Virus record (IMG/VR): IMGVR_UViG_3300050343_000191 | Location: 124,001-188,000 of that record | Direction: 5' to 3' (one strand) | Length of the DNA stretch: 64,000 nucleotides | In this document: one piece after another, positions 1 to 64,000 of the stretch | Position numbering within the stretch: position 1 is the first letter of the stretch | How the letters are laid out: each line of letters begins with the position of its first letter | The notes under the pieces: generated by a model | Database searches by the model: none | What the model was told of the DNA's origin: nothing | The model's input: only the letters and a program-made list of their open reading frames with translations | Position numbers and translations under genes: made by a program

Positions 1-1276
1 ATCCAATTGGTTGTGTAGAACCAATACTTACATTAGAAATCTTAAGAATGTGAGTGTCTTGATCATATTCCTTGACTCTTGCTCGTATCATAGACCTAGA
101 TCCCATAACAATTTCATTAAAGAGATATGTTCCAAGACCTGCTAAAGTTTCTGGGTCTGCAATTGTAACTGTTGGTGCGTTACTATATCCTCTTCCAGGA
201 TCTTTGACGTAAATTGATTTGAGAATACGACTGGATCCATCAATACCAATAGAAGCGATACCAACTGCAGTATGTGCAATACCACTTGCTGGTGGACCTG
301 TAATGGTTACGGTTGGTGCAGTGCCGTAACCAACGCCACCATCTTGAATACTAAATCTAATTACACCTTGACCACTAGTTTCAATGGATGCAGTTGCTGC
401 TGCTCCAACACCACCACCTCCAGTAATCGTAATTGATGGTGGTGTTGTATATCCTGCACCAGCATTTGTCATCAAAATCTTTTCAATCGAGGTAACTCTA
501 CCTCTTGTTGTCAAGAATCCAACAGCAGTAGCATTATCACCAATTTGTCCTGTTGGTGAAGATGATATTCCGATGATCGGAACTGAGGTAAATCCACTTC
601 CATCATTATCTAGATGAATTGTTCTTAGATAACCACTTGGAGTTGAACCACTAATTAATGCTGTTGCAGTAGCAGTTCTACCAACCCCAATTAATTGAAG
701 TGTAGTAATATATCCTTCATCCTGAACCTGAGTATCGATTGTTTCAATAGTTGTATCGATAACTTCGTCTTCATATTCAAAGAGTTCACATTTGAGTTGA
801 TAAACGTAGTTCTTTCCTAATTGAAAGAATGGATCTTCATGCTCAACAAATTTTACTTCAAATAATCTTTGACCTAATGGAAAATATACTAAATCTCCCT
901 CTCTGGGGCGAGTAGGAGTAGGCATAATGGAATCATCAGTTCCATCATCTTGTCCTGCCATAAATGGCGCAATAAAATCTTCAAATCTTTCTTTAGATAG
1001 TGTAATGATTAACTCATCTCTTACACTTACCCCAAATTTTGTTAGGATATCTCCTGCTCCACCATATCCTTCAAAAGTATTGACATATGCTTCAATAGAA
1101 AAATTATCATCAAACTTTGATGTCTGTACTTCTTCAATAACTGTCTTTGTATTGACGTATTTTCTTGGAATATAAGTTACTTCAACACCATGAAAAGACA
1201 GATGCTCGTTTATTAGATCTTGGACTAATCTCTGTTCAGATGCAGTCCCTTGTAAGAAAAAAGGATTAAGTGCCAT
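1..1276 (-). CDS. gp14: Neck protein gp14 (3' end runs off the window)
   Basis: Not in the ORF track. ATG at 1276 overlaps the gp13 stop (TAATG) and reads MALNPFFLQGTASEQRLVQDLINEHLSFHGVEVTYIPRKYVN. The frame stays open where checked toward position 1. T4 gene order is 13-14. Confidence 0.9.
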   Translation of the reverse strand, partial: MALNPFFLQGTASEQRLVQDLINEHLSFHGVEVTYIPRKYVNTKTVIEEVQTSKFDDNFSIEAYVNTFEGYGGAGDILTKFGVSVRDELIITLSKERFEDFIAPFMAGQDDGTDDSIMPTPTRPREGDLVYFPLGQRLFEVKFVEHEDPFFQLGKNYVYQLKCELFEYEDEVIDTTIETIDTQVQDEGYITTLQLIGVGRTATATALISGSTPSGYLRTIHLDNDGSGFTSVPIIGISSSPTGQIGDNATAVGFLTTRGRVTSIEKILMTNAGAGYTTPPSITITGGGGVGAAATASIETSGQGVIRFSIQDGGVGYGTAPTVTITGPPASGIAHTAVGIASIGIDGSSRILKSIYVKDPGRGYSNAPTVTIADPETLAGLGTYLFNEIVMGSRSMIRARVKEYDQDTHILKISNVSIGSTQPIG

Positions 1277-2139
1277 TATCCAATAAAGTCGAGAGGTGGC
1301 ATTTCATATTCCATAGTCATACGAGATTTAATATCACTTAATTCTTGTTCTGCTTGCTGTAAAATTTCACCACCATTTAGTTCAATTCCACCAGGAAGTT
1401 TTACTCCTCGGAACTTACTAAGATTTCTTCCCCACTGACGCTTAATAACTGCTGTCAAATATCTCTTGACAAAACTATCATTATAAACTTGTGAGAATGA
1501 TTCTGGATCAAGTGCTCTATAGCACTCAAGTACAATAAAATTACCTGCACTCTGCGATCCCCAATCTATATCCAAATATAATCTATCTTGCCTCTTATTA
1601 AATCTGATCTGTTTGTCTGTCGTTAATAAATGATCTATAGATTCAAGATATGATTTCGTCATAGAATATTGAAGAAGTTCAACTGAATTGAAATAATAAA
1701 GATCATTCAGGAACATTTGATACTTGATACTAAACATCCCACCAGAGATTGAACTAGTATCAAATTTAAAAAGTCTTTCTACTCCAATTACGGAATCTGG
1801 AACTTGTATGAAATTTGAGTTTTCATAGAAGTTGAAAGTAGTTGCAGCAATTCCAGTAGAAGTTGCTGTAGTAGTTACAATACCAACTCCAGTTTTACCA
1901 TTTACTTGATTGCCAGATGCAATATCTACACCTTTTCCTCTATCAATATCATCTTGAGAAATTTCGTACTTGAGGTACATTTTCTCAACACCGTCATAAT
2001 GACGCTCATTAAAATATTGAATGGTATCATCAACCAGATCATCAATTTGATCATCATCCACGTTGATTTCCAACACTGGAGCACCAAGTTGACGCAAACA
2101 ATAATCTATTAATCCTTGTCTAGTTGACGGTTTTGCCAT
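1276..2139 (-). CDS. gp13: Neck protein gp13
   Basis: N-terminus MAKPSTRQGLIDYCLRQLGAPVLEINVDDDQIDD and C-terminal KRQWGRNLSKF...GGIELNG are typical of T4-like gp13. Confidence 0.92.
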   Translation of the reverse strand: MAKPSTRQGLIDYCLRQLGAPVLEINVDDDQIDDLVDDTIQYFNERHYDGVEKMYLKYEISQDDIDRGKGVDIASGNQVNGKTGVGIVTTTATSTGIAATTFNFYENSNFIQVPDSVIGVERLFKFDTSSISGGMFSIKYQMFLNDLYYFNSVELLQYSMTKSYLESIDHLLTTDKQIRFNKRQDRLYLDIDWGSQSAGNFIVLECYRALDPESFSQVYNDSFVKRYLTAVIKRQWGRNLSKFRGVKLPGGIELNGGEILQQAEQELSDIKSRMTMEYEMPPLDFIG

Positions 2140-2140
2140 A

Positions 2141-2326
2141 TTAACCTTCTAATTTTGCTTTGAGGTCTGCATTTTCTTCAAGCAAAGCATCAGTTTGTTC
2201 CTTAAAATCTTGTGCCAAAGTTGCTAACTTTGCTTCAAGAAGAACGTTTTGATTTGATACTGCTGCTAATTTAGAATTGTATATTTTAATGAGAACATTA
2301 ACATCCACTTCACTTTGATTTTCCAT
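2141..2326 (-). CDS. Small coiled-coil hypothetical protein
   Basis: 61-aa ORF tightly packed in the structural operon; heptad-like L/A pattern. Confidence 0.75.
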   Translation of the reverse strand: MENQSEVDVNVLIKIYNSKLAAVSNQNVLLEAKLATLAQDFKEQTDALLEENADLKAKLEG

Positions 2327-2334
2327 TAACTACC

Positions 2335-4050
2335 TCAGAATGTGCCCCCATCAAGTGTTGAAGTCCAATGAGGTTTATTAGTATATATGGGAGTAACTGA
2401 GTTTGGAACTGAGGAAAGATTTGCAATAAATCCATTCGCACCTTCCTTTCTTAGATTCTGCCCTGCTTGGAATCCACCACCCTCTACACCAATCAGACTT
2501 ACTGTTGTTGCACCAGAAACACCAGTCTCAACAACACCATATGCATTTGAAGTATCTTGTCTGATAATATCACCAGCAGATACTGTAATTGCAACTGATA
2601 ACACTAAAGTTTCTTTTGTAATAGCAGTTAGAATCTGCTTAGAGGTTGCTACTGGGGTCGCTACTGCATTTGTAGACCTTTGAAGTCCAGTACTATCAAA
2701 ATATGCAACACCACCAGTTGCATAATCTCCAGACTGATAGTAGAGACCTTTAATATCAAGGAAACCTTTAGTTCCACTTACAACACTATTTGCAATACTT
2801 GCATCAGGAACATAAACCCATCTTCTACTATCATCTGCGTGAGTTCCGTGATTATTAACCCCTGCAGTGCTAGTGGCAATGGAGTCATCCTCCATACCAA
2901 AGAATCCAACTTTGTTGTTAGATGCTCCAGAACTTGTATTGAAGGCGAATGAAATACCTCTATCAGTGTTACTATCGTATGCGTGGGTGATAGTTACCTG
3001 AGTTGTGGTACTGATACCAGCGTTTGTAGCATTACTGATAGTAATTGCTTTGGTACCAGGATTATATGCAGTAACTGTGGTACTATTTGGAATACCTGCA
3101 GCAGCAGTAATTCCATCACCAGTATTGATACCAACAATAGAATCAAGAATCAGTGAAGTTGCACCACTGCTGGCTTCTGCCATAACAGTTCTAGTGCTAG
3201 TTACATCACCAATATGGAAGATTGGATCATTGAGGGTAGAAGTTGTTGAGTTAACAGTAGTTGTTGTACCATCAACTTGAAGATTTCCCTTAACAATAAC
3301 AGTACCTTCATTACTTAACCCATCAGGATATGGATCAATGTAAATGGTATCACTACTACCTGGTGTACTAGAAATAATATTATCTTCAATTTTAATTTGA
3401 TCAAAGGTTGAGTTACCAGCAACGCTGAAGTTTCCACCAACGTTTAAGTTTTTCTCAATACCTACACCACCTTCTACAATTAATGCACCAGTATCCTTAT
3501 CAATAGAATCTGTAGTAACATTAATTCGGAGATCTGCACCAGTATAAGTTAACTGGTTAACTCCGTTTTCATCATATTCAAATTTTGCATCTTTATCGTC
3601 GCCAAATGATAGGAAAGTATCATCTGGAATATGAATTTCACCAGAACCGTGAGGATCTAGTTTAATATCTCCATCAGTATCGGTTGATGAAATTATATTT
3701 CCATCAATTCTAATATTATCTACGTTCCACTGGTCAACCTTAAGTGATTCTGCACCACTTAATCCAGAGTTAGTTGCAGGTGCCATAATGGCAACAACAC
3801 CTCTGTCTTGGTTTCTTGTGTTATGAGAAGCAGCTGGAATATTTCCAGGAGCGTGCTCCATCATTGAGGTATAGTAAAAACCACCAACTGCATTGGAGTT
3901 TGTACCATCGTCTCCAAGGAATATCCTATCTTTGTATTGGTTGATTCCCCCGTAACTACCAATACCAGTTACGTATCCAAGTTCACCCCATTGTAAACTG
4001 GCTGGTTTGCTAGTACCTGAGGATCTTTTAATCCTAATAATACTTGCCAT
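2335..4050 (-). CDS. Fibre/whisker-like virion structural protein
   Basis: N-terminus IRIKRSSGTSKPASLQWGELGY resembles an Mtd_N-like fibre head. It has GALIVEGGVGIEKNLNVGG fibre repeats and a C-terminal LDGGTF. Confidence 0.75.
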   Translation of the reverse strand: MASIIRIKRSSGTSKPASLQWGELGYVTGIGSYGGINQYKDRIFLGDDGTNSNAVGGFYYTSMMEHAPGNIPAASHNTRNQDRGVVAIMAPATNSGLSGAESLKVDQWNVDNIRIDGNIISSTDTDGDIKLDPHGSGEIHIPDDTFLSFGDDKDAKFEYDENGVNQLTYTGADLRINVTTDSIDKDTGALIVEGGVGIEKNLNVGGNFSVAGNSTFDQIKIEDNIISSTPGSSDTIYIDPYPDGLSNEGTVIVKGNLQVDGTTTTVNSTTSTLNDPIFHIGDVTSTRTVMAEASSGATSLILDSIVGINTGDGITAAAGIPNSTTVTAYNPGTKAITISNATNAGISTTTQVTITHAYDSNTDRGISFAFNTSSGASNNKVGFFGMEDDSIATSTAGVNNHGTHADDSRRWVYVPDASIANSVVSGTKGFLDIKGLYYQSGDYATGGVAYFDSTGLQRSTNAVATPVATSKQILTAITKETLVLSVAITVSAGDIIRQDTSNAYGVVETGVSGATTVSLIGVEGGGFQAGQNLRKEGANGFIANLSSVPNSVTPIYTNKPHWTSTLDGGTF

Positions 4051-4051
4051 G

Positions 4052-4279
4052 TCAGAAATTGCCTCCGTTGATGTCTAAATTCTGCGTTGCGCCCGGTGTC
4101 AGGGTAAGAGTTGCTTCCCATTTTCTGATGCTGCTGTTATACACAAGCACCATACCATTCTGCAAGTTTGAAGCACTAACATCACTGAGTTCTGCCAAAG
4201 AAAGTCCTTGAGCACCTGCAAGAGAAGATATTACCTTTACTGCTGGTTGTTGACCTACTCTGACTTTAATTTCAGCCAT
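4052..4279 (-). CDS. Small structural hypothetical protein
   Basis: 75 aa; LAELSDV...GMVLVYNSS...KWEA fibre-type repeat; ends LDINGGNF; late promoter just upstream. Confidence 0.75.
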   Translation of the reverse strand: MAEIKVRVGQQPAVKVISSLAGAQGLSLAELSDVSASNLQNGMVLVYNSSIRKWEATLTLTPGATQNLDINGGNF

Positions 4280-4307
4280 TGATTATATACAGATCAGAAT
4301 GTAAATA

Positions 4308-4315
4308 TATTTATA
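4308..4315 (-). promoter_or_regulatory. T4-type late promoter TATAAATA
   Basis: Exact gp55 consensus about 30 nt upstream of the ATG at 4279. Confidence 0.8.
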
Positions 4316-4490
4316 TTCCTTGAAGTCCCAATCCACTCACAACTTCTTGTTGCTTTAGATATAGTTTTGCATATGATTTTGCAATATCTCTCAAAGTATC
4401 ATTATCATCGCAGGAATCAATCTCTCTGGATAATTTTGCATATTCAAAATTTTTAGAAACTTTATCTAATATAATATCATTTGGGTCCAT
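4311..4490 (-). CDS. 59-aa NblA-like helix-loop-helix protein (candidate)
   Basis: Below the track cutoff. Hand translation: MDPNDIILDKVSKNFEYAKLSREIDSCDDNDTLRDIAKSYAKLYLKQQEVVSGLGLQGI. It fills the gap between its neighbours. The size and hydrophobic pattern resemble NblA. Confidence 0.45.
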   Translation of the reverse strand: MDPNDIILDKVSKNFEYAKLSREIDSCDDNDTLRDIAKSYAKLYLKQQEVVSGLGLQGI

Positions 4491-4692
4491 TTGCTATCTC
4501 CCTTAGTAGTGATTTAATTTCTTCAATATCATCTTTAATTGTATCAAGTTCCTCTCTTTCTGTCTGCCTTCTTTTTTTCATTCTCATATATTGAGAATAA
4601 CCGGCACTATCGGTATTAATGATAGCGCCAGTGCTTTTATCTCTGAAGAGATTCTGCTCATTTTCAACCTGTATTAGATCTTTATCTTCCAT
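4477..4692 (-). CDS. Hypothetical protein (likely start MEDKDLIQV)
   Basis: ATG at 4692 lies directly after the upstream stop at 4694; C-terminal coiled coil. Confidence 0.75.
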   Translation of the reverse strand: MEDKDLIQVENEQNLFRDKSTGAIINTDSAGYSQYMRMKKRRQTEREELDTIKDDIEEIKSLLREIANGPK

Positions 4693-4693
4693 A

Positions 4694-7600
4694 TTATGCA
4701 AGAGCAATTGCTCTGAAATCTTTCAATTGTACTGGTGTTGATTCATTAGTAGACGACATAACAACTTTAATTGCAAATGCCGTAAACTGATCAACATTAT
4801 TTACACTGAATTGATATTCACTAAATCCTTCTTTATCATCTGCAGCAACAAAAGCATCTGCTCTTCCGCTACTCTTTTCAGGATCAATTATGCGATCTCC
4901 AAATCCATCACCATCATCATCAATTAGATTATCATATCCAGGGAATGGGATAAACTTCTGGTCAATTTCGCTAGAATCTGCTTTAATTAATTGATAAAGA
5001 ACGCGGAAATCTGCATCCTCTTGTCTATTTGCTGCAATATAAATCTTGAGACTTGTTGCAGGTTGTGCAAGAGAAATTTGTTTGGTTACAAATACTGCTC
5101 CGTGAGGATCATTTTCAATTAGATTTGCTCTAGAATCATCAACATAATCTTTTACCGGTGCATTGGATTTGTTTCTACCAAGTATAAATGTTGCATTCTG
5201 AATATCCATTACAGGAGATAGATTTTCATCTTCACTTGTAAATTCAACTCTCATAGATAGTGACTTATTACTTGGAAGCACTCCAAGTCGTTCAATTTCA
5301 TTAACTTTTGAAGCAACCATCCTAGGTGTATCGAAATGTATAACCTTGTTTAAAGTTATTGGTTCAAATCCTTGATCAATAAAGGAAACCTCATTTCCGC
5401 CAGCACTTGTTCCAGATACAGTTCTGATCAAGGAACTTGATTTAGTTCCTTTACCTGGAGTGATAATATTAAACATTGCTTCAATATTACTGAACTGATA
5501 ATTCTGGGAGATTCCAACCGTGTTTCCACCAAATCCTTTTCTAGACTCGAAGTTAATCATTCCAGATCCAGAACCTCTTGAAGTCGGAGATGCTGTGGTT
5601 CTATCAAATTCAATATAATAATTATCTAGATTTGAATTTTCATCAGTATAATATGTTGCTGGGATGTTATGTGAAGTATTAATTCTTGTTAAAGATACTC
5701 CATTAACCTCATAAGGTTGGATGAATTCTCCCGTAGTATGTGAAGACTTAACAGAATTTCCTATTGCTCTGGCATCAATCGATAAAGTGCCCGCATCTCC
5801 TGCTCCAGCACTAATACTATTATAGGAAATGATTTCATTATTAAGAAGTGCATAACCACGACTTGTACTGATTCCTTCAAAGGTTCCAAACAGTGACGTA
5901 TTAGCAACAGCAACTACACCATCAGTTTCTCCGAAAGTTCCTGTGATGGTAGTTTTTCCAGTATCTGGAAGAATGTCCTCAATTGAGATCTTATTATTTC
6001 CACCATGATGTGCATGATTATGTTGCTTGATTCTGAAAATATTTCCACTGTAAATATCATCAATTAAAGTGGATGATCCATTAACAGTAACATCAGCAGT
6101 TACTCTTGTTGCTTCGTTTGAGGGATCTCCATAGTAGAAGAGATTTAGAGTATTTGTGAAGTTTTCTCCTTGAACATTGGTTAAGTAGAGAGTATCTGCA
6201 TTTCCAATTCCAGTAAGAGTAAATCTAGCACCTTTACCTGCTCGTTTTGTTACTGCCATAGTTGACGTAACAATTCCAACAGTTTCACCTTCAACATATC
6301 CAGTACCAACAGTGGTAATATTTACACCTTCAACACTACCAAAAGAGTTAATGGTTAATGTTGCTTTGGCACCAGTTCCTTTACCAGTCAAAGATACTAA
6401 ATCAACATTGGCAATTGATGCACTAGGTTTATAACCAGTACCACTACTTGCAATTGAAACATTCCCTGTTCCAGAAACTGATGGACCACCAAGATTTTCA
6501 ACGATTCCATTAACACTTGGTGCTGTCGCACCTTCAGCAACTTTTACACCAGATATAACACCTGCGTTAAGTGTTCCAGAAACTGGAAGTTTTAATTTTC
6601 TAGGCAAACCTTCGATTGGATTGTCCTCAAGAATAGCAGAGTTATCACCCTTTGGAAGTATGTCACTATTGTAGAAGGTAAGTGCTCCAGAAGGAACAAA
6701 CTTTGCTTTATACAGTTTGAATGTTAAATCTTGATACTGACTTGCAGTCCAAATTGTACCATTCTGAGATTTAAACAGAGAACCGCCAATATATTGCTTA
6801 GTAACAACCACATTTTGAACATCTGGAAGATTTGTTGTTCTAACAGTCTTCTTGCCCATGGTTGCTGTCCACATTTCATATCCATCAGATGCAGGGGATA
6901 AAATAACAATAGCATATTCAGTATCTGCTTCCAGATAAACTGGTGATGGGAATCTTACTCTTGTAGCAACAGGTTCAAATGGATTTGCTTCATTGATATT
7001 AATCTGTTCAGGATTCAATGCAACCTGGGTATAGTCTTGAACCAGGAAAGATGTTGGCGTACCTAACTCCATAGTTCTGAGTTCAACAAAGATTTTTGCG
7101 CCAGGATCTTTTACTGCGAAAAATAGATCAAATGATGTTAGGAAACATCCCTTTCCATCTACAGTAAAGGATTGTGCAAGTGGATCTCTATGCGGTGCCT
7201 TAACTTTAACCTCAACTTCAGTCTTCCTTCTCTTTGGTTTGGGTGGATTTCTAACAGAAACCCGACTAGTCTCTTGTGTCAAGATAGTTCCAGATCCGCT
7301 GTAAGATCCAATTGCCTCAGAAGCAAATACTGTAGATCCAGGAAGAACTACCGTATTTGGTGGAACTGCAGTAACCTTAACTGTTTTAGTTCCACTCTTA
7401 ACTCTTATTGCTGGTCTTGGATTTGAATTTGGATTCCTGAAGAAAAAGTTTGCAATAATATCTCCCCAGTTATCAGAAACTAACTCTGCCCTAGTAATAG
7501 TGCAAACTGCTCCACTAGTCTTTCCAACTACTTTAGCGCCCTTTTCAACGTAACCATAGAATGGTGCGGTTGGGTTTGCAAGCCATCTTACGCCAAAGTT

Positions 7601-10600
7601 AATGAGTTTAGATGTTGGAGAATATGTATCTCCTGGTCCAGGTCTATTTCTATCATATGGATCAACCTGATATTCTTCAACATAAACTGCAGGAGAACCC
7701 AATCCAGCACCAATGTCTGGTCTCGATTTATCACCAAACTTGTGGTTTGGTTTTTGGATTCTCATCACACCAATCTTTCTGCCAGTAGAATCAAAAACAT
7801 CTGCATGTTCATAGATTCTGAAGGTTCCGGATTGCATTTCAATTTCACATACCTTCGGAATAATATCGACTTGCTGACTATCAAGATACAAATAGTGCTT
7901 AGAGTATGGTCTCAGACCATTAGCAGCAAAGAAAACATTTCTTGAGCGCATCCAAGGATCTGCTTCACCAGAAATTTTTACATCTTCAACATAATTAAAC
8001 TCTCTTGCAGGTCCTTTAAGTTTTGGTTTAAACTTAGTTTTGGTTGTAATTGTTGTAGTAGTAAATGCTCTCTTCTTCTTTTCTCCTCTACCACCACCTT
8101 TTTTGTAAGTAACATATTCAGTTTTCTTATCAACATCTCTAGTTACTGTTGCCTCTTGCTTCCACTGAGCACCTGTTGATTCAGTTCTATGATCATCAAG
8201 ATATATTGTTCTGACCCAGTTATCAGATGCTGGATCCAAAACAACACCACCAACAAAAACAATAACATTAAATGGGTTTACATTTTCAACATTAGTAGCA
8301 TGTGGTTGATTTAACCAATCTACTTCTTCATACTTAAGTGTAAGAAGATCTCCAGTTTTCTGAATGTTTGGATCTAATAATTTAAGATTTTGACTAAGAT
8401 CGGTTGTTGTAACATCAATTCCTGGATCTAATGCCAATTCTGCTGCCATAGACCAGAAATCAACAGGTGCAATACACATAGCACCTTCTTTGGATATATC
8501 CACTGTTGACAAACGTGGATCCATCAATGACTTATCTCTAAAGTCACTAACAATAAATCCACTCTTAAATCTACTAAGACCGTTAGCATCTGTTACATCT
8601 AATGTCTTAGTACTCAGTTCGAGAAGAGATAGACTGGTTACTTCTTCTAGGTTTTCAATTCTATCTTCAAGTTTTCCAATATCACGCATCGTGAATCTTC
8701 TATTATCACGAAGAAGAATTTTAGGATCCTTGGTTGCACTATACAAATATGGAGGTAACAGAATTTGTGCAACTTCCATTGCATCATCGGTAAGAACTGG
8801 TGCCTGAGGAGTATCAGCAGGTTCTCCTTTAATAACTTCAATTTCACCCAGACGATTGATGCTAACTAAATCAATTCTAGGTAGATAGTAACTATACCCT
8901 AAGAATGAAGTTTCATCTGGCGAAACAACGTACTTATAATTGTATTCATACTGTCTAATATTAAATGCAAATGGAGACGCATTTGTAGAAGGATCAAACT
9001 CTTTGACTCTAGGTCTGAAGTCTAAGAGATCGGAACATCGTAAACCATTTGGCAATGTTGGGATATCACTGGTAAATCTATCCTGCGAATAGGAATTTAC
9101 AGTGAAAATATCGCCAGTATTATTTGATCCAACTTTATATGAATCAAATACAATTAGCAGTTGTCTAGAAGGTACTGCACTACCCTTTCTTCTAATAATT
9201 CTAGAATAGTCGCAGAATTGATGACGATGACCCTTATCTAATCTATAATTTGCAGTTCTGTCACTGTAACTACCTGGTGTTATTTCTTGAATTACACTCT
9301 CGATGGCAGAATTTTTAAACTTGACGGATTCTCCAACAGAGAAATTATTAGTATTCAGTTTTACATATTCAATACCATTTGCAGTCGTATTTACAACTTG
9401 TGCTACTGCTCTACTATCCTGTCCTACAATTTTTTCACCCACAATCGCATTCTGATCCAAAGAAAGACCAGTTGCAAAAGTCAACTTATCAAGAACAGGT
9501 GCTGCAGTATTAGTTGATTCATAAATTGCACGTACATTTACAACATCAGGTACGTTCAGTGAAATTTCATTATCTTCAATTCTAGTTCCATAGAACTTAG
9601 AAGTTGTAAGACCAACTGTTGAAGTTGCTCCAGTAGTTCTGACAATTGATACCTTATTTGATCTTGCAAAGTCCTTCGTCTTGTTAGTTACACCTCTTTT
9701 CTTTAGAGTTGCCTGGACAGTAACTGCACCATTAGCAAGACCACTGAAAGTTACAGAGTTGCCGTTAGCACCTAATGCAAAGTTTCCACTATTAAGTGCA
9801 ATTGGAGATCCATTATTGTCAGTAATTGTATATCTCTCAGCATCAAATGATTCAAAGAATACACTAGTAATTCCTGCACTTACATCTACAGCATCAGCAA
9901 CTTGCAAAGTGAGAGTACCACCTGCAACAGTCTGACCTGTAATCTGTTTCGTAATTGTAAGATCAGCATTTGCTAAGTCAACAGTTGCAGTATTCTCTAC
10001 TGGCATTGTTGCGTAGAGACCATTTGATCCGTATTGGCGGATTCTTGGAACCATCAATGAGAAATTATATTGACCATTATCTACACTGCTTTTGTTTACA
10101 CCACCAACAGCTGTTGGTGCTGCTCCTAAAGTTACTGCAGTTCCATCAGCACGGATTGCATTGACAACATTAAAGTTTGGATCTCCACCTGTTTGGTACT
10201 TAATTATACTACCAAGTTTAATACCACCCTCACCATCTTGGAAGTTTCTTCCAGAAACTTTACCAGTATTACTGCCACTGATAACTAACTGATCCTTTAC
10301 ACCAAATCTTTCAAGCTCTTGCTCATAAAGAACAGTATCTGCAACGAAATTTGTAAGTAAAGCACTATTTAATCCGTTAGAATCTTGGAATACTGATTTA
10401 ATATCTGAAGTATCATAGATTGCCATCCCTGTGATACCAGTCTTAAATTTAGGATTCTCATTGATGATTACTTGCTCACCAATTAAAAATCTTCCCGAAG
10501 TCTGAGTAAGACTATAATCATTGGTTGCAATAACTGAAACATACCCAGTTGCACCACTAGACAAACCTCTAATATATGAAGTGACAGGTACGTCACCAGT

Positions 10601-12103
10601 GGTATATGCGTTTGCTAAAGTTAATTTTGTATATGTTTGAATATCATAGAGATAGAGATCCCAATTAGTTGATCCATCTTTATAAGAATCATCCGTCACA
10701 CCCCACCAGTAAACTCTTGCCTCACCAACCTTAGTTGATAATCCGGCACCAGATGCATTACCAGTGTTGGTATTTCCTGATGCATTTCTCCTTTCAGAGT
10801 ATAATTCAATAATATTAGTGTTAGTAGTATTTGCACCACCTGCTGCAGCGTCACCAATATTTAAATATGGTGTTCCATGAACATTGTTTACTCTTACTAA
10901 ACTTCCAAGAGCAAATGGAATCAGCGCACCACCTACTGTTTTAGTAGTTCTTGGTTTTTCTACATCAATTATACTAGAACCAACAAGATCAATATCATAT
11001 CCTTTAACGTAGGCAGTGCCAGCAGACACTCTAACACCCATCAAATTGTCGCTAGGTGTATTCCCTTCATCAGTTACTTCATCCTCTCTGAAGAGACCTC
11101 CGTTGCCAGTCTCATTGTTTAAAGTGTCAACAACATCTACAATAAAACTATCAACAGCATAATTGCCAGATTCTTCGTAAGTTCTCTTTGCAAAGTAATC
11201 TCTAATCAAATTATAATTTGATTTATTCTGTAACTTTTTAATTTCACCTTCATCAATTCTTACCAACTCAACAAAACTAGTGTCTTCATTATCAGTGAGT
11301 TGTTTTTTAGTTAATTTAAGTTGAATTTTTAATCTATCTGCACCTGGTGCAGCATAGTTAGTAAAACCTTTTGCATTATCATTTAGTTTTGGATCTTGAT
11401 CTGCATTTACAATTTCCTCAATAATATCATATCCAACTCTGAACGATGGTTTATTATCAAAAGGATCAAGAACAATCTGTTCATTTGGAACATCAACAAA
11501 AGTTCCTCTAATAAAATATACACCTTCTGCTACACCGACAGAATAACCTGTATTTGTTGCATTTACTGAATTAATGGTAAAAACAGTATCGCCAGAGACA
11601 ATAGAAGTATTTCCATACGTTATATTCTCTTGAAGAATTAGAGTTTCACTATCTTCAAACTCAAAACTTGTACCATCGACGCCACCATCTTGATACTTAA
11701 CAAATAGTGTAATTTCTTCAACACCTTCTTCAGGAGGAAGTAAATATCCTTTGATTGTTCCGACAATCTCCGAGTTTTCCCCCTTTACCTTGGATCCCTT
11801 ACCATTATTTGCATTTATAACAGCATCCAAATATACTGTAATATCAATTCCTAAGTGGTCTCCATTAACCTTAACCGTAGTAAAGGCATTATCACAAGTG
11901 ATTCCTCCAGGAATCACCATGGAACCTTCTTTGAACATATGACTGCCAAAGGATTCTATCTGATTTTGCAGAATCGACTGAAGACCCGATAATTCTCTAG
12001 CCTGAACAGGATACCCAGGTTTAAACAGAACTTTGTAAAAATTATCTGCCTTATCAAAATCATCATAATAAGGACTTACGTTTAAATTCGTCTTTTGTGG
12101 CAT
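4694..12103 (-). CDS. Large virion structural protein, DUF4815/VrlC-like (2469 aa)
   Basis: N-terminus MPQKTNLNVSPYYDDFD...YKVLFKPGYPVQARELSGLQSILQNQI; internal DFRP, LPRID and RFKSGFIVSDF motifs; HRDPLAQSF; lies downstream of gp8. Confidence 0.85.
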   Translation of the reverse strand: MPQKTNLNVSPYYDDFDKADNFYKVLFKPGYPVQARELSGLQSILQNQIESFGSHMFKEGSMVIPGGITCDNAFTTVKVNGDHLGIDITVYLDAVINANNGKGSKVKGENSEIVGTIKGYLLPPEEGVEEITLFVKYQDGGVDGTSFEFEDSETLILQENITYGNTSIVSGDTVFTINSVNATNTGYSVGVAEGVYFIRGTFVDVPNEQIVLDPFDNKPSFRVGYDIIEEIVNADQDPKLNDNAKGFTNYAAPGADRLKIQLKLTKKQLTDNEDTSFVELVRIDEGEIKKLQNKSNYNLIRDYFAKRTYEESGNYAVDSFIVDVVDTLNNETGNGGLFREDEVTDEGNTPSDNLMGVRVSAGTAYVKGYDIDLVGSSIIDVEKPRTTKTVGGALIPFALGSLVRVNNVHGTPYLNIGDAAAGGANTTNTNIIELYSERRNASGNTNTGNASGAGLSTKVGEARVYWWGVTDDSYKDGSTNWDLYLYDIQTYTKLTLANAYTTGDVPVTSYIRGLSSGATGYVSVIATNDYSLTQTSGRFLIGEQVIINENPKFKTGITGMAIYDTSDIKSVFQDSNGLNSALLTNFVADTVLYEQELERFGVKDQLVISGSNTGKVSGRNFQDGEGGIKLGSIIKYQTGGDPNFNVVNAIRADGTAVTLGAAPTAVGGVNKSSVDNGQYNFSLMVPRIRQYGSNGLYATMPVENTATVDLANADLTITKQITGQTVAGGTLTLQVADAVDVSAGITSVFFESFDAERYTITDNNGSPIALNSGNFALGANGNSVTFSGLANGAVTVQATLKKRGVTNKTKDFARSNKVSIVRTTGATSTVGLTTSKFYGTRIEDNEISLNVPDVVNVRAIYESTNTAAPVLDKLTFATGLSLDQNAIVGEKIVGQDSRAVAQVVNTTANGIEYVKLNTNNFSVGESVKFKNSAIESVIQEITPGSYSDRTANYRLDKGHRHQFCDYSRIIRRKGSAVPSRQLLIVFDSYKVGSNNTGDIFTVNSYSQDRFTSDIPTLPNGLRCSDLLDFRPRVKEFDPSTNASPFAFNIRQYEYNYKYVVSPDETSFLGYSYYLPRIDLVSINRLGEIEVIKGEPADTPQAPVLTDDAMEVAQILLPPYLYSATKDPKILLRDNRRFTMRDIGKLEDRIENLEEVTSLSLLELSTKTLDVTDANGLSRFKSGFIVSDFRDKSLMDPRLSTVDISKEGAMCIAPVDFWSMAAELALDPGIDVTTTDLSQNLKLLDPNIQKTGDLLTLKYEEVDWLNQPHATNVENVNPFNVIVFVGGVVLDPASDNWVRTIYLDDHRTESTGAQWKQEATVTRDVDKKTEYVTYKKGGGRGEKKKRAFTTTTITTKTKFKPKLKGPAREFNYVEDVKISGEADPWMRSRNVFFAANGLRPYSKHYLYLDSQQVDIIPKVCEIEMQSGTFRIYEHADVFDSTGRKIGVMRIQKPNHKFGDKSRPDIGAGLGSPAVYVEEYQVDPYDRNRPGPGDTYSPTSKLINFGVRWLANPTAPFYGYVEKGAKVVGKTSGAVCTITRAELVSDNWGDIIANFFFRNPNSNPRPAIRVKSGTKTVKVTAVPPNTVVLPGSTVFASEAIGSYSGSGTILTQETSRVSVRNPPKPKRRKTEVEVKVKAPHRDPLAQSFTVDGKGCFLTSFDLFFAVKDPGAKIFVELRTMELGTPTSFLVQDYTQVALNPEQININEANPFEPVATRVRFPSPVYLEADTEYAIVILSPASDGYEMWTATMGKKTVRTTNLPDVQNVVVTKQYIGGSLFKSQNGTIWTASQYQDLTFKLYKAKFVPSGALTFYNSDILPKGDNSAILEDNPIEGLPRKLKLPVSGTLNAGVISGVKVAEGATAPSVNGIVENLGGPSVSGTGNVSIASSGTGYKPSASIANVDLVSLTGKGTGAKATLTINSFGSVEGVNITTVGTGYVEGETVGIVTSTMAVTKRAGKGARFTLTGIGNADTLYLTNVQGENFTNTLNLFYYGDPSNEATRVTADVTVNGSSTLIDDIYSGNIFRIKQHNHAHHGGNNKISIEDILPDTGKTTITGTFGETDGVVAVANTSLFGTFEGISTSRGYALLNNEIISYNSISAGAGDAGTLSIDARAIGNSVKSSHTTGEFIQPYEVNGVSLTRINTSHNIPATYYTDENSNLDNYYIEFDRTTASPTSRGSGSGMINFESRKGFGGNTVGISQNYQFSNIEAMFNIITPGKGTKSSSLIRTVSGTSAGGNEVSFIDQGFEPITLNKVIHFDTPRMVASKVNEIERLGVLPSNKSLSMRVEFTSEDENLSPVMDIQNATFILGRNKSNAPVKDYVDDSRANLIENDPHGAVFVTKQISLAQPATSLKIYIAANRQEDADFRVLYQLIKADSSEIDQKFIPFPGYDNLIDDDGDGFGDRIIDPEKSSGRADAFVAADDKEGFSEYQFSVNNVDQFTAFAIKVVMSSTNESTPVQLKDFRAIALA

Positions 12104-12106
12104 TTT

Positions 12107-13666
12107 TTAAAATTCCAGTATAATTTTGAGGTCTTCTTTTTGGCGGGCATTTCTAGCAATGCTAGATCTGTTGTCAAGATAAATTAATTCTCCTGACCCT
12201 TTATTTATTTCAGGAACTGCCATGCCACTGGTGAAGTCAACACCAAGATTAATTAACTTTGTTCCTGTTGGGTTTGTTGTGATTCCTGCAAATCCAGTAT
12301 CGATGGAAGCGGAAAAATTAGATACATTACCACTGATTACATTTGATGATGCTTCAAAATCATATGGTCTACCATTTGTAGATATACCCGCATAATCTCT
12401 TTGATTAAAGGTTGTCTGGTTATAGAAGAGAGATCTGTCTCTAAAATACTTTAAAACCTTTGTCTCAAGATCATATGATGCAACATAACCAAATGCCTTT
12501 CCAGTTCCACTAGAAACAATCTGTTCAATCTTCTCTCCAATTTTTGGTGTTCCTGTAATTGAAGAAAATTTGAAAGAACTTAATCCGGAGAAAGTATTTT
12601 CTTGATATACATCACTAGTTCCAACTTTTGTTGGATTCTTTACGATACCAACTTGTGCAAAACTTGTATCAACTGGGAAATCTTTTGTGGAATCGTCAAA
12701 TCTTGCATAAACAAGAACTTTATCAGTACCCAATTCAGTGTACACATCAAATCCATGACCCTTTGATGGGGGAATAATGGGTATTAAATGTGCCGGAGTA
12801 CCAGTACTGCCTGAATTAATTGATCCCAAGTCAACTAATGCATAACTATAGTCTTTTCCCCCAGAAGTAACTGTAGTATTTGTAATGCGTGTACCTTCTA
12901 CATCAACTCTAACTTTTGCTCCAGTACCATCACCAATAATATCAAACTCTTGTCCCAAACCATTTGCATATCCTTTACCAGATGCTTGAATATAAACAGT
13001 CTTAATCTGATTTTCATTAATACTTGAGTCGGCAGATTCCCTAATAGTTCTTATTTGAGATTCTGTACTAGTTTGCCACTCATTGGGTACTGTGAGATAT
13101 TCTGTAGAATCAAATTTAATAATGTCACTTGGAGGAATAGTAAATAGATATTTCCAAATATATCCGTCTCCACTATCACCAGCTCTAGTTGGTTCTAGAT
13201 CTGTAAATTTTGGTTGATCCTGAGAAACATTTCCTTTTGGATTATCACCACTAGATCCATTTTCAATACAAATATAAACTCTATAGTCTTCATTCATCAC
13301 ATAATAATTTGCATCATATAATCTAGATGCATTAGTTATGGGTGCTGGACTAGTAATGCTATAGTCATCACGATATATTTCATATCTGCTTCCAGAGACC
13401 CAATTAATACGTCGGACTAATCGTCTTACATTGGCAGAAGTTACCTTCTTACCATATAAAACAAGATCACCTGCATGGTTGTTATAAGCAACACTATCAA
13501 TTGGGGATGGTGGATTGGTATTCCAAGCAACTGTCCTACCAAAACCAACATTAGTTGGGTTGGGTAGACCAACTGTGATATAGTAAGAGTTACTCGTGGA
13601 TTCAACAGAATCCACAAAGTTACTGGCATTCAAAATTCTAAATTGATCAGTAACAATTGCTGACAT
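12107..13666 (-). CDS. gp8: Baseplate wedge subunit gp8
   Basis: MSAIVTDQFRILNA; W..G..Y..Y; YRVYICIENG; DGYIWKYLFTI; C-terminal ELIYLDNR...RQKEDLKIILEF. Confidence 0.9.
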   Translation of the reverse strand: MSAIVTDQFRILNASNFVDSVESTSNSYYITVGLPNPTNVGFGRTVAWNTNPPSPIDSVAYNNHAGDLVLYGKKVTSANVRRLVRRINWVSGSRYEIYRDDYSITSPAPITNASRLYDANYYVMNEDYRVYICIENGSSGDNPKGNVSQDQPKFTDLEPTRAGDSGDGYIWKYLFTIPPSDIIKFDSTEYLTVPNEWQTSTESQIRTIRESADSSINENQIKTVYIQASGKGYANGLGQEFDIIGDGTGAKVRVDVEGTRITNTTVTSGGKDYSYALVDLGSINSGSTGTPAHLIPIIPPSKGHGFDVYTELGTDKVLVYARFDDSTKDFPVDTSFAQVGIVKNPTKVGTSDVYQENTFSGLSSFKFSSITGTPKIGEKIEQIVSSGTGKAFGYVASYDLETKVLKYFRDRSLFYNQTTFNQRDYAGISTNGRPYDFEASSNVISGNVSNFSASIDTGFAGITTNPTGTKLINLGVDFTSGMAVPEINKGSGELIYLDNRSSIARNARQKEDLKIILEF

Positions 13667-13683
13667 CTTTATCTTTTTTTATA

Positions 13684-13691
13684 TATTTATA
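13684..13691 (-). promoter_or_regulatory. T4-type late promoter TATAAATA
   Basis: Exact consensus 18 nt upstream of the gp8 ATG. Confidence 0.8.
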
Positions 13692-13696
13692 GGAGA

Positions 13697-16600
13697 TTAC
13701 TGAATGTAAAATGACAAGTTGTTATCGGCTTCCAGACTTACACCATCAGCGCGTGGTTTTCTGGAACGTATTGCTCCAGTTTTGCCTTCACCAAAGTTTC
13801 CTCTCCTTTGGATAGTTGGGAAGGTTGATAATCCAGCATCAACAGTCAAACCAGTCACCCCAATAGAAATTCCATTAGTTCTATTGTCATAGTTATATAT
13901 TCTTCCCCAAGAAAGTTTTCCAAGAGAAGTTGTTAATCCTGCCTGAAGATCATCAAAAGTGCCGCTTTCGAGTATTCCAATTACAGGACTACCGGAATCA
14001 ATATTACAAATAATTTCTGCATTCGATGCAAGACTTGTTATTGAGTTGACAACATAAACGTTATCAAGGAATGACGTACCAATACCAACAACTGCAGAAT
14101 CACTACTATTTACAGAAGTAACTCCATTACCAACTGTGGTATCATAAATCATAATGGGATATCCCGCTACCAAATCCAGTGCATCAGAAGCAACATTTGC
14201 TTCACCATTTTCACCATAGTCTTTCATTGCGCGGAAGTTAAACTTCAATGCAAGTGGATGTCCACCTGTACCAGTTGTTGTACTGATTCCAGTAATAATT
14301 CCACTAAATCCTTGAACATTTTGAACTGTATTGATAGTTTCATATAGAGGTGTGGGAAGTTCTGCAATAATTCTTGGTGGATTTGTATTTGTATATCCAA
14401 ATCCAGGATTGATAACTGTAACTGAAGAAACTTGACCATTTGAAATATTGGCAGTTCCAGTTGCAGTGATTCCAATACCAACACCTATTTCTTTGGGTGC
14501 CGAGAACTTAATATCAATTGTAGAAGTTGTATATCCAAATCCGACATTATCAATGGTTACTGCGGAGACAGTGCCTGCAATGGAAACTGTAGAAGTAAAC
14601 GCAGCAGAAACTGGTTCATTTGAAGTTTCCATCATAAATGCATCGAATGTAAATGTATTCTGATTAAGATCCAGAATAATTTCGTCGTAATCAAAGAATT
14701 GTGCATTATCTACAAAGATATCACTTGAAGTTGGAGTAACATCACCAATGATTTTTGCAGTTGGGAAGATCTTAGTTTCTAAGACTGGTCTTACCTTACT
14801 AACAATATCACCCTTTACATAGATATCTTTCTTCTGTTTAATCCAATCAAATGGTCTGAAGTTAGTATCATCAACACCTGGACCACTATAGATGTTAGTT
14901 TCTACAATATCAGAACCTACAATTTCGGTGATTGCCCTATCATTAATTTGTCTTTGAGATGTTGAAATTAGTGGTTGTCTCAACATTCTTACATCATCAC
15001 CAATCTTGAGAGTCTCAGTGGTTTCTACCTGAAGAACATCAACACCATCTTGACCAATGTAGAAGAAAATATCAACTTTATCATTGACCTTAGGTGCTTC
15101 CATAAACAAGAATGAAGTTCCACCAGTAAACTGATATGCATAACCAGGTGTCTGCAATACACCATTAATGAAGATGACAAGAACTGAGTCAAGATCAATA
15201 TTTGCAGAAAGAGGGTTATTTGGATCTAATTCAAAACTTAGAAGTTCGCCATTATAGTAAAGTGGGAATCTCTTTCTAGTACCGTTTTGATATCCAAAGA
15301 TGCTGTCAATATAATCCATTTCACCAAAGGACCAGGAAGAGAACCTATCAGTAAATGTTTCAACAACTTCAAGTTGGAAAGGTGCTATTGGTTGTGTATA
15401 ATTTTTTGCTGTTACTAGACCAACAGCTTCAAGAATATCGCCAGGTTTGAATGCATATCCAGATCTTGCAACCTTAAAAGTATCAATTAAGAATAATGTA
15501 GATCCAATACCAACATTACTTGTTCCTGCTGCACCCACAGTAAGATTTAACAGTAGATTTCTACCAGTTTCAGTTGTTGCACCAATACCCAGTCTAGAAA
15601 CGCCAACAACTTCTACATTCTCATAGTTTGGTTCGGGAATGATCAATGCTGGATTGATATATCCCTGACCAGGATTTGTGATTGAAAATGCTAAAGTTCC
15701 ACCAATACCAACGGTCGCATCAACTACTGCACCAGTTCCACTACCACCAGCAGATCCAACACCAACACTAATTGTATTAGTGGTGAATGATGTAATTCCT
15801 AGAGTTGCTCCTGCAGCAGGATCAGTTGCTCTTGGATATGGTTGCTCAGTAAAGAAATCATCATCAGAGCAAGTAAAGATCAAACCATCTGTTGCAATCT
15901 GAACAGTATCCGTAGTATCCAAACCGTGACTTGGAATAGTAAGTCTCAATACGCCTGTATGAGAAGTGTAATCTGCTTTAGTTGGTGTAAATGGTCCACC
16001 ACTACTTGCAGTAACACTATTGTTCACAGATCTGATGAACTTGTGTTCGTATGCTAGATCTGTAATACCGATAGAAACTGGTTCTCTATATCCAGATCCA
16101 AAATTATTGGTAAAGTATCTTCTAACGGTACCACCAGTCTCATAAGTATGTGGAATTGTAGATGGACCCACTCTGATTGAAACTCTGGTTGCAGAAATTA
16201 CCTGAACAACATCAACAGGATAATCATAATCTGGGAAGATAGTTGTTGTACCATATCCAGTGCTACCACAACTAAATTCCAAATTATCCAGTTTTACAAA
16301 ATCTCCACCTAAGATGTTGTGAGAGTCATTGGTTTCAATTTCAAGGATTCCTGTAATATTGTTATAAAGTGCTGTAGAGATAGCAACTGTAGATCCAACT
16401 GTATTAATACCGATGAGGTCAGTAAGTTGACCTGTAGAATTTTTCAGAACTTTAATTTCTGCACCAAGCAAGGGTGCATATCCAAGACCAGGAGTAGAAC
16501 CTAAAGAAACAATCAGACCACCTCTTGGGAGTTGATTTTGATTAATATCAAAATCAGATTGAATAAATGATCCATCTACAGAAGTAATACCTGTGTAAAT

Positions 16601-19600
16601 TACACTCGTGACTCCTACTGCACTATCATTATCAATTTCATAGTTATTTCCTGCATTATTTTCAGTGGTGGGAGTTTGGAATACGCCATTAATAAACAGA
16701 ATACCATTACCAGCATCGATACCAGTAGTATTAGCACCGCCAACTTTCAATGTATATGTCTTACCAATTCCTGTGAAGGAATCTGAAATATCATCAAATA
16801 CCATATTGGTGTCATAATCAGATCTTAGGAAAGTTCTTCCAGAGAATTGTGCAGTTACATATGGGAGATTACTTTCATTTCTTCTTGCTCTATTATTACC
16901 TTTTGGTGGATCAATGAAGTGAACTTCGTTTCCAACAATATTGAGAGCACCCCTGTAGATTTGAATAGTTGATCCATCAATGTGTGATGTTGCTGCAGAT
17001 CCAACAGCACCTCTCTGTACAGCGACTGTTGGGAATGTTGCAGCAACACCAGCAGCAATAAGACCGTTAATAGGACCAAGAATTTGACCACCAATATTTG
17101 TGCTAAGACCAACCTCAACAACCTTCATATACTCATCATCAACTCTCAAAAGGTCTCTTGGTTGGACGGAAGAAATGCCAGTAACATTAAATGTCGAAAT
17201 ACCTACAGAGATTCCTCCACTATTAAAATCAAGTTTATGATTAATTGGGGTAAATGTTATTGGTTGTTGTACAATACCATCAATAGCAATGACAGTTTTA
17301 CTCAACTTCTTAGTAAATTCTAGTTCATGAGCATTTCCGATTCCCGCATCAGTGAAGGTAACGGATATACCTGCAGTAGCGAACTGTGGCGTTGTCGATA
17401 ATTTAAATGTATCTGGAGTTAGGGCAATTGGATAAACTCTATCTGGTAGTTTATCTGTTACAATACCAAGATGGTTTACAGTTGCACCAATTCCCATCGG
17501 TTGTGTTCCAATGCCAATAAAGGTTGAAGTTGGTCTGTAAATTAATTCTTCTCCAGTATTAAAGAAATGATCTCTTAATGTGAATACACCTGTTGAATAA
17601 TTGATATTAACAGTATCTGTAGGATCAAATGTCTTCACATAAATTGGTTTACCTTCATGAGTCAATGTAAAGTTGGTTCTATTTGCTCTTAGACCATTAA
17701 GTCCATCAAATGCAGAGAGGAATACCAACTGATCAGTTGGACCGTATGAAAGTGAATTTGCTTGGTTATCAAAGTCCATCTCTCTGTAGAAGACTTCACT
17801 AAATGCTTGTGCCTCTACATTGTATCCCAAGTCTGGATAGAAATTGAGATAGAACTGATTACCACTGATCTCTCCACCAAATGTACCAAGACCAGTAACA
17901 TTATTAACTGGTGCAAATGGTCCAGGAGTGACAGTAACTTCACTAGTTCTTGAATTTGAAAGAATGTTGACTTGATGGATTGCTGATGTTGTTCCTGCAG
18001 AAACACGAACGACTGCTGCTGCAGCAGAAATGAATCTGCTATCAAAAGTTCCAACTCTTACTATATCAGTACCAAATCCAATAGTTGATTCTAATCTTGC
18101 ACTTCTTTCTGTTCCTGCAGGTTGATTGTTAAGAAGGAATCTATATGTTCCGATTCCAGTTGTGGTATTTCCAAATCCAACAATATGTGTTCTATAATCA
18201 AAAGCATCAACCTGATCAAAATTACGACCACGTACAGAAACAATACCTGAATTAGCATCATAAATTGCACTAACAAGTCCAACATTTGATGCACTATAAG
18301 ACTGTGTAGTATGATCAAAATAATACTCACTTACATAAGTATTAGTTCCATCAAAATCAATTGCAGCTTCAACATAGTTAGTTTCTCCACTAAATCTATT
18401 GGAAATCTCAATGTTTGCAAATAATCCATTGAAATCAGTACCATTGAATTCTGCAAGTGTTCCAATATTATTACCACCGGATACACTAGAGAGACCAACA
18501 AAAGAACTGACAAGATTTACAGAACCGATTGCTTGAGTACCAATACCAGAATTTCCGGGAGGAAGTGCTTGGAAAAGATAGGATTTTTTGAGTACTTTGA
18601 TATCATGATCAGTTTCAAAGGCATCTGTTGGAGTAAAGACAAGAGTCTTTCTTCCAAAACTATCAATATTTGCACTAAAGTCCCCAAGTTTAATATTTGT
18701 AAACGAATTATATTTTTCAAATATAAAAATATCATTGGTAGTTGATTGAACAACTAATTCGGATAACTGAACATCTTTACTGTCTGGATCAGCAATTTGT
18801 ATGACATATCTTACATGATTATCTACAAAATCGATCTCTTCAATTTCAACGAAAGTATCCTTAAATCCTCTACTAGAGAACTTATTACTAATATCATCAT
18901 GAATGAGAACCCTATTAGTTCTACACTCAATATAATCCGTCAACTTTCTATTCTGAATCTGTAGAGCGTTTGATTGCGTAAGACCAGTAACAGGACTTAC
19001 TCTTGGATCAACATCTACTGCATTATCGAAGTTGTTGATAATATCAACTCTTCTTTCACTAACAACATCAAGAATTACAATTGCCGTAGTTGTTCCACCA
19101 AGACCAATACCACTTCTACCAACAGAAGTTACACCAACATCAGCAAAGTTCTTAAGACCTGCTGGGTGAACAATACTGTTTACTGGGGTAGAAAGTTCAT
19201 CCCAAGTTATGGGACTCTTAATAGAGTATGAAAGATTCTGATAATAGTCATTGTTAGGAGTTACTTGATAATCTTCACTAATTTTGCCAACATCATCACT
19301 CCAACCAAGTTCCATTCTTGAGGAGTAATCAACTACAAATTTTGCCCTCTTTCTATCAATATTAGTTACTTCTGCAATTACACCACTAATAATCCCTTTA
19401 ATAATATCACCTTTATTAAGATTATATTTTCCAGTATATTTGATGTAATCATCTCTCACTAGAGAAATAAATGCATCTTCAGAACGGAATCCATTGCCAT
19501 CACTATTAACAAATAGTCTTTCATTCTTAGTGAATGTTCCCCTTTTTTGTTTGATATCAATGCGTGGATAGATGTTCTCATTGATAAGAGTTGCATATCC

Positions 19601-22600
19601 TGATTGATATGTCTTAGCAATACCTGCGTTGGTTGTAAGTCCAACACCCGATGCATCAATTAATTGAAAAGTCAACGTTGCTGGACTGGTATTTGCAAAC
19701 TGTATTACTTTGAATAATTGATAGTCATAGTCACTAGAATTGAATCCAGATCCATCTGGAGAGGACATTTCAATGCCTTCAACAAATACTTTATCATCAA
19801 CAGAAAATGGTGCTTGATTATATCCAAGAATTGGTGTCTTAAGCACACAAGTTGCAATTCCAGTTGGTCCACTAACCATTGAAACGATACCCACACCATT
19901 TGAATTATTGATTGTAATAATCTTATGTGGTTCAGAATCTAATCCAAATATTGGTGCTAATTGAACAATTTCGGAAATAGATCCATTCGGCGCTTTTGCA
20001 ACAAGAGTTGTTGTATCAACAATACTCTTAGTCGTATCATTCCAGAGAATAACATCTGGATCAGCAAGATATTTTGCACCGGCAAACTGAATATCAATTT
20101 CTTGAATCGTATCTAAATTGTCAACAGTGACAATTGGTGGTACAAATGCTTCTGGTCTAAGAGTCTTATCTGAAGGATAGTCATATCCAATATCACGAAG
20201 TCTAGTCTTTTTGATTCTACCAATAGAAGTAGATATTCCAATAATATTAGCATTTCTACCATTTACAGATGTAACATCTTCAAATGATGGGAGTTTATCA
20301 AAATTAAATCCTTCTGAAATAACTCTTACTTTAGAAATACTTCCATTAAGTGCGTTTGAGGATTTAGTGCTATATTCTAAAGTATCACATTCAGCACTGA
20401 TGTACGATAATATATTTGGATATCTGAATGGAGAAATCTTGAACTCAGTTGTTGAAGATGTTGTTGAAATTCCAAATACAGAGTACGTTCCGTTATATTC
20501 ACTATTTTCATATCTAATTTCTGAATATGCTTTGACTTCAGTATCCGCAGTGCTGATGTATCCACCTTTTTCTAAACCATAGTAAAGTCTTGATGGAATA
20601 TTATTAGAGTAATTCAGAGTCAATGAAGAATCAGAGTCAGTGCCAAAACCAACACTACCAAGACCAACTACGTTGAAGTCTCTAGAATCTCCTGAACTGA
20701 TATATTCATTATTGAAATTCTTGTCTCTGTAAATCTTTAATTGATATCCTCTTAGTGAAGTATCCTGAAGATTAAACTTCAAGTCACTATTTCTTATAAC
20801 ATCAATTGGTGGATTGACAGCAGAAATATAATGATTAACTCCACCAGTTGCACTAATACTTACTCCATTCTCTGTTTTTGGATTAGATTCATATAAAGTC
20901 TCTGCAAGTCTGAATTTATCAATACTATCTTGAATTATATAATAAATGCCAGTTGTTATACCAGAAGCAACTTCTGCTGCTTCATAAAATACTTTATCAC
21001 CAGTTTTATATCCATGATCTTGATAGGTAAACGATCCGTCAGAGAGAGTAATACCCGTCGAATTGATACCAATTGTATTGACAAGAATTTTCTTCTCATC
21101 TAAATTCAATTTTATATTCAATGCTCCAGTTGTTCCAAAACCAACAACAGTATTTGGAACTACATTTAGTTTGATAACGTCTTTATTGAGTAGACCATGA
21201 GTTGACGAAGTACTAACAATGGTTGTAATTCTGTCAACATTTCCAAGAATTTGTCCTTTATTAGTTTCTAAAAGATATTCTGAATTATTAGATCCATCAC
21301 TATAGAAGAACAATCCTTCAGATGCAGTGGTTAAACCAACTTGTGTTGTTAATCCAATGAGATTTTCGCCTTTGTTTATAACAAATACATCACTTGATAA
21401 TGTATTTGTATCTGGAATAAAGAATGTTCCTTGGTTAAGGGAGTTATCCCCCACAATAAGAGAATCAACGCCAGCAAGAGTACTCTTAGTAAAAGTAATT
21501 CTTTCTCCTGTCCTTAATCCATGATTGGGTATATAAATTGCTCTACAGGGAACAGAAACGCTAGATGTAGTGACTCCAACTGTTCTTACTTTCTTTTGAG
21601 CTCCACCTGCAGTAGTTCCAACACCAACGGATGTTACTGCATTAAAATAAATTAGTTTATTTCTTTCAGAATTAAACTTTGTGGTTTTTACTGGAAGTTT
21701 GACTCTATCAGAACTCAAACTAAGATCACTTCCAAAGGAGTGTGCTACACCAGTAGATCCAAATCTCTTAACAGTAAGTACGCCGTTTGAATAGTCATTG
21801 AGAACTCTTACAGTCTCAGTACCATCAGAGGATGTAATTGTTATAGAATTGCCAATTGATACTTCTCTAAATCTTCTAGAAACAAAAATATCCTCAAATT
21901 TACCGCCAGGAAGACCTGAGTAATTGGACATTGTTCCAGCAAGACCAACGGACTCTGTAGTAAATCCTATTCTCTTAGGTCCACTAAGGAATGGTATAGA
22001 GGTCGAAAGACCACTCACAAGAACGGTATCGTTATTATTTAAATCATATCCATCGCGATTGTAAGCAGAAACTTGATTATCATTGTCCCAAACAAATACA
22101 CAGTTTACATTTCTTTCCAATTCAGTTCTAATAGAAGATATACCAGCACCCTTTAATTCTTGAACTTCTCCCCTAAGACCAGCACCGCCTGTACCTTCAA
22201 AATTAAAGTTAACTCTATCGCCAATAGAGTAACCAACTCCACCATCAATGACTCTAATTTCATCAACAGATCCCTTTGTAACTGACTCTACATTACAGCG
22301 TTGTTGGAAAGTTTCATAAGATTCGTTGATAAAGTCATAATCTGCATATGGATCACTGACTTTATATGGAAAGGTATTTCTAACAAGATTATTTCCATTG
22401 AAATCAAATGTCTGATCTAAAATTAGATTTTCACCTATTACTTGTGACTTAAATTCATTTCCAACAAAATATGGGTATGCTGGTGCAAATTTCGCAGAGT
22501 TTTGCCCACTGGTTGTAACTCCAACAAAGTATGCATAAACTCCATTTGGAAACTCTGGAGTTTTACAGAATCTACCATTATGCAAATCAAGATCACCACT

Positions 22601-25600
22601 ATTATTGTATAAGTAATCTTCTTTGAAGAATCCTGGTTCAAAAGTAGGTGGTCTATCAACAATAGAATTAGTGCTTAATTCATATCCAGTTTCAAGTCTA
22701 GCAACACCTGACTGAACATTATCTGCCGTTTGATATCCAAAGGGACCATAAATTGGATTTCCGTCATATGCCCATCCAATAATGGGTGAGTGAGATCCAT
22801 TTAAAGATTCAAAGTTCGATGCAAGATCTTGGGAGTATCCATATATTCCATAAACCAAAGAATCCTGCTTCTCATCCTTGTAAAGACTAGAATAAATTTC
22901 TGGACTTCTTGTTGCGGAAATTTTTCCAAATCTAAACGCATCGTTTATTGTTAAATCTCTAATTCTAGTATCAAAAATTGCACCAGATCCTCTAGAATCT
23001 ACAAATATTGAAGTAGAAGATGTGCTATACCCAATACCCGGATTAATGACAATAACATCATCAATCTTTCCATTTAAAAGTACGGGTCTGAGAATTGCAC
23101 CTACTCCACCAGAAGGATCTTCAATTTTAAGTTCTGGGATTGACTTATATTCAGATCCTTTGTTTAATACTTGAACATCAACAATTCTTCCATTAGAAAT
23201 AATTGGTGCAAGTTGAGAATTTTTACCTTTACTTATTGAAATTCTTGGTTTTGTATGTAAATTGAATACAGTAGATCCATATCCAGTTCCAGATTCATAC
23301 AAATAGGCATCAGTAATCTCACCAGTTACGATTGGTGTAAAGGTAAAGGTTCCAATACCAGATGCTCCAAAAGAAACATTAGCATTAACTTTAATCTCTG
23401 GATATTGGAAAATATGGTAACCACTTCCAATAGAATCAAATTTATTAAACTTTGATTTTTTGAGATCATCGGTAAATGTTCCAGCAATACCAACATTTAC
23501 AAGTCTAAATTGATCTGAATCTACAAATTGAATAGAATAACTATTTGAAGTAGAAAGACCAACAATGGGATTGCCTGTTGATTTATATGTAACTATTTCT
23601 CCATCCTTAAATCCATGATTATTAAAGTATACTGAATTATACTCTGTAGAAATACCACTAGATTTTACGCTTAATTTTCTGTAAGCATAACCAGATCCAC
23701 TATTGAGAACAGTAATAGATCTTACATTTTTTTGCGATAGAGTTCTAAATTTATGAATACCAGATGCTGATGTAGCAGCTGAAAGACCAATAGTATTGAT
23801 ACCAGTACTTATAGTGGTAATACCTGATGCAGAAGGTGCAAATGCATCATTATCATTTTTAAATAATCTAATAGTGGAAGTATTTACAATTCTAATTACA
23901 TATTCATCACCACTACTCAAACCTCCTGTTGAGATATTATTTGGATCGTATGCTTGTCCAATCTCAATAGGATTATTACCATTTTGATTGTAGATAATAT
24001 GCTCACCATCTGCAAGATTATGTGCCTTTGTAAATGTAATGGTTTCATTACTAGGATCAATTCCGCCACCAACATCTAGTCTACGACTGTCAAAAGATAT
24101 CTCTCTAAATCTTGTTCCAATAACTGGTTCCAAGGAACAACCAGATCCATTACCACCTATCAAATCTAGAGATAGGAATTCATCAAATCCAAATTCTTGA
24201 GGGTCAACAATAACTTGTTTAACATTACCAATAACAACTGGTTCAACCTTTGCACCAGTTCCAAGAGGAAGACCAGATCCAACCTCTGCAACATCTTCAA
24301 TATTTAATTCTGGTGGATTTATAACATCATATCCTTTACCACCATTAAGAACTTCAAATTCCTCTACAGGTCCATAATAAATTTTATCCCTGGAATCAGG
24401 ACTTACAATCTCTACACCATCAATCAATACTCCAACATTACTTACAGTCCTATCAACACTTTTACTACCTTGTAGTTGCTGTGATAATGGGAACTTTCTA
24501 AGAATTTTTTTACTTGAAAGAGTTCTATTTTCATGTCTCTTTAAAGTAAAATTATGTGCTCCAGCACCAAAGTTTGGATTAAATCTAGCAATATCATCAA
24601 AGTTTGCAATAGTTTTGGCGTTATTGGCAAGTTGAGACTTTGAAGCGTATAGTTTAATTTCGTTTGCAGCAACGAGTTTTACAAAATAACTTTCTCCAGA
24701 TGAAAGTCCAATTAAAGGACTTTCTGCGGTGTAGACTATTTCATCACCATCTCTAAAATCGACTGGTGTTGAAAATACAATTGTTCCATAAGTCTTATAA
24801 TAAGAATTGTAACCACCCAATCCTTGAGTATTGTTTGAGCCTACTGTTTTAATATATCCATCTGGAAGTATAGACTCAATAATATCATCTTTAATAGTAT
24901 ATCCTGGAAGAGAATTTGATGCCAAATACCCAAAGATTGCGAAATCGTCTACGTAAATATTGGATGTATTTGCAAGATATACTTCATTACCTACAGTAAG
25001 AACTACTCCAGAACTCTTTGCCTTTACAATCTTTCGTCTAATACTGTAATCTTTATTAGGATCTGGTGTAAAAGTACCAATATTGGATAGAGTAACTTCT
25101 TTGGTTAATGTGTTTATTGAAGACACTGTTGCAAATGATGCATTAGCAACATTTGGATCAGGTACAACTACTTGTTGACTATCGCCAATGAGAACCTCAA
25201 CAGAATCTCCTAGTTTAAGAAATGCCTTATCAATATCAGAAAATAGTGTGAATACAGAAGAATTTACTTCCTCCACTTTAAATCTTGGACTGGTATTATA
25301 AATCCAAGAATTAGCAAACATTTGCTTATAAGTCCTATCAACGACAGGATTCTCAATAACCTCACCAACATTTCTTGTAGTTATTTCCTCATCTTCTTCC
25401 ATCAGAGGAATATCTACCAAAGGTTTTAATTCTGATAGAACTCCAGTGATTCTCATATCACATCTATTTTCAATATCACCATCCTCATAACCAAAAATGG
25501 TTTCATCTGCTCTTACAACATCAGAGATATTAATTTTTGACGTGACACCAGTACAACCATAAAACTGATTAATACTCTTTGAAGTATAATCAATTCTATT

Positions 25601-26644
25601 ATTTCCAGAAATAATGGTCCCTGTTTGACCAAATCCAATTGTAGAGTCAACACTAATAACTGACGCATTTACTTCAACTGGTTCTAATGATCTAGATGCT
25701 CCAGGAATAGTAAAAATACCCTCTACAAGGTCTCTATCATTATATCCAACAAATACCCCAAGTTTATAAAAAGTTTGAGTGTCTCTTGTAAAAATCTCAA
25801 CATCAGAAACTGATGCATTTGTATCAAGATCATTTGACTTAAATACTGTCTGACCTTCTAATCCAAAAGGATTACCCGAAATATTTTCCGCTACGATAAC
25901 TTCTCTTCTGATATATTCGGCAGAAGATGGTTTAATTAGTCTACCTTCAAGATCTAATACTTCAGCATGAACACCATAAAGAACTTTGAAAAGAATTCTA
26001 ATAGATTCTGCAATACCCTTTGATTGATAAAAGTTTCTTGCATGCTTGATAAAGTTTCCAACATCTAAATCAGAAACAAAATCATACTCTTCCAGACCCG
26101 GAGTAAAGGTTTTTTTTAATTTTTTATAAAATTCTTGTAAGAAAACAACACTTAAGTTCTTTACTACTGATCCATTGGCCGCGGCGGATGCAGAAGTTTC
26201 ACTAAAAACAATATTCTGACTGTTTACATTGCTGAGAATATTAGAAATTCCTATATCATATCCAGAGATTCCACTGAATCCGCGAACACAACTATTGAAA
26301 GAAGTAGTAGTCTTTGATTTATAGGTGATAATTTCATCACCAATTTGTAAAAGACCATACTCGTCAGGAAATCCTTTTGTGGAAGTTACCTGAATAGTAT
26401 CTTGAGAAGATGTAATATCTCCTGTAAGCGATGTCTCACCTACAACAACCTCTGGAACGAGATTATCTACTCTGATATATCGATCAAGATTATCGACAAG
26501 ATCTACACTACCGCCCTGATGTTCTAAAGACAAATAGTATTGTCTAAAAAATTCTATGGCGTTTGGAAAATCAGCAACTAAAAACTCTGGAAGTTGGCTC
26601 TCAATAATTTTATTGAGTTGCACTCTCTTCTCAAATTGCGACAT
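13697..26644 (-). CDS. gp7: Baseplate wedge initiator gp7-like giant protein (4315 aa)
   Basis: N-terminus IIESQLPEFL...FFRQYY; FYQSKGIAESIRILFKVLYG; YYQNLSYSIKS...VHPAGLKNF; sits between gp6 and gp8. Confidence 0.85.
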   Translation of the reverse strand: MSQFEKRVQLNKIIESQLPEFLVADFPNAIEFFRQYYLSLEHQGGSVDLVDNLDRYIRVDNLVPEVVVGETSLTGDITSSQDTIQVTSTKGFPDEYGLLQIGDEIITYKSKTTTSFNSCVRGFSGISGYDIGISNILSNVNSQNIVFSETSASAAANGSVVKNLSVVFLQEFYKKLKKTFTPGLEEYDFVSDLDVGNFIKHARNFYQSKGIAESIRILFKVLYGVHAEVLDLEGRLIKPSSAEYIRREVIVAENISGNPFGLEGQTVFKSNDLDTNASVSDVEIFTRDTQTFYKLGVFVGYNDRDLVEGIFTIPGASRSLEPVEVNASVISVDSTIGFGQTGTIISGNNRIDYTSKSINQFYGCTGVTSKINISDVVRADETIFGYEDGDIENRCDMRITGVLSELKPLVDIPLMEEDEEITTRNVGEVIENPVVDRTYKQMFANSWIYNTSPRFKVEEVNSSVFTLFSDIDKAFLKLGDSVEVLIGDSQQVVVPDPNVANASFATVSSINTLTKEVTLSNIGTFTPDPNKDYSIRRKIVKAKSSGVVLTVGNEVYLANTSNIYVDDFAIFGYLASNSLPGYTIKDDIIESILPDGYIKTVGSNNTQGLGGYNSYYKTYGTIVFSTPVDFRDGDEIVYTAESPLIGLSSGESYFVKLVAANEIKLYASKSQLANNAKTIANFDDIARFNPNFGAGAHNFTLKRHENRTLSSKKILRKFPLSQQLQGSKSVDRTVSNVGVLIDGVEIVSPDSRDKIYYGPVEEFEVLNGGKGYDVINPPELNIEDVAEVGSGLPLGTGAKVEPVVIGNVKQVIVDPQEFGFDEFLSLDLIGGNGSGCSLEPVIGTRFREISFDSRRLDVGGGIDPSNETITFTKAHNLADGEHIIYNQNGNNPIEIGQAYDPNNISTGGLSSGDEYVIRIVNTSTIRLFKNDNDAFAPSASGITTISTGINTIGLSAATSASGIHKFRTLSQKNVRSITVLNSGSGYAYRKLSVKSSGISTEYNSVYFNNHGFKDGEIVTYKSTGNPIVGLSTSNSYSIQFVDSDQFRLVNVGIAGTFTDDLKKSKFNKFDSIGSGYHIFQYPEIKVNANVSFGASGIGTFTFTPIVTGEITDAYLYESGTGYGSTVFNLHTKPRISISKGKNSQLAPIISNGRIVDVQVLNKGSEYKSIPELKIEDPSGGVGAILRPVLLNGKIDDVIVINPGIGYSTSSTSIFVDSRGSGAIFDTRIRDLTINDAFRFGKISATRSPEIYSSLYKDEKQDSLVYGIYGYSQDLASNFESLNGSHSPIIGWAYDGNPIYGPFGYQTADNVQSGVARLETGYELSTNSIVDRPPTFEPGFFKEDYLYNNSGDLDLHNGRFCKTPEFPNGVYAYFVGVTTSGQNSAKFAPAYPYFVGNEFKSQVIGENLILDQTFDFNGNNLVRNTFPYKVSDPYADYDFINESYETFQQRCNVESVTKGSVDEIRVIDGGVGYSIGDRVNFNFEGTGGAGLRGEVQELKGAGISSIRTELERNVNCVFVWDNDNQVSAYNRDGYDLNNNDTVLVSGLSTSIPFLSGPKRIGFTTESVGLAGTMSNYSGLPGGKFEDIFVSRRFREVSIGNSITITSSDGTETVRVLNDYSNGVLTVKRFGSTGVAHSFGSDLSLSSDRVKLPVKTTKFNSERNKLIYFNAVTSVGVGTTAGGAQKKVRTVGVTTSSVSVPCRAIYIPNHGLRTGERITFTKSTLAGVDSLIVGDNSLNQGTFFIPDTNTLSSDVFVINKGENLIGLTTQVGLTTASEGLFFYSDGSNNSEYLLETNKGQILGNVDRITTIVSTSSTHGLLNKDVIKLNVVPNTVVGFGTTGALNIKLNLDEKKILVNTIGINSTGITLSDGSFTYQDHGYKTGDKVFYEAAEVASGITTGIYYIIQDSIDKFRLAETLYESNPKTENGVSISATGGVNHYISAVNPPIDVIRNSDLKFNLQDTSLRGYQLKIYRDKNFNNEYISSGDSRDFNVVGLGSVGFGTDSDSSLTLNYSNNIPSRLYYGLEKGGYISTADTEVKAYSEIRYENSEYNGTYSVFGISTTSSTTEFKISPFRYPNILSYISAECDTLEYSTKSSNALNGSISKVRVISEGFNFDKLPSFEDVTSVNGRNANIIGISTSIGRIKKTRLRDIGYDYPSDKTLRPEAFVPPIVTVDNLDTIQEIDIQFAGAKYLADPDVILWNDTTKSIVDTTTLVAKAPNGSISEIVQLAPIFGLDSEPHKIITINNSNGVGIVSMVSGPTGIATCVLKTPILGYNQAPFSVDDKVFVEGIEMSSPDGSGFNSSDYDYQLFKVIQFANTSPATLTFQLIDASGVGLTTNAGIAKTYQSGYATLINENIYPRIDIKQKRGTFTKNERLFVNSDGNGFRSEDAFISLVRDDYIKYTGKYNLNKGDIIKGIISGVIAEVTNIDRKRAKFVVDYSSRMELGWSDDVGKISEDYQVTPNNDYYQNLSYSIKSPITWDELSTPVNSIVHPAGLKNFADVGVTSVGRSGIGLGGTTTAIVILDVVSERRVDIINNFDNAVDVDPRVSPVTGLTQSNALQIQNRKLTDYIECRTNRVLIHDDISNKFSSRGFKDTFVEIEEIDFVDNHVRYVIQIADPDSKDVQLSELVVQSTTNDIFIFEKYNSFTNIKLGDFSANIDSFGRKTLVFTPTDAFETDHDIKVLKKSYLFQALPPGNSGIGTQAIGSVNLVSSFVGLSSVSGGNNIGTLAEFNGTDFNGLFANIEISNRFSGETNYVEAAIDFDGTNTYVSEYYFDHTTQSYSASNVGLVSAIYDANSGIVSVRGRNFDQVDAFDYRTHIVGFGNTTTGIGTYRFLLNNQPAGTERSARLESTIGFGTDIVRVGTFDSRFISAAAAVVRVSAGTTSAIHQVNILSNSRTSEVTVTPGPFAPVNNVTGLGTFGGEISGNQFYLNFYPDLGYNVEAQAFSEVFYREMDFDNQANSLSYGPTDQLVFLSAFDGLNGLRANRTNFTLTHEGKPIYVKTFDPTDTVNINYSTGVFTLRDHFFNTGEELIYRPTSTFIGIGTQPMGIGATVNHLGIVTDKLPDRVYPIALTPDTFKLSTTPQFATAGISVTFTDAGIGNAHELEFTKKLSKTVIAIDGIVQQPITFTPINHKLDFNSGGISVGISTFNVTGISSVQPRDLLRVDDEYMKVVEVGLSTNIGGQILGPINGLIAAGVAATFPTVAVQRGAVGSAATSHIDGSTIQIYRGALNIVGNEVHFIDPPKGNNRARRNESNLPYVTAQFSGRTFLRSDYDTNMVFDDISDSFTGIGKTYTLKVGGANTTGIDAGNGILFINGVFQTPTTENNAGNNYEIDNDSAVGVTSVIYTGITSVDGSFIQSDFDINQNQLPRGGLIVSLGSTPGLGYAPLLGAEIKVLKNSTGQLTDLIGINTVGSTVAISTALYNNITGILEIETNDSHNILGGDFVKLDNLEFSCGSTGYGTTTIFPDYDYPVDVVQVISATRVSIRVGPSTIPHTYETGGTVRRYFTNNFGSGYREPVSIGITDLAYEHKFIRSVNNSVTASSGGPFTPTKADYTSHTGVLRLTIPSHGLDTTDTVQIATDGLIFTCSDDDFFTEQPYPRATDPAAGATLGITSFTTNTISVGVGSAGGSGTGAVVDATVGIGGTLAFSITNPGQGYINPALIIPEPNYENVEVVGVSRLGIGATTETGRNLLLNLTVGAAGTSNVGIGSTLFLIDTFKVARSGYAFKPGDILEAVGLVTAKNYTQPIAPFQLEVVETFTDRFSSWSFGEMDYIDSIFGYQNGTRKRFPLYYNGELLSFELDPNNPLSANIDLDSVLVIFINGVLQTPGYAYQFTGGTSFLFMEAPKVNDKVDIFFYIGQDGVDVLQVETTETLKIGDDVRMLRQPLISTSQRQINDRAITEIVGSDIVETNIYSGPGVDDTNFRPFDWIKQKKDIYVKGDIVSKVRPVLETKIFPTAKIIGDVTPTSSDIFVDNAQFFDYDEIILDLNQNTFTFDAFMMETSNEPVSAAFTSTVSIAGTVSAVTIDNVGFGYTTSTIDIKFSAPKEIGVGIGITATGTANISNGQVSSVTVINPGFGYTNTNPPRIIAELPTPLYETINTVQNVQGFSGIITGISTTTGTGGHPLALKFNFRAMKDYGENGEANVASDALDLVAGYPIMIYDTTVGNGVTSVNSSDSAVVGIGTSFLDNVYVVNSITSLASNAEIICNIDSGSPVIGILESGTFDDLQAGLTTSLGKLSWGRIYNYDNRTNGISIGVTGLTVDAGLSTFPTIQRRGNFGEGKTGAIRSRKPRADGVSLEADNNLSFYIQ

Positions 26645-26647
26645 ATT

Positions 26648-28552
26648 TTATTTCCTCTCTAGATCTCCGTTGGAATAACTTGAAGTATAATAGTCTCTTG
26701 TGAAAGACACGCCAGAAATATCTTCACCAGATGCAATAACATCTTTAACCATATTTATTGTACTACTTGAAACGCTAAAACTGAGGTAAAGATCTTTTAA
26801 ACCAACCACATCATTGGATTCTGGGAAAGCTTGAATCTCAACAATATTATTTGGTTTTTCAGTTTCAACAATATTGATAGTATTAAGAATAACCTCCCCC
26901 TTTATGTAATCAACTACACCTGCTTCTTTGGCAACAACAGTTTTTATTCCATTAGCGCCAATCTTAACTATGGAAACAACTCCACTCTTAAGGTCTGCAT
27001 TTGGTAAATCTGTGATATACACCGTTGAAGTATCACCAACAATTTTAAATCCTGTAGATTTAATATTCAGTCCATTTGGTTTTACATTAAATCTATTACC
27101 AAAGCAAATTTCGTATTGAGCAAACTGATTAACCAATACTTTCATATCTCTTCTAATTTTCACCTTAGTGATGTTAGAAGTAATGGCAGTATCAACGCGA
27201 TCAATTAGTTGAAGAACCTTACTATACTTAAATCTTCCACCAAAACGATTCATATCAACATCTTTAGAGTATTTTGTAAGACTATCAATAATATTAGTCC
27301 TTAAACCATCAACAGTAGCAACCTGTGAGGAGTTATAATAGATATTAGATTCAATTTCAACATAAAGAACCTTAAGATCAATAATTTTTTGATTAATACC
27401 TGCAATTGAGTACTGCTTAATCTTATTCAGAATATTTCTCTTATCAAAATCAGAGACATATGTGCCATTCTTGGGTTTTATGCTGATTTGAACGGTACCA
27501 AACTGTGGTGGTACTAATTCTTCACCACCAACAACTGCAACAGACTCTGTATTTGGGTAAATCGAAGCAATAATTGCCTCATAATCTCTTGATGTAACCG
27601 CTCTATATTGCGCTGAGTACAGTCTTGGGGCGAAATACTTAATAGAAGACACATCTTCAATTCCGCCACCGTTCATCGCCTTCTGGATGGTTGTAACGGG
27701 TACTGATCCACTAGGAATTACCCTCTTACCTTCCTGATCTTGGAGATTTGCTTGAAATTCAAAGACGGAAGGTCCATTTCCTGCTTCACCATCAGTAACA
27801 ATGTAACTTACAGAGATAAGTTTGCCATTTTCCAACTTTTTACCAAAATATCCATCACCAAACAGTAATTCATACCTCTCATCTTGAACTTCCTGGAGCA
27901 AATAGATCTCTGAGTTCTTATCAATGTTTAAAATATTGTCAACTCTACTAAAATCTCTACCAGTGCCTGCTTCACCAACATTAGAAACGTTTACTCTAAT
28001 GGTTGAAGCATCAATATTTGGATTATCAAGGATAAAACGCTGATCTATAGATGTATCAGTGACAAATTGACGTGTAAGAAGAGTTCCTTGAAAAAGTTCT
28101 ATTGGTTTTTGTTCTGTTCCGAACTGTGCTACACCATTAACCACTGCTGCAGTGACTTTTTCGGGTAGTGAAAAGCGATATGAACTATTATCTTGCCCTC
28201 CAACACACACCAGACCTGCTTCAACGGTGATAAAACCGCTACTGGTAGTGGTAGGGACTGAAAAGGTTACGTTTGCCTTAGCGGCGCTTGCAGAGCGAGG
28301 CACGTAACCAATGTTTCGTGCTAGTGATACGACATTTTCGCGTACTGTTGCACCATCTAGGAATGATTCATTGACTACAAGGTTAGCATTGAACGCATTA
28401 ATGTACGTATTATATGCTAAGGTGTCAATTAATATCGAAAAATTAGATCCCTCAAAGTCAAAATCCGTAAAATTTGAATTAGAACGGAGATATGCTTTGA
28501 TTTCTGATTTAATTTGATCGAAATCTAAGTTAGTAAACTGAGTAAAAGGCAT
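26648..28552 (-). CDS. gp6: Baseplate wedge subunit gp6
   Basis: LDFDQIKSEIKAYL...FTDFDFEGSNFSILIDTLAYNTY; RAVTSRDYEAII. Confidence 0.95.
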   Translation of the reverse strand: MPFTQFTNLDFDQIKSEIKAYLRSNSNFTDFDFEGSNFSILIDTLAYNTYINAFNANLVVNESFLDGATVRENVVSLARNIGYVPRSASAAKANVTFSVPTTTSSGFITVEAGLVCVGGQDNSSYRFSLPEKVTAAVVNGVAQFGTEQKPIELFQGTLLTRQFVTDTSIDQRFILDNPNIDASTIRVNVSNVGEAGTGRDFSRVDNILNIDKNSEIYLLQEVQDERYELLFGDGYFGKKLENGKLISVSYIVTDGEAGNGPSVFEFQANLQDQEGKRVIPSGSVPVTTIQKAMNGGGIEDVSSIKYFAPRLYSAQYRAVTSRDYEAIIASIYPNTESVAVVGGEELVPPQFGTVQISIKPKNGTYVSDFDKRNILNKIKQYSIAGINQKIIDLKVLYVEIESNIYYNSSQVATVDGLRTNIIDSLTKYSKDVDMNRFGGRFKYSKVLQLIDRVDTAITSNITKVKIRRDMKVLVNQFAQYEICFGNRFNVKPNGLNIKSTGFKIVGDTSTVYITDLPNADLKSGVVSIVKIGANGIKTVVAKEAGVVDYIKGEVILNTINIVETEKPNNIVEIQAFPESNDVVGLKDLYLSFSVSSSTINMVKDVIASGEDISGVSFTRDYYTSSYSNGDLERK

Positions 28553-28555
28553 TGT

Positions 28556-28957
28556 TTATCGTGTTGCCTCTAATATGAATGAGAATGACTGGGTTGGATA
28601 ATCTAAACCTACAATATCAAAGAAAACATTTACATCAAAACTGTTATCATCAGGTTGTGGATTGACTTGAACCTTTAAGTTTTCAATTCTATCCTCATAA
28701 AACAAGATTGTTTCACGTATTTGATCCCTAATAACACGACTTGAGGCGACATCGACGAACTCAAAGAGACTTCTGCGAATATCAGACCCCAAGTCAGAGT
28801 TAAAAAAGCGTTCTGTAGGTATTGTTTCGACTAAATTGCGTATAGATCTAATGATTGCACGCTCATTAATGAGTACAGGAAGGTCTTTCGTCACAGGATG
28901 TGGATCAAATGCGAAACTAATATCCTTAAATGCTCTGGAAACCCTCTTGCTAGGCAT
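28556..28957 (-). CDS. gp25: Baseplate wedge subunit gp25
   Basis: FKDISFAF..HPVT.DL; AIIRSIRNLVETIPTERFFNSDLGS; precedes gp6. Confidence 0.93.
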   Translation of the reverse strand: MPSKRVSRAFKDISFAFDPHPVTKDLPVLINERAIIRSIRNLVETIPTERFFNSDLGSDIRRSLFEFVDVASSRVIRDQIRETILFYEDRIENLKVQVNPQPDDNSFDVNVFFDIVGLDYPTQSFSFILEATR

Positions 28958-28981
28958 TGAAATGGTTTATTTTTCTGAATT

Positions 28982-28989
28982 TATTTATA
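28982..28989 (-). promoter_or_regulatory. T4-type late promoter TATAAATA
   Basis: Exact consensus about 25 nt upstream of gp25. Confidence 0.8.
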
Positions 28990-28993
28990 TCCA

Positions 28994-29272
28994 CTATTCA
29001 GAAATTTGACCATAGGTAGGTTCTATTTCATCATTATGAATTTTTTCATATAATTCACTCTGTTGCTTAGAATCGTGCTTTTTAGGCGTCATATCATCAT
29101 TAGCAATTTCACGAAGCATCTTTTGATGCTGATGATTACCTAGATTGTCAAGAAAATCGTTCATTTTTTCACTTTGGTGGTAGTCAGTAATAAGTCTTGT
29201 GGTACCCCACATTTCTTTCATGTAGTTGGAATTTCTATCGACAGGTGAATTGCCCATATTGATCATCCTCAC
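28994..29272 (-). CDS. Hypothetical protein
   Basis: 92-aa ORF downstream of the AATAAATA at 29290-29297. Confidence 0.7.
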   Translation of the reverse strand: MRMINMGNSPVDRNSNYMKEMWGTTRLITDYHQSEKMNDFLDNLGNHQHQKMLREIANDDMTPKKHDSKQQSELYEKIHNDEIEPTYGQISE

Positions 29273-29289
29273 ATCAATCTGATTTTAGG

Positions 29290-29320
29290 TATTTATTAAA
29301 AAAGAGGGGTCGTGCCCCTC
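29290..29320 (-). terminator. Intrinsic terminator followed by a late promoter
   Basis: Minus strand GAGGGG-CACGA-CCCCTC-TTTTTT (29298-29320), immediately followed by AATAAATA (29290-29297). Confidence 0.8.
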
Positions 29321-29326
29321 AATGTA

Positions 29327-29476
29327 TTAACCTCTGCCTTGTCCGCGATAGACTTTTTTAGCAGTGTTGCGAGACGACGCGGCGTACTTCGTGTTTTTTC
29401 CGGATCCTTGACGAGTTTTCTTCGGTTGGGATTCAACGAATGTTTGCCCATTAAGACCAGTTCTAGAGCGTGCCAT
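29327..29476 (-). CDS. 49-aa very basic small protein (YRGQG C-terminus)
   Basis: Hand translation MARSRTGLNGQTFVESQPKKTRQGSGKNTKYAASSRNTAKKVYRGQGRG; followed by the terminator. Confidence 0.75.
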   Translation of the reverse strand: MARSRTGLNGQTFVESQPKKTRQGSGKNTKYAASSRNTAKKVYRGQGRG

Positions 29477-29478
29477 AA

Positions 29479-29640
29479 TTAACCTGTAGTAATTTTAGTA
29501 TCAAGTTCCGAAGGATTCGGAGACCCAGTAGAGTAGAAGTCCTCTGCTAGGTCTGTAAGTTTATCAAAGTATTCAGTTTCGGTCAAGTCCTTATAAAGAA
29601 CTTCACCCCTATGGAGAATTGTATAATACTCCTGTGTCAT
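29479..29640 (-). CDS. 53-aa hypothetical protein
   Basis: Hand translation MTQEYYTILHRGEVLYKDLTETEYFDKLTDLAEDFYSTGSPNPSELDTKITTG; abuts both neighbours. Confidence 0.7.
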   Translation of the reverse strand: MTQEYYTILHRGEVLYKDLTETEYFDKLTDLAEDFYSTGSPNPSELDTKITTG

Positions 29641-29641
29641 A

Positions 29642-30403
29642 TCAGATTACGCGAGTCTTTTCGTGACCAACTCTGACGCGAGGATCACACCAAATCTCAA
29701 ATCCTGCTTCCTTTGCGTCCAGACAGAATGATACATCCTCTCCACACATATCCTGTACTTCACCAGATTCAAAGACTTGCATCTTCGGGGCAAACCAAGG
29801 ATACTTAATCTCTTCGTGCTCAAAGACTCCATTCTTGATCAGCAACCATCCAAATCCTGCATAGTCTACAGTGAATGGTTTCTTACGCTTAGCAATACTC
29901 TCAAGTGTTTCGTGATTCATAACACCACCATTATTACGGAAGTCATCTTCTTCCATCCAATGTGCAACTGAGGTGGTCTGACCGTCTTCGGTACAATACC
30001 AACCACTTGCAATATCTTGGTCCATCAATACTAACTGATAGAACTTCTCAGTGTTAAACACAATATCACTATCAATCCATAACTGATAATCATACTGTAA
30101 CTTACCATCCCAAGGTTTCTGATCAGGTCCACGAAGAACATTAGCACCTAAACACTTGCAACGGGCGAAGTTCACCATTGAACTATAATCTTGGGAGATC
30201 TGAATCGATGCTCCGTTCTGTACTAGATCAAAACATAATTGTACAAAATTCTTCAGATACGTGTATGATACACCGCGACCTGGTAAACAGAATACAATGG
30301 TCTTTCCTTTAACCATCTCTCTTGCCTTTGTAAAATCCCATTCTGTCTCTACGGGTTTTTTTACAACGGGCGATTTTGCTTTTACTGTAAATCCTTTTGC
30401 CAT
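29642..30403 (-). CDS. GT-A fold glycosyltransferase-like protein
   Basis: IVFCLPG; FARCKC; YDYQLWIDSDIVF (DxD); GFGWLLIKNGVFE; GEDVSFC; D..V..GH. Confidence 0.75.
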   Translation of the reverse strand: MAKGFTVKAKSPVVKKPVETEWDFTKAREMVKGKTIVFCLPGRGVSYTYLKNFVQLCFDLVQNGASIQISQDYSSMVNFARCKCLGANVLRGPDQKPWDGKLQYDYQLWIDSDIVFNTEKFYQLVLMDQDIASGWYCTEDGQTTSVAHWMEEDDFRNNGGVMNHETLESIAKRKKPFTVDYAGFGWLLIKNGVFEHEEIKYPWFAPKMQVFESGEVQDMCGEDVSFCLDAKEAGFEIWCDPRVRVGHEKTRVI

Positions 30404-30441
30404 AATTAGGTCAAATTAAAATGTGAATGCATTCAAATGTA

Positions 30442-30470
30442 ATTATACTCCATTATAAGGAGCACGTCAA
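30442..30470 (-). promoter_or_regulatory. Sigma70-type promoter TTGACG-N17-TATAAT
   Basis: -35 at 30465-30470, -10 at 30442-30447, 17-nt spacer; upstream of the glycosyltransferase-like gene. Confidence 0.8.
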
Positions 30471-30661
30471 TCTTTTAGTTCGGTTATCAGTATAGAATCT
30501 CCATCAACCTCCAAATTTAACTGTGTACCTTCATACCACCCAAATTCAGAGATAATCCACTCCGGTACTTGAACGACATATTCACCTGTTACGGGATCGA
30601 CCTCTACAGTCGAAAAATTTTTGCCGGGATTTTTTTGCATAAGAGGTATTTCGTTTTCCAT
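30467..30661 (-). CDS. AbrB/MazE/SpoVT-type DNA-binding domain protein
   Basis: YVVQVPEWIISEFGWYEGTQLNLEVDGDSILI matches the swapped-hairpin pattern xPxxIxxxxGWxxGxxL. Confidence 0.65.
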   Translation of the reverse strand: MENEIPLMQKNPGKNFSTVEVDPVTGEYVVQVPEWIISEFGWYEGTQLNLEVDGDSILITELKD

Positions 30662-30749
30662 TTTTGTTTTATATAGAAAAGTGTAGAGTTCTATAAAGAG
30701 GTCGCGAAAGCAAGACTTTGTAGCCTAATGGTACCTTAGCGTTTTAGCC

Positions 30750-30800
30750 ACACGCGCACGGCGCGGCGCACGCGGGGGGCGGGGGCACTGCCCGACACCC
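30750..30800. other. Non-coding G/C-run element at the early/structural junction
   Basis: cacgcgcacggcgcggcgcacgcggggggcgggggcactgcccgacaccc is almost pure GC in an AT-rich genome. Confidence 0.7.
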
Positions 30801-30821
30801 ACCCACTGTGTGCCACTTAAC

Positions 30822-31121
30822 TCACTGCCACAACCAACGGGCGATGCGCTCTCTGTTGCGTAGGGGCATCAGGCGGGTGTACTCTACCCAACGCTTGCCC
30901 AGTTCGTGACGCTTGATCAGTCCCTGCTCTGCCATCACTTTGAGTAGCATTGAAAGACCCGTCCGCGCTTCATTAGGCAAACCCAGAGCGGCGTTGATGT
31001 CAGTGGGGCGCATTCCATCCTGAGTCATGCCATCGTCGCCGTCATCCATAGGAAGGACTGAAAGGATCGCCCACTGATACGTAGCACCGAAGGACTGACG
31101 ACTTGTGATTGAGGTGAACAT
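30822..31121 (-). CDS. Winged-helix DNA-binding protein (putative)
   Basis: MRPTDINAALGL...LSMLLKVMAEQGLIKRHELGKRWVEY follows the wHTH helix-helix-wing pattern; dyad promoter upstream. Confidence 0.55.
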   Translation of the reverse strand: MFTSITSRQSFGATYQWAILSVLPMDDGDDGMTQDGMRPTDINAALGLPNEARTGLSMLLKVMAEQGLIKRHELGKRWVEYTRLMPLRNRERIARWLWQ

Positions 31122-31193
31122 GGTTGGTTTGTTTGCTTGTGTTTATTGTACAGGGTCAGAAGGGAGAATCGCTATCTCCCTTGTGCCAGTTAT

Positions 31194-31421
31194 TCAACCG
31201 AACATCGCTTCCGCTAGTTCCTCCCATGTGTGGTACTGGGTAGGGTTGCCGGGTTCGGGGTTTGCCTTTGGAGCATCAGACAACATGCACGCCCAAGCGT
31301 TGACGTGGTAGGTGTAAGGTTGAAACGTATTGTCATCCTCACAGTATGCAAGACCCTGACGGGGGATAAGATCGCCGTGATGGGATGCGTAGTTTAGGTG
31401 ATCCATTGTGTGGGGTTCCAA
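31194..31421 (-). CDS. Hypothetical early protein
   Basis: 75-aa ORF with its own leader and -10. Confidence 0.65.
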   Translation of the reverse strand: MEPHTMDHLNYASHHGDLIPRQGLAYCEDDNTFQPYTYHVNAWACMLSDAPKANPEPGNPTQYHTWEELAEAMFG

Positions 31422-31475
31422 CTGAGTTAATTCTACAGGGTGAAGGGACCGAATCGCGATCCCTTTACAATTGTT

Positions 31476-31703
31476 TTAGAATGCGACCAGTTGATCGATG
31501 TCCCACTGATCCACTTCGGTTGCTGTTGATTGGATCCACTGATTGACGTGCTTCGTTGTGGTGACACTGTAGCGGGTGCTGCTGCGTATCCATCCCTTAC
31601 CAGGCACCAGAGCAGCGACAGGGGTCTTGTATGAGAAGAACACCGACGTACCGTCTGCCAGGTCAACTTGAGTTTTGTTTGCGCCGAGTGATTGAACTTG
31701 CAT
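31476..31703 (-). CDS. Conserved-type phage early protein (start MQVQSLG)
   Basis: VFFSYKTPVAA...YSVTTTKHVNQW; ATG follows the AACAACCAACC leader. Confidence 0.7.
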   Translation of the reverse strand: MQVQSLGANKTQVDLADGTSVFFSYKTPVAALVPGKGWIRSSTRYSVTTTKHVNQWIQSTATEVDQWDIDQLVAF

Positions 31704-31887
31704 GGTTGGTTGTTTCAACTGAGATAACAATAGGGCATCTGGTGCGTTGTGCCTATTTCATGTGCCACCTGTCAAACTGGCACACAATCCAAATTCAACC
31801 CCCCTAGCGTGCTAGGATGAAGGTAGACTCTAAAATTGGTTGAGTTAGTATTAATTAAAGGGGAGAATCATCCCCCCCTAAGTGTTA

Positions 31888-32370
31888 TCAGAAGTTGGTG
31901 CAGAAAATATATCCGTCCTGCTCAATGTAGTCGTGGCGGAGATTATCCCATGTGTCTTCCCAATCAACAGAAACAAAGGAAGGAATATCGAGTGAGTAAC
32001 AATCAGAAACTAACTGTTCTGCAAACTCAGCGCCTGACATTTCGCCCTGATAAGAGTCAGAAATGTCAGAGATACAATCCTCTCCAAAGTATTCAATAAA
32101 AGCACGGATTGCATCAGCAGGATAATCCTCTAATGCTTCATTGATTGCCTCTTGATTATCACTATCCTCTGCCTCAATCGTTTCTTCTTCGATGTCATCA
32201 ACTGTTTCGCCCTTTACCTCTAACAATGCCATGTAAAAATCGGTAAAGTGAACTTTAGTATTTGAACCTTCGACGGTACAATAACCACAAGCGATGGCGA
32301 TCTCTGTAGGTTTCTTGCCTTCCGCTTGCATTGCGGCGACGGTTTCTTTGAGAGCGGTTCCAGTGAGCAT
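31888..32370 (-). CDS. Fusion of a cyanobacterial AbrB N-terminal domain with an ArdA-like acidic domain
   Basis: Residues 1-54 LTG.AL..V...E.A.ACGY...V.FTDFY.ALL..KG match the cyAbrB (Sll0359-type) N-domain. The C-terminal DSYQGE...EFAEQLV...DIPSFVSVDWE...DY...GYIF matches the ArdA C-terminal domain. Confidence 0.65.
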   Translation of the reverse strand: MLTGTALKETVAAMQAEGKKPTEIAIACGYCTVEGSNTKVHFTDFYMALLEVKGETVDDIEEETIEAEDSDNQEAINEALEDYPADAIRAFIEYFGEDCISDISDSYQGEMSGAEFAEQLVSDCYSLDIPSFVSVDWEDTWDNLRHDYIEQDGYIFCTNF

Positions 32371-32457
32371 GGTTCTGTGTGAGAGTGCGGGGTGGTCCCG
32401 CTTGTGTTTATTGTAGACCCTAGGGGGGAGTTTGTGAACCCCCCCAGTGGACGCTTA

Positions 32458-32664
32458 TCAGACCGCCACAGTCTGAAGGGTTTCGTTGCGGATCTGCTGA
32501 TTCATGAACTTACCTTTGGATTCAGCAGTATTGAACCCCAGAGCGAAACGCTGAACGTCTGCCACTGTGTAAGTGTAAGCACGCCCGCCGTTAAATGTAA
32601 CGGTCACGCGGTCGCCGTCAAGAGCGACTGAATCAAGAGCGGATGAGTTGAAAGCGTTGATCAT
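32458..32664 (-). CDS. KTSC-domain protein (start MINAFNSSAL)
   Basis: SSALDSV...VTFNGGRAYTY...AESKGKFMNQQIR. Confidence 0.65.
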   Translation of the reverse strand: MINAFNSSALDSVALDGDRVTVTFNGGRAYTYTVADVQRFALGFNTAESKGKFMNQQIRNETLQTVAV

Positions 32665-32739
32665 GATTTTGTAGAGTTTGTTTTGTGGAGTCTTTAGGGC
32701 GCTGCCGTTCCCGTGTTTCAATTATAAGGGATGAACGGA

Positions 32740-32928
32740 TCAGTCGCGGTCGCTGATGTTCCAGGTTCCGAACTGTCCACTAGGACGGGAGTCGTTCCAC
32801 TTGCTGAACCATTCCTGGCGTGCTGCTGCCCGTGCTTGTGCCTGTTGGCGTTCTTGCTCCAGACACTTCAGACCAATCGCTGCGAGGCGGTCATCTGATG
32901 CGAAGATCCCGTTTCCGTAGTTTTTCAT
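32740..32928 (-). CDS. Hypothetical early protein
   Basis: 62 aa; dyad at 32989, TATAAT at 32954-32959 and leader upstream. Confidence 0.7.
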   Translation of the reverse strand: MKNYGNGIFASDDRLAAIGLKCLEQERQQAQARAAARQEWFSKWNDSRPSGQFGTWNISDRD

Positions 32929-33006
32929 GGCGTTGGTTTGTTTGCTTGAATTAATTATAGGGCATCGAGTGCCCTATGGTTCAGTTGGTGGACACTTCGG
33001 AAAGTG

Positions 33007-33183
33007 TCACAGGGTGTCCTCTCCGTACTCCATGTATGTCCATCCTAACCAGTCCTCAACGAAAGCATAGGATCCCGACTCGCTGTGCATACTGTAGCAT
33101 AAATCTGCTGCTGTGTAAGGATCGCTTACGATTTCCCGCTCACCGAGAGCAGGGCAGGCAACGAGGTAAGATCCAGTCGTCAT
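33007..33183 (-). CDS. 58-aa hypothetical early protein
   Basis: Hand translation MTTGSYLVACPALGEREIVSDPYTAADLCYSMHSESGSYAFVEDWLGWTYMEYGEDTL; AAACAAACCAACC leader. Confidence 0.7.
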   Translation of the reverse strand: MTTGSYLVACPALGEREIVSDPYTAADLCYSMHSESGSYAFVEDWLGWTYMEYGEDTL

Positions 33184-33379
33184 CGGTTGGTTTGTTTGAC
33201 TTGTGCCAATGATGCCCCAGATTTCGACTCAGCGCAAGGGGTAAGGGACAGTTCAGAAAGTGGCACAAGGTAGCAGTTTTATTGGTGTGGGGGTGTTATC
33301 TTATAAGAAATCAGACGAGGCGGGGGGTACCGCTGTTGACGAAAATACATCGCCACTGATCCTGCCATGAAATAATCAT

Positions 33380-33404
33380 AAAAAAACCGCCCCATAAGAG
33401 CGGT
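33380..33404 (-). terminator. Intrinsic terminator
   Basis: Minus strand ACCGCTC-TTATG-GGGCGGT-TTTTTT, downstream of the 33427-33579 gene. Confidence 0.7.
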
Positions 33405-33426
33405 GGACGGTTTTCAAACTGGCACA

Positions 33427-33579
33427 CTACCAGCGGTCGAACTGTTCTTCTGTGCTAACTTGCACCTGTTCATCACCTTCCAGACCTAGAACCTCATTCC
33501 AATCATAAGATTCTAACTCTAGGTCATCATAACACTCTATGTCAAGTGTGACTCGGACAGTTCGCTTAGTGGCATACAT
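33427..33579 (-). CDS. 50-aa acidic hypothetical protein
   Basis: Hand translation MYATKRTVRVTLDIECYDDLELESYDWNEVLGLEGDEQVQVSTEEQFDRW. Confidence 0.65.
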   Translation of the reverse strand: MYATKRTVRVTLDIECYDDLELESYDWNEVLGLEGDEQVQVSTEEQFDRW

Positions 33580-33611
33580 GGCGTGTGTGGTGTGAGTGTG
33601 TGCGTATTATA

Positions 33612-33845
33612 TCATGCGTAATGCTTATATGCAAGCGCATCATAATCTTGTGTGTCGCGTGTGTATTCTTCATCCAGATCTTCATCTAGATGTGTATGTG
33701 CATACGATTGCACACACATCTCATAAGACTCGTCGAGATCGTATTCATATGCTGGTGCATAGGTATAGTCGAGATCGTAATCGTCGTACATAATTCTCGT
33801 CGAGATTGCCATGTTTATTATACCGATAACTCGTCTAGATGTCAA
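33612..33845 (-). CDS. Asp/Tyr-rich hypothetical protein (start uncertain)
   Basis: YDDYDLDYTYAPAYEYDLDE; overlaps the palindrome array; TATAAATA at 33886-33893 upstream. Confidence 0.55.
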   Translation of the reverse strand: MTSRRVIGIINMAISTRIMYDDYDLDYTYAPAYEYDLDESYEMCVQSYAHTHLDEDLDEEYTRDTQDYDALAYKHYA

Positions 33846-33940
33846 CTAGAAGGATCTAGTGCGTCTCGTCGAGATTCATAACATTTATTTATAAGGTTTA
33901 GTCGAGATTGTGTAGTTATCATAACATAAGTCTCGACGAG
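33671..33940. repeat. Array of (T)CTCGTCGAGA(T) / CATCTAGATG palindromes (iteron-like)
   Basis: Copies at 33683, 33729, 33766, 33795, 33830, 33864, 33899 and an inverted copy at 33931; AT-rich late-promoter segment at 33878-33898. Confidence 0.8.
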
Positions 33941-33978
33941 TTATTGTGTCCTTCTGTGAATTTTTTCCGCCCGGTGGG

Positions 33979-34007
33979 TTGACAAGTCGCCCGTCTTATG
34001 ATACGCT
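33979..34007 (+). promoter_or_regulatory. Antisense sigma70-type promoter TTGACA-N17-TACGCT with extended -10 TG
   Basis: Perfect -35, 17-nt spacer and TGnTACGCT; points against the local direction of transcription. Confidence 0.55.
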
Positions 34008-34046
34008 CGCTAAACTATACTTCCATACACGAAGAAACTCTTTCAT

Positions 34047-34229
34047 TTATGGAGCACTAAAAGGATAAACCATCTTACCTGTCTGAGTTGCATTATTAAC
34101 TGATGGACGATTGACAAGTCTTCTTATATCATTCATCTTCTCCTTACCAGTCTTTAAGTTCAAACCACTGGGATTTGAATAGATTTTAAGTGGTGCAATC
34201 TGTTCTACAAAGGTCTTATAAGTCTTCAT
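34047..34229 (-). CDS. 60-aa late protein with a T4 internal-protein-like N-terminus
   Basis: Starts MKTYKTFVEQ; CATAAATA at 34260-34267 upstream. Confidence 0.6.
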   Translation of the reverse strand: MKTYKTFVEQIAPLKIYSNPSGLNLKTGKEKMNDIRRLVNRPSVNNATQTGKMVYPFSAP

Positions 34230-34262
34230 TTTTTAGGGCGCTATCCGTCTCGTAAATGATAT

Positions 34263-35924
34263 TTATGAATCACTGAAACGATTGTAAGTATCCATATCTT
34301 CTAAAGTCTTACCATACTTATTCTTTCTTGTATGAACATACTCTAAGTCTTTCCAATACTGTGGATGACATAGTAAGAGTGTATGAATATATTTGTGTCT
34401 TTCATTCTTTGTATATTGACAATTAGGTTTAGGTTTAATACCTGTCTCTATCGTAATATACTTTTCATCAACAAAGTACACCCAACCCTTATGAATTAAA
34501 CCATTATGATGCCAGATAACATAATCATCTATTTTAGGAGTATAGTGCATATTCAAGGGGATTAAGATTGAGTTGCATTGCAGAGTAAGGAGTCGTATCG
34601 TTAATTGATACTTCCTTTCCTATTTTATTTGAGTTGATGGGGGCATAGTAAGTGTACGAACTGCCTCTCTTTGCTGTTGTCTTTGTTTTACAGAATCCCC
34701 AGATACAATAACACTCATCACCGCTATTGTAATTAAACTCAGACTCACATACAGTCCAAATTGAAAGTACATTAGACGTTTTACGAATAACTTCGTATCT
34801 GTATCCTTTTGGTGGTTCATGAATAAAATCAGGTGGTAAGTTACACGCCAGTGGTTCCATCGGGGATTGCTCTAAGTGCGTTAGGATTGTGTCCATCTTC
34901 AATCAATTGATTCAATGCTTTTGTTGCTTCTTCTTTATTCAAATGCTGATTCTTATCATCAGTCATTTCCCAACCAGTAGTGCAAAGTTCTTCGATTCGA
35001 TAGGTTTTGTTATCAGTCATTTTTGTTTAAGTTGTAAAGGCATCGATGATAGAAGATTCATACTCATCAACTAAAGAGAACTTTTGTGCTTTTAGAATGT
35101 TTGGCATAATACGATCCTCATATCCAGGATGATTAAGTCCATCTTCCTCAGCACATAATTCAAATGCTTCAGTATCAGATTCTGCAATTAAGTTTACCAC
35201 TCCACCATACTCTGATTGTGGAAACGGCACCCAGTAATCAACAATGTAAAGTGACTTCATTTGTGCTTTGTGGATTTAACCATTTTAATCGCTTTTAATC
35301 TGTTTGTCAACTACAGAAACTCCTGCATATAATAATCAACTGTCACCTCTAACTCTGCTGCTTTACGCTCAAAGAACTTGTTTGTATAATCTTCTGCTTC
35401 TTTTCGCTTCTTATATGAATCAATCTCAGTTTCAGCGTGATTCATAAAATCATCAAATGCTTTGATAAACATATCAATATCATCATTGTTCATTTCAGAA
35501 AGAGGGTTCACAGATTGGGTCATTTTGTTCTCCGATTGTTGATTGGTCCATTCCATCGTAAATTTCCTTGAGTCGATTGTAGAGTGTTGGTGCTGATCCA
35601 TAATACTGTGCAATTTGCCATTCCTCTGCTACATCCAATACTTGCAATGCAGCAAGAATAATTCCTAACTCTTGCACGTTGATTGGTATATTATGCTCAG
35701 TTTTCATCTTTGTCTCCTTGACTACAATCCTAATTATATTACATCAATTGTCGTAAATTGTCTACTGCTTGTATCATCGCAATACGACTATATCCTGCCG
35801 CATAAGGATAACTCCTTGCATCACCATCATTTGTACCATCACACTCAGTACAAACATTGATCGCAGTCTCTAACCTTTCAATGATACTTTCGATTTCAGA
35901 CTTGGTAGACTTGAGATCACACAC
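34263..35924 (-). other. Run of small hypothetical early CDSs
   Basis: Abutting ORFs 34263-34556, 34534-34860, 34841-35020 (59 aa, hand-found), 35027-35260, 35311-35523, 35495-35707 and 35739-35924; no family recognised. Confidence 0.65.
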
Positions 35925-36075
35925 TGTAAAGATCCTCCTGTTGTTGGCGAAGAAAAGAAATAGTCTGATTGATGTTCTCTACCTCTTGCAATAGTTTTAA
36001 CTTACGCTTTGACATAGCAATAATACTTTTGTCAAGTTCTCCAATGTGCATCTCACGTTGCATTGGTAGTTTCAT
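35917..36075 (-). CDS. 52-aa coiled-coil hypothetical protein (start MKLPMQRE)
   Basis: ATG at 36075 overlaps a TAA (TAATG) of the frame-corrected upstream gene. Confidence 0.6.
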   Translation of the reverse strand: MKLPMQREMHIGELDKSIIAMSKRKLKLLQEVENINQTISFLRQQQEDLYSV

Positions 36076-36358
36076 TAGACTAACTCCTGTTGATACTGCA
36101 TGAACTTGCTCTTCTGTAACCTCATCCACACAGTCTTGAATCACAGTGTAGATGTAATCTATCTGCCCAACATCATCAAAGATACGTGCAATCAAGTGCA
36201 GGATCTTCTACCTCAATATCATAATCAACCTCACCGTTTTCATCCTTCATATGAATATCTTCCTTGGTGTAGATCCACGCAGCACATTCTGCATCTTCAC
36301 CCTGTTCTTTGATCATACTTGATACTCGGTCTTGAAGTTGCTTGAGAGTGTAGTTCAT
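36075..36358 (-). pseudogene. Hypothetical gene apparently broken by two 1-bp insertions (or sequencing errors)
   Basis: Removing one base near 36195 and one near 36106 gives a 93-aa ORF MNYTLKQL...EDPALIARIFDDVG...EEQFMQYQQELV* that ends in a TAATG overlap. Confidence 0.5.
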
Positions 36359-36749
36359 CAGATGAGTGCCTCTAGTGTGATACCTTTGTCTGCAAATGCG
36401 TCAGAAACAATGCCACAGAGTGCATTTTCTTCAAAGTCACTCAGTTCCCAAAGTTCAGCGGCAATGCTGATCATTTCCTGAATGTTCTCACTTAGAGTGA
36501 GCATTTCGGTCAGTTGATCTTGATTCATCATTGGTCGCACTCCATTAGGTTAGGACACCAAGCAGTGTCATAGGTTTCAGATGATTTAGCAACACCATTG
36601 TAGGTGTCCAACCATTCTCCATACTCTTCATAGAGAGCACGGATGTTACCAACATCTTCGAGCAAGTCACCCTCAACGTAGGTCTCACACAATGCGATAA
36701 CGTGTTCGCATTGATCCTCAATCATTGTGATCCGTTCTTGGTCAGTCAT
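36358..36749 (-). other. Two small hypothetical early CDSs
   Basis: 36358-36540 (60 aa) and 36528-36749 (start MTDQERI); dyad at 36812 with TACAAT at 36775-36780. Confidence 0.65.
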
Positions 36750-36823
36750 TGAGATCCTTTGGTTGAACAATGTAATTGTAGCAGTGATTGCCGCGATCGC
36801 CGCGGCCAAGTGTACCAGTTAGT

Positions 36824-37066
36824 CTACTGGCACACTTCATAAACCGAACGCCGCGCAGTTTTCCTCAGAATCTTAGAATCCTTGGCACGGCGCACTGCCC
36901 AGCGTACAGAGGTTTTCTCTGCCTTGGTTTCAGCACCCAGTGTGGTGTAAAGTTCACAGAGAGTGATATACTCTCTGCCCTGATTCACCAGGGCACGGAT
37001 CAGAACCTGAGTGGCAACATCAAATGCAGAGGCGTATTCGCCAGATTCAGAGAGAGTGAAGTTCAT
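36824..37066 (-). CDS. Winged-helix-like early protein (start MNFTLSES)
   Basis: YITLCELYTTLG...VRWAVRRAKDSKILRKTARRSVYEV; basic recognition helix plus wing. Confidence 0.5.
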   Translation of the reverse strand: MNFTLSESGEYASAFDVATQVLIRALVNQGREYITLCELYTTLGAETKAEKTSVRWAVRRAKDSKILRKTARRSVYEVCQ

Positions 37067-37131
37067 TGCCTTTGTTTGAACTGAAGTCAGTATAGAGCAG
37101 ATCAAGTGATCGCCGCGGCCAAGGTGGACAC

Positions 37132-38034
37132 TTACTCAACTGGCACAGAGAACCTACCATATTTGAAGTTATATCGGGAGAATAACTCTCTTTTCACCAG
37201 TTTATATGAACCAAAGTCATTTGTTAGTACATAACCCTCAGCATCAATGAATCGTTTGCCTAAGTATGCAGCAGGACCACCAGATGTGGCACAAATTGAT
37301 AATTTATCCTCCTTAATCGTCTTTACAAGTTTCCATAAACGCATTAAGTTCAAATCACACTCGGCAACGTCCGCCAATGCCTCTGGATCAAGCACAGCAC
37401 CAGTTTTAATGAAAGTATTCAAAACCTTCTCAATCTTTCGTGCGTGTGTCTTAGTTTTGGCGTATTCTACCGTAGTTGACATTTGACGTGCAAATCGCAC
37501 AATATCATCAAATTTATCATCTTCTTGCCATCCTTCAGGTTGAACAAACAACACATCTTTAGTGCTCTTAGGTGTAAGAATCATACAAGATCCTATAGCA
37601 TCACGAAGATCACTCTCAGCAACATAGATTGTATGTGGAGCAACAATGATACTCTGAATTACAAGATCAGGGAAAACATAAGTGATTGCATTAGGTGTGT
37701 AAGTGTCATCACCACCAAAACCAATAAAGTCACCCTGAAAGATACAATCAGTTCGTGGCAGACAATCAAAACAAGCGTGGAGAATGTCTGCTACTTCACC
37801 CTCATAATGTAGATCAATCTCATCGTGAGAGTGTGCAATTCGCAGTTTCTTTTTGTTGAATACTGCTTTAGTACCTACGAAAAATGTTTTTGTAGCAGGA
37901 TCAGTACCCCATACAATTGCAGGAGCACCATCAATCTTCACAGAAACATTTGCAGGTTGAGTGAACCAATCAAGTACACTCAGATCACCCATTAGAATAG
38001 AATCTTCAGGATGTTGCAGATGAGTATTTTTCAT
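37132..38034 (-). CDS. DUF6267-like protein with a KxDG nucleotidyltransferase-like motif
   Basis: MKNTHLQHPEDS; VSVKIDGAPAIVWG; IFQGDFIG; AEGYVL; YKLVKRE.FS..NF. Confidence 0.6.
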   Translation of the reverse strand: MKNTHLQHPEDSILMGDLSVLDWFTQPANVSVKIDGAPAIVWGTDPATKTFFVGTKAVFNKKKLRIAHSHDEIDLHYEGEVADILHACFDCLPRTDCIFQGDFIGFGGDDTYTPNAITYVFPDLVIQSIIVAPHTIYVAESDLRDAIGSCMILTPKSTKDVLFVQPEGWQEDDKFDDIVRFARQMSTTVEYAKTKTHARKIEKVLNTFIKTGAVLDPEALADVAECDLNLMRLWKLVKTIKEDKLSICATSGGPAAYLGKRFIDAEGYVLTNDFGSYKLVKRELFSRYNFKYGRFSVPVE

Positions 38035-38715
38035 TTCGGTTGCACAAAATCAGCAGTTTGATAAAGTCCGTCAGCAATAAATTGACGAGCAGATGTGTTA
38101 GTCCAGAGAAGAATACCGACACCAACGATAATTAAGGTTTTCACTTACCAACTCCATAATCAGGGGCAGTTGCTTCCAATTCACTGATGCTATATTGACC
38201 ACTTTTAGTAGAAAAGTTGCTCATATCATTCCAAGTGTCTTCACCATAAAAATCCATAATCTCACTCTTTACATCATTTTCAGTCCAATTTTTCATATTC
38301 TCCTCCACCATCTCTATAGCAAATTGCTCAAGAGATGTCATATCCATACCATCAACAATGAGAGAGGCATAGTTTGCTTTGAGTTCGTCAAGTTGCTTTG
38401 AGTTCATAACTGAAAATGAAGTGAAATGAAATGATGAATGGAATTAGTAGTCGTAATCCGAGTTTAGATACTCTTCAAGATCAAACTTTTTCTCATTGTA
38501 AAGATCTTGCATTTCAGGAATGTCAAAGATCTCACCAGGAGTGTCTTGGATTTCAGTCAGAAGGTCGTTCATTAGTTTTCTTGAATTTGAAGAGGAATAA
38601 TTTCATAATCTACAATGTCCTCACCAGGGTTGAGAACCTCACCAATTGCTTCAGCAATCCATTTTCGTGGATGCGTTTCGCTTTTGACTGTTAGTGTGAT
38701 CTGGTAGGTTTCCAT
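38031..38715 (-). other. Run of small early CDSs
   Basis: 38031-38144 (37 aa, one hydrophobic helix), 38141-38407, 38444-38572 (42 aa) and 38572-38715 (47 aa); overlapping stop/start codons. Confidence 0.65.
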
Positions 38716-38738
38716 TACCTTTGTTTGAACTGAAGTAA

Positions 38739-39302
38739 TCATACAGGCAATACTGCCTCACTCCGTGTCTTCTGTGCCAGTTTGCTCTTTGGCACATTCA
38801 ACTCCTCCATTATAATTTGTTTTGGTAGAAAGTCCCAGCAATAGTATGAACTACTAAACGTGATCTTATCATTCGATCTACCATCAGGACTATGAAACTT
38901 CATTCGCTTGTCAAACATCAACAATTGCAGATCCTTGTCCTTGAACAACTGCTTTGGTGCAGAATCATTCAACCAAGTGTTAGTCATAATCAACGCAAAT
39001 GGTTTGTTGAATGACAATGCCCGCTCAAAGAACTTACGCTTGTTTGTAAATGGAGGATTTGATACAATTACATCAAAGTGAACAGGTTCATAGGCAAAGA
39101 AGTCTTTACCCTCATCAATATGAGAGTATTCAACACTATGAGTCTGTGAAATTTGCTTAACAAATTCACTCTCTGCCTTATCAAATGGACACCATACTTT
39201 TGCATCCGTTGGAATATACTTCAGGATGGGAGTAACAGCGTAATCTGGCGTATAGCACTCATCATTGTTACCTGATGAGTACATAAGTTCTTTAGAGTCC
39301 AT
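38739..39302 (-). CDS. Amino (N6-adenine type) DNA methyltransferase
   Basis: DECYTP (motif X), VWCPFD (I), DFF and VSNPPF (IV); likely start MDSKELMYS. Confidence 0.8.
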   Translation of the reverse strand: MDSKELMYSSGNNDECYTPDYAVTPILKYIPTDAKVWCPFDKAESEFVKQISQTHSVEYSHIDEGKDFFAYEPVHFDVIVSNPPFTNKRKFFERALSFNKPFALIMTNTWLNDSAPKQLFKDKDLQLLMFDKRMKFHSPDGRSNDKITFSSSYYCWDFLPKQIIMEELNVPKSKLAQKTRSEAVLPV

Positions 39303-39304
39303 AA

Positions 39305-39805
39305 TTATCCTAGAATACAAGTACCAACGGCATAAATCTCCTTCTTAGATATTGTAACACCAATACGGGGATCTTTGGCATTACCTGATTTCTTTTTAGG
39401 ATATTGTTTCTTTGCTTTTGGAATCAAAATACACAATACATCATCACAATTAAGTTTCCATACTTCTGCAATCTTAGCACCTTCATATCGTGCATAATAG
39501 TGATTCTTATACTTACCAATCTTATCTTCTACTAAGTATCGTTCTTGCTCTTCCCAAGTGTCTTGAACACTGATACCATTATACGTTGCATTGATAGAAT
39601 TTGCAATAGTTGATTTATACTCAGCGCCACCATCTTGATCGAAAGCATCAGCACCACTGTAATCATCAGCGATACGATGCCCTAGAATCCCTGCCATATA
39701 AATTTCACGCGAACGTGCATAACTGAAAGGATCTCCCCACCCTTGTTTTTCACAAAGGCAGTACATATCCTCGTAAAGTGAGCGATACTGTTCTTCAGGT
39801 GTCAT
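39305..39805 (-). CDS. PvuII-like PD-(D/E)XK restriction endonuclease (putative)
   Basis: GADAFDQDGGAEYKS parallels PvuII GNDAVDNAGQEYELKS; IGKYK..YYARYEG..IAEVWKL parallels [25 protein letters not shown]; similar length; adjacent to the MTase. Confidence 0.65.
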   Translation of the reverse strand: MTPEEQYRSLYEDMYCLCEKQGWGDPFSYARSREIYMAGILGHRIADDYSGADAFDQDGGAEYKSTIANSINATYNGISVQDTWEEQERYLVEDKIGKYKNHYYARYEGAKIAEVWKLNCDDVLCILIPKAKKQYPKKKSGNAKDPRIGVTISKKEIYAVGTCILG

Positions 39806-39972
39806 CAGAAAACCTCCGTCCAGGCAAGATGTTGTGCTGTGGTGATTCTACCATCGTCCAGTAGACCATCACAGACTCGGCAAAAAACTTCAAACTTCTC
39901 CATACGGTTTAGTTTGTTGTCAACCCCCATTGCGGTTTCACCCACAACTTTTAGAACTTGCTTTTTGAGCAT
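39805..39972 (-). CDS. 55-aa hypothetical protein, first gene of the R-M unit
   Basis: Hand translation MLKKQVLKVVGETAMGVDNKLNRMEKFEVFCRVCDGLLDDGRITTAQHLAWTEVF; its stop overlaps the endonuclease ATG; dyad at 40032 with TATGAT at 39996-40001. Confidence 0.7.
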   Translation of the reverse strand: MLKKQVLKVVGETAMGVDNKLNRMEKFEVFCRVCDGLLDDGRITTAQHLAWTEVF

Positions 39973-39996
39973 TGGTCTCTTGCGATTACTCCGTAA

Positions 39997-40494
39997 TCAT
40001 ACAGCAGCACAGAGGCGATTGGAGAACCTCTGCGCCACTTTCCCAACTGGCACACCAAAAGTATCACTCATATACCAATCATATAACCTTAATTCTTCTT
40101 CTCTTGCCTCAATTTCGTGTGGTTGATCTTCATAAGACCAATTTTCCACTGGTTCTGTAGAATAACACAATTTTCCCCTCCGAAAATGCAAAGAACCCTC
40201 TACCCATTGCTTCAGATGCGTCAATTCGTGTAAAAGTGTCTTAATATAAACTTCCTTACTCATATCAGTCTGAAGTTCGATCATAAAATGACGAGGGCGA
40301 TAGTTATGACCCACAACATCACAATAACCAACAACTTGTTCACTTTTCAATCCACGATGAATAATATCAACGGAGATTTTGTGGCGTGGGAAAAAGTTAT
40401 TCAGAAACCAAGAGGTAACATCCTCGCAGATGATCTTAGAATAACCGTATCCAGAATGGTAGATGCTAGACATGTGCTCCAGTGTAGAAACCAA
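39997..40494 (-). CDS. HExxH zinc metallopeptidase (SprT/zincin-like)
   Basis: TLLHELTHLKQW plus QPHEIEA (third ligand E). Confidence 0.7.
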   Translation of the reverse strand: MVSTLEHMSSIYHSGYGYSKIICEDVTSWFLNNFFPRHKISVDIIHRGLKSEQVVGYCDVVGHNYRPRHFMIELQTDMSKEVYIKTLLHELTHLKQWVEGSLHFRRGKLCYSTEPVENWSYEDQPHEIEAREEELRLYDWYMSDTFGVPVGKVAQRFSNRLCAAV

Positions 40495-40531
40495 ATGAAC
40501 GATGATACAAATAAAAGTTTTTCTTTAGCAG

Positions 40532-41421
40532 TCATACTACTAATTCAGGTGCATATTGTTCAACTTCCTCAACTAATTCTTCATCATCAAGATCACCCAG
40601 TTCCCTATTCTGTGTGTCAATGAAGAATCTCTTCAAGTCTTCAACGGTCATCTGATTAAGATCCCATTGAATGTATCGTTCTTGGAGTTGATCGCGGTTC
40701 ATAATGTTTCTATGCTGGTGTTACGTTCCATTCATCTGTCGGAACCATTGTGTTGATAACGTGCTCAACATTTTCAATTCCATAAACTACAACTTGTTGA
40801 GTTGAAGAGTAACCATTTTTCTTCTCACGTTTCCATGAGACAACCCATCGATCACAAGATACATTCATACCCAATTCCCCATAAACTCTTCAAGAGTGTA
40901 TCCCTCTCCAGTTGATGTTTCTTCAATCAATTGCTCGATTGTAAGTTCTTCCATCTCTTTACGATATTCTTCTGGTGTTGGATCTTGTGGATCATAATCA
41001 TCATGGCAGAGATAGTCCCACTCTGCCACAAGTGCATCAATCAGTTGCTCTTTAGTGTAATCCATAATCAGCGAACATAAAGATAAGAACCTGCCCAATC
41101 TGCGCGATTGAAGCACTCTTGACGCGATGCAATCTCAAGCAAACGATAGCGCACAATCTTAGCAGGTGCCTTGTAAGATGCTGGTTTGTAAACTTCACCG
41201 GTCTTCTTATCAATGAAAGCGTGGCAGGAACCTTCATGCCAAATTTTATGGTACTTACGACCAGAAGAATCCAATTCAAACTTCATTGATCGTGAAGGGT
41301 AACGCTTCTGAAAATCTTCTATCAGTTTGTCGCACAATGTGAGACAATGCTCAGTGATCTTCAGTTGAATATCGTTGCGTGCCTGTTGTGTGGCAGCGAA
41401 GTCAGCGAAGGTGGTTTCCAT
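40532..41421 (-). other. Run of small early CDSs
   Basis: 40532-40702 (56 aa), a 52-aa ORF near 40710-40868, 40865-41116 and 41068-41421; dyad at 41479. Confidence 0.65.
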
Positions 41422-41489
41422 TGCTTGGTTGCGTATGAACGTATTGTAAGGGCATATAGGGACGTTTTAGCGTCCCTTGTGCCAGTTAT

Positions 41490-41900
41490 TCAACTGTCCG
41501 TGACAGATCCAGCAGGGATTTCAGTCAGTTTTGCGGAGATATCGTGCAAATCGTAGCAGATCCACTCATCAGCACGAGTGAAGATGTAAGCATACTCTTC
41601 ACCATTGTCCAGAAATTCAGTAATGTCATCATCAATTCGTGGTTCATTCTCTCTGATAGATTCTCCACGCGAAGTGTAGTATTGGGGACCAGTTTCAGGC
41701 AGAGTTTCATTCTTCCAACCCACATTAGTATGCAGAGAGGAAATGTTACCACCATCGATCAATTCGTGGACTTTCTCAACAGTAGTATAATGCTCACGAA
41801 GAACACGACCATTGAAGGAAGGATAACCATCCCAGTGACAGTAGACAGACATAATGCTGTCACCTTTGAGTTGGATACCAATGCGAGAGCGAGTGCCCAT
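41490..41900 (-). CDS. Conserved-type phage hypothetical protein (start MGTRSRIG)
   Basis: MGTRSRIGI...SVYCHWDGYP...EEYAYIF; dyad at 42039. Confidence 0.75.
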   Translation of the reverse strand: MGTRSRIGIQLKGDSIMSVYCHWDGYPSFNGRVLREHYTTVEKVHELIDGGNISSLHTNVGWKNETLPETGPQYYTSRGESIRENEPRIDDDITEFLDNGEEYAYIFTRADEWICYDLHDISAKLTEIPAGSVTDS

Positions 41901-42062
41901 TTTAAGAGAGAAAATGAATGGTGGGTAGTGACCAGCGTACCCGATTGGTTTAGTCACTTTAAGTGAGGTCAGTGTTGTGTTAGGTCTCCCCTCCACTCAT
42001 CTAATATCGCATAAAAAAAGCACCCCGTCAAGGATGCTGTGCCACTTATGGGAGTGTCACAT

Positions 42063-42296
42063 TCAATCGTCATAAACCAAGCATTCGGGTTCTGATGGGT
42101 TAGCATCACAATATAGTTCAAGTGCAGTGGGATCGTGATGATCACCTGCTTCAATATCTGCCTTATGATGTTCGGCATAATCTTCTAATTCTTGCAGTTC
42201 TCCTTCAATATGACGACGTTGGTTAGGAGAAATCATTGGATTGTCAAGGATTTCTTTATCCTTTTCTATATGTTGTTCGATGCTATCCATTAGCAT
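42063..42296 (-). CDS. cp12: CP12 Calvin-cycle inhibitor (cyanophage type)
   Basis: C-terminal DPTALELYCDANPSEPECLVYDD with the C-terminal Cys pair; no N-terminal Cys pair; AATAAATA at 42316-42323 upstream. Confidence 0.85.
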   Translation of the reverse strand: MLMDSIEQHIEKDKEILDNPMISPNQRRHIEGELQELEDYAEHHKADIEAGDHHDPTALELYCDANPSEPECLVYDD

Positions 42297-42334
42297 ATTT
42301 GTAAAGCGATGTTACTATTTATTACATTATTGCT

Positions 42335-43333
42335 CTAAGAGGACACATTTTCGTGCGTACTTTTTAATTTATTAACTAAATGTTCGGCAAATGCTTCCAT
42401 TTTTTCTGGATGAATCTGTTGGATTCCTGCATCTTTTATTGCACTATTGATGCTAGAAATCTCACTTTGATCAAGTTTTTTACCTTTTGATGGAAGAGTC
42501 ATAGATAGTTTCCTTTGCTAACCTATTTTAGCATTTCAACACAAATTAGTTAGGAATTTTAGATTTTCTTTAACATTATGTTATAGACTCTAATTACCAT
42601 TAAAAAAGGGTCCGAACCTACCACTGCTACCATCTTCACGATCCTGTAATAGATCCATAATTTCATCAAATTTCTTACACTGCTCCATATCCATTAGAAG
42701 TTGCGAAAGTTGTTTAACAACTAAAGGAGTTTCATTCATAGCAGCAGATTTAATTGCAGCACGAATGTGTGATTCTGCTTCTAAAAGATTATCCAATGTT
42801 TGTTTAGAGAGTGCCATTATCCAATAAGATCAAGGGGAGGAAGTTCTGTATAGTCTGGAATTGCAAATGGATTTTTACGATTTGGATCATTACGGGTGTA
42901 ATCATAATAATGAACAGAATAACCATCTGCTTTTACAACTTTTTTATCTGAAGATACATCTGACCAAAATTGATTCCAATCTTCAGGAGTTGTTTCACGT
43001 TGATTACAACGAGCAACATCAAGTTTACTTAGAAGAGTTTTTGCTTTGAATACCTCCTCTTGATGTTCTAAAATATGATTTTGGATTACCTCTTCAACTT
43101 TTTTATAGAGATCCATTGTCTTCTATTTTAATTGCTTGTTCAATGATAGCAGTAATTTCTTTACTTGTCAATCCATTTAGAAATTTCCAAGTAGGATCAT
43201 TTTTATCCCATTCAAGGGTAAATGTACCATCTTTATTTTGCTCAACTTTGAGAGAATCACTAATTGCTAAGTTAGTATCCATACCGTCAGTCATCGAATA
43301 CCTTGCACATAGGGGAACCGGGGTGATCATCAC
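42335..43333 (-). other. Small hypothetical CDSs
   Basis: 42335-42502 (55 aa), 42590-42817, 42817-43116 and 43103-43333. Confidence 0.65.
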
Positions 43334-43517
43334 AGAACTTATCTAAAACTTTATCCTGATGACGATTCTCTGGATTAGCAATCTTACCTTCTGTAGTAGG
43401 ATCCCACTCATCAGGTGAGTGTGTCTCATTACAGTGCAAATCTACCTTGTACTCATTCCACTTATCATTAGGATCATAAAGTGGATCGGATGGATCTTTT
43501 TGGCGTGGTTGTGACAT
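43287..43517 (-). CDS. Protein with a CP12-like C-terminal motif
   Basis: Ends DKVLDKFCDDHPGSPMCKVFDD (C-x8-C-x-V-F/Y-D-D). Confidence 0.6.
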   Translation of the reverse strand: MSQPRQKDPSDPLYDPNDKWNEYKVDLHCNETHSPDEWDPTTEGKIANPENRHQDKVLDKFCDDHPGSPMCKVFDD

Positions 43518-43520
43518 AGT

Positions 43521-46220
43521 TTAACAGTCCTTATCTTTTTTGAATTGTTTACGGCACCCCTTAAGTACCTTGAGTTCTTCTTTGATAGTTTTGTAGGCAT
43601 CTTCGGCAGATAGTTTTCTTCCCATCTCCAGAGCAATTGTTAATTCTACCCTAGTTCCAAAATGTTTAAGTGCCTCCTCAAAACAATTTAAGTCTTCATA
43701 CATTACTTATAAGTTCAGTTTTCAATTTATGTATTTCATCAAAAGCAAGAATCATATTTTCCTCAAGTTTATTGAGTTTTTCGTCGTGAGACTTCAACCA
43801 ATCAAAATGTAAATCATTATCAAAATTAGGATCATCATAAAGGGTATTGGCATCAACACCATACCTTTCTGCTGCCCAAGAGGGGGGAGTAGATGATTTC
43901 CAAGGATAAAGTATATGCTCTAACTCAGCAATCATCCCCCACAACCAAATATGCAATGTACGAATCATAACTTTCCACTAACAACACCAGAATTTACCAC
44001 ACGAGTATAATTTTGAAGTGTACCATCTTGAAGACATTTGAGATGCCATCTTGACATTTCGATGATACCATTCTCAGTTGCACCAGTAAGAAAGTGTGCT
44101 CCAAGTGGTTCTTTTAGAATAGATGTAAAAAGACCGAATATACTTTTTTTAATATAGAAAGCATCATCAATCCACACAACATCCTCTGGGATATTCTTTT
44201 CAATAGTATTGTTTGGACCCAGTGTTGATGCTAGTGTAGGTTTTTTGACTTCAGTCTCCGAGTTCATAACATCCCCACTTTCCAGACTCTTCATCAAAGA
44301 TTGCTACTGTGTTTGGATATACATCCTCTGGTTTATCAACAAGAGGAACACCATCCTTATTAGTTTCAATCTGATCACGAATAAAACCGAAAGGTCCAAT
44401 TTTACCTTCAGATTCTAATCGTTTCTTCATAACAACAGAACCAAGAGACTCCATAATTTTCAGGATGTCTTCTGCTTTAGCACCTTCACCTAGTTGTTTT
44501 GCAACGTAAAAGTATTTGTCGAAGAATTCTCCGCTATACTTTTCGTAGTCTTCAACCGTTATTGATTTGTCTTTCATGAGGTCTTTTCAGTTTAAGTTCA
44601 GCAAGTTTGTGTGCAGTGTCTAGAGAGGATATACTCAATTTTTTTACTGCGGCAATAAGTTCGGGAGTTTCTTCCCATTCCCATATATCACCTTTAGGTG
44701 ATGTAAATTGTCTGGTTGTCATAATGCCTCCCTAGCATTTTTAAGTGTGGTAAGCAAGTGCATATTGCCTTTCAAGTATCCTAACACAATGATACCCAAT
44801 ATGGCAAGTAGAGTAATACCTAACATTATTATATTAGGTAAGGGTGTCGATAAAGTAACTTCCTTTTCGGAGTTTGTATCTTTGGATGTGTTTTGTTCTG
44901 TGTTCTTCACATTCAAAGTGGCAGATTCTGTTTTCTTTTCCATCAGTGTATTCTAATCTAAAAGGAAAACTTGAAAAAGGATGTCTATCTTTAATAGGAA
45001 GTTCTTTCCTTTTTACCTTTGCTTTGGGTTTTGTTTTAGGTTTTGTTTTAGGTTTAGGAGTTGTAGTGACTTTCTTTTTTGCAGTCATTTGAAACCTTTG
45101 CTCTGCTGCTTTCTATCCAAGACTTCAATGTGTGAAATATATTTTCCACGTCCACGAGTCCACCAAATTTCTTGTGCTAGCATATAGTCATCAACTACAA
45201 TACTTTCACCAGTTTTTGAAACAACTTTGTATTGATGACGACCATAATCTCCATCAGATGTCTCGGTGAAGTATTGAGGGTCTTCAGGTTGGATCAATTC
45301 CATCGGTTGCTTTTCGGTGATTGTATTCTATCACATATTTTTCACAAACGGTGGTGTCATCTGTTACCACATAATGTTTTAAGATGTAGTGTGGATCCAG
45401 TTTTTGCCCTATAGAATGGAGTTGCCACAAAATTTCATTCTTCTCTTTCCCATCCATCTTATGCTTTTTTCTTAGACCTTTTTGATGTCATCATAAAAAT
45501 GGCAAGAACAGATAAAGTAACTGCCGAAAAAGAAATTAATCCAAAAACAGGATCATAAGGATTAGTGCTTACACTTTCCCAAGTTCCTGGCAAAAAATAA
45601 ACTGATGGAGTTGAAAGAAAAATCATTCTGTTATCTCATTTTAACTATCTATTAAATTTTAGACTAATCATTTAGAGATTGTGCTAATTTGTTTACACGA
45701 TTATACTCTTCATATGCTTCATTTGCGCGGGAATGAAGAATATCATAGATGTCTTCACGGATAGTTTCAATATCCACATAATCATCAAAATACTTATCTA
45801 ACGCTTCTTTAAGGTACCTCTTCCGGTGCCATTCAATCGAATAGGGTTTGTAATCCATAATGTGAGGTTCTTATGAACGTATTATACCACTATCTATTGT
45901 TAGGGTCAATACCCAATTCCTTAAGATATTCTGTCCACCAGTCTGGATCTCTCTTACACTTCCAATCAGGAACTGGTAAGTTATGAAGCGAATACCACTC
46001 GTTAATCGCTTCATCGATAGTCTGTGCGATCTGTAAATTCTTCTTCCTCTTTATCAAGGTCTGCATACGGATTGTCCACGTATGGTCCTCGTTTTCGTAA
46101 AGGTTCTTTTCCGACATAAGAGTTTTCTGTGTTGATTGCAGATACCCATACGGCAAGTTTCATTACTATAAAAATTAAAACCAGTGGTGTAAAGCAACCG
46201 ATTAAAATTATTGGATTCAT
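43521..46220 (-). other. Run of small hypothetical CDSs
   Basis: 43521-43703, 43696-43968, 43965-44297, 44251-44577, 44834-45088 (PKPKTKPKTKPK low-complexity N-terminus), 45085-45303, 45664-45858 and 46011-46220, plus several ORFs under 60 aa. Confidence 0.6.
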
Positions 46221-46453
46221 AGTAGATTATTCTCTTGAAAATAGTGTAATGTATCTTTGAGTCCACCAATATGCTTATATCCAATAGAAACTTGTGGATA
46301 CTCCGCACCTTCACCAAACTCAGAAACAAATGCTCTCTGAGTAAAATGGTTATTTAATTTATATTCCTGTATTTGACTATTAAGTTTTTCTAAAAGCATT
46401 CTAGCACGTTCACATTCTTGATTTCCGTTCGTGTATAACACTATTGAGTTCAT
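46217..46453 (-). CDS. Glutaredoxin-like protein with a degenerate active site
   Basis: IVLYT..NQECERARMLL...YPQVSIGYKHIGGLKD; thioredoxin-fold cis-Pro and GG; only the second Cys of CxxC is present. Confidence 0.7.
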   Translation of the reverse strand: MNSIVLYTNGNQECERARMLLEKLNSQIQEYKLNNHFTQRAFVSEFGEGAEYPQVSIGYKHIGGLKDTLHYFQENNLL

Positions 46454-46470
46454 TATTTCTCCTAAGTTGG

Positions 46471-47987
46471 TTACAATGTTCTTTCTAATCTACTTGTTGC
46501 TTGATCGGGAAAGTCTCTAGGACGACTATCTGTTGCGTTATCGGTTCTAGGTGAACCTTCATTTGCCTTCATTGTATGCTGATAGTTAGGTCGTGGATAT
46601 CTAATGCAAAATGGATCAGGCATCCAATATGTTACTTGCCATTCTTGATCAGGACATAACTCAAGATGTTTTTCTACAGTGTGAGAGAAACTACCCAATT
46701 GTATGTATCCATCATGACTAATACATCTACCATTACCAACATCAACCAAGAACATCATCTTACTACTCATAGTATTTTTTGTTCTGGGTTGAGGTTCTTT
46801 ACAAATTGCACGGGATCTTTTTCTGATTTATGAACCCAATGATACCGAATACATTCAAACTCAGGATCCCAAGTCTGAACGCAGATATAATCAGTCACGT
46901 TGCCTCCAATCATCAGGTTTATCCTGCTGGAACCAATCTTTGATGTCATCAGCACTATTGAACCCCGTTTTGTGATTGGATGGATCGGGGTCTCCTAAAC
47001 CCATCCTATTCAGAAAATCGTCGGTACTGCCTTCTTCAATTTCTTGAGAAGATTGTCGTCGTGCTTTTTGTAACCAATCACGAGCAGTAGTGTGACTTTT
47101 TGCCAACTTCTCTGCCCAGATCATATCGTCTAATTTTACCTCTTCGCCATTTGCAATACATTTACAAATAAACTCCAGTCTCAGACGGTATTGAGTAGAT
47201 AACATAAAGTTACGCTTCGTTACTTTTATTTATTTTCTTCCATCAATCTCTTCGACAAACTAAGAGAGCGACGGTATATCATATATTTTACCACAGGATT
47301 TCTAGGATTGTTAGTCAACCACCAGATTTGGCGTCTTATGTAAGTATTTGCTAACTTAAATCCATAATAAAAAATGGCAGCAGCACCTTCATCTGTAAGG
47401 ATAAAGTATGCTACTACCACAAATAGTATGAATAATAGAGTCACTTAGACTCCTCATATCTTCTTTTTTCAAGATATTCAATCATCTCTTGCCTCCACTC
47501 CATCAGTTCATAAAAACACTCTTGATTGTGAGCACAACCGCGAAGACGACTATCAGGTTTGATTACACTTTCAAGCATTAAACCAAGTGCATCACGTCTT
47601 TTTTGTTCTTTGGCGCAACTCATTGTTTTCTTTTTCGTTTAGTGGTTTTTAATTGGTTTTTGATGAAGTCTACTGATTGTTTGTAGGTGCTCAGGATTTT
47701 AATTTGTTTACAGTTATGTATGATGACAAATTTTTTCCCAATAGGAATTGCTGCCCACATACCATCGTTAGTACAATAACCCAGAGGATTGCCAGGTTTA
47801 GGATTAAGAATCCCAGGACGTTCGATATGTGGTTTAAGAAATCCCATTAGAAAGTAGCAGTGACACCCATAACTGTTGCATTAGGATTGCGTGCAAGTGC
47901 TACCTCGCGTGCTTCCTTGTAATCGCGTGCCTCAACCATTTCGTTGAAGACTTTACCAGCGACGTAGAGTTGAACTTTGCAGCGCAT
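46471..47987 (-). other. Run of small hypothetical CDSs
   Basis: 46471-46770, 46891-47205, 47226-47444, 47441-47623, 47620-47847 and 47847-47987 (46 aa). Confidence 0.65.
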
Positions 47988-48021
47988 AATCAGTTTGTTT
48001 CGACGTTCTTAGTATAGCACA

Positions 48022-48513
48022 TCAGATCGATCTGATGAAGGACAGATCAAAATCTTCAGATTCTCTAAAGTAATCACGTACTTGCTCACGCTCCTCTAAG
48101 CAGTTATAACCAGTGAGAAAGAAGTCAGAAATTTCAGGGTCTGCAATCGCATTTACACAAGCACCGTTGTCTTTGATGTTCTTTAATTTTGACTTAGGAA
48201 TACAACATCCCTTCCCCTTCTTTACATCAGTTATGATAAAATAATCGGCAAGTTTGTCCACATAATTTCCTGCCTGACGACGATTCTTAAGAATCAATCC
48301 TCTCACCGCCATCTGCGATTTGTTCTTAAATTGAGTTACTTTTGATTCATAAGTTGTTCCATTGGGACCAATCAAATCAATGCCAGGAAGATTTACTCTA
48401 GTGAGAAGACCATTACTATACTCAGCAAGTGCTTTCTCTACAAGTTCTCCTGCTTTGGGGTACCTTAGATTGTTGTCAGTGTAATCGTGAATCGTTTCTA
48501 AAAGTTTAGTCAT
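48022..48513 (-). CDS. PD-(D/E)XK nuclease-like protein
   Basis: GELVEKAL...PGIDLIGPNGTTYESKV (E...D...ExK); ADYFIITD; start overlaps the helicase stop. Confidence 0.55.
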   Translation of the reverse strand: MTKLLETIHDYTDNNLRYPKAGELVEKALAEYSNGLLTRVNLPGIDLIGPNGTTYESKVTQFKNKSQMAVRGLILKNRRQAGNYVDKLADYFIITDVKKGKGCCIPKSKLKNIKDNGACVNAIADPEISDFFLTGYNCLEEREQVRDYFRESEDFDLSFIRSI

Positions 48514-49473
48514 CGACGAATCTCACTGATAGCGGGTTGACCTTGATTAAACACAACATCAACAACTGCCTGAACTTTCTTGGCAGTGCTGATACCAACT
48601 CTATCATAAGTTGGAATACAAACTAAACCAAACGTCTTCTCAGTGCTACCCAGACGGATCACACGACCGATAGACTGACTGATACCAATGTAATCCATAT
48701 TACGCATAAAGATGACTGCCTCAAGTCCACTGACGTTGATACCCTCAGACAGAATAGAGTGGTGAAGAACAACAAATCTTATTGATTGCATTGTCATCGA
48801 TGGTTTCCAACAAATTCTGTGAATCTGTGAGTCTAAAGTCCCCTTGTGGCAATTGTTTAACAACCACTTTTGGAGGAAGAATATACCCTTCATTGACAAG
48901 CAAAGGAGCAGGAACATTACATAAAACTTGACCATATACTGACCCATCATTCATCCCTGGTTTGAAAATAGTAACACTATGCTTAGGAGTAGCAGTGAAG
49001 AAGTAGCAGCGATCAGAATCAGAAGCAAAGTGTTCCGTAGCAGGGAAAAAGTTTCTTTGAACCGAATTATGCGCTTCGTCAAAGTAAATGGTATCGATTT
49101 CAATTCCTGCCTCCTGAATACGGTGCAACGAATGATATGTAGTAAAAATCAGTTGATTTCGATACGCTTGTTTACACCACCGCTCAATATATGCAGGTTT
49201 TGTGCTACTGAAGTGCTCAGTTTCTCCACTGTGAACGTGAAACACGGCAGCATTGTCAATAACTTCCAAAAACTCTTTACAGAGTTGTGCTGCCAAAAGA
49301 ATACGAGGAGCAACTACAACAATCCTTGTAGGACCATCAGAATCGAATCGTACTTTAGCGTCTTCAATCATACAAATAGTCTTGCCACCACCAGTAGGGA
49401 TGATAACCTGACCTTTAGTATGTTTCTGCATCGCTTCCAAAGCATTCTGCTGATGGGGGCGAAGGGTGATCAC
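48510..49473 (-). pseudogene. SF2 (DEAH, ResIII/UvsW-like) helicase split by an internal deletion and frameshift
   Basis: Motifs Q (LRPHQ), I (PTGGGKT), II (DEAH) and III (TATP) are in one frame; V (LSEGINV) and VI (QSIGRVIR) are in another. The frames join at AAGATTTGTTG (48770-48780) with the motif IV region missing. Confidence 0.75.
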
Positions 49474-49556
49474 GGGTTTCCTGTTTGGTATGGAATTATT
49501 ATAGCAGAAGATCACCTACTAAGATACCTTGCAGACAGTCTAAGAACTGGAACAAG

Positions 49557-50171
49557 TCAGTAAACCCTACGCTCTTCTCCATATAGTGTTACGATTGCGT
49601 TGAATGAAATTGTTATTCGTGGTTTTTCAGTTGCCTTGCCAGGTGGTACACAATGCTGCAAATATGAAGGAAACATCAACAAATCTCCCTCTTCAATTTT
49701 TGGAACATATACCTCACCACAATTGTTTGAGTTCATCTCCAAACTCAAATACCTCATAGATCTCAGAGGATCCCAAAATTCAGGTGGTTGGTGCTCATCT
49801 TTATCATAAGATAAAAAATGAATGAACGAGAAATGAGAATGGTTTATCTTAGAGTACAGATGATCGTGAATTTCTTGGTACTCACCATCTCGATACACAT
49901 TATACCAAAGATCAGTGAAGTGCAATCCATATTGATCATCAAAAAATTCATCAATCGTATTGTGATAGATGTTCAACAAGATATCTTTATCTTTCTCGAT
50001 GAAATCTTTTTCTTGATTAAAAGAAGTAAGAATTTTATTAGTGGTCCAGTCTTCAGGTATTTCTAGTTCATCTAGAGAATCTAGTATAGATTGAACTAGA
50101 TTTTGTTTTAGAATCTCGTTTCCATTTACTCTAGATTGAAATATAGTTACTGGAAATACTTCCGTTTTCAT
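49557..50171 (-). CDS. 2OG-Fe(II) oxygenase (TIGR02466-like)
   Basis: WYNVY...EIHDH; EGDLLMFPSYLQHCV; RITISFN. Confidence 0.85.
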   Translation of the reverse strand: MKTEVFPVTIFQSRVNGNEILKQNLVQSILDSLDELEIPEDWTTNKILTSFNQEKDFIEKDKDILLNIYHNTIDEFFDDQYGLHFTDLWYNVYRDGEYQEIHDHLYSKINHSHFSFIHFLSYDKDEHQPPEFWDPLRSMRYLSLEMNSNNCGEVYVPKIEEGDLLMFPSYLQHCVPPGKATEKPRITISFNAIVTLYGEERRVY

Positions 50172-51292
50172 GCACCACCAACATTATTATACCAACATTT
50201 ATAACTTGGAGGTTCCCAATAAGCATACTCTAAGTCTTCTTGATTTTCAGGGTTAAAAATATATGGGAGTTCTATACACTTTTGAATATGATCTATAAGT
50301 GCATTATTATTTGAATATGCTAAAGACTGTGCATAATTCCAGAATGGGGTATCATAAATTGATCCATTCTTATAGTGCCACAAAATAAAATCTTGAACTT
50401 GAAGTATCTCAGTATGAACTATATTATTCACTTCTTCTCTTGATTGAGCACCAATCATTACATCATACAAAGATTCGGATACATTATGATGAACAAGAGA
50501 TGCAATCGCTTCCATTGGTTCAATGAATGAATATGAGTTGCCATTCAAAATAGTTCTCTCACCTCTCCACATATCTTTAGCGATATAATTATCGAAAGAA
50601 AGATAACCATTAGGTTCTACATCAAATCTTTGAATAAAATCTTTCTCAGCATCTTCTCTAGTTGTAATTGTATTATTATACAAATAACCATAAGAAACAC
50701 TATCGTGATTTGGAATTACAAATACCCAACCATTTGGTGTCGCAATATGCTCTGTCCACAATAAATTTGGATCCGCACCTTCCTTTCTGGCAAGAATTAC
50801 AGAATTGATAGGATTTGTTAAAATGTCATAAGAATCATCTAACTTATCTGGTCTTCCTCTACAATCTATAATGTATGTTGCATCAATTTCATTTTCTGGA
50901 TCAGTGATGGTTTTTTCAACAACATTAAAAATACCAGATTCTAAAACCTGTTCAGAAAATAGTTTCGGTACATAGTGCATTGCAAATGAACCACTCCGAA
51001 AAGCGTGAAAGAAGTCATCAGTATTCTTTCCCCATCCCTTATATCGAATACCTTGCTTTATTGTTGCTTTAATATTATTTTTATTTACCCAATCCAAATC
51101 AAGGACATCAAAAATAGTTTCACGAATATTTAATTGTGTTCCTTGACCAACTTTCTCAATATTAATATTAGGATCGTGATAGATTTCAATTTCATCAATA
51201 TCATAATCTTCAGTTTCCCTCAAATAATGAAGATTTAATGCTGAAATACAACCTGCGTTTCCTGCACCAATGATAGCAATTTTTTCTGTCAT
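50168..51292 (-). CDS. Flavin-dependent halogenase (PrnA-like, short form)
   Basis: GAGNAG; ATIKQGIRY (catalytic Lys position); GWVFVIP (WxWxIP-like); FIEPME. Confidence 0.75.
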   Translation of the reverse strand: MTEKIAIIGAGNAGCISALNLHYLRETEDYDIDEIEIYHDPNINIEKVGQGTQLNIRETIFDVLDLDWVNKNNIKATIKQGIRYKGWGKNTDDFFHAFRSGSFAMHYVPKLFSEQVLESGIFNVVEKTITDPENEIDATYIIDCRGRPDKLDDSYDILTNPINSVILARKEGADPNLLWTEHIATPNGWVFVIPNHDSVSYGYLYNNTITTREDAEKDFIQRFDVEPNGYLSFDNYIAKDMWRGERTILNGNSYSFIEPMEAIASLVHHNVSESLYDVMIGAQSREEVNNIVHTEILQVQDFILWHYKNGSIYDTPFWNYAQSLAYSNNNALIDHIQKCIELPYIFNPENQEDLEYAYWEPPSYKCWYNNVGGA

Positions 51293-51861
51293 TCTTTTTC
51301 AGTAAAGTTGTATTTGATAGCAACAGTGAAACGATATCCATTTCGGTATGTTGTTGCTTTATGTAGGATGCTTGCGGGAAATCCAACTAATCGATTTTGA
51401 ATTGGAGGAATTCCATAAAAAGAACCATCTACAAGGAATTGTGTTTCTCCACCATTATCGATATCATATCCTGGTGTGGTGTAGAAAAGAAATGTTTTTG
51501 CATCTACACCTTCATCTTCATCAGTATGAAAATATGGATTCTCACTTGGAGCGAAACAATTAATATACAATCTTACAATATTTTTTTTATCACAATCGGA
51601 GAATTTTTCTACAATTTTATCAGCAAATATATTATAAAATCTTTTTGTGTCTATGGTTGAATCATCAACAGCATTTTTTGGAATTCTTTCACTGGTAAGA
51701 TCATCTTCCTCCATACCATCAAACCAGACATTATGAACTAATCCTGTTACTGGTGTATCAGAATTATCTGCCTCTCCATAGTAATAAGGAGCATCGACAC
51801 AATACTCAACTACAAAGTCAAGTTCTTCTTGTGTTAAAAAATCATCTACAACATCAATCAT
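51289..51861 (-). CDS. 2OG-Fe(II) oxygenase (prolyl-hydroxylase-like)
   Basis: YINCF...YFHTD; GGETQF; NRLVGFPASILHKA; RFTVAIK. Confidence 0.85.
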   Translation of the reverse strand: MIDVVDDFLTQEELDFVVEYCVDAPYYYGEADNSDTPVTGLVHNVWFDGMEEDDLTSERIPKNAVDDSTIDTKRFYNIFADKIVEKFSDCDKKNIVRLYINCFAPSENPYFHTDEDEGVDAKTFLFYTTPGYDIDNGGETQFLVDGSFYGIPPIQNRLVGFPASILHKATTYRNGYRFTVAIKYNFTEKE

Positions 51862-52579
51862 TATACATTTCTCCTTGATAATCTAAAACTCTAAAATTAA
51901 ATGCGATTGTAATTCTTGGATAGTCTGGGGTTGGTTTTCCTGGTTTAACAGAATGAGAAAGATAAGAAGGAAACATAATAAAGTCTCCTTCTTTAAGTTC
52001 TGGATACCAAGTGTGTGCATAATTGTTTCTATCTAATTCAACACTCAAATTACGAAGTTGTGAAAGTGGATCTCTAAATTCAACTGGTTGATGAATTTTT
52101 GGATCAAAAGATAAAAAATGAATGCAAGAATAATGCGAACCATGAGGACCACCAACGTGATCATGCTCCTCTTGCCATTCACCATTCATATAAACATTAT
52201 ACCATATTTCATCAATATCAATCTTATATGGTGCATCAAAAATTGCATTAATACAAGCACCATATCTTTTTTCTAATACCTTTTGATAAGTATCATCTTC
52301 ACCAAAAAATATTTCTTTCCCTCTTGGTTCTCCATCAAATGATGTCATTAACTTATTAGTGAACCAACCCTCTGGAATCTCTAAGTTTTTTGCATCTGCT
52401 ACAATCTTATCAATAAGTAAATCTTTTAATTTATCATTATCAGTCATTGACAAATGATAATATGTAATTGGAAATACTTTACAAACAAAGTCTACAGATT
52501 TTGATATTTCTAACAGAGTTTTATTAGAAGTATCATTTTTTATAAAATTTATAGGTCCTTTAATATCTTTAGAGCTCAT
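51854..52579 (-). CDS. 2OG-Fe(II) oxygenase (TIGR02466-like)
   Basis: WYNVY...EEHDH; SCIHFL; EGDFIMFPSYLSHSV; RITIAFN. Confidence 0.85.
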   Translation of the reverse strand: MSSKDIKGPINFIKNDTSNKTLLEISKSVDFVCKVFPITYYHLSMTDNDKLKDLLIDKIVADAKNLEIPEGWFTNKLMTSFDGEPRGKEIFFGEDDTYQKVLEKRYGACINAIFDAPYKIDIDEIWYNVYMNGEWQEEHDHVGGPHGSHYSCIHFLSFDPKIHQPVEFRDPLSQLRNLSVELDRNNYAHTWYPELKEGDFIMFPSYLSHSVKPGKPTPDYPRITIAFNFRVLDYQGEMYND

Positions 52580-52599
52580 TCTTCAAAAGCAACAAACAT

Positions 52600-52628
52600 A
52601 TTCTAATCATAATTTAGGTTATTGTCAA
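52600..52628 (-). promoter_or_regulatory. Sigma70-type promoter TTGACA-N17-TAGAAT
   Basis: -35 at 52623-52628 and -10 at 52600-52605, heading the oxygenase/halogenase operon. Confidence 0.85.
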
Positions 52629-52649
52629 GCCCCTCTTAATATGATAAGA

Positions 52650-54773
52650 TTAGAACAATGCGAGAGATGTAGTACCAACACCAGGAACAACGAATTGAAT
52701 TTCATTTCCAACTACATTCATTTTAATACCTGTTCCAATACCACTACTGAATCCATTCAAAGCAGTCATAATTCCTGTTGTACGAATATCTGCGCTAGGT
52801 GTTCCATCAGCAGTAGAATCGTCAAGAGCACCTTCACTAACAAAGACTGGTCCTTGAATATTAAGAGCACCAGTTGTCATTTGAGTTACCCCAACACCTA
52901 TCGCAAGGCGTTCAATAACAGCAGTTCCATAAACTGTGAGAGCAGTAAATTCATCTAATGCAGTGGTGCCAATTCCAACTTGACCACCGTCTAGTAGTGT
53001 AATATCACTTACAGATGTTTGATCAATAGTTCCACCAATACCAAGTTGATCCCCAGTAAATTGATCAAGAGGATGACCTATTTGTACTGCTGCAAATGGT
53101 GTTTCTGTATATGATATTGGATTTATAGAAAGACCGCCACCAGTCAAATGATCATCATCAATACTAAGTCTGCCATCTACAAATAGATCTCCAACAGTAG
53201 AGACACCTGTGATATTTAAACTATTGAAGTTTTGTCCTGGTGCTGGAATAATTTCTGTTCCATCAGGATTTAGAAGTCCTGCTGAACCATCTTCAATATA
53301 GATTGCTCTAGTAGTGATTGAAGAACCAGTTCCAGGTACGGAGATGTCACCATCTACTGCAATATTTCCACCAACTTCAACACTAGTCTGTACGAATAAG
53401 TCTGATGTACTAGTAAGTCCAGTAACTTCTAATCTTGCAGTTGGATCAGTTTTACCAATACCCAGACTACCACCATAAGTGAGAGTCATAAGGTTATTTG
53501 ATCCTGTATGATGCCAATGGAAATCTCCAGTTCCGACACCAGCAGTTCCTGCTTGAAGATAATAATTTACATTACCATTTCCAAAGTTGATAAGATCTAA
53601 TGACTCATAAAGACTGTATGGGAATGCTGTATTTGGATTATTATATCTAATTCCTCCACTATTTTCTGCTAAAGAAGTAGTCGAACCTAAAGAAACAAGA
53701 GATTCTATATTAGTTGTAGTGTTAATACCACTCGATAATTGGAGAATAGATGGAGAGTTAAATTTTCTAATTGTAATATCTGATGTTAATTCAGAATCTG
53801 TCCCAACACCAATTAAAGTTGCGCTTAAAATATTTGAAACAGTTGCAACACCGACTGTAAGATCATTAATATCTACATCAGCATCAGATGTTAAACTTCT
53901 TGCTGTTGTTGCTGTACCAGTAACATCTCCAGTGATTCCACCAATGAAACTTGATGCAGCAACTGCGGATGCTGTCAATATACCAACAATAATATCTGGA
54001 GTTCCAACTAATCCTTCTGCACCAGTTGCAATGCCAGTAACATTACCAGTAACATTACCAGTAACATCTCCAGTTAAAGGTCCACTGAATGTACCAGCAG
54101 TGATAATACCTGATAAATTAAGATTGCTTGGTATTCTATTATTTTCAAGAATGGGAAGTCTATCGTTAGAGATAGTTCCTAATTCAATATTTGTACCATC
54201 TAATAATGTTAATTCGGAACCAATACCTGCAAATGAATGTGCTGTTACAATTCCAGTTGCATAGATGTCTCCAGTTGAATTGATGCCGACACCGTTTCCA
54301 AAGTTGAGTGGGTCTGTAGTGCCACCAATTTGAAGTGTAAATCTAGGATCATCAGTTGCAACACCAACAAAACCTCTATTGTAGATGCTGGTAAATCCCA
54401 AACCAACATCTATATCTAACCACTGTGATGTTGGCATTCCTTGTAGGAATCTGGCATCACCATAATATGTGACAATTCCTGATGGATCTGTTGCAGTGAT
54501 GAAACCAGATTGAATACTAATTCCAGCACCAATTAAAGTATTCCCTACCTCTATATTTTCAATCGTCGCAGTATCAGAGACGGATAATGTTTGACCTCTT
54601 AGTTGAGATGCAGTTAAAAATCCTGTAACTCTTGCATTTCCGCCATTAACGTGCAAGAGTTCTGTTGGAACCGTAGTTCCAATTCCAACCAGTCCAGTAG
54701 GACTTACAACCAGATTGTCATCATCAACTTGAACGCCATTGCGAAAGTTGAATTGCTTTCTTATATTCGCCAT
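52650..54773 (-). CDS. Tail fibre-like structural protein (707 aa)
   Basis: VGIGTTxP repeats, GIVTA/GIITA repeats and GNVTGNVTG; GATAAATA at 54794-54801 upstream. Confidence 0.8.
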   Translation of the reverse strand: MANIRKQFNFRNGVQVDDDNLVVSPTGLVGIGTTVPTELLHVNGGNARVTGFLTASQLRGQTLSVSDTATIENIEVGNTLIGAGISIQSGFITATDPSGIVTYYGDARFLQGMPTSQWLDIDVGLGFTSIYNRGFVGVATDDPRFTLQIGGTTDPLNFGNGVGINSTGDIYATGIVTAHSFAGIGSELTLLDGTNIELGTISNDRLPILENNRIPSNLNLSGIITAGTFSGPLTGDVTGNVTGNVTGIATGAEGLVGTPDIIVGILTASAVAASSFIGGITGDVTGTATTARSLTSDADVDINDLTVGVATVSNILSATLIGVGTDSELTSDITIRKFNSPSILQLSSGINTTTNIESLVSLGSTTSLAENSGGIRYNNPNTAFPYSLYESLDLINFGNGNVNYYLQAGTAGVGTGDFHWHHTGSNNLMTLTYGGSLGIGKTDPTARLEVTGLTSTSDLFVQTSVEVGGNIAVDGDISVPGTGSSITTRAIYIEDGSAGLLNPDGTEIIPAPGQNFNSLNITGVSTVGDLFVDGRLSIDDDHLTGGGLSINPISYTETPFAAVQIGHPLDQFTGDQLGIGGTIDQTSVSDITLLDGGQVGIGTTALDEFTALTVYGTAVIERLAIGVGVTQMTTGALNIQGPVFVSEGALDDSTADGTPSADIRTTGIMTALNGFSSGIGTGIKMNVVGNEIQFVVPGVGTTSLALF

Positions 54774-54799
54774 CGTATATGGTGATTTTTATCTATTTA

Positions 54800-55822
54800 T
54801 CAAAAGACTCCACCATTAAATGTTGGACCGTATATAGTCCCAGATACGACATAATTTACACTTCCACTACCTGAGATAACAATAGATCTACCTTTGCCAC
54901 CGCCACCACTATCACCACTACTACCATTACTACCATAACTTCCACCATTGCCGCCGCTACGAGCGCCATCGCCGCCGCCACCACCGCCGCCTCCAGGACC
55001 GCCTTGACTACCATCACCACCTCTACTACCGCCGTTGCCGCCTCCAGAACCACCTGCACCGCCTGGAAATCCTTGACCGCCGCCTCCGCCGCCGCCACCT
55101 TTTCTTCTTCTATCCTTCCTTCTATTTCTACCTCTGGAATCACACCACCATCCACATCTCCTATAATCACGGGATCGTTTGTGCCTATCCTTTCTTTTAC
55201 CAGCACCGCCGCCTCCTCCACCGCCGCCACCAGCGATGAATCCATAGTTAGTAATATCGAGAGGATATTCAACACCTAATCCAGAAGATCCCCTCTTACC
55301 ACCACTAGGACCTCCACTTCTATTTCCACCTTTTCCACCAGCACCAGCGGCACCAATAATTGCACCAGAACCACCAATATTCAAATCAAGATTGGTATTA
55401 CTATTCCAACTACCAGTTCTTAATGCACACTTTAGTCCACGACTACCATCATACTCTGATCCAATTCTCTTATTGACGTGGATAATAACTCTAGTTCCAT
55501 TAGTATTACTCGGTCTTCCCCTAAAACCACCAATTGTTTGAACTCTATTGGAACTACCATTATTATATCTGTTTCTAGCAGTAGCTCTTCTTATATTACT
55601 ACCATCATAATAATTTACAACACAATTAAGTTGTTTGCTGTAAAAATTACTTATACGGATAGTTCCACTCTGTGGAACACCAGTGTCAAGGGGCAGATTG
55701 GACATTGCCCCAAAAGTTTCACTAACTCGATATCTACCTAAACTAACCCCACCTCCACCATCAGCGCGACCAAACTCACTAATGATATTAGAGAACCTTA
55801 TTGTTCCAGAACCCTGTAACAT
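54800..55822 (-). CDS. Glycine-rich tail-fibre adhesin (gp38-like)
   Basis: N-terminal GTIRFSNIISEFG cap; glycine-rich motifs (ITNYGFIAGGGGGGGGG); follows a chaperone-bearing fibre; AATAAATA at 55836-55843. Confidence 0.65.
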   Translation of the reverse strand: MLQGSGTIRFSNIISEFGRADGGGGVSLGRYRVSETFGAMSNLPLDTGVPQSGTIRISNFYSKQLNCVVNYYDGSNIRRATARNRYNNGSSNRVQTIGGFRGRPSNTNGTRVIIHVNKRIGSEYDGSRGLKCALRTGSWNSNTNLDLNIGGSGAIIGAAGAGGKGGNRSGGPSGGKRGSSGLGVEYPLDITNYGFIAGGGGGGGGGAGKRKDRHKRSRDYRRCGWWCDSRGRNRRKDRRRKGGGGGGGGQGFPGGAGGSGGGNGGSRGGDGSQGGPGGGGGGGGDGARSGGNGGSYGSNGSSGDSGGGGKGRSIVISGSGSVNYVVSGTIYGPTFNGGVF

Positions 55823-55834
55823 ATCTCTTTTTGA

Positions 55835-58800
55835 TTATTTATTGAGTTTATCTTCAAGAGTAGAAACTTTATCAGAAAGTTCCTTAATTGCCTCAATCAA
55901 AAGTGGGACAATTTTTTCATATTGAACAGTAATGTAATCATCATCACGAGTCTTAACTGCTTCCGGAAGAACTTTTTGAATTTCTTGTGCAGAAACACCT
56001 ACGTTTCTTACATCAGTTGGGAAACCAAGTTCAGCACCTTTTTCATTGAAGTTGTACGTAAATCCACTTAGAGAGCAAACTTTAGCGAGAGCATCATCTA
56101 GTGGTGCCTTGTCGGTCTTAACACGATCATCAGATATGAAAGCGACAAGATCTCCAAGCAATCTTAAAGTATTGCTTGATGAGTCATAGGATATTCCAGA
56201 ATCAACTCTTGCTGTTGTATAATGATTTCCAGGTGCGGTCCCTTCTTGTAGTAAGAGATAATGCGGACCAAAGGAATTTCCTAATCCATTAACTCTGATT
56301 TGATTAGACTTATCAGCAGTTCCTGCAAATCTGGATGCAGTAACAGTGTTGCCACCAAAGTTTCCAGATCCATTTACAGTTAATGTTCCATCAATAGTAG
56401 TAGCATCAAGTGTTGTGTTTCCAGCAACATTAAGTCCATCAAGTTCTGTAGTACCATCAACATCAAGGTTGCCTGTAACAACTAAGTTATCATCAACTCT
56501 TGTTGTTCCACTAGCAGAGTCGAGTTCTAAGTTTCCTGTTGCTGTATCAATTTCATTGTCACCACTTACACCAATTCTAATTTCATCAATGTGTGCCTCA
56601 GAGAATGGTTTTGCTGCTGTACCAAGATATGCACCCTCATCAGTATCGGGAACAATACCAGTATCAACAGTGACTTCTCCAGTTAATTTGGAAGATCCAT
56701 TAACAGTAAGGGTTCCATCAAGTTGTAAGTTACCACCAAAATCAACATCACCACAAACAAATAGTTTCTTGCCGATTGCAACACCACCTTGAACTCTCAG
56801 TGCAGCATTTGCATCTGTGCAAGAAGTTGCATCATTAGTATTTTGAAAGTCAACTCTACCAATAACTCTCAAATCATTATTGAGAACCAGTTTCTTGTTC
56901 ATTCTCACATCACCGTTGAAGGTGATAGGACCATCAAACTGTGAAAGAATTTGCTTAGACTTACCACCCTCAACCAAGATTCTTTCTTTGACAATAACCT
57001 CATCAAATACAACAGAGAGTCTATTGGGATCTTCACCAGTTACGGTTGGTGTTGGAACATCAAATGTGGTTTGCTCACCAGACTGTGCCGAATACTTAGT
57101 GTTTCCAATGTAGAAATCACCATCACTGTCCATACCAGTGTAAAGAACAGTACCACAAGAGGTTTCTTGTGCTTGAGACAAGAACTCTTCCTTTTCACTA
57201 AGAGTCTTAACTTGGACTTGTGGGAGACCAGTAGAGTAGTTACCAGGACCATAACCAAGATATTCAAAGGTATGACCAGAAGCACGAAGGATTGAAGGTC
57301 TACGAAGTTCAATAGGTGCTAACTTAATTTTCTTAATCTGAGCACCGTTTGCGTGCGGTTCAATAATGGTTCCCATAGAACCGCGAATGACCTGAATCTC
57401 ATTATTACCACCACCAATGAGAGTTGTAGACTTAAGTCTCATAATCTCATTGCCAATCTGGAGGTAAGAACCAAGTGGGAATCTTGCGATTACTTCACTT
57501 GCACCAGTTGGAAGATTGGCAATAAAGTTCTCTTCAGTTGTAATTGATTGACCCAAGAACAACACTTCATTATCATAATTTGGAATACCTCTAGTTCCAA
57601 GATTTTCACCTAGAGAGTCGGCACTTGCATTGTTAGCAGAAAATCCGTGCTTCAGTACGTGCTTAGTAGTAGAAAGTGATGTAGTGGAGGAAACTTGGAA
57701 AGTATTGTATGTGGCATTATTGACAATAAAATCACCAACAAGACCATTTGAAGCATCAGTAAGTCTTACTTTGTTACCAACAACGAGTCCGTGTCCTTCA
57801 GTTGTGACAATTTGTTCAATCCCAGTAGTAGGTGTAGTTACACCATTAGCAGCAACGATACCAACTCTGCCAATAACCATTGCATACTGACCTGAGATAA
57901 TAACAGGATCATTTGCAGTTTTTGCAATCGTTAATTGTTTTTTGGAACTAGAATCACTAATTCTATAGTAACCATCAGTTGCAGTACCAATACCAGTAAT
58001 TTGAACATAGTCTGCTGTTGCTGTTGAAATGCCAGATAATGTGGTTACAATATTTGCAGATGGTGTTCCACCAATAGTGCTAGAATCAAAGTAAAGTGTT
58101 TCTGAAGGGGTATATCCAGATCCAGGTTCTTTAATAGTTGCAATAGTAACAGCACCACTACTAACTGTAACGTCAGCAGTAGCACCATCCCACATAGCAT
58201 TACTTGGTGCGGCATTATTATTAAACAGTCTTACATTAAAGTAATCTCCATCAATATGACCTGATCCACCATTTAATGTTGTATAGGAATTTAATCCATT
58301 CAGTTGGTGCTCGTCGTCAAATACGATTACCGCAGAAGCACCACTATCAACAACACTAGTAATCTTATTACCAAGAGAGAATGAATCGACAAACTTGTCA
58401 AGAGTTTCTCTAGTAATACTTCTCTTCAGATCATTAGTGACAACCTCACCAATTGGATTTCTCTTAGCAAGACTAACTGCCGATGTTGGGTTATCGTCTA
58501 CATTATCTCTATCTAACTGTGGGTATAGATTTGTTACCTTTTGACTATACTTAGAATTTACAAATTCACTACCAATAGCATTTCCACTGTTAAGAACATA
58601 CAGATAATAAACACCATCTTGAACATTTTGGATGTATGGTTTAATAACTTCTGTACGATAGAGATAGAAGTTTTCATTATTATTGTTTCTCTTGAATCTT
58701 GGAAGTACTTTATTTCTGACGTTGGTATCATTCAGAATATTACCAGGATCATGAGTAACACCAGAAATATCTACATCATTAACTGTAAATGTCTTATCAT

Positions 58801-61606
58801 CTACAATATCCTCAACATTGAATGTACCATTAAATCCAAAGTCTTTACTTGCTGCACCATTTGTACTGCTAACTACATCAGAAATAATAACAACATCTTC
58901 ATTCTTTAGATTGTGTGGTTTATCTGCTCTAATTGTGATTAAGTTTGCACCATTGTCGTAAGTGCAAGTAGTAATAAATCTAGGATTACGATCAAAATCA
59001 TAATCTGATCTACCAATATCAGTAAGATTAAAGTCAGAAGTCTCTCTTACATTGACAGTGCTTGAATCTTGTAAAATAAATCCATTGACTGGATCTCTGG
59101 TATTGTCAAGTTCCTTAGGAACAACATAACGCATTCTATAGAGTTTTTCATCCAAACTTCTATCATCTGCCTTTCTCTTGACATATGTGATTTCACTATC
59201 GTTATTGGAAAGAGTAATAACGTGCTGGAAAAGTGGGCTGTTGTTCTCACAGTGAATGAACCATCCAGCAGTTTCATTTGTTACTACACTAGTTTCTACA
59301 TTGGTGATAGATCTAGTTGCAGAGTCATATTGAATTGGATGTCCAAGTTCACCTGCTTCTTTATCTGAAACTCTACTCTCTACTCTAATTTCAGATCCAA
59401 GATAGACTGGAATGTATATGGGAGTCTGTGCTTCAGCATTAGTTTTAGAAGAAGCAACTTGGAACTGAGTACCATTGAGAGACATTCCATCTGCTCTAGT
59501 ACCATTCTTTTCAAGGGTGATCGCAAAATATACACTTTCTTCTTCTAAACCTTCAGGAAGATCGCCATTTTCACTGAAAATACGAATCGATTCACCATTT
59601 TTTAGATCGTGAGATGCTGTACAATTAAACACCATTTGAGTTGGTGATTGTGCAACAGGAGTTGTGATAGTTACATCTCTATAGATCTTTGCAGAAGTAT
59701 CAGTTCCAGAGATGGTATTTGTATTAAGATCTAATGGACCATTGGTCATTAAAATCTTACCGGCATTAGTATCAGCGTCTAAGAAAACTTCATCATCGAC
59801 TTTAGCACCAATCCTAAAACCCTGAGAAATAATTGGAGGTGGTACATCCTCTGCAGTGTATCCTAACAGATAGATTCTATTCGCTCTATTAATACTCTTA
59901 GTTCTAGAAACATCAAACTGAACCCACTCAACCTCAAATTCAGAATTAGAAACTGATCTAGGAGCAATAATATTGGTAATATAACCTTTATCATCTTTGG
60001 TGAATGCATCTCTCTTAAATCCTTCCGCGCCAAGAGAGAACTGACCAAAGTTGGAGTTGGAGTTAGTAATTGATGCGTCACCACCACTATCTGCAAGGAA
60101 GTGTAAGTGGAAACCAATAGCAAAAACAGAAACAACCTGAACAACCGAATCGTTGCTCATTTTAATGTGAACTGTCTTCCAACCTTCTCTATAAACAGCG
60201 TCAGAACTTAAGTGTAAGACTTGATTTGAGTTTGAAGACTCTGCAGATAGTTCATCTCCAGATCTAGTTTTATAGTTGATACCCTGCCACTGACGGTTAC
60301 TCTTATTGTACTTAACAAAAGCACGATCATCTTTCTGCAGAGATACAGCAGTAAATTGTGCAACAACCATTGAGCGGAAACCATCCGCCTTAGAACCATC
60401 AGCATGCATACCCTGCATACCATAAACAGAACGCAATGATACGTTAAAGATATATGGAGATGCACCAGAAACTGTATCAGTCTCAATAGTTACGCTGGCA
60501 TTTGATCCAATACTTAATCCCGCAGGTTGACCAGCAGGAAGGTTTGCCCTTACAAATGGGAGTGCATACGTAAATCTAGTTTCATCAAGAACTTGAACAA
60601 CTTTTGTTGAGATATTATAGTCAGGTTCACTGATTCCACGAATCTTAACAGGTGTGCCTGCACTCAGTTCGTGAGCAATCTGAGTTGTAACTGTAACGAT
60701 AGTTCCAGGAGTTGCACCATCACCAGAGATAATATTGGAGATCCTTACTGGGTCAGCACCAAATGCACCAACAATTTCCCATTCTGGACGCTGCTTAGAG
60801 AAAGATTCTGCCTGTGATGGATACTTCTGATCAATTTCTCTACCAGATGCTCTGTTGAAAGCATTACTGATCTTGCTATAGTACATATCAAGATCAGTGA
60901 GTTGATACCCACCAACCAAGTTAACACCATCAGCATACTCAAAGCAGGTAACTTTGTGGTGTGAAAATACAGGTTTTGATCTATTATTCTCAGAGAAATC
61001 TTTGGGGTCCGTGTAAACTAACCCACTTTCATCACCATCAAAGAAGGTAAACTGCCAGAAATAGCAAGCACCAGTAATTCTAAAGATTGCAGACTGCCTT
61101 ACAGTATCGTCTGTTGGATTTGGAACATATTTTGGTCTAACTTTAGTCTTTCTTAAATCTAGACCAACGATAGAAGTACCACGAGGAATAATGATACCAC
61201 CATACACACTATTAAACTTATACAGGATATTATTTTCCTGTGTAAGGTCAAAGTTGGAGTTGAGAGTGAGAGTTAATTCTGATTGAGCATTTGTTTGTGC
61301 TCCATTTGGTGCAACGGAAATTGCATTATTGCCAATATCCTGAATTGCATATCCAGGTCTATTATCAATTAAGTGCTCACCAGGAAACACTAGAATTGTG
61401 GTCTTCTCTACAATATCGTTGTCTTCACCTCTAAGATATGAAAATCTTGCCGACTCAATCAGAGCACGTTGAATTGTTTTAAAGGGTTTTGTTAATGAAT
61501 TTCCTTGATTTTCAACACCATCAGTGGAATCAAGGTCATTAGGATTAACATACAGAATGCGACCTTCAGCATTCTTGATAAAATTCTCAAGCTTATTAAG
61601 AGGCAT
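55835..61606 (-). CDS. Long tail fibre with a C-terminal intramolecular chaperone (peptidase S74-like)
   Basis: N-terminal ILYV...NQGNSLTKPFKTIQRA beta-helix start; C-terminal SDDRVKTD...GVSAQEIQKVLPEAV...VQYEKIVPLLIEAIKEL; AATAAATA at 61639-61646. Confidence 0.85.
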   Translation of the reverse strand: MPLNKLENFIKNAEGRILYVNPNDLDSTDGVENQGNSLTKPFKTIQRALIESARFSYLRGEDNDIVEKTTILVFPGEHLIDNRPGYAIQDIGNNAISVAPNGAQTNAQSELTLTLNSNFDLTQENNILYKFNSVYGGIIIPRGTSIVGLDLRKTKVRPKYVPNPTDDTVRQSAIFRITGACYFWQFTFFDGDESGLVYTDPKDFSENNRSKPVFSHHKVTCFEYADGVNLVGGYQLTDLDMYYSKISNAFNRASGREIDQKYPSQAESFSKQRPEWEIVGAFGADPVRISNIISGDGATPGTIVTVTTQIAHELSAGTPVKIRGISEPDYNISTKVVQVLDETRFTYALPFVRANLPAGQPAGLSIGSNASVTIETDTVSGASPYIFNVSLRSVYGMQGMHADGSKADGFRSMVVAQFTAVSLQKDDRAFVKYNKSNRQWQGINYKTRSGDELSAESSNSNQVLHLSSDAVYREGWKTVHIKMSNDSVVQVVSVFAIGFHLHFLADSGGDASITNSNSNFGQFSLGAEGFKRDAFTKDDKGYITNIIAPRSVSNSEFEVEWVQFDVSRTKSINRANRIYLLGYTAEDVPPPIISQGFRIGAKVDDEVFLDADTNAGKILMTNGPLDLNTNTISGTDTSAKIYRDVTITTPVAQSPTQMVFNCTASHDLKNGESIRIFSENGDLPEGLEEESVYFAITLEKNGTRADGMSLNGTQFQVASSKTNAEAQTPIYIPVYLGSEIRVESRVSDKEAGELGHPIQYDSATRSITNVETSVVTNETAGWFIHCENNSPLFQHVITLSNNDSEITYVKRKADDRSLDEKLYRMRYVVPKELDNTRDPVNGFILQDSSTVNVRETSDFNLTDIGRSDYDFDRNPRFITTCTYDNGANLITIRADKPHNLKNEDVVIISDVVSSTNGAASKDFGFNGTFNVEDIVDDKTFTVNDVDISGVTHDPGNILNDTNVRNKVLPRFKRNNNNENFYLYRTEVIKPYIQNVQDGVYYLYVLNSGNAIGSEFVNSKYSQKVTNLYPQLDRDNVDDNPTSAVSLAKRNPIGEVVTNDLKRSITRETLDKFVDSFSLGNKITSVVDSGASAVIVFDDEHQLNGLNSYTTLNGGSGHIDGDYFNVRLFNNNAAPSNAMWDGATADVTVSSGAVTIATIKEPGSGYTPSETLYFDSSTIGGTPSANIVTTLSGISTATADYVQITGIGTATDGYYRISDSSSKKQLTIAKTANDPVIISGQYAMVIGRVGIVAANGVTTPTTGIEQIVTTEGHGLVVGNKVRLTDASNGLVGDFIVNNATYNTFQVSSTTSLSTTKHVLKHGFSANNASADSLGENLGTRGIPNYDNEVLFLGQSITTEENFIANLPTGASEVIARFPLGSYLQIGNEIMRLKSTTLIGGGNNEIQVIRGSMGTIIEPHANGAQIKKIKLAPIELRRPSILRASGHTFEYLGYGPGNYSTGLPQVQVKTLSEKEEFLSQAQETSCGTVLYTGMDSDGDFYIGNTKYSAQSGEQTTFDVPTPTVTGEDPNRLSVVFDEVIVKERILVEGGKSKQILSQFDGPITFNGDVRMNKKLVLNNDLRVIGRVDFQNTNDATSCTDANAALRVQGGVAIGKKLFVCGDVDFGGNLQLDGTLTVNGSSKLTGEVTVDTGIVPDTDEGAYLGTAAKPFSEAHIDEIRIGVSGDNEIDTATGNLELDSASGTTRVDDNLVVTGNLDVDGTTELDGLNVAGNTTLDATTIDGTLTVNGSGNFGGNTVTASRFAGTADKSNQIRVNGLGNSFGPHYLLLQEGTAPGNHYTTARVDSGISYDSSSNTLRLLGDLVAFISDDRVKTDKAPLDDALAKVCSLSGFTYNFNEKGAELGFPTDVRNVGVSAQEIQKVLPEAVKTRDDDYITVQYEKIVPLLIEAIKELSDKVSTLEDKLNK

Positions 61607-61644
61607 CTTATTTTGACAACTATTAGATTTCTATGTTTTATTTA

Positions 61645-61953
61645 TTAACCCATAAAATCTTCTTCATCATAGTATGGAATTAAATCTTCAGGTAATTCTT
61701 TTGCGTTTGAAATTTTAATAGGATCAAAGCATGGATGCATTTCTTCCATCATTAGATAATTAGATCCTTGATAGACATCTTTTATTTCATAACTCCAATG
61801 TTTATTTGCCTCTTCTACTAAATCTCTATCCCAAAGATGACCCTCAGGCATTTCGTCGAAGGTGAATGGTATTCCTTCTAAAAAATACATTTTGACAATT
61901 TCTCTCTCATCGTTATACCAACAATGCTTCGTAGTTATCTTAAATGACGACAT
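61645..61953 (-). CDS. Hypothetical protein
   Basis: 102 aa; AATAAATA at 61974-61981 upstream. Confidence 0.7.
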   Translation of the reverse strand: MSSFKITTKHCWYNDEREIVKMYFLEGIPFTFDEMPEGHLWDRDLVEEANKHWSYEIKDVYQGSNYLMMEEMHPCFDPIKISNAKELPEDLIPYYDEEDFMG

Positions 61954-61985
61954 AAAAACTATGCAAGTGGTTTTATTTATTTTGA

Positions 61986-62070
61986 TGCGAGTAGGGAGAC
62001 TTGAACTCCCACGAGATTAATTCTCAACAGATTTTAAGTCTGGTGCGTCTACCGATTCCGCCATACTCGC
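61986..62070 (-). tRNA. trnL: tRNA-Leu(UAA)
   Basis: GCGAGTA acceptor; GGCGGAATCGGTAGACGC D-arm; CCAGA-CTTAAAA-TCTGT anticodon arm; long variable arm; GTTCAAG T-loop; no encoded CCA. Confidence 0.95.
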
Positions 62071-62074
62071 TTAG

Positions 62075-62147
62075 TGCTTCCTGTGAGGATCGAACTCACC
62101 TTAGGCAAATTATGAGTTTGCTGCATTCACCAGATTGCTAAGGAAGC
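62075..62147 (-). tRNA. tRNA with CAU anticodon, probably Ile2 (lysidine type) rather than Met
   Basis: GCTTCCT/AGGAAGC acceptor; GCAAA-CTCATAA-TTTGC; lacks initiator features; resembles plastid trnI-CAU. Confidence 0.85.
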
Positions 62148-62150
62148 AGA

Positions 62151-62222
62151 TAGGAATGCCGAGAATTGAACTCGGATGACCCCGTTATAAGCAGGGCGCA
62201 TTAACCATTATGCGACACTCCC
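62151..62222 (-). tRNA. trnI: tRNA-Ile(UAU)
   Basis: GGGAGTG/CATTCCT acceptor; CCCTG-CTTATAA-CGGGG anticodon arm; GTTCAAT T-loop. Confidence 0.85.
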
Positions 62223-62232
62223 TGATGATGAA

Positions 62233-62406
62233 TTACTGAGCGTCATTATTGCTCTCAGTGTGTATTCGTATTAGTTCATCATCAGCAGGCATCATTACTG
62301 CTGCCTTACCATCTTCTCTCACAATACCTATGGTTTCACCGTTTTCGACTCTTTCCATAAGTTTATCAAAATTATCTTCCCATTCTTTTAGAGTAAAAAT
62401 TTCCAT
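62233..62406 (-). CDS. 57-aa Phd/YefM antitoxin-like protein
   Basis: Hand translation MEIFTLKEWEDNFDKLMERVENGETIGIVREDGKAAVMMPADDELIRIHTESNNDAQ fits the Phd pattern E.K.NF..L...V..GE.I.I.R.G...V++P. Confidence 0.6.
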   Translation of the reverse strand: MEIFTLKEWEDNFDKLMERVENGETIGIVREDGKAAVMMPADDELIRIHTESNNDAQ

Positions 62407-62609
62407 TAAACTTTATTTCCTTTAACTGAAAGATCTGCATATTGAATTTGATCATCATTAAGATGTGAAGTACATACTTCCATGACGTTCATAAACTCTT
62501 CAGGACTATCACATTGAATTAAACGTTCTTCTTCTTGATCACTAATGAGAAGAAAGGAGCGAGAACAAATATCTATCACTACACCTTCAACGTATGCCTC
62601 AGTGTTCAT
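62406..62609 (-). CDS. Hypothetical protein
   Basis: 67 aa; first gene after the sigma70 promoter. Confidence 0.7.
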   Translation of the reverse strand: MNTEAYVEGVVIDICSRSFLLISDQEEERLIQCDSPEEFMNVMEVCTSHLNDDQIQYADLSVKGNKV

Positions 62610-62632
62610 AGTGGTTTTTTGATTACCTTGAT

Positions 62633-62661
62633 ATTATAACGGATTCTAGTCGGAGCGTCAA
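62633..62661 (-). promoter_or_regulatory. Sigma70-type promoter TTGACG-N17-TATAAT
   Basis: -35 at 62656-62661 and -10 at 62633-62638; would drive two ORFs and the tRNA cluster. Confidence 0.85.
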
Positions 62662-62662
62662 G

Positions 62663-64000
62663 TCATTCAAAGGTGATAATCACCAATCCACTCTGACTAC
62701 TTCCACCATATCCCGCAATATAATCAGGATCACCAGTGTCTTGAGCACTCCTACCTCCTGCTTGTCCAGTCTGTCCTGATTGACTTACAGTATTTGTCCA
62801 GTTACCAGTGATGATACCTGAACCACCGCCACCACCGCCGCCAGTACAGTCACTATCATATCCACCGCCGCCACCGCCGCCATAGTATCCAGCACCACCG
62901 CCACCACCACGTTTTCCCTGATAGGTTCCGTGACCACCAGAGTCTCCGCCATTATTGCGGTAGAAAGCATTATATCCAGAGGAACTAAAATATGTTCCAG
63001 AATTAGCAGTATTTCCACTACTGGAACCTGCTCCTCCGCCACTACTTTGGCTGGCACCTCCACCACTATTTGGTCCACCAAGACCACCTGATCCTCCACC
63101 ACCAGAACCATTCCCCCCACCATATCCACCATTAGATGCCTGACCAGCACCACCTCCACCGCCTGCGATCATAAGGTTAGTGCCATTATAAACAACACCT
63201 GTTAATCCACCACCATCACCAGCACCAGAATCTGCCATACTGTCTGGTTGTGAACCTGCATTTGTTCCACCAACCCACACAACTACCTGACTTCCACCTG
63301 TTACAGGTATTGTTCCCTCAACGTGACCACCTGAACCACCACTAAAGTTTCCACCATCAAGACCAGTTCCAGAGGCAGGACACTCACCATTTCCATAACC
63401 ACCAGCACCCCAGACTTTAGCAGTCATTGATGTTGAGTTAGCAGGAACATTTACAGTATATGTATCGTTATCATTACCCGTGCCTACATACGCAAAAGAA
63501 TTAATACCTTCAAATACTACCTTCGCATCTTCTCCAGGATCACCAGCATCTTCCCTATCTGGATGTGAAGAACCTGAAGAAAATGCACCAGTAAATCCAT
63601 TAGATACGGAAGAATGAACATAACCTGAACCACCACCGCCGCCGCTACCAGCACGGGTAGCATCACCAAAATCATTACCACCTGCTCCACCACCACCGCC
63701 ATAGTATCCAGCACCGCCTCCACCACCCCCAGCAGCGTTATTGCCACCAAAACCTGTTGCTGCATTACCACCATTGCCACCTTGTAATGCTGCGCCACCA
63801 GAACCATTGGCACTTACTGATACAGTCTGAGAGGTGGTTTCATTTCTTCCACCAGTACAAACAATGGTGTGGTATTTAACGTTGACCTGTGTATTATTAT
63901 CATTTCTATACCACCTGACTCTGAAACTATTATTACTCTTATTATCAACTACAGCATAAAATCCTTGAGGTTGATATGTTCCATTTGATTGATAGTTTAA
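62663..64000 (-). CDS. Glycine-rich repeat-domain virion protein (5' end outside the window)
   Basis: The frame of track ORF 62663-63427 stays open upstream to 64000 (at least 445 aa). It has two copies of GGGGGAGYYGGGGG...GGGGGSG followed by a G.V...F strand. Confidence 0.8.
   Translation of the reverse strand, partial: LNYQSNGTYQPQGFYAVVDNKSNNSFRVRWYRNDNNTQVNVKYHTIVCTGGRNETTSQTVSVSANGSGGAALQGGNGGNAATGFGGNNAAGGGGGGAGYYGGGGGAGGNDFGDATRAGSGGGGGSGYVHSSVSNGFTGAFSSGSSHPDREDAGDPGEDAKVVFEGINSFAYVGTGNDNDTYTVNVPANSTSMTAKVWGAGGYGNGECPASGTGLDGGNFSGGSGGHVEGTIPVTGGSQVVVWVGGTNAGSQPDSMADSGAGDGGGLTGVVYNGTNLMIAGGGGGAGQASNGGYGGGNGSGGGGSGGLGGPNSGGGASQSSGGGAGSSSGNTANSGTYFSSSGYNAFYRNNGGDSGGHGTYQGKRGGGGGAGYYGGGGGGGYDSDCTGGGGGGGSGIITGNWTNTVSQSGQTGQAGGRSAQDTGDPDYIAGYGGSSQSGLVIITFE

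What the first reader, a model, noticed from the sequence alone, without database searches (positions are those of the whole stretch)
38739..39972. Phage-encoded PvuII-like endonuclease coupled to an N6-type methyltransferase
The 166-aa ORF aligns by eye along the full length of R.PvuII: N-terminal helix ...G..D.F, catalytic G.DA.D..G..E.KS, the central I.KY...A.Y.G..I..++.L, and a C-terminal basic/P-I segment. It sits 2 nt from an NPPF methyltransferase, whereas M.PvuII is an N4-cytosine enzyme, so this is a new pairing. Both lie in a three-gene unit behind a dyad early promoter. A lytic cyanophage carrying a complete R-M pair could cut host or competing phage DNA while protecting itself.
Basis: partly seen in the sequence, partly recalled or inferred. 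Interest (0 to 1): 0.75.

Follow-up and report, generated by a model that had tools for sequence, protein, structure and literature searches.

The report
Cyanophage PvuII-like nuclease with methylase partner
A T4-like marine cyanophage carries a gene for a DNA-cutting enzyme built like the restriction enzyme PvuII, directly followed by a small DNA-methylase gene. The pair is almost certainly a virus-borne restriction-modification module, which is rare in lytic phages and could let the phage cut host or rival DNA while sparing its own.

Summary

The 166-aa protein misses Pfam PF09225. A profile of its family, however, matches R.PvuII end to end (E 2e-8). Its AlphaFold model (pLDDT 97.7) has R.PvuII as its top 12 PDB matches (Z 14.9, rmsd 2.6 A). 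D53/E62/K64 align with PvuII D58/E68/K70 and are conserved. The residues aligned to PvuII's base-reading histidines differ, so the cut site is unknown.

The link to a methylase is strong:
- In 65 of 79 informative viral loci the small methylase follows within -5 to +32 nt.
- The pair stays adjacent where the nuclease has diverged to about 47% identity.
- In two loci another methylase type (NPPY 539 aa; PF01555) occupies the same slot.
- The only cultured carriers (P-SSM2, P-SSM5, P-TIM68) have both genes.

The best reading is a phage-specific Type II restriction-modification module. Cleavage, methylation specificity and biological role are untested. The "three-gene unit" and the "promoter" are only partly supported: the dyad is real and conserved, orf55 is not part of the conserved unit, and the gene chain continues downstream.

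The parts
39305..39805 (-). Gene for the 166-aa PvuII-like endonuclease (CDS 39308-39805, stop 39305-39307). The putative catalytic residues are D53, E62 and K64.
   Evidence: The ORF is listed. It belongs to phrog_35715, function unknown. The family profile matches R.PvuII at E 2e-8 over the full length. The AF2 model has pLDDT 97.7. Foldseek and VIA-align give R.PvuII as top hits, Z 14.9. D53, E62 and K64 are invariant in 31 close members and at least 90% conserved in 35 diverse members.
38739..39302 (-). Gene for the 187-aa small amino-methyltransferase with motif IV DVIVSNPPF. It consists of a catalytic domain only, with no separate target-recognition domain.
   Evidence: It hits phrog_799 DNA methyltransferase at 1.5e-38 and Pfam Eco57I at 9.6e-6. 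N82, P83 and P84 are invariant. The ESM Atlas finds small phage methylases of 164-191 aa with TM 0.73 to PF05869. A low-confidence model best matches the M.TaqI catalytic domain.
39303..39311 (-). Junction between the nuclease and methylase genes: a 2-nt spacer after the nuclease TAA, and an AGGA (39308-39311) 5 nt upstream of the methylase ATG. Translational coupling is likely.
   Evidence: Read from the sequence. The gap between the two genes in 65 related loci is -5 to +32 nt, most often 2 nt.
39805..39972 (-). orf55, a 55-aa protein of unknown function. Its stop shares one base with the nuclease ATG. It is not a conserved part of the module.
   Evidence: It hits phrog_336, function unknown, and has no Pfam, NCBIfam or PADLOC hit. 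It lies directly upstream of the nuclease in only L004-L008 and L017, and elsewhere or absent in the other loci.
39984..40001 (-). Conserved element TATGAT + dyad ATTAC-GGA-GTAAT. It overlaps the stop of the upstream HExxH gene and lies 11 nt before the orf55 ATG. It is a candidate -10 box with operator, or an RNA hairpin.
   Evidence: It has exactly one copy in the window, and the dyad has one copy in the 231-kb genome. TATRAT is present in 29 of 29 loci where the HExxH gene is adjacent (background 7.6%), and the dyad in 23 of 29. The consensus scan found no -35/-10 promoter there.
39997..40494 (-). 165-aa HExxH (metallopeptidase-like) gene. It is a frequent upstream neighbour of the pair and is given as context; its membership of the module is not shown.
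   Evidence: It has weak hits to DUF6782, SprT-like and Peptidase_M78 and hits phrog_10499 at 2e-48. It is next to the unit in 29 of 80 loci.

Best explanation
The two genes form a phage-borne Type II restriction-modification module.

The 166-aa protein is a PvuII-like, probably homodimeric, Mg2+-dependent PD-(D/E)XK endonuclease with catalytic residues D53, E62 and K64. It most likely cuts a short, probably palindromic DNA site that is not CAGCTG. The co-translated 187-aa NPPF methylase most likely puts N6-methyladenine in that site on phage DNA, so packaged and replicating phage genomes are spared. Unmethylated DNA, from the cyanobacterial host or from co-infecting phages, would be cut.

Having the nuclease gene first would be dangerous for a bacterium. 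It suits a virulent phage whose incoming DNA is already methylated. The most likely payoff is host-genome breakdown and nucleotide recycling, or exclusion of rival phages, as in chloroviruses.

Shown: fold, homology, conserved catalytic residues, conserved gene linkage and interchangeable methylase partners.

Inferred: activity, dimer state, the methylated base, matching specificity and biological role.
For: Fold and homology:
- The family profile matches R.PvuII at E 2e-8 over the full length.
- The AF2 model has pLDDT 97.7. R.PvuII gives the top 12 Foldseek hits and VIA-align Z 14.9, covering model residues 1-165 against PvuII 6-157, including the N-terminal helices.
- 19 of 31 close and 9 of 35 diverse family members touch PF09225.
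- The ESM Atlas links the family to PF09225 clusters by features (score 0.95) and by structure (TM 0.76).

Active site: D53, E62 and K64 align with PvuII D58, E68 and K70 and are conserved. They are also intact in loci that lack an adjacent methylase.

Linkage:
- 65 of 79 informative nuclease-centred viral loci have the small methylase directly downstream, and 6 more have it after a single inserted gene.
- All 4 loci of a clade whose nuclease is about 47% identical to the window's keep the same neighbour.
- In the phage collection the nuclease and the cyanophage-type methylase occur in exactly the same three phages.

Partner swapping at the same position:
- L016 has a 539-aa NPPY protein 12 nt downstream.
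- L177 has an overlapping PF01555 methylase, 4.7e-30.
- P-TIM68, L073 and L182 have a second methylase upstream.

Asymmetry typical of restriction-modification: the methylase occurs without the nuclease in 26 of 80 loci and in unrelated phages. The nuclease rarely lacks a methylase.

Expression: short contigs from four marine RNA libraries lie on both genes. This is weak evidence.

Precedent: chlorovirus-encoded restriction enzymes degrade host DNA within minutes of infection (PMC7019647).
Against: - No biochemical data exist for any family member.
- The window protein itself does not reach the Pfam PF09225 cut-off.
- In 8 of 79 loci no methylase lies in the flank. In one 48.6-kb fragment (L080) none of this type lies within about 21 kb.
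- In P-SSM2 the two genes are 6.6 kb apart.
- Five distant family members sit among unknown small genes with no recognisable methylase.
- The methylase has no separate recognition domain and an atypical motif I. Automatic names call its relatives tRNA methylases, and its model is poor (pLDDT 61).
- Palindrome statistics gave no site that marks carriers.
Confidence: 0.68

Rival explanations
1. The genes are neighbours but not partners. The small methylase is an ordinary orphan anti-restriction methylase that protects phage DNA from host enzymes. The PvuII-like nuclease has a separate job, such as recombination, repair, DNA processing or gene mobility.
For: - The same methylase family stands alone in Thermus, Fusobacterium, Flavobacterium and marine podophages, and in 26 of 80 methylase-centred cyanophage loci.
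- Phages commonly carry solitary methylases (PMC4176335).
- Some nuclease loci and distant relatives show no methylase nearby.
- Holliday-junction resolvases share the core fold at Z 6-8.
Against: - The gap of -5 to +32 nt, with overlaps, is kept while flanking genes change.
- The adjacency persists down to about 47% nuclease identity.
- Three different methylase families occupy the slot next to the nuclease.
- Co-occurrence in cultured phages is perfect.
- The full-length match is to PvuII, including its dimerisation helices, and far exceeds the match to resolvases.
Confidence: 0.16
2. The nuclease is modification-dependent (Type IV / IIM-like). It would cut methylated or hypermodified DNA of hosts or rival phages rather than unmodified DNA, and the adjacent methylase would be unrelated to self-protection.
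For: - After PvuII, the nearest solved structures are NhoI (Z 11.1) and the Eco15I N-terminal domain (Z 10.2), both solved with multiply methylated targets.
- One distant homologue lies beside a Tet/JBP, aGPT-Pplase and kinase base-hypermodification cluster.
Against: - Sequence and structure are clearly closer to PvuII: E 2e-8 and 18-23% identity, against 6-13% for NhoI and Eco15I.
- A methyl-dependent enzyme tightly coupled to a DNA methylase would endanger the phage's own genome.
- Interchangeable methylase partners fit protection, not targeting.
Confidence: 0.07
3. The protein is a catalytically dead or repurposed PvuII-fold DNA-binding protein, for example a site-specific repressor. One source labels some family members 'DNA-binding protein Fis'.
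For: - JGI names three members 'DNA-binding protein Fis'.
- One distant member (P0312) has lost the D and E residues.
Against: - D53, E62 and K64 are invariant in all 31 close members and at least 90% conserved in the diverse set.
- No Fis-like or helix-turn-helix family is detected.
- The fold search gives only nucleases.
Confidence: 0.04

Closest known systems
R.PvuII (Proteus vulgaris Type IIP restriction endonuclease, CAG^CTG; PDB 1PVI, 1PVU, 1F0O, 3PVI; Pfam PF09225)
   Same: It has the same size class (166 against 157 aa) and the same full-length fold, including the N-terminal helices (Z 14.9, rmsd 2.6 A). The same catalytic D...E.K motif falls in aligned positions. Like PvuII, it has a DNA methylase as gene neighbour.
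   Different: Identity is only about 20%, and the window protein is below the Pfam cut-off. It has one residue fewer between the catalytic D and E. The positions aligned to PvuII H83-H85 are Q81-D82-T83, and PvuII D34 aligns with Y29, so a different recognition site is expected. The partner is a 187-aa NPPF enzyme, not the PF01555 N4-cytosine M.PvuII (the M.PvuII family is from my own knowledge). No C-protein is present. The genes are co-directional with the nuclease first. The family is viral, not cellular.
Chlorovirus restriction-modification systems (e.g. PBCV-1 R.CviAII/M.CviAII)
   Same: A lytic virus of a phototroph encodes both a site-specific nuclease and the protecting methylase. In chloroviruses these enzymes are thought to start host DNA degradation within 5 min of infection (PMC7019647). 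This is the closest functional analogue for the proposed role.
   Different: The hosts are eukaryotic algae and the viruses belong to the Nucleocytoviricota. The nuclease folds and families are different, and chlorovirus enzymes are packaged in the virion. None of this has been tested here.
T4 strategy: modified own DNA (hmC) plus EndoII/EndoIV (denA/denB) that degrade unmodified host DNA
   Same: The logic is the same: mark your own DNA, cut unmarked DNA. The virus lineage is also the same (T4-like myoviruses).
   Different: T4 replaces a base during synthesis and uses unrelated nucleases. Here the mark would be post-replicative methylation by a dedicated methylase, with a restriction-enzyme fold. 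This comparison rests on my own knowledge and was not tested.
Small phage 'orphan' adenine methylases (PF05869 phage Dam; PF13651/PF07669-like 165-210-aa enzymes in Thermus phage TMA, Fusobacterium phage Fnu1, podophage Lau218)
   Same: The methylase is 27-45% identical to these. It has the same compact single-domain build and the same motif IV.
   Different: In those phages the enzyme has no nuclease neighbour. In the cyanophage clade it is locked to the PvuII-like gene.
NhoI / Eco15I N-terminal domain (BisI-type methylation-dependent endonucleases, PDB 8Q5N, 8RPX, 8Q5O)
   Same: They share a PvuII-like fold (Z 10-11).
   Different: Identity is much lower (6-13%). They act on multiply 5mC-methylated sites and have no partner methylase.

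Membership tests
Pfam PF09225 Endonuc-PvuII | Score at or above Pfam's gathering cut-off (25 bits) for the protein itself | tested here: not met
   The window protein gives no PF09225 hit at E up to 10. 19 of 31 close and 9 of 35 diverse relatives give weak hits, best E 2.8e-6.
R.PvuII-like endonucleases (homology and fold) | Significant full-length sequence homology to R.PvuII | tested here: met
   The family profile matches PDB PvuII chains at E 2e-8 to 3e-8, profile positions 9-167 against residues 13-157.
R.PvuII-like endonucleases (homology and fold) | PvuII architecture: N-terminal helical dimerisation region plus alpha/beta PD-(D/E)XK core | tested here: met
   AF2 model pLDDT 97.7. Foldseek top 12 hits are PvuII, TM up to 0.76. 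VIA-align gives Z 14.9, rmsd 2.6 A, model 1-165 against PvuII 6-157. The dimer state itself was not modelled.
R.PvuII-like endonucleases (homology and fold) | Catalytic D58 / E68 / K70 equivalents | tested here: met
   D53, E62 and K64 fall in aligned columns. They are invariant in 31 close members and at least 90% conserved in 35 diverse members.
R.PvuII isoschizomers (CAGCTG specificity) | Conservation of the PvuII base-contacting residues (D34, H84/H85, N140/N141; the list is from my own knowledge of the PvuII-DNA structures) | tested here: not met
   The HMM alignment puts Y29 opposite D34 and Q81-D82-T83 opposite H83-H85. The C-terminal KDPRIG segment differs from the PvuII segment with N140/N141. 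The actual cut site is not testable here.
Type II restriction-modification system | Nuclease and DNA methylase genes adjacent, and the linkage conserved in relatives | tested here: met
   The gap is 2 nt in the window. 65 of 79 loci have the genes adjacent and 6 more have one inserted gene. All 4 loci of a clade with about 47% nuclease identity keep the adjacency. The same three cultured phages carry both genes. Other methylase families sit in the same slot in L016 and L177.
Type II restriction-modification system | The methylase modifies the same sequence that the nuclease cuts, and the modification blocks cutting | not testable with these tools
   It needs a methylome and cleavage assays. 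Palindrome avoidance gave no usable lead.
N6-adenine (gamma-type) DNA amino-methyltransferases | Motif IV (D/N/S)PP(Y/F/W) | tested here: met
   The motif is DVIVSNPPF. N82, P83 and P84 are invariant across cyanophage and other phage homologues.
N6-adenine (gamma-type) DNA amino-methyltransferases | Canonical AdoMet-binding motif I (FxGxG) and Rossmann fold like the M.TaqI catalytic domain | tested here: inconclusive
   Motif I is atypical (VWCPFD). The model has pLDDT of only 61. Its best Foldseek hits are M.TaqI (1.3e-4, TMq 0.5), followed by RNA m6A enzymes. There is no PDB sequence hit. The Pfam Eco57I hit is just over the cut-off.
N6-adenine (gamma-type) DNA amino-methyltransferases | Separate target-recognition domain | tested here: not met
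   The protein has 187 aa and matches only positions 207-387 of the 458-position phrog_799 profile. It aligns only with the catalytic half of M.TaqI.
N6-adenine (gamma-type) DNA amino-methyltransferases | DNA (not RNA) substrate; N6-adenine rather than N4-cytosine product | not testable with these tools
   Automatic names for relatives include 'tRNA (adenine-N6)-methyltransferase'. Only the gene context argues for DNA.
C-protein-controlled R-M operons (as in PvuII) | Helix-turn-helix controller gene with C-boxes upstream of the nuclease gene | tested here: not met
   orf55 has no helix-turn-helix or other family hit and sits next to the nuclease in only 7 of 80 loci. A conserved dyad exists, but no binding protein is identified.

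The most novel reading that the evidence does not exclude
PvuII-like nucleases may be a widespread, phage-specific tool that is always paired with whatever chemistry the phage uses to mark its own DNA. The partners seen here are small NPPF methylases, PF01555, NPPY or DPPW methylases, and, in one distant relative, a Tet/JBP-kinase-aGPT base-hypermodification cluster. In abundant ocean cyanomyoviruses the pair would act as the host-genome shredder that feeds nucleotide recycling, or would exclude unmarked rival phages. That would be a post-replicative-methylation counterpart of T4's hmC plus EndoII/IV system.
Probability: 0.3. Interest if true: 0.75.

Novelty: new variant of a known kind. Interest (0 to 1): 0.58.

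Why it matters
Complete restriction-modification systems are reported as nearly absent from non-prophage phages (PMC4176335). This one sits in T4-like cyanophages.

- The window's copy is near-identical in at least 14 seawater and virome runs from several studies.
- The nuclease family has 960 sequence clusters and 423 IMG/VR loci.
- It is annotated only as 'hypothetical' in GenBank and PHROGs.

If the nuclease is active, three things follow. It gives a concrete, testable mechanism for host DNA breakdown or inter-phage competition in Prochlorococcus and Synechococcus infections. It supplies a new PvuII-fold enzyme with an unknown and probably new specificity. It also offers a minimal 187-aa methylase for study. 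The cultured phages P-SSM2, P-SSM5 and P-TIM68 make these experiments possible now.

Tried and rejected
1. Single-sequence searches of the nuclease gave nothing meaningful against Pfam, NCBIfam, PADLOC and PDB. A profile of close relatives also missed PvuII in the PDB. Only the diverse profile A2 found it.
2. I looked for a cut-site lead from palindrome avoidance. GGCC, AGCT and CCGG are strongly avoided in the 231-kb genome (O/E 0.20-0.46), but equally so in P-SSM4 and Syn9, which lack the pair. CATG is lower in carriers (0.31, 0.42, 0.66 against 0.83, 0.74), but the ranges nearly touch. I rejected this as evidence.
3. The sigma-70 -35/-10 scan found no promoter in front of the unit and no terminator bounding it.
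4. RNA-library contigs cover parts of both genes but give no 5' ends, and they cannot exclude DNA carry-over.
5. I searched five fragments that carry the nuclease alone for the methylase and found none. They are only 9-27% complete, and the P-SSM2-like ones end before the place where P-SSM2 keeps its methylase.
6. A scan of 185,579 prokaryote genomes found only two short MAG contigs, which are probably viral. The scan uses exact peptide patterns, so it sees only close relatives. The diverse alignment could not be used for it.
7. The methylase structure model is poor (pLDDT 61), because only near-identical sequences were admissible for the alignment. Its fold matches are leads only.
8. I considered orf55 as a C-protein and rejected it.
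9. Scans with two distant nuclease relatives in viral contigs found nothing.
Full report
**Anatomy**

All genes in the region lie on the minus strand. Reading 5' to 3' on that strand, the order is as follows.
- A 165-aa HExxH protein (39997-40494).
- A 24-nt spacer.
- orf55 (39805-39972).
- The 166-aa ORF (39305-39805). Its ATG shares one base with the orf55 stop (TGATG).
- A 2-nt gap.
- The 187-aa methylase (ATG 39302, stop 38739-38741). An AGGA lies 5 nt before its ATG, inside the nuclease's last codons.
- A 56-aa ORF whose ATG overlaps the methylase stop (ATGA), followed by more small ORFs.

The gene chain does not stop after three genes.

**What genome this is**

The window is bases 124001-188000 of a 231,085-bp IMG/VR virus record rated complete.
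- Its 634-aa ORF at 26651-28552 is a gp6 baseplate wedge, 65% identical to Prochlorococcus phage P-SSM2.
- A CP12 gene lies at 42066-42296.
- Three tRNA genes lie at 61986-62222.
- The finding's region occurs nearly unchanged in at least 14 seawater or virome runs from several studies.

It is a T4-like cyanomyovirus. These viruses are virulent, which I take from established knowledge.

**Is the 166-aa protein PvuII-like?**

On its own it matches nothing informative.
- It has no PF09225 hit, no NCBIfam or PADLOC hit, and no PDB hit.
- PHROGs places it in phrog_35715, function unknown.

The family is large. There are 960 clusters at E<=0.001, almost all from marine metagenomes, and 239 representatives at 50% identity.

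The evidence for a PvuII relationship comes from the family and from structure.
- Among 31 close members, 19 touch PF09225 weakly.
- A profile built from 35 diverse members (alignment A2, 23-56% identical to the window protein) hits six R.PvuII PDB sequences at E 2e-8 to 3e-8. The match spans profile positions 9-167 against PvuII residues 13-157. The tandem single-chain PvuII scores 2e-17.
- In that alignment D53, E62 and K64 fall on PvuII D58, E68 and K70. These three are invariant in the close set and at least 90% conserved in the diverse set.
- An AlphaFold2 model built on A2 has mean pLDDT 97.7 and pTM 0.90.
- Foldseek against the PDB returns R.PvuII for the first 12 hits (E as low as 8e-7, TM up to 0.76, 19-25% identity).
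- VIA-align gives Z 14.9, rmsd 2.6 A, with 146-150 of 152-157 residues aligned and model residues 1-165 on PvuII 6-157. This coverage includes the N-terminal helices that form the PvuII dimer interface; the role of those helices is from my own knowledge.
- The next structures are NhoI (Z 11.1) and the Eco15I N-terminal domain (Z 10.2). Holliday-junction resolvases and DpnI follow at Z 6-8.
- The ESM Atlas independently links the family to PF09225 clusters by features (0.95) and by structure (TM 0.76).

The fold and homology claim is therefore confirmed. The protein is not a PF09225 member by Pfam's own threshold, and it is not expected to be a PvuII isoschizomer. The residues opposite PvuII's D34 and H83-H85 are Y29 and Q81-D82-T83, and the C-terminal recognition segment differs.

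**The methylase**

- It hits phrog_799 'DNA methyltransferase' at 1.5e-38, matching only positions 207-387 of a 458-position profile.
- It hits Pfam Eco57I at 26.2 bits against a cut-off of 25.3.
- Motif IV is DVIVSNPPF, with N82, P83 and P84 invariant even in homologues from Thermus, Fusobacterium, Flavobacterium and marine podophages.
- Motif I is atypical (VWCPFD).
- No solved structure is detectable by sequence.
- The structure model is poor (pLDDT 61), because only near-identical rows were admissible. Its best matches are the catalytic domain of M.TaqI (1.3e-4), followed by other adenine-N6 DNA and RNA methylases.
- Atlas neighbours are 164-191-aa phage methylases, with TM 0.73 to PF05869 phage Dam.

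'N6-type' is the most likely reading but is not proven. There is no separate target-recognition domain.

**Are the two genes partners?**

This is the core of the interpretation, and the comparative evidence is strong.

The linkage is conserved. Of 80 IMG/VR loci found with the nuclease:
- 65 have the small methylase directly downstream, with a gap of -5 to +32 nt that is most often 2 nt.
- 6 have it after one inserted gene.
- 8 show none in the flank.
- 1 is too short to tell.

Meanwhile the flanking genes vary. orf55 is upstream in only 7 loci, and the HExxH gene is adjacent in 29.

The linkage survives divergence. In a clade whose nuclease is about 47% identical to the window's, all four viral loci still have the NPPF methylase directly downstream. 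One of them adds a DPPW-motif ORF upstream.

The partner can be swapped at the same position.
- In L016 the nuclease is 84% identical to the window's. The small methylase is replaced, 12 nt downstream, by a 539-aa protein with an NPPY motif, a Pfam Eco57I hit at 3.6e-4, and phrog_5172/9133 hits.
- In L177 the nuclease is 50% identical. Its gene overlaps a 242-aa PF01555 methylase by 20 nt (4.7e-30).
- In P-TIM68 a PF01555 methylase (3e-58) lies upstream and the small one downstream.

Co-occurrence in cultured phages is complete. The nuclease and the cyanophage-type methylase occur in exactly the same three phages: P-SSM2, P-SSM5 and P-TIM68. In P-SSM2 and P-SSM5 the genes are 6.6 kb apart, so a missing neighbour on a short contig is not absence. 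The P-SSM2-like fragments that carry the nuclease alone end before that position.

The asymmetry is the one expected for restriction-modification. The methylase occurs without the nuclease in 26 of 80 methylase-centred loci and in unrelated phages. Solitary nucleases are few, and they keep D, E and K.

**Evidence that weakens the case**

- One 48.6-kb fragment (L080) has no such methylase within about 21 kb.
- Five distant family members lie among small unknown genes with no recognisable methylase.
- One of these (P0353, L086) sits directly after a base-hypermodification cluster: GATase, acetyltransferase, ADDT/aGPT-Pplase3, Tet_JBP and Ploopntkinase3. This hints that the general rule may be 'nuclease plus any self-marking chemistry'.

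**Mechanism proposed**

Shown: a PvuII-fold protein with an intact PD-(D/E)XK site, and a tightly linked, probably translationally coupled methylase.

Inferred:
- The protein is a homodimeric Mg2+-dependent endonuclease that cuts a short, probably palindromic site different from CAGCTG.
- The methylase protects that site on phage DNA.
- Host DNA or rival phage DNA is cut.

Nuclease-first order is tolerable because incoming phage DNA is already methylated and killing the host is the goal. The nearest functional precedent is the chlorovirus restriction enzymes, which are thought to begin host DNA degradation within 5 min (PMC7019647). The T4 hmC plus EndoII/IV logic is similar; that comparison rests on my own knowledge.

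**The regulatory claim**

A consensus scan finds no -35/-10 promoter before the unit and no terminator bounding it. The dyad, however, is real.
- The sequence TATGAT followed by ATTAC-GGA-GTAAT lies at 39984-40001 on the minus strand.
- It is unique in the window, and the dyad is unique in the genome.
- In all 29 loci where the HExxH gene is adjacent, a TATRAT is present (background 7.6%). In 23 of them the dyad follows, always just before whichever gene comes next.
- Part of TATRA is the last codon plus stop of the HExxH gene, so only the dyad and its 3' flank are clearly non-coding conservation.

A -10-only promoter with an operator, or an RNA hairpin, are both possible. No transcript 5' end could be seen.

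**Expression**

Short contigs from four marine RNA libraries lie on the nuclease (for example 39561-39892 with no mismatches) and on the methylase (39049-39172). This is compatible with transcription, but DNA carry-over cannot be excluded.

**Novelty**

GenBank, PHROGs and JGI give no nuclease annotation for this family. The literature library holds no paper linking cyanophages with a PvuII-like enzyme. A 2012 survey listed PF09225 as bacterial only (PMC3424549). R-M systems are reported as 'nearly absent' from non-prophage phages (PMC4176335). REBASE could not be consulted.

I rate this a new variant of a known kind. It is an ordinary Type II logic and a known fold, in a phage-specific, divergent nuclease family with a minimal methylase partner, carried by virulent ocean cyanophages.

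**Confidence**

- PvuII fold and homology: about 0.97.
- Active nuclease: about 0.8.
- Cognate restriction-modification pair: about 0.68.
- Specific biological role (host DNA breakdown against phage exclusion): open.

Noticed in passing
window 39997-40494 (-): This 165-aa protein has an HELTH (HExxH) motif and weak DUF6782, SprT-like and Peptidase_M78 hits (phrog_10499). It lies directly upstream of the nuclease-methylase unit in 29 of 80 related loci. It may be a metallopeptidase-type early or anti-defence protein.
   Followed up: partly
window 39984-40001 (-): This is a conserved TATRAT box plus ATTAC-N3-GTAAT dyad at the stop of the HExxH gene. It is unique in the 231-kb genome and present in 23-29 of 29 related loci. 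Its function is unknown; a promoter with operator or an RNA hairpin are both possible.
   Followed up: partly
L024:1161-2171, L026, L060:4629-5642, L062 (about 337 aa); L047:2305-3219, L048 (305 aa): In six loci one gene is inserted between the nuclease and the methylase. It encodes a protein with a DGQH-type motif and a weak DUF6551 hit. By eye it recalls ParB/DndB-like DNA-binding domains, which are often fused to phage methylases. That resemblance is from memory and was not tested.
   Followed up: partly
L086:1-3881 (Logan contig SRR10190795_61686): A distant nuclease homologue (P0353, 33% identity) lies just downstream of a DNA base-hypermodification cluster: GATase_6, acetyltransferase, ADDT/aGPT-Pplase3, Tet_JBP and Ploopntkinase3.
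   Followed up: partly
L177 (JAKUSK010000074.1, 2279 bp): This contig is binned in a Nitrososphaerales MAG from station ALOHA. It carries the phage-type nuclease overlapping a PF01555 methylase, and is probably a viral contig mis-binned into an archaeal MAG.
   Followed up: no
outside the window: G000:C1:92334-92846 (-): The same genome has a second adenine methylase, a Dam-like PF02086 hit (8e-22). It matches only positions 1-171 of the 253-position profile within a 187-aa open frame, so it may be short or split.
   Followed up: no
whole genome G000; window included: The 4-bp palindromes GGCC (O/E 0.20), AGCT (0.25), CATG (0.31) and CCGG (0.46) are strongly avoided. GGCC, AGCT and CCGG are also avoided in P-SSM2, P-TIM68, P-SSM4 and Syn9. 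This suggests long-standing restriction pressure on cyanomyoviruses.
   Followed up: partly
window 37132-38034 (-): This 300-aa protein belongs to Pfam DUF6267 (2.8e-72). It contains a VKIDG motif that by eye resembles the KxDG motif of nucleotidyl-transferases and ligases.
   Followed up: no
window 38141-38407 (-) and 40532-40702 (-): Two small paralogous DUF7326 genes flank the unit on either side.
   Followed up: no
window 42063-42296 (-); 13697-26644 (-); 61986-62222 (-): The window also holds a CP12 auxiliary metabolic gene, a 4315-aa giant ORF next to 2469-aa and 1923-aa ORFs (probably structural), and a cluster of tRNA-Leu(taa), tRNA-Met(cat) and tRNA-Ile(tat).
   Followed up: no
L182:1898-2458: A 187-aa ORF with a DPPW motif (MT-A70-like by eye) lies directly upstream of the nuclease, and the NPPF methylase lies downstream. 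The nuclease is thus flanked by two methylases, as in P-TIM68.
   Followed up: no

What the first reader, a model, noticed from the sequence alone, without database searches (positions are those of the whole stretch)
55100..55198. Arg-rich CGWWC hairpin inserted in a gp38-like polyglycine adhesin
Between two glycine-rich motifs lies KRKDRHKRSRDYRRCGWWCDSRGRNRRKDRRRK, with 18 of 33 residues R/K, arranged symmetrically around a Cys-Gly-Trp-Trp-Cys turn. In T2/T6/S16 gp38 the loops between glycine motifs set receptor specificity. This loop recalls disulfide-bonded cationic LPS-binding hairpins such as tachyplesin and could be an electrostatic probe for anionic LPS or exopolysaccharide. The upstream fibre with a self-cleaving chaperone completes a gp37-gp38 arrangement.
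Basis: partly seen in the sequence, partly recalled or inferred. Interest (0 to 1): 0.6.

Follow-up and report, generated by a model that had tools for sequence, protein, structure and literature searches.

The report
Arginine finger on cyanophage fibre adhesin
A marine cyanophage carries a small T2/S16-type (gp38-like) tail-fibre tip protein in which the loop that touches the host in known relatives has grown into a 33-residue, strongly positive hairpin capped by Cys-Gly-Trp-Trp-Cys; this loop is swapped between related phages like a cassette, so it is a likely handle on host recognition.

Summary

The ORF is a remote but real gp38-type adhesin:
- Pfam GP38 scores just below cut-off.
- VIA-align gives Z 20.9 to S16 gp38 and Z 19.6 to PP01 gp38.
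- It lies directly behind a 1923-aa fibre that carries a Peptidase_S74 chaperone.
- A complex model caps the three fibre C-termini with three N-terminal pseudo-repeats (0.73 against best control 0.50).

The loop aligns to the hypervariable loop after the long Gly helix (PP01 loop-B), which sits at the distal tip and is needed for adsorption there. Here it is 33-37 residues, against 12-14 in distant relatives.

Evidence that the loop is real and functional:
- It is under purifying selection (dN/dS 0.38).
- Its two arms change length together.
- Both cysteines are kept or lost together.
- Loop types (CGxWC, LLWM, poly-R-W, TIGD) switch independently of the N-terminal phylogeny.

Most likely it is an exposed cationic, aromatic-tipped receptor-contact finger. 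The target is unknown. The tachyplesin/anionic-LPS idea is only an analogy and is weakened by the phosphate-free LPS of marine Synechococcus. I rate it a new variant of a known kind.

The parts
55100..55198 (-). Arg-rich loop, residues 209-241 of the adhesin: 14-residue arm, CGWWC tip, 14-residue arm. It is the equivalent of PP01 gp38 loop-B and of the S16 hypervariable loop after PGII helix 3.
55205..55231 (-). Gly9 tract (res 198-206). It is the counterpart of the long central polyglycine-II helix 3 of S16 gp38 (151-158). Ala-Gly at 55199-55204 links it to the loop.
   Evidence: dN/dS is 0.08 with saturated synonymous change.
55076..55099 (-). Gly8 tract (res 242-249), the return polyglycine helix after the loop, followed by the conserved QGFPGG turn.
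54800..55822 (-). gp38-like adhesin gene, 340 aa plus stop (protein P0001).
55538..55822 (-). N-terminal attachment domain (about res 1-95). It has three short helices and three pseudo-repeats (res 5-11, 24-29, 53-58) that are predicted to hold the three fibre C-termini.
54803..55075 (-). Rest of the polyglycine sandwich with short Gly/Ser/Asn/Asp loops and the C-terminal beta strands (res 250-340).
55835..61606 (-). Tail fibre gene, 1923 aa, 12 bases upstream of the adhesin start. A homologue in S-SCSM1 is annotated as a virion protein.
55838..56134 (-). C-terminal intramolecular chaperone of the fibre. Pfam Peptidase_S74 covers res 1825-1885 and the domain runs to res 1923.
   Evidence: 49.5 bits, cut-off 22
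56135..56152 (-). Last six residues of the presumed mature fibre (res 1819-1824, DLVAFI). This is the only fibre segment in the predicted interface with the adhesin.
52650..54773 (-). Downstream 707-aa tail protein (phrog_3269). Together with the fibre C-terminus and the adhesin it forms the variable module.

Best explanation
The 340-aa ORF is a monomeric gp38-type adhesin. It caps the trimeric 1923-aa fibre after the fibre's S74 chaperone has cut itself off. Three pseudo-repeats in its N-terminal domain each hold one fibre C-terminus.

Its body is a beta-helix whose loops extend into a polyglycine-II sandwich. The first long Gly helix runs away from the fibre, so the loop that follows it lies at the far tip. 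That loop has grown from about 12 residues to 33-37. It forms a two-armed, probably beta-hairpin finger with these features:
- Arg at alternate positions on both arms.
- An invariant core R-x3-R-C-G-x-W-C-[D/E]-x-R.
- A Trp-bearing tip, probably closed by a Cys-Cys bridge.

The finger most likely makes direct contact with the cyanobacterial surface. Long-range attraction to an acidic site would combine with aromatic stacking on sugars or an interfacial site. It would act together with the shorter distal loops.

Its type is exchanged between phages by recombination in the flanking GGN tracts, which retunes host recognition.

Shown: the fold, position, selection, arm co-variation and cassette exchange. 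Inferred: exposure, the disulfide, receptor contact and the nature of the target.
For: Fold and family:
- VIA-align gives 6f45_D Z 20.9 (241 residues aligned) and 9v85_A Z 19.6.
- Foldseek gives E 2.9e-8 and 1.7e-7.
- Pfam GP38 gives E 6.6e-5 for this protein, and 21 of 102 relatives hit it.

Position of the loop:
- hhalign places the loop as an insertion between the S16 Gly8 helix and the next Gly motif.
- In S16 the loops after odd-numbered helices are distal (PMC6851490).
- PP01 loop-B lies at the distal tip and is needed for adsorption, and K168 and Y169 may touch LPS sugars (PMC12892980).

Hairpin:
- Arm lengths change together: 14/14, 16/16, 10/10. Deletions in L027 and L029 are matched on both arms.
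- Arg shows a period of 2 near the tip.
- AF2 with the clade alignment gives strands 209-217 and 233-241.

Cysteines: both are present in 53 sequences, only one in 1, and neither in the 13 LLWM types.

Selection: dN/dS is 0.38, with AGR/CGN switches that keep Arg.

Cassette behaviour:
- P0028 and P0037 are 99% identical in the N-terminal part but 40% in the loop. P0001 and P0049 are 52% and 77%.
- On the tree, well-supported branches force at least 4 switches of the LLWM type.
- Flanking genes are 98-100% identical where the adhesin is 90%.

Mounting on the fibre:
- S74 domain.
- Conserved order fibre, adhesin, 670-708-aa protein in 9 independent loci.
- Complex score 0.73, best control 0.50, runs agree in at least 95% of contacts, partner pLDDT at least 83. 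This mark was reached by 51 of 78 solved complexes and 2 of 108 mismatched pairs.
Against: - The loop itself is modelled with low confidence: pLDDT below 50 with the broad alignment and 50-57 with the clade alignment. I could not inspect coordinates, so exposure rests on topology and on homology to PP01 and S16.
- Among close relatives the loop is slightly more conserved than the rest (pN 0.17 against 0.21-0.25). Fine-scale specificity may therefore lie in the other loops.
- In PP01 the primary determinant is loop-E, not loop-B.
- A test of mirrored charge pairs gave no preferred register.
- No host, receptor or virion-proteome data exist for this protein.
- Marine Synechococcus LPS is nearly uncharged, so the acidic partner is unidentified.
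- The complex pass may reflect the model's memory of the solved S16 complex, and the job differs from the calibration set.
Confidence: 0.6

Rival explanations
1. The finger is an internal structural or regulatory element, not a receptor contact. It would bind an acidic partner within the virion, for example to hold the fibre in a retracted state, to dock the neighbouring 707-aa tail protein, or to help assembly of the adhesin on the fibre.
For: The loop is more conserved than the other distal loops among close relatives. The base motifs (G-x-G-E/K-x-R-D at the start and D-R-R-R-K at the end) are nearly invariant. The adhesin always travels with the 670-708-aa protein.
Against: The loop emerges from the end of the polyglycine sandwich opposite the fibre attachment site. 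The homologous loop in PP01 is distal and needed for adsorption. Whole-loop types are exchanged independently of the N-terminal domain, as expected of a specificity element rather than a fixed internal contact.
Confidence: 0.15
2. The finger acts after binding as a membrane-active element. Like Arg/Trp-rich antimicrobial or cell-penetrating hairpins, it would disturb or insert into the outer membrane or a porin lumen, making adsorption irreversible.
For: All but one loop type combine strongly cationic arms with a hydrophobic or Trp tip: WW, IW, PW, LLWM or a single W. The length of 33-37 residues could span tens of angstroms.
Against: There is no homology to any such peptide; the PDB search with the loop found nothing meaningful. 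There is one finger per fibre. Marine Synechococcus LPS lacks the phosphates that such peptides use. No evidence bears on insertion.
Confidence: 0.1
3. The loop is a nearly neutral low-complexity expansion of the glycine tract. GGN repeats slipped and then decayed under A+T pressure into Arg, Ser, Asp, Cys and Trp codons, which are one step from Gly. On this view the loop has no function of its own.
For: About 23 of 33 loop codons are within one base change of a Gly codon (from the sequence). Intermediate relatives have Gly/Ser/Thr-rich left arms.
Against: dN/dS is 0.38. Arg is kept through two-step codon switches. Several positions are invariant (R-5, R-1, C, G, W, C, acidic +1, R+3). Indels are matched on the two arms, and the pattern holds down to about 50% identity. 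The origin may be as described, but the present state is under selection.
Confidence: 0.04
4. The Arg-rich reading is a frame artefact: the real protein uses another frame over this stretch.
For: The +1 frame is open (ORF 54856-55275, -) and reads as a more ordinary-looking acidic peptide.
Against: Two compensating frameshifts would be needed. The Gly tracts on both sides are in frame. Codon-position variability and synonymous Arg switches fit the annotated frame. The CGxWC motif is conserved as protein in 53 relatives.
Confidence: 0.01

Closest known systems
gp38 adhesin of Salmonella phage S16 (PDB 6F45) and of E. coli phage PP01 (PDB 9V85); T2/T6-type gp38 (Pfam PF05268)
   Same: - Same three-part build: a small N-terminal attachment domain with three short helices, a beta-helix, and a polyglycine-II sandwich made of Gly motifs separated by variable loops.
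- The same conserved landmarks around the long Gly helix: N-x-G-[WF]-I before it and G-x-P after the return helix.
- The gene lies directly behind the distal fibre gene.
- The variable loops come in a limited palette that is reshuffled.

   Different: - Sequence similarity is marginal: below Pfam's cut-off, and the PDB profile search found no gp38.
- Loop-B is 33-37 residues with net charge +9 to +17, instead of 8-10 residues.
- The fibre it caps ends in a self-cleaving S74 chaperone. In the model the adhesin grips the last six residues of each chain, rather than inserting three Trp into pockets.
- The host is a marine cyanobacterium, not an enterobacterium.
Glycine-rich tip domain of the tail fibre gp24 of freshwater cyanophage Pam3
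   Same: It is a cyanophage receptor-binding tip built from stacked Gly-rich extended motifs with variable distal ends, and it resembles S16 gp38 structurally (PMC9608196).
   Different: In Pam3 the domain is part of the trimeric fibre itself (12 motifs, TNF-like domain, separate Tfa-type chaperone). It is not a separate monomeric cap, and no long charged loop is described.
Disulfide-stapled cationic beta-hairpin peptides (tachyplesin, polyphemusin, arenicin; Limulus anti-LPS factor loop)
   Same: Arg-rich antiparallel arms, aromatic residues and Cys near the turn. This is a resemblance in composition and presumed shape only, drawn from general knowledge and not tested here.
   Different: There is no sequence relationship. 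At most one disulfide is possible, across a 3-residue turn. The finger is a loop of a 340-aa structural protein, not a free peptide. The arms carry regular acidic residues and are not amphipathic in the hydrophobic sense.

Membership tests
gp38 tail-fibre adhesin (Pfam PF05268, T2/T6/S16 type) | Sequence match to the family profile above the curated cut-off | tested here: not met
   The score is 23.3 bits against a cut-off of 25, E 6.6e-5, over res 101-211. 21 of 102 relatives match at E <= 1e-3, the best at 2e-8. hhalign to S16 gp38 gives probability 57% and E 1.1e-4. This is a remote branch.
gp38 tail-fibre adhesin (Pfam PF05268, T2/T6/S16 type) | Fold: N-terminal three-helix cap, beta-helix and polyglycine-II sandwich | tested here: met
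   The AF2 model has pLDDT 86 and pTM 0.82. VIA-align gives 6f45_D Z 20.9, rmsd 5.8, 241 of 248 residues aligned over model 1-335; and 9v85_A Z 19.6, rmsd 3.0, 204 aligned. The next hits have Z about 3.
gp38 tail-fibre adhesin (Pfam PF05268, T2/T6/S16 type) | Conserved glycine-rich motifs separated by hypervariable segments that come in a limited, reshuffled palette | tested here: met
   Gly columns are invariant or nearly so. Loop-B varies from 12 to 39 residues in at least five types. Loop type is decoupled from the N-terminal phylogeny. Compare Trojet 2011.
gp38 tail-fibre adhesin (Pfam PF05268, T2/T6/S16 type) | Gene immediately downstream of the distal long-fibre gene | tested here: met
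   There is a 12-base gap after the 1923-aa fibre gene. The same order is seen in loci L021, L023, L025, L027 and L028. L029 has one 149-aa ORF between them.
gp38 tail-fibre adhesin (Pfam PF05268, T2/T6/S16 type) | One monomer binds the tip of the fibre trimer through its N-terminal domain | tested here: inconclusive
   The complex model scores 0.73 against a best control of 0.50. The interface joins fibre res 1819-1824 of all three chains with adhesin res 5-11, 24-29 and 53-58. The model supports binding but does not show it, and it may draw on the solved S16 complex.
gp38 tail-fibre adhesin (Pfam PF05268, T2/T6/S16 type) | Present in virions and determines receptor specificity | not testable with these tools
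   No isolate or proteome is available. Only contigs from RNA libraries overlap the gene.
Fibre with C-terminal intramolecular chaperone (Peptidase_S74) | Profile match above cut-off at the C-terminus of a fibre protein | tested here: met
   PF13884 scores 49.5 bits against a cut-off of 22, over res 1825-1885 of 1923. Self-cleavage itself was not tested.
Tachyplesin-type antimicrobial beta-hairpins | Free peptide of about 17-25 residues, two cross-strand disulfides, amphipathic cationic hairpin that binds LPS | tested here: not met
   It is a loop inside a 340-aa protein with only two Cys, four residues apart, and has no sequence match to any solved peptide. LPS binding is not testable here.

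The most novel reading that the evidence does not exclude
The Trp- and Arg-rich finger, or the fibre module as a whole, is post-translationally modified by the four enzymes encoded just downstream in the same orientation: two 2OG-Fe(II) oxygenases, a third weak one, and a flavin-dependent Trp-halogenase homologue at 49557-52579. A halogenated or hydroxylated adhesin tip would then be part of host recognition. This would also give a natural substrate to the cyanophage halogenases, for which none is known (VirX1 of cyanophage Syn10; PMC8407142).

Evidence so far is adjacency only:
- The cluster follows the module in all loci of this clade with enough sequence after the module.
- The one loop type without a Trp tip (L025, L026) lacks the halogenase but keeps the oxygenases.

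Against it:
- The association is confounded by common descent.
- Distant gp38-like loci show no such cluster within their flanks.
- A 2OG oxygenase also sits next to the fibre in S-PRM1, which has no adhesin match.
Probability: 0.07. Interest if true: 0.85.

Novelty: new variant of a known kind. Interest (0 to 1): 0.5.

Why it matters
How marine T4-like cyanophages recognise Prochlorococcus and Synechococcus is largely unknown, and no receptor-binding tip protein has been characterised for them.

- **A candidate tip protein.** This locus gives a concrete candidate: a small gp38-type cap on a giant fibre. It is common in marine metagenomes (258 relatives in one search). The tblastn of the adhesin against the phage collection found only two uncultured marine viruses, and a profile search of five cultured cyanophages found none.
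- **A marker for host range.** One dominant, easily typed loop exists in a few exchangeable versions. That makes loop type a testable marker for host range in metagenomes and in single-cell virus-host pairs.
- **An extreme of the fold.** It shows how far the polyglycine-sandwich scaffold can be pushed: a 33-37-residue loop of net charge up to +17 on a fold whose known loops have 5-10 residues.
- **A design template.** This is of interest for adhesin engineering.

Tried and rejected
- **PDB sequence searches.** A profile search with the family alignment found no gp38, only Gly/Ser linkers. The same search with the loop alone gave one chance hit at E 0.46. Sequence alone does not link the protein to solved structures; the fold does.
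- **tblastn against 50,697 phage records.** Only two uncultured marine viruses matched, and only in the N-terminal half. A profile search of five cultured cyanophage genomes found nothing. That search had no positive control within the same call, so it is weak on its own.
- **Cluster names.** Lookups for ten relatives returned no informative annotation.
- **Mirrored charge pairs.** A test for a preferred hairpin register was inconclusive.
- **Second AF2 run.** The clade-only alignment lengthened the predicted two-stranded base of the loop but left pLDDT at 50-57. Model coordinates cannot be inspected here, so no geometric measure of exposure was possible.
- **Reads.** All runs were available only as contigs. 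They confirm the sequence, and RNA-library contigs overlap the gene including the loop (one with two substitutions and a 1-base gap at low depth). They cannot show transcription level or within-population variation, and the GGN tracts attract many unrelated contigs.
- **Alternative frame.** Considered and rejected.
- **Searches and codes not used.** The exhaustive protein search was not used, because the word search and family scans had already placed the protein. No alternative genetic code was used.
Full report
**Observation**

The minus strand of window 54800-55822 holds a 340-aa ORF. They contain 13 Arg, 5 Lys, 4 Asp, 2 Cys and 2 Trp, laid out as 14 residues, CGWWC, 14 residues. They lie between a Gly9 tract (res 198-206, then Ala-Gly) and a Gly8 tract (res 242-249).

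In the 38 ORFs of at least 100 aa in the window, R+K make up 8.7%. No other 33-residue window reaches even 13 R/K, and the binomial P is about 2e-11.

The same protein stands on 14 public contigs. Two IMG/VR contigs carry it at 100%. DNA contigs of two other runs match 54307-56500 without a difference.

**Reading frame and selection**

The GGN repeats keep another frame open (ORF 54856-55275), so I checked the frame on nine homologous genes taken from the window and from fetched loci.
- In the loop, the third codon position of the annotated frame varies most: 19 sites against 13 and 13.
- Arg is kept through AGR/CGN switches.
- Nei-Gojobori dN/dS is 0.38 in the loop, against 0.43 in the N-terminal part, 0.41 in the C-terminal part and 0.08 in the Gly9 tract.

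The loop is therefore translated as read and is under purifying selection like the rest of the protein.

**What the protein is**

- Pfam GP38 (PF05268) matches residues 101-211 at E 6.6e-5, with 23.3 bits against a cut-off of 25.
- 21 of 102 relatives match it at E <= 1e-3.
- A profile of the family finds no gp38 among PDB sequences.
- hhalign against S16 gp38, read from the phage's genome record, aligns 181 columns at E 1.1e-4.

The fold settles it. An AlphaFold2 model built on 102 relatives has pLDDT 86 and pTM 0.82. It matches the gp38 structures as follows.

| Method | S16 gp38 (6f45_D) | PP01 gp38 (9v85) |
|---|---|---|
| Foldseek | E 1.7e-7 | E 2.9e-8 |
| VIA-align | Z 20.9, 241 of 248 residues aligned, model 1-335 | Z 19.6, rmsd 3.0 |

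The next hits in VIA-align have Z about 3. The protein is thus a remote member of the gp38 adhesin fold family, N-terminal cap included, although it fails Pfam's own threshold.

**Genome and neighbourhood**

The window lies in a 231-kb virus record that also encodes psbA and psbD. Its DNA is nearest to Synechococcus and Prochlorococcus myoviruses. It is a T4-like cyanophage.

Twelve bases upstream of the adhesin, a 1923-aa tail-fibre gene ends; its last 100 residues are a Peptidase_S74 intramolecular chaperone (49.5 bits, cut-off 22). Downstream lies a 707-aa tail protein (phrog_3269).

The order fibre, adhesin, 670-708-aa protein recurs in every related locus that is long enough.

Divergence is concentrated in this module. 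In locus L003 the flanking genes are 98-100% identical to the window while the adhesin is 90%. In L004 the fibre N-terminus is 98% identical and its C-terminus 72%.

**Mounting on the fibre**

I folded three copies of fibre residues 1690-1824 (up to the presumed cleavage site) together with the adhesin.
- The score was 0.73, with a best control of 0.50.
- The three runs agreed in at least 95% of contacts, and the partner pLDDT was at least 83.
- This mark was reached by 51 of 78 solved complexes and 2 of 108 mismatched pairs.

Only the last six residues of each fibre chain (1819-1824) touch the adhesin. Each lies against one of three N-terminal segments (5-11, 24-29, 53-58). Two of these are obvious sequence repeats, and each sits beside one of the three short helices.

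This is a plausible way for a monomer to cap a trimer. It parallels S16, where three helices carry the contacts. The pass may owe something to the solved S16 complex, and the job differs from the calibration set, so it supports binding without showing it.

**Where the loop sits**

In S16 gp38 the sandwich consists of ten polyglycine-II helices. Helix 3 is the long Gly8 run that leaves the beta-helix, and the five loops at the far end carry host-range variation (PMC6851490).

The conserved landmarks N-x-G-[WF]-I-x-Gly8 before the loop, and Gly-x-P after the return helix, are shared between S16 and this protein. hhalign places the Arg-rich stretch as an insertion exactly in the S16 segment between them.

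In PP01 gp38 this is loop-B (res 158-170). [quoted passage not shown] Loop-E is the main determinant there (PMC12892980).

By topology and homology the finger therefore lies at the receptor-facing end. The models do not place it with confidence. pLDDT is below 50 with the broad alignment. With a clade-only alignment it is 50-57, with strands at 209-217 and 233-241.

**Anatomy across relatives**

A word-based search gave 258 relatives, all unnamed and from marine metagenomes. The loop between the two Gly tracts has 12-14 residues in distant members, often acidic and built around a D-K-x-x-D motif. In the clade around the window it has 23-39 residues.

Within that clade:
- The arms change length together: 14/14, 16/16 and 10/10, with a few 12/10 or 13/11. 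Deletions in L027 and L029 are matched on both arms.
- R-5, R-1, C, G, W, C, an acidic residue at +1 and R+3 are invariant. Arg occupies alternate positions next to the tip on both arms, a period of two that fits extended strands rather than helices.
- Both Cys are present in 53 sequences, one in a single sequence, and neither in the 13 sequences whose tip reads LLWM.

Together these point to a two-armed hairpin whose tip is probably closed by a disulfide. A test for a preferred register from mirrored charges was inconclusive.

**Cassette behaviour**

Four long loop types occur: C-G-[W/I/P]-W-C, [L/F]-L-W-M, a poly-Arg/single-Trp/poly-Lys form, and a less charged type with a T-I-G-D tip.

On a maximum-likelihood tree of residues 1-198, well-supported branches force at least four switches of the LLWM type. 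Pairs of relatives show the decoupling directly.

| Pair | N-terminal identity | Loop identity |
|---|---|---|
| P0028 vs P0037 | 99% | 40% |
| P0001 vs P0049 | 52% | 77% |

This is the behaviour described for the hypervariable segments of T-even gp38: a restricted palette of motifs reshuffled by exchanges in or near the conserved glycine motifs (PMC3157838).

Among the closest relatives, however, the loop is slightly more conserved than the rest. It looks like a coarse, exchangeable determinant rather than the site of fine tuning.

**Mechanism**

The best-supported reading is an exposed, cationic, aromatic-tipped finger at the distal end of a fibre-tip adhesin. It would contact the host surface and help set host range.

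The nature of the target is open. LPS of marine Synechococcus WH8102 and CC9311 lacks phosphate, Kdo and heptose and carries a single galacturonic acid (PMC4515613). The classical phosphate-rich LPS target is therefore unlikely. Acidic protein loops, acidic glycans or other surface polymers remain possible.

Rivals are listed with their evidence in the Rival explanations section:
- an internal latch or assembly contact;
- a membrane-active role after binding;
- a neutral decay product of the Gly tract (contradicted by selection);
- a frame artefact (rejected).

**Comparison and novelty**

It works like, and folds like, T2/S16-type gp38. It differs in four ways:
- marginal sequence similarity;
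- the fibre it caps, which has an S74 chaperone and is held by its terminal strands;
- the host group;
- the size and charge of loop-B.

I found no description of gp38-type adhesins in marine cyanomyoviruses in the searched literature. The nearest is the glycine-rich tip that is part of the Pam3 fibre.

The tblastn of the adhesin against the phage collection found only two uncultured marine viruses, and five cultured cyanophages gave no match to the family profile. In S-SCSM1 the homologous fibre, a virion protein, is followed directly by the next fibre gene.

I rate this a new variant of a known kind, of moderate interest.

**Side observation**

Directly downstream in the same orientation, with overlapping stop and start codons, lie two 2OG-Fe(II) oxygenases, a third weak one and a Trp-halogenase homologue.

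The cluster accompanies the module throughout the clade. The halogenase is missing in the two loci whose loop tip lacks Trp.

This is adjacency confounded by descent, and a 2OG oxygenase also neighbours the fibre in S-PRM1, which gave no adhesin match. It does leave open that the fibre module is enzymatically modified, and I give that as the most novel reading not excluded.

Noticed in passing
window 49557-52579 (-): Four enzyme genes run in the same direction as the fibre module, with overlapping stop and start codons. They are 2OG-FeII_Oxy_5 (241 aa), a 190-aa ORF with a weak 2OG-FeII_Oxy_3 match, a Trp_halogenase homologue (374 aa, 116 bits), and 2OG-FeII_Oxy_5 (204 aa). The cluster follows the fibre, adhesin and tail-protein module in the related loci that reach far enough. 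L025 and L026, whose loop tip lacks Trp, keep the oxygenases but lack the halogenase. In L024 the halogenase is split into two ORFs.
   Followed up: partly
window 55538-55822 (-), adhesin res 1-95: The N-terminal domain contains three pseudo-repeats: res 5-11 and 53-58 share the motif S-G-T-I-R-[FI]-S, and res 24-29 is a third, degenerate copy. Each lies next to a short helix, and in the complex model each pairs with one fibre C-terminus. This is a three-fold pseudo-symmetric cap made from a single chain.
   Followed up: partly
window 54800-56600 compared with loci L003, L004, L009: The fibre C-terminal region, the adhesin and the 707-aa protein form a local hot spot of divergence. In L003 the flanking genes are 98-100% identical and the adhesin 90%. 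In L004 the fibre N-terminus is 98% identical and its C-terminus 72%. In L009 the fibre C-terminus is 84% identical but the adhesin only 56%. This indicates mosaic exchange within the module.
   Followed up: partly
window 54856-55275 (-) and 55004-55279 (+): Long open frames overlap the adhesin gene in other frames and on the other strand. They read as Ala/Val-rich or Ser/Thr-rich peptides and are by-products of the GGN repeats, not genes.
   Followed up: yes
loci L021, L023, L027 (upstream of the fibre gene): Small conserved ORFs precede the fibre gene in related phages: a DUF7294 protein (63-66 aa) and a 56-58-aa ORF with a weak PhdYeFM antitoxin match. I did not check whether the window has them beyond 61606.
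   Followed up: no
window 54924-55007 and 55176-55259: In public RNA and DNA runs the Gly-coding GGN tracts attract hundreds of unrelated contigs, with depth spikes and many false 'joints'. Read-based statistics over these tracts are not usable. One RNA-library contig covering the loop shows two C>A differences and a 1-base gap at depth 3.7, which is probably error or a relative.
   Followed up: partly
window 52650-54773 (-): The 707-aa tail protein carries short tandem peptide repeats of the form T-G-[DN]-V-T-G around res 235-255. It matches phrog_3269 over its first 480 residues only, and its C-terminal third has no family match.
   Followed up: no
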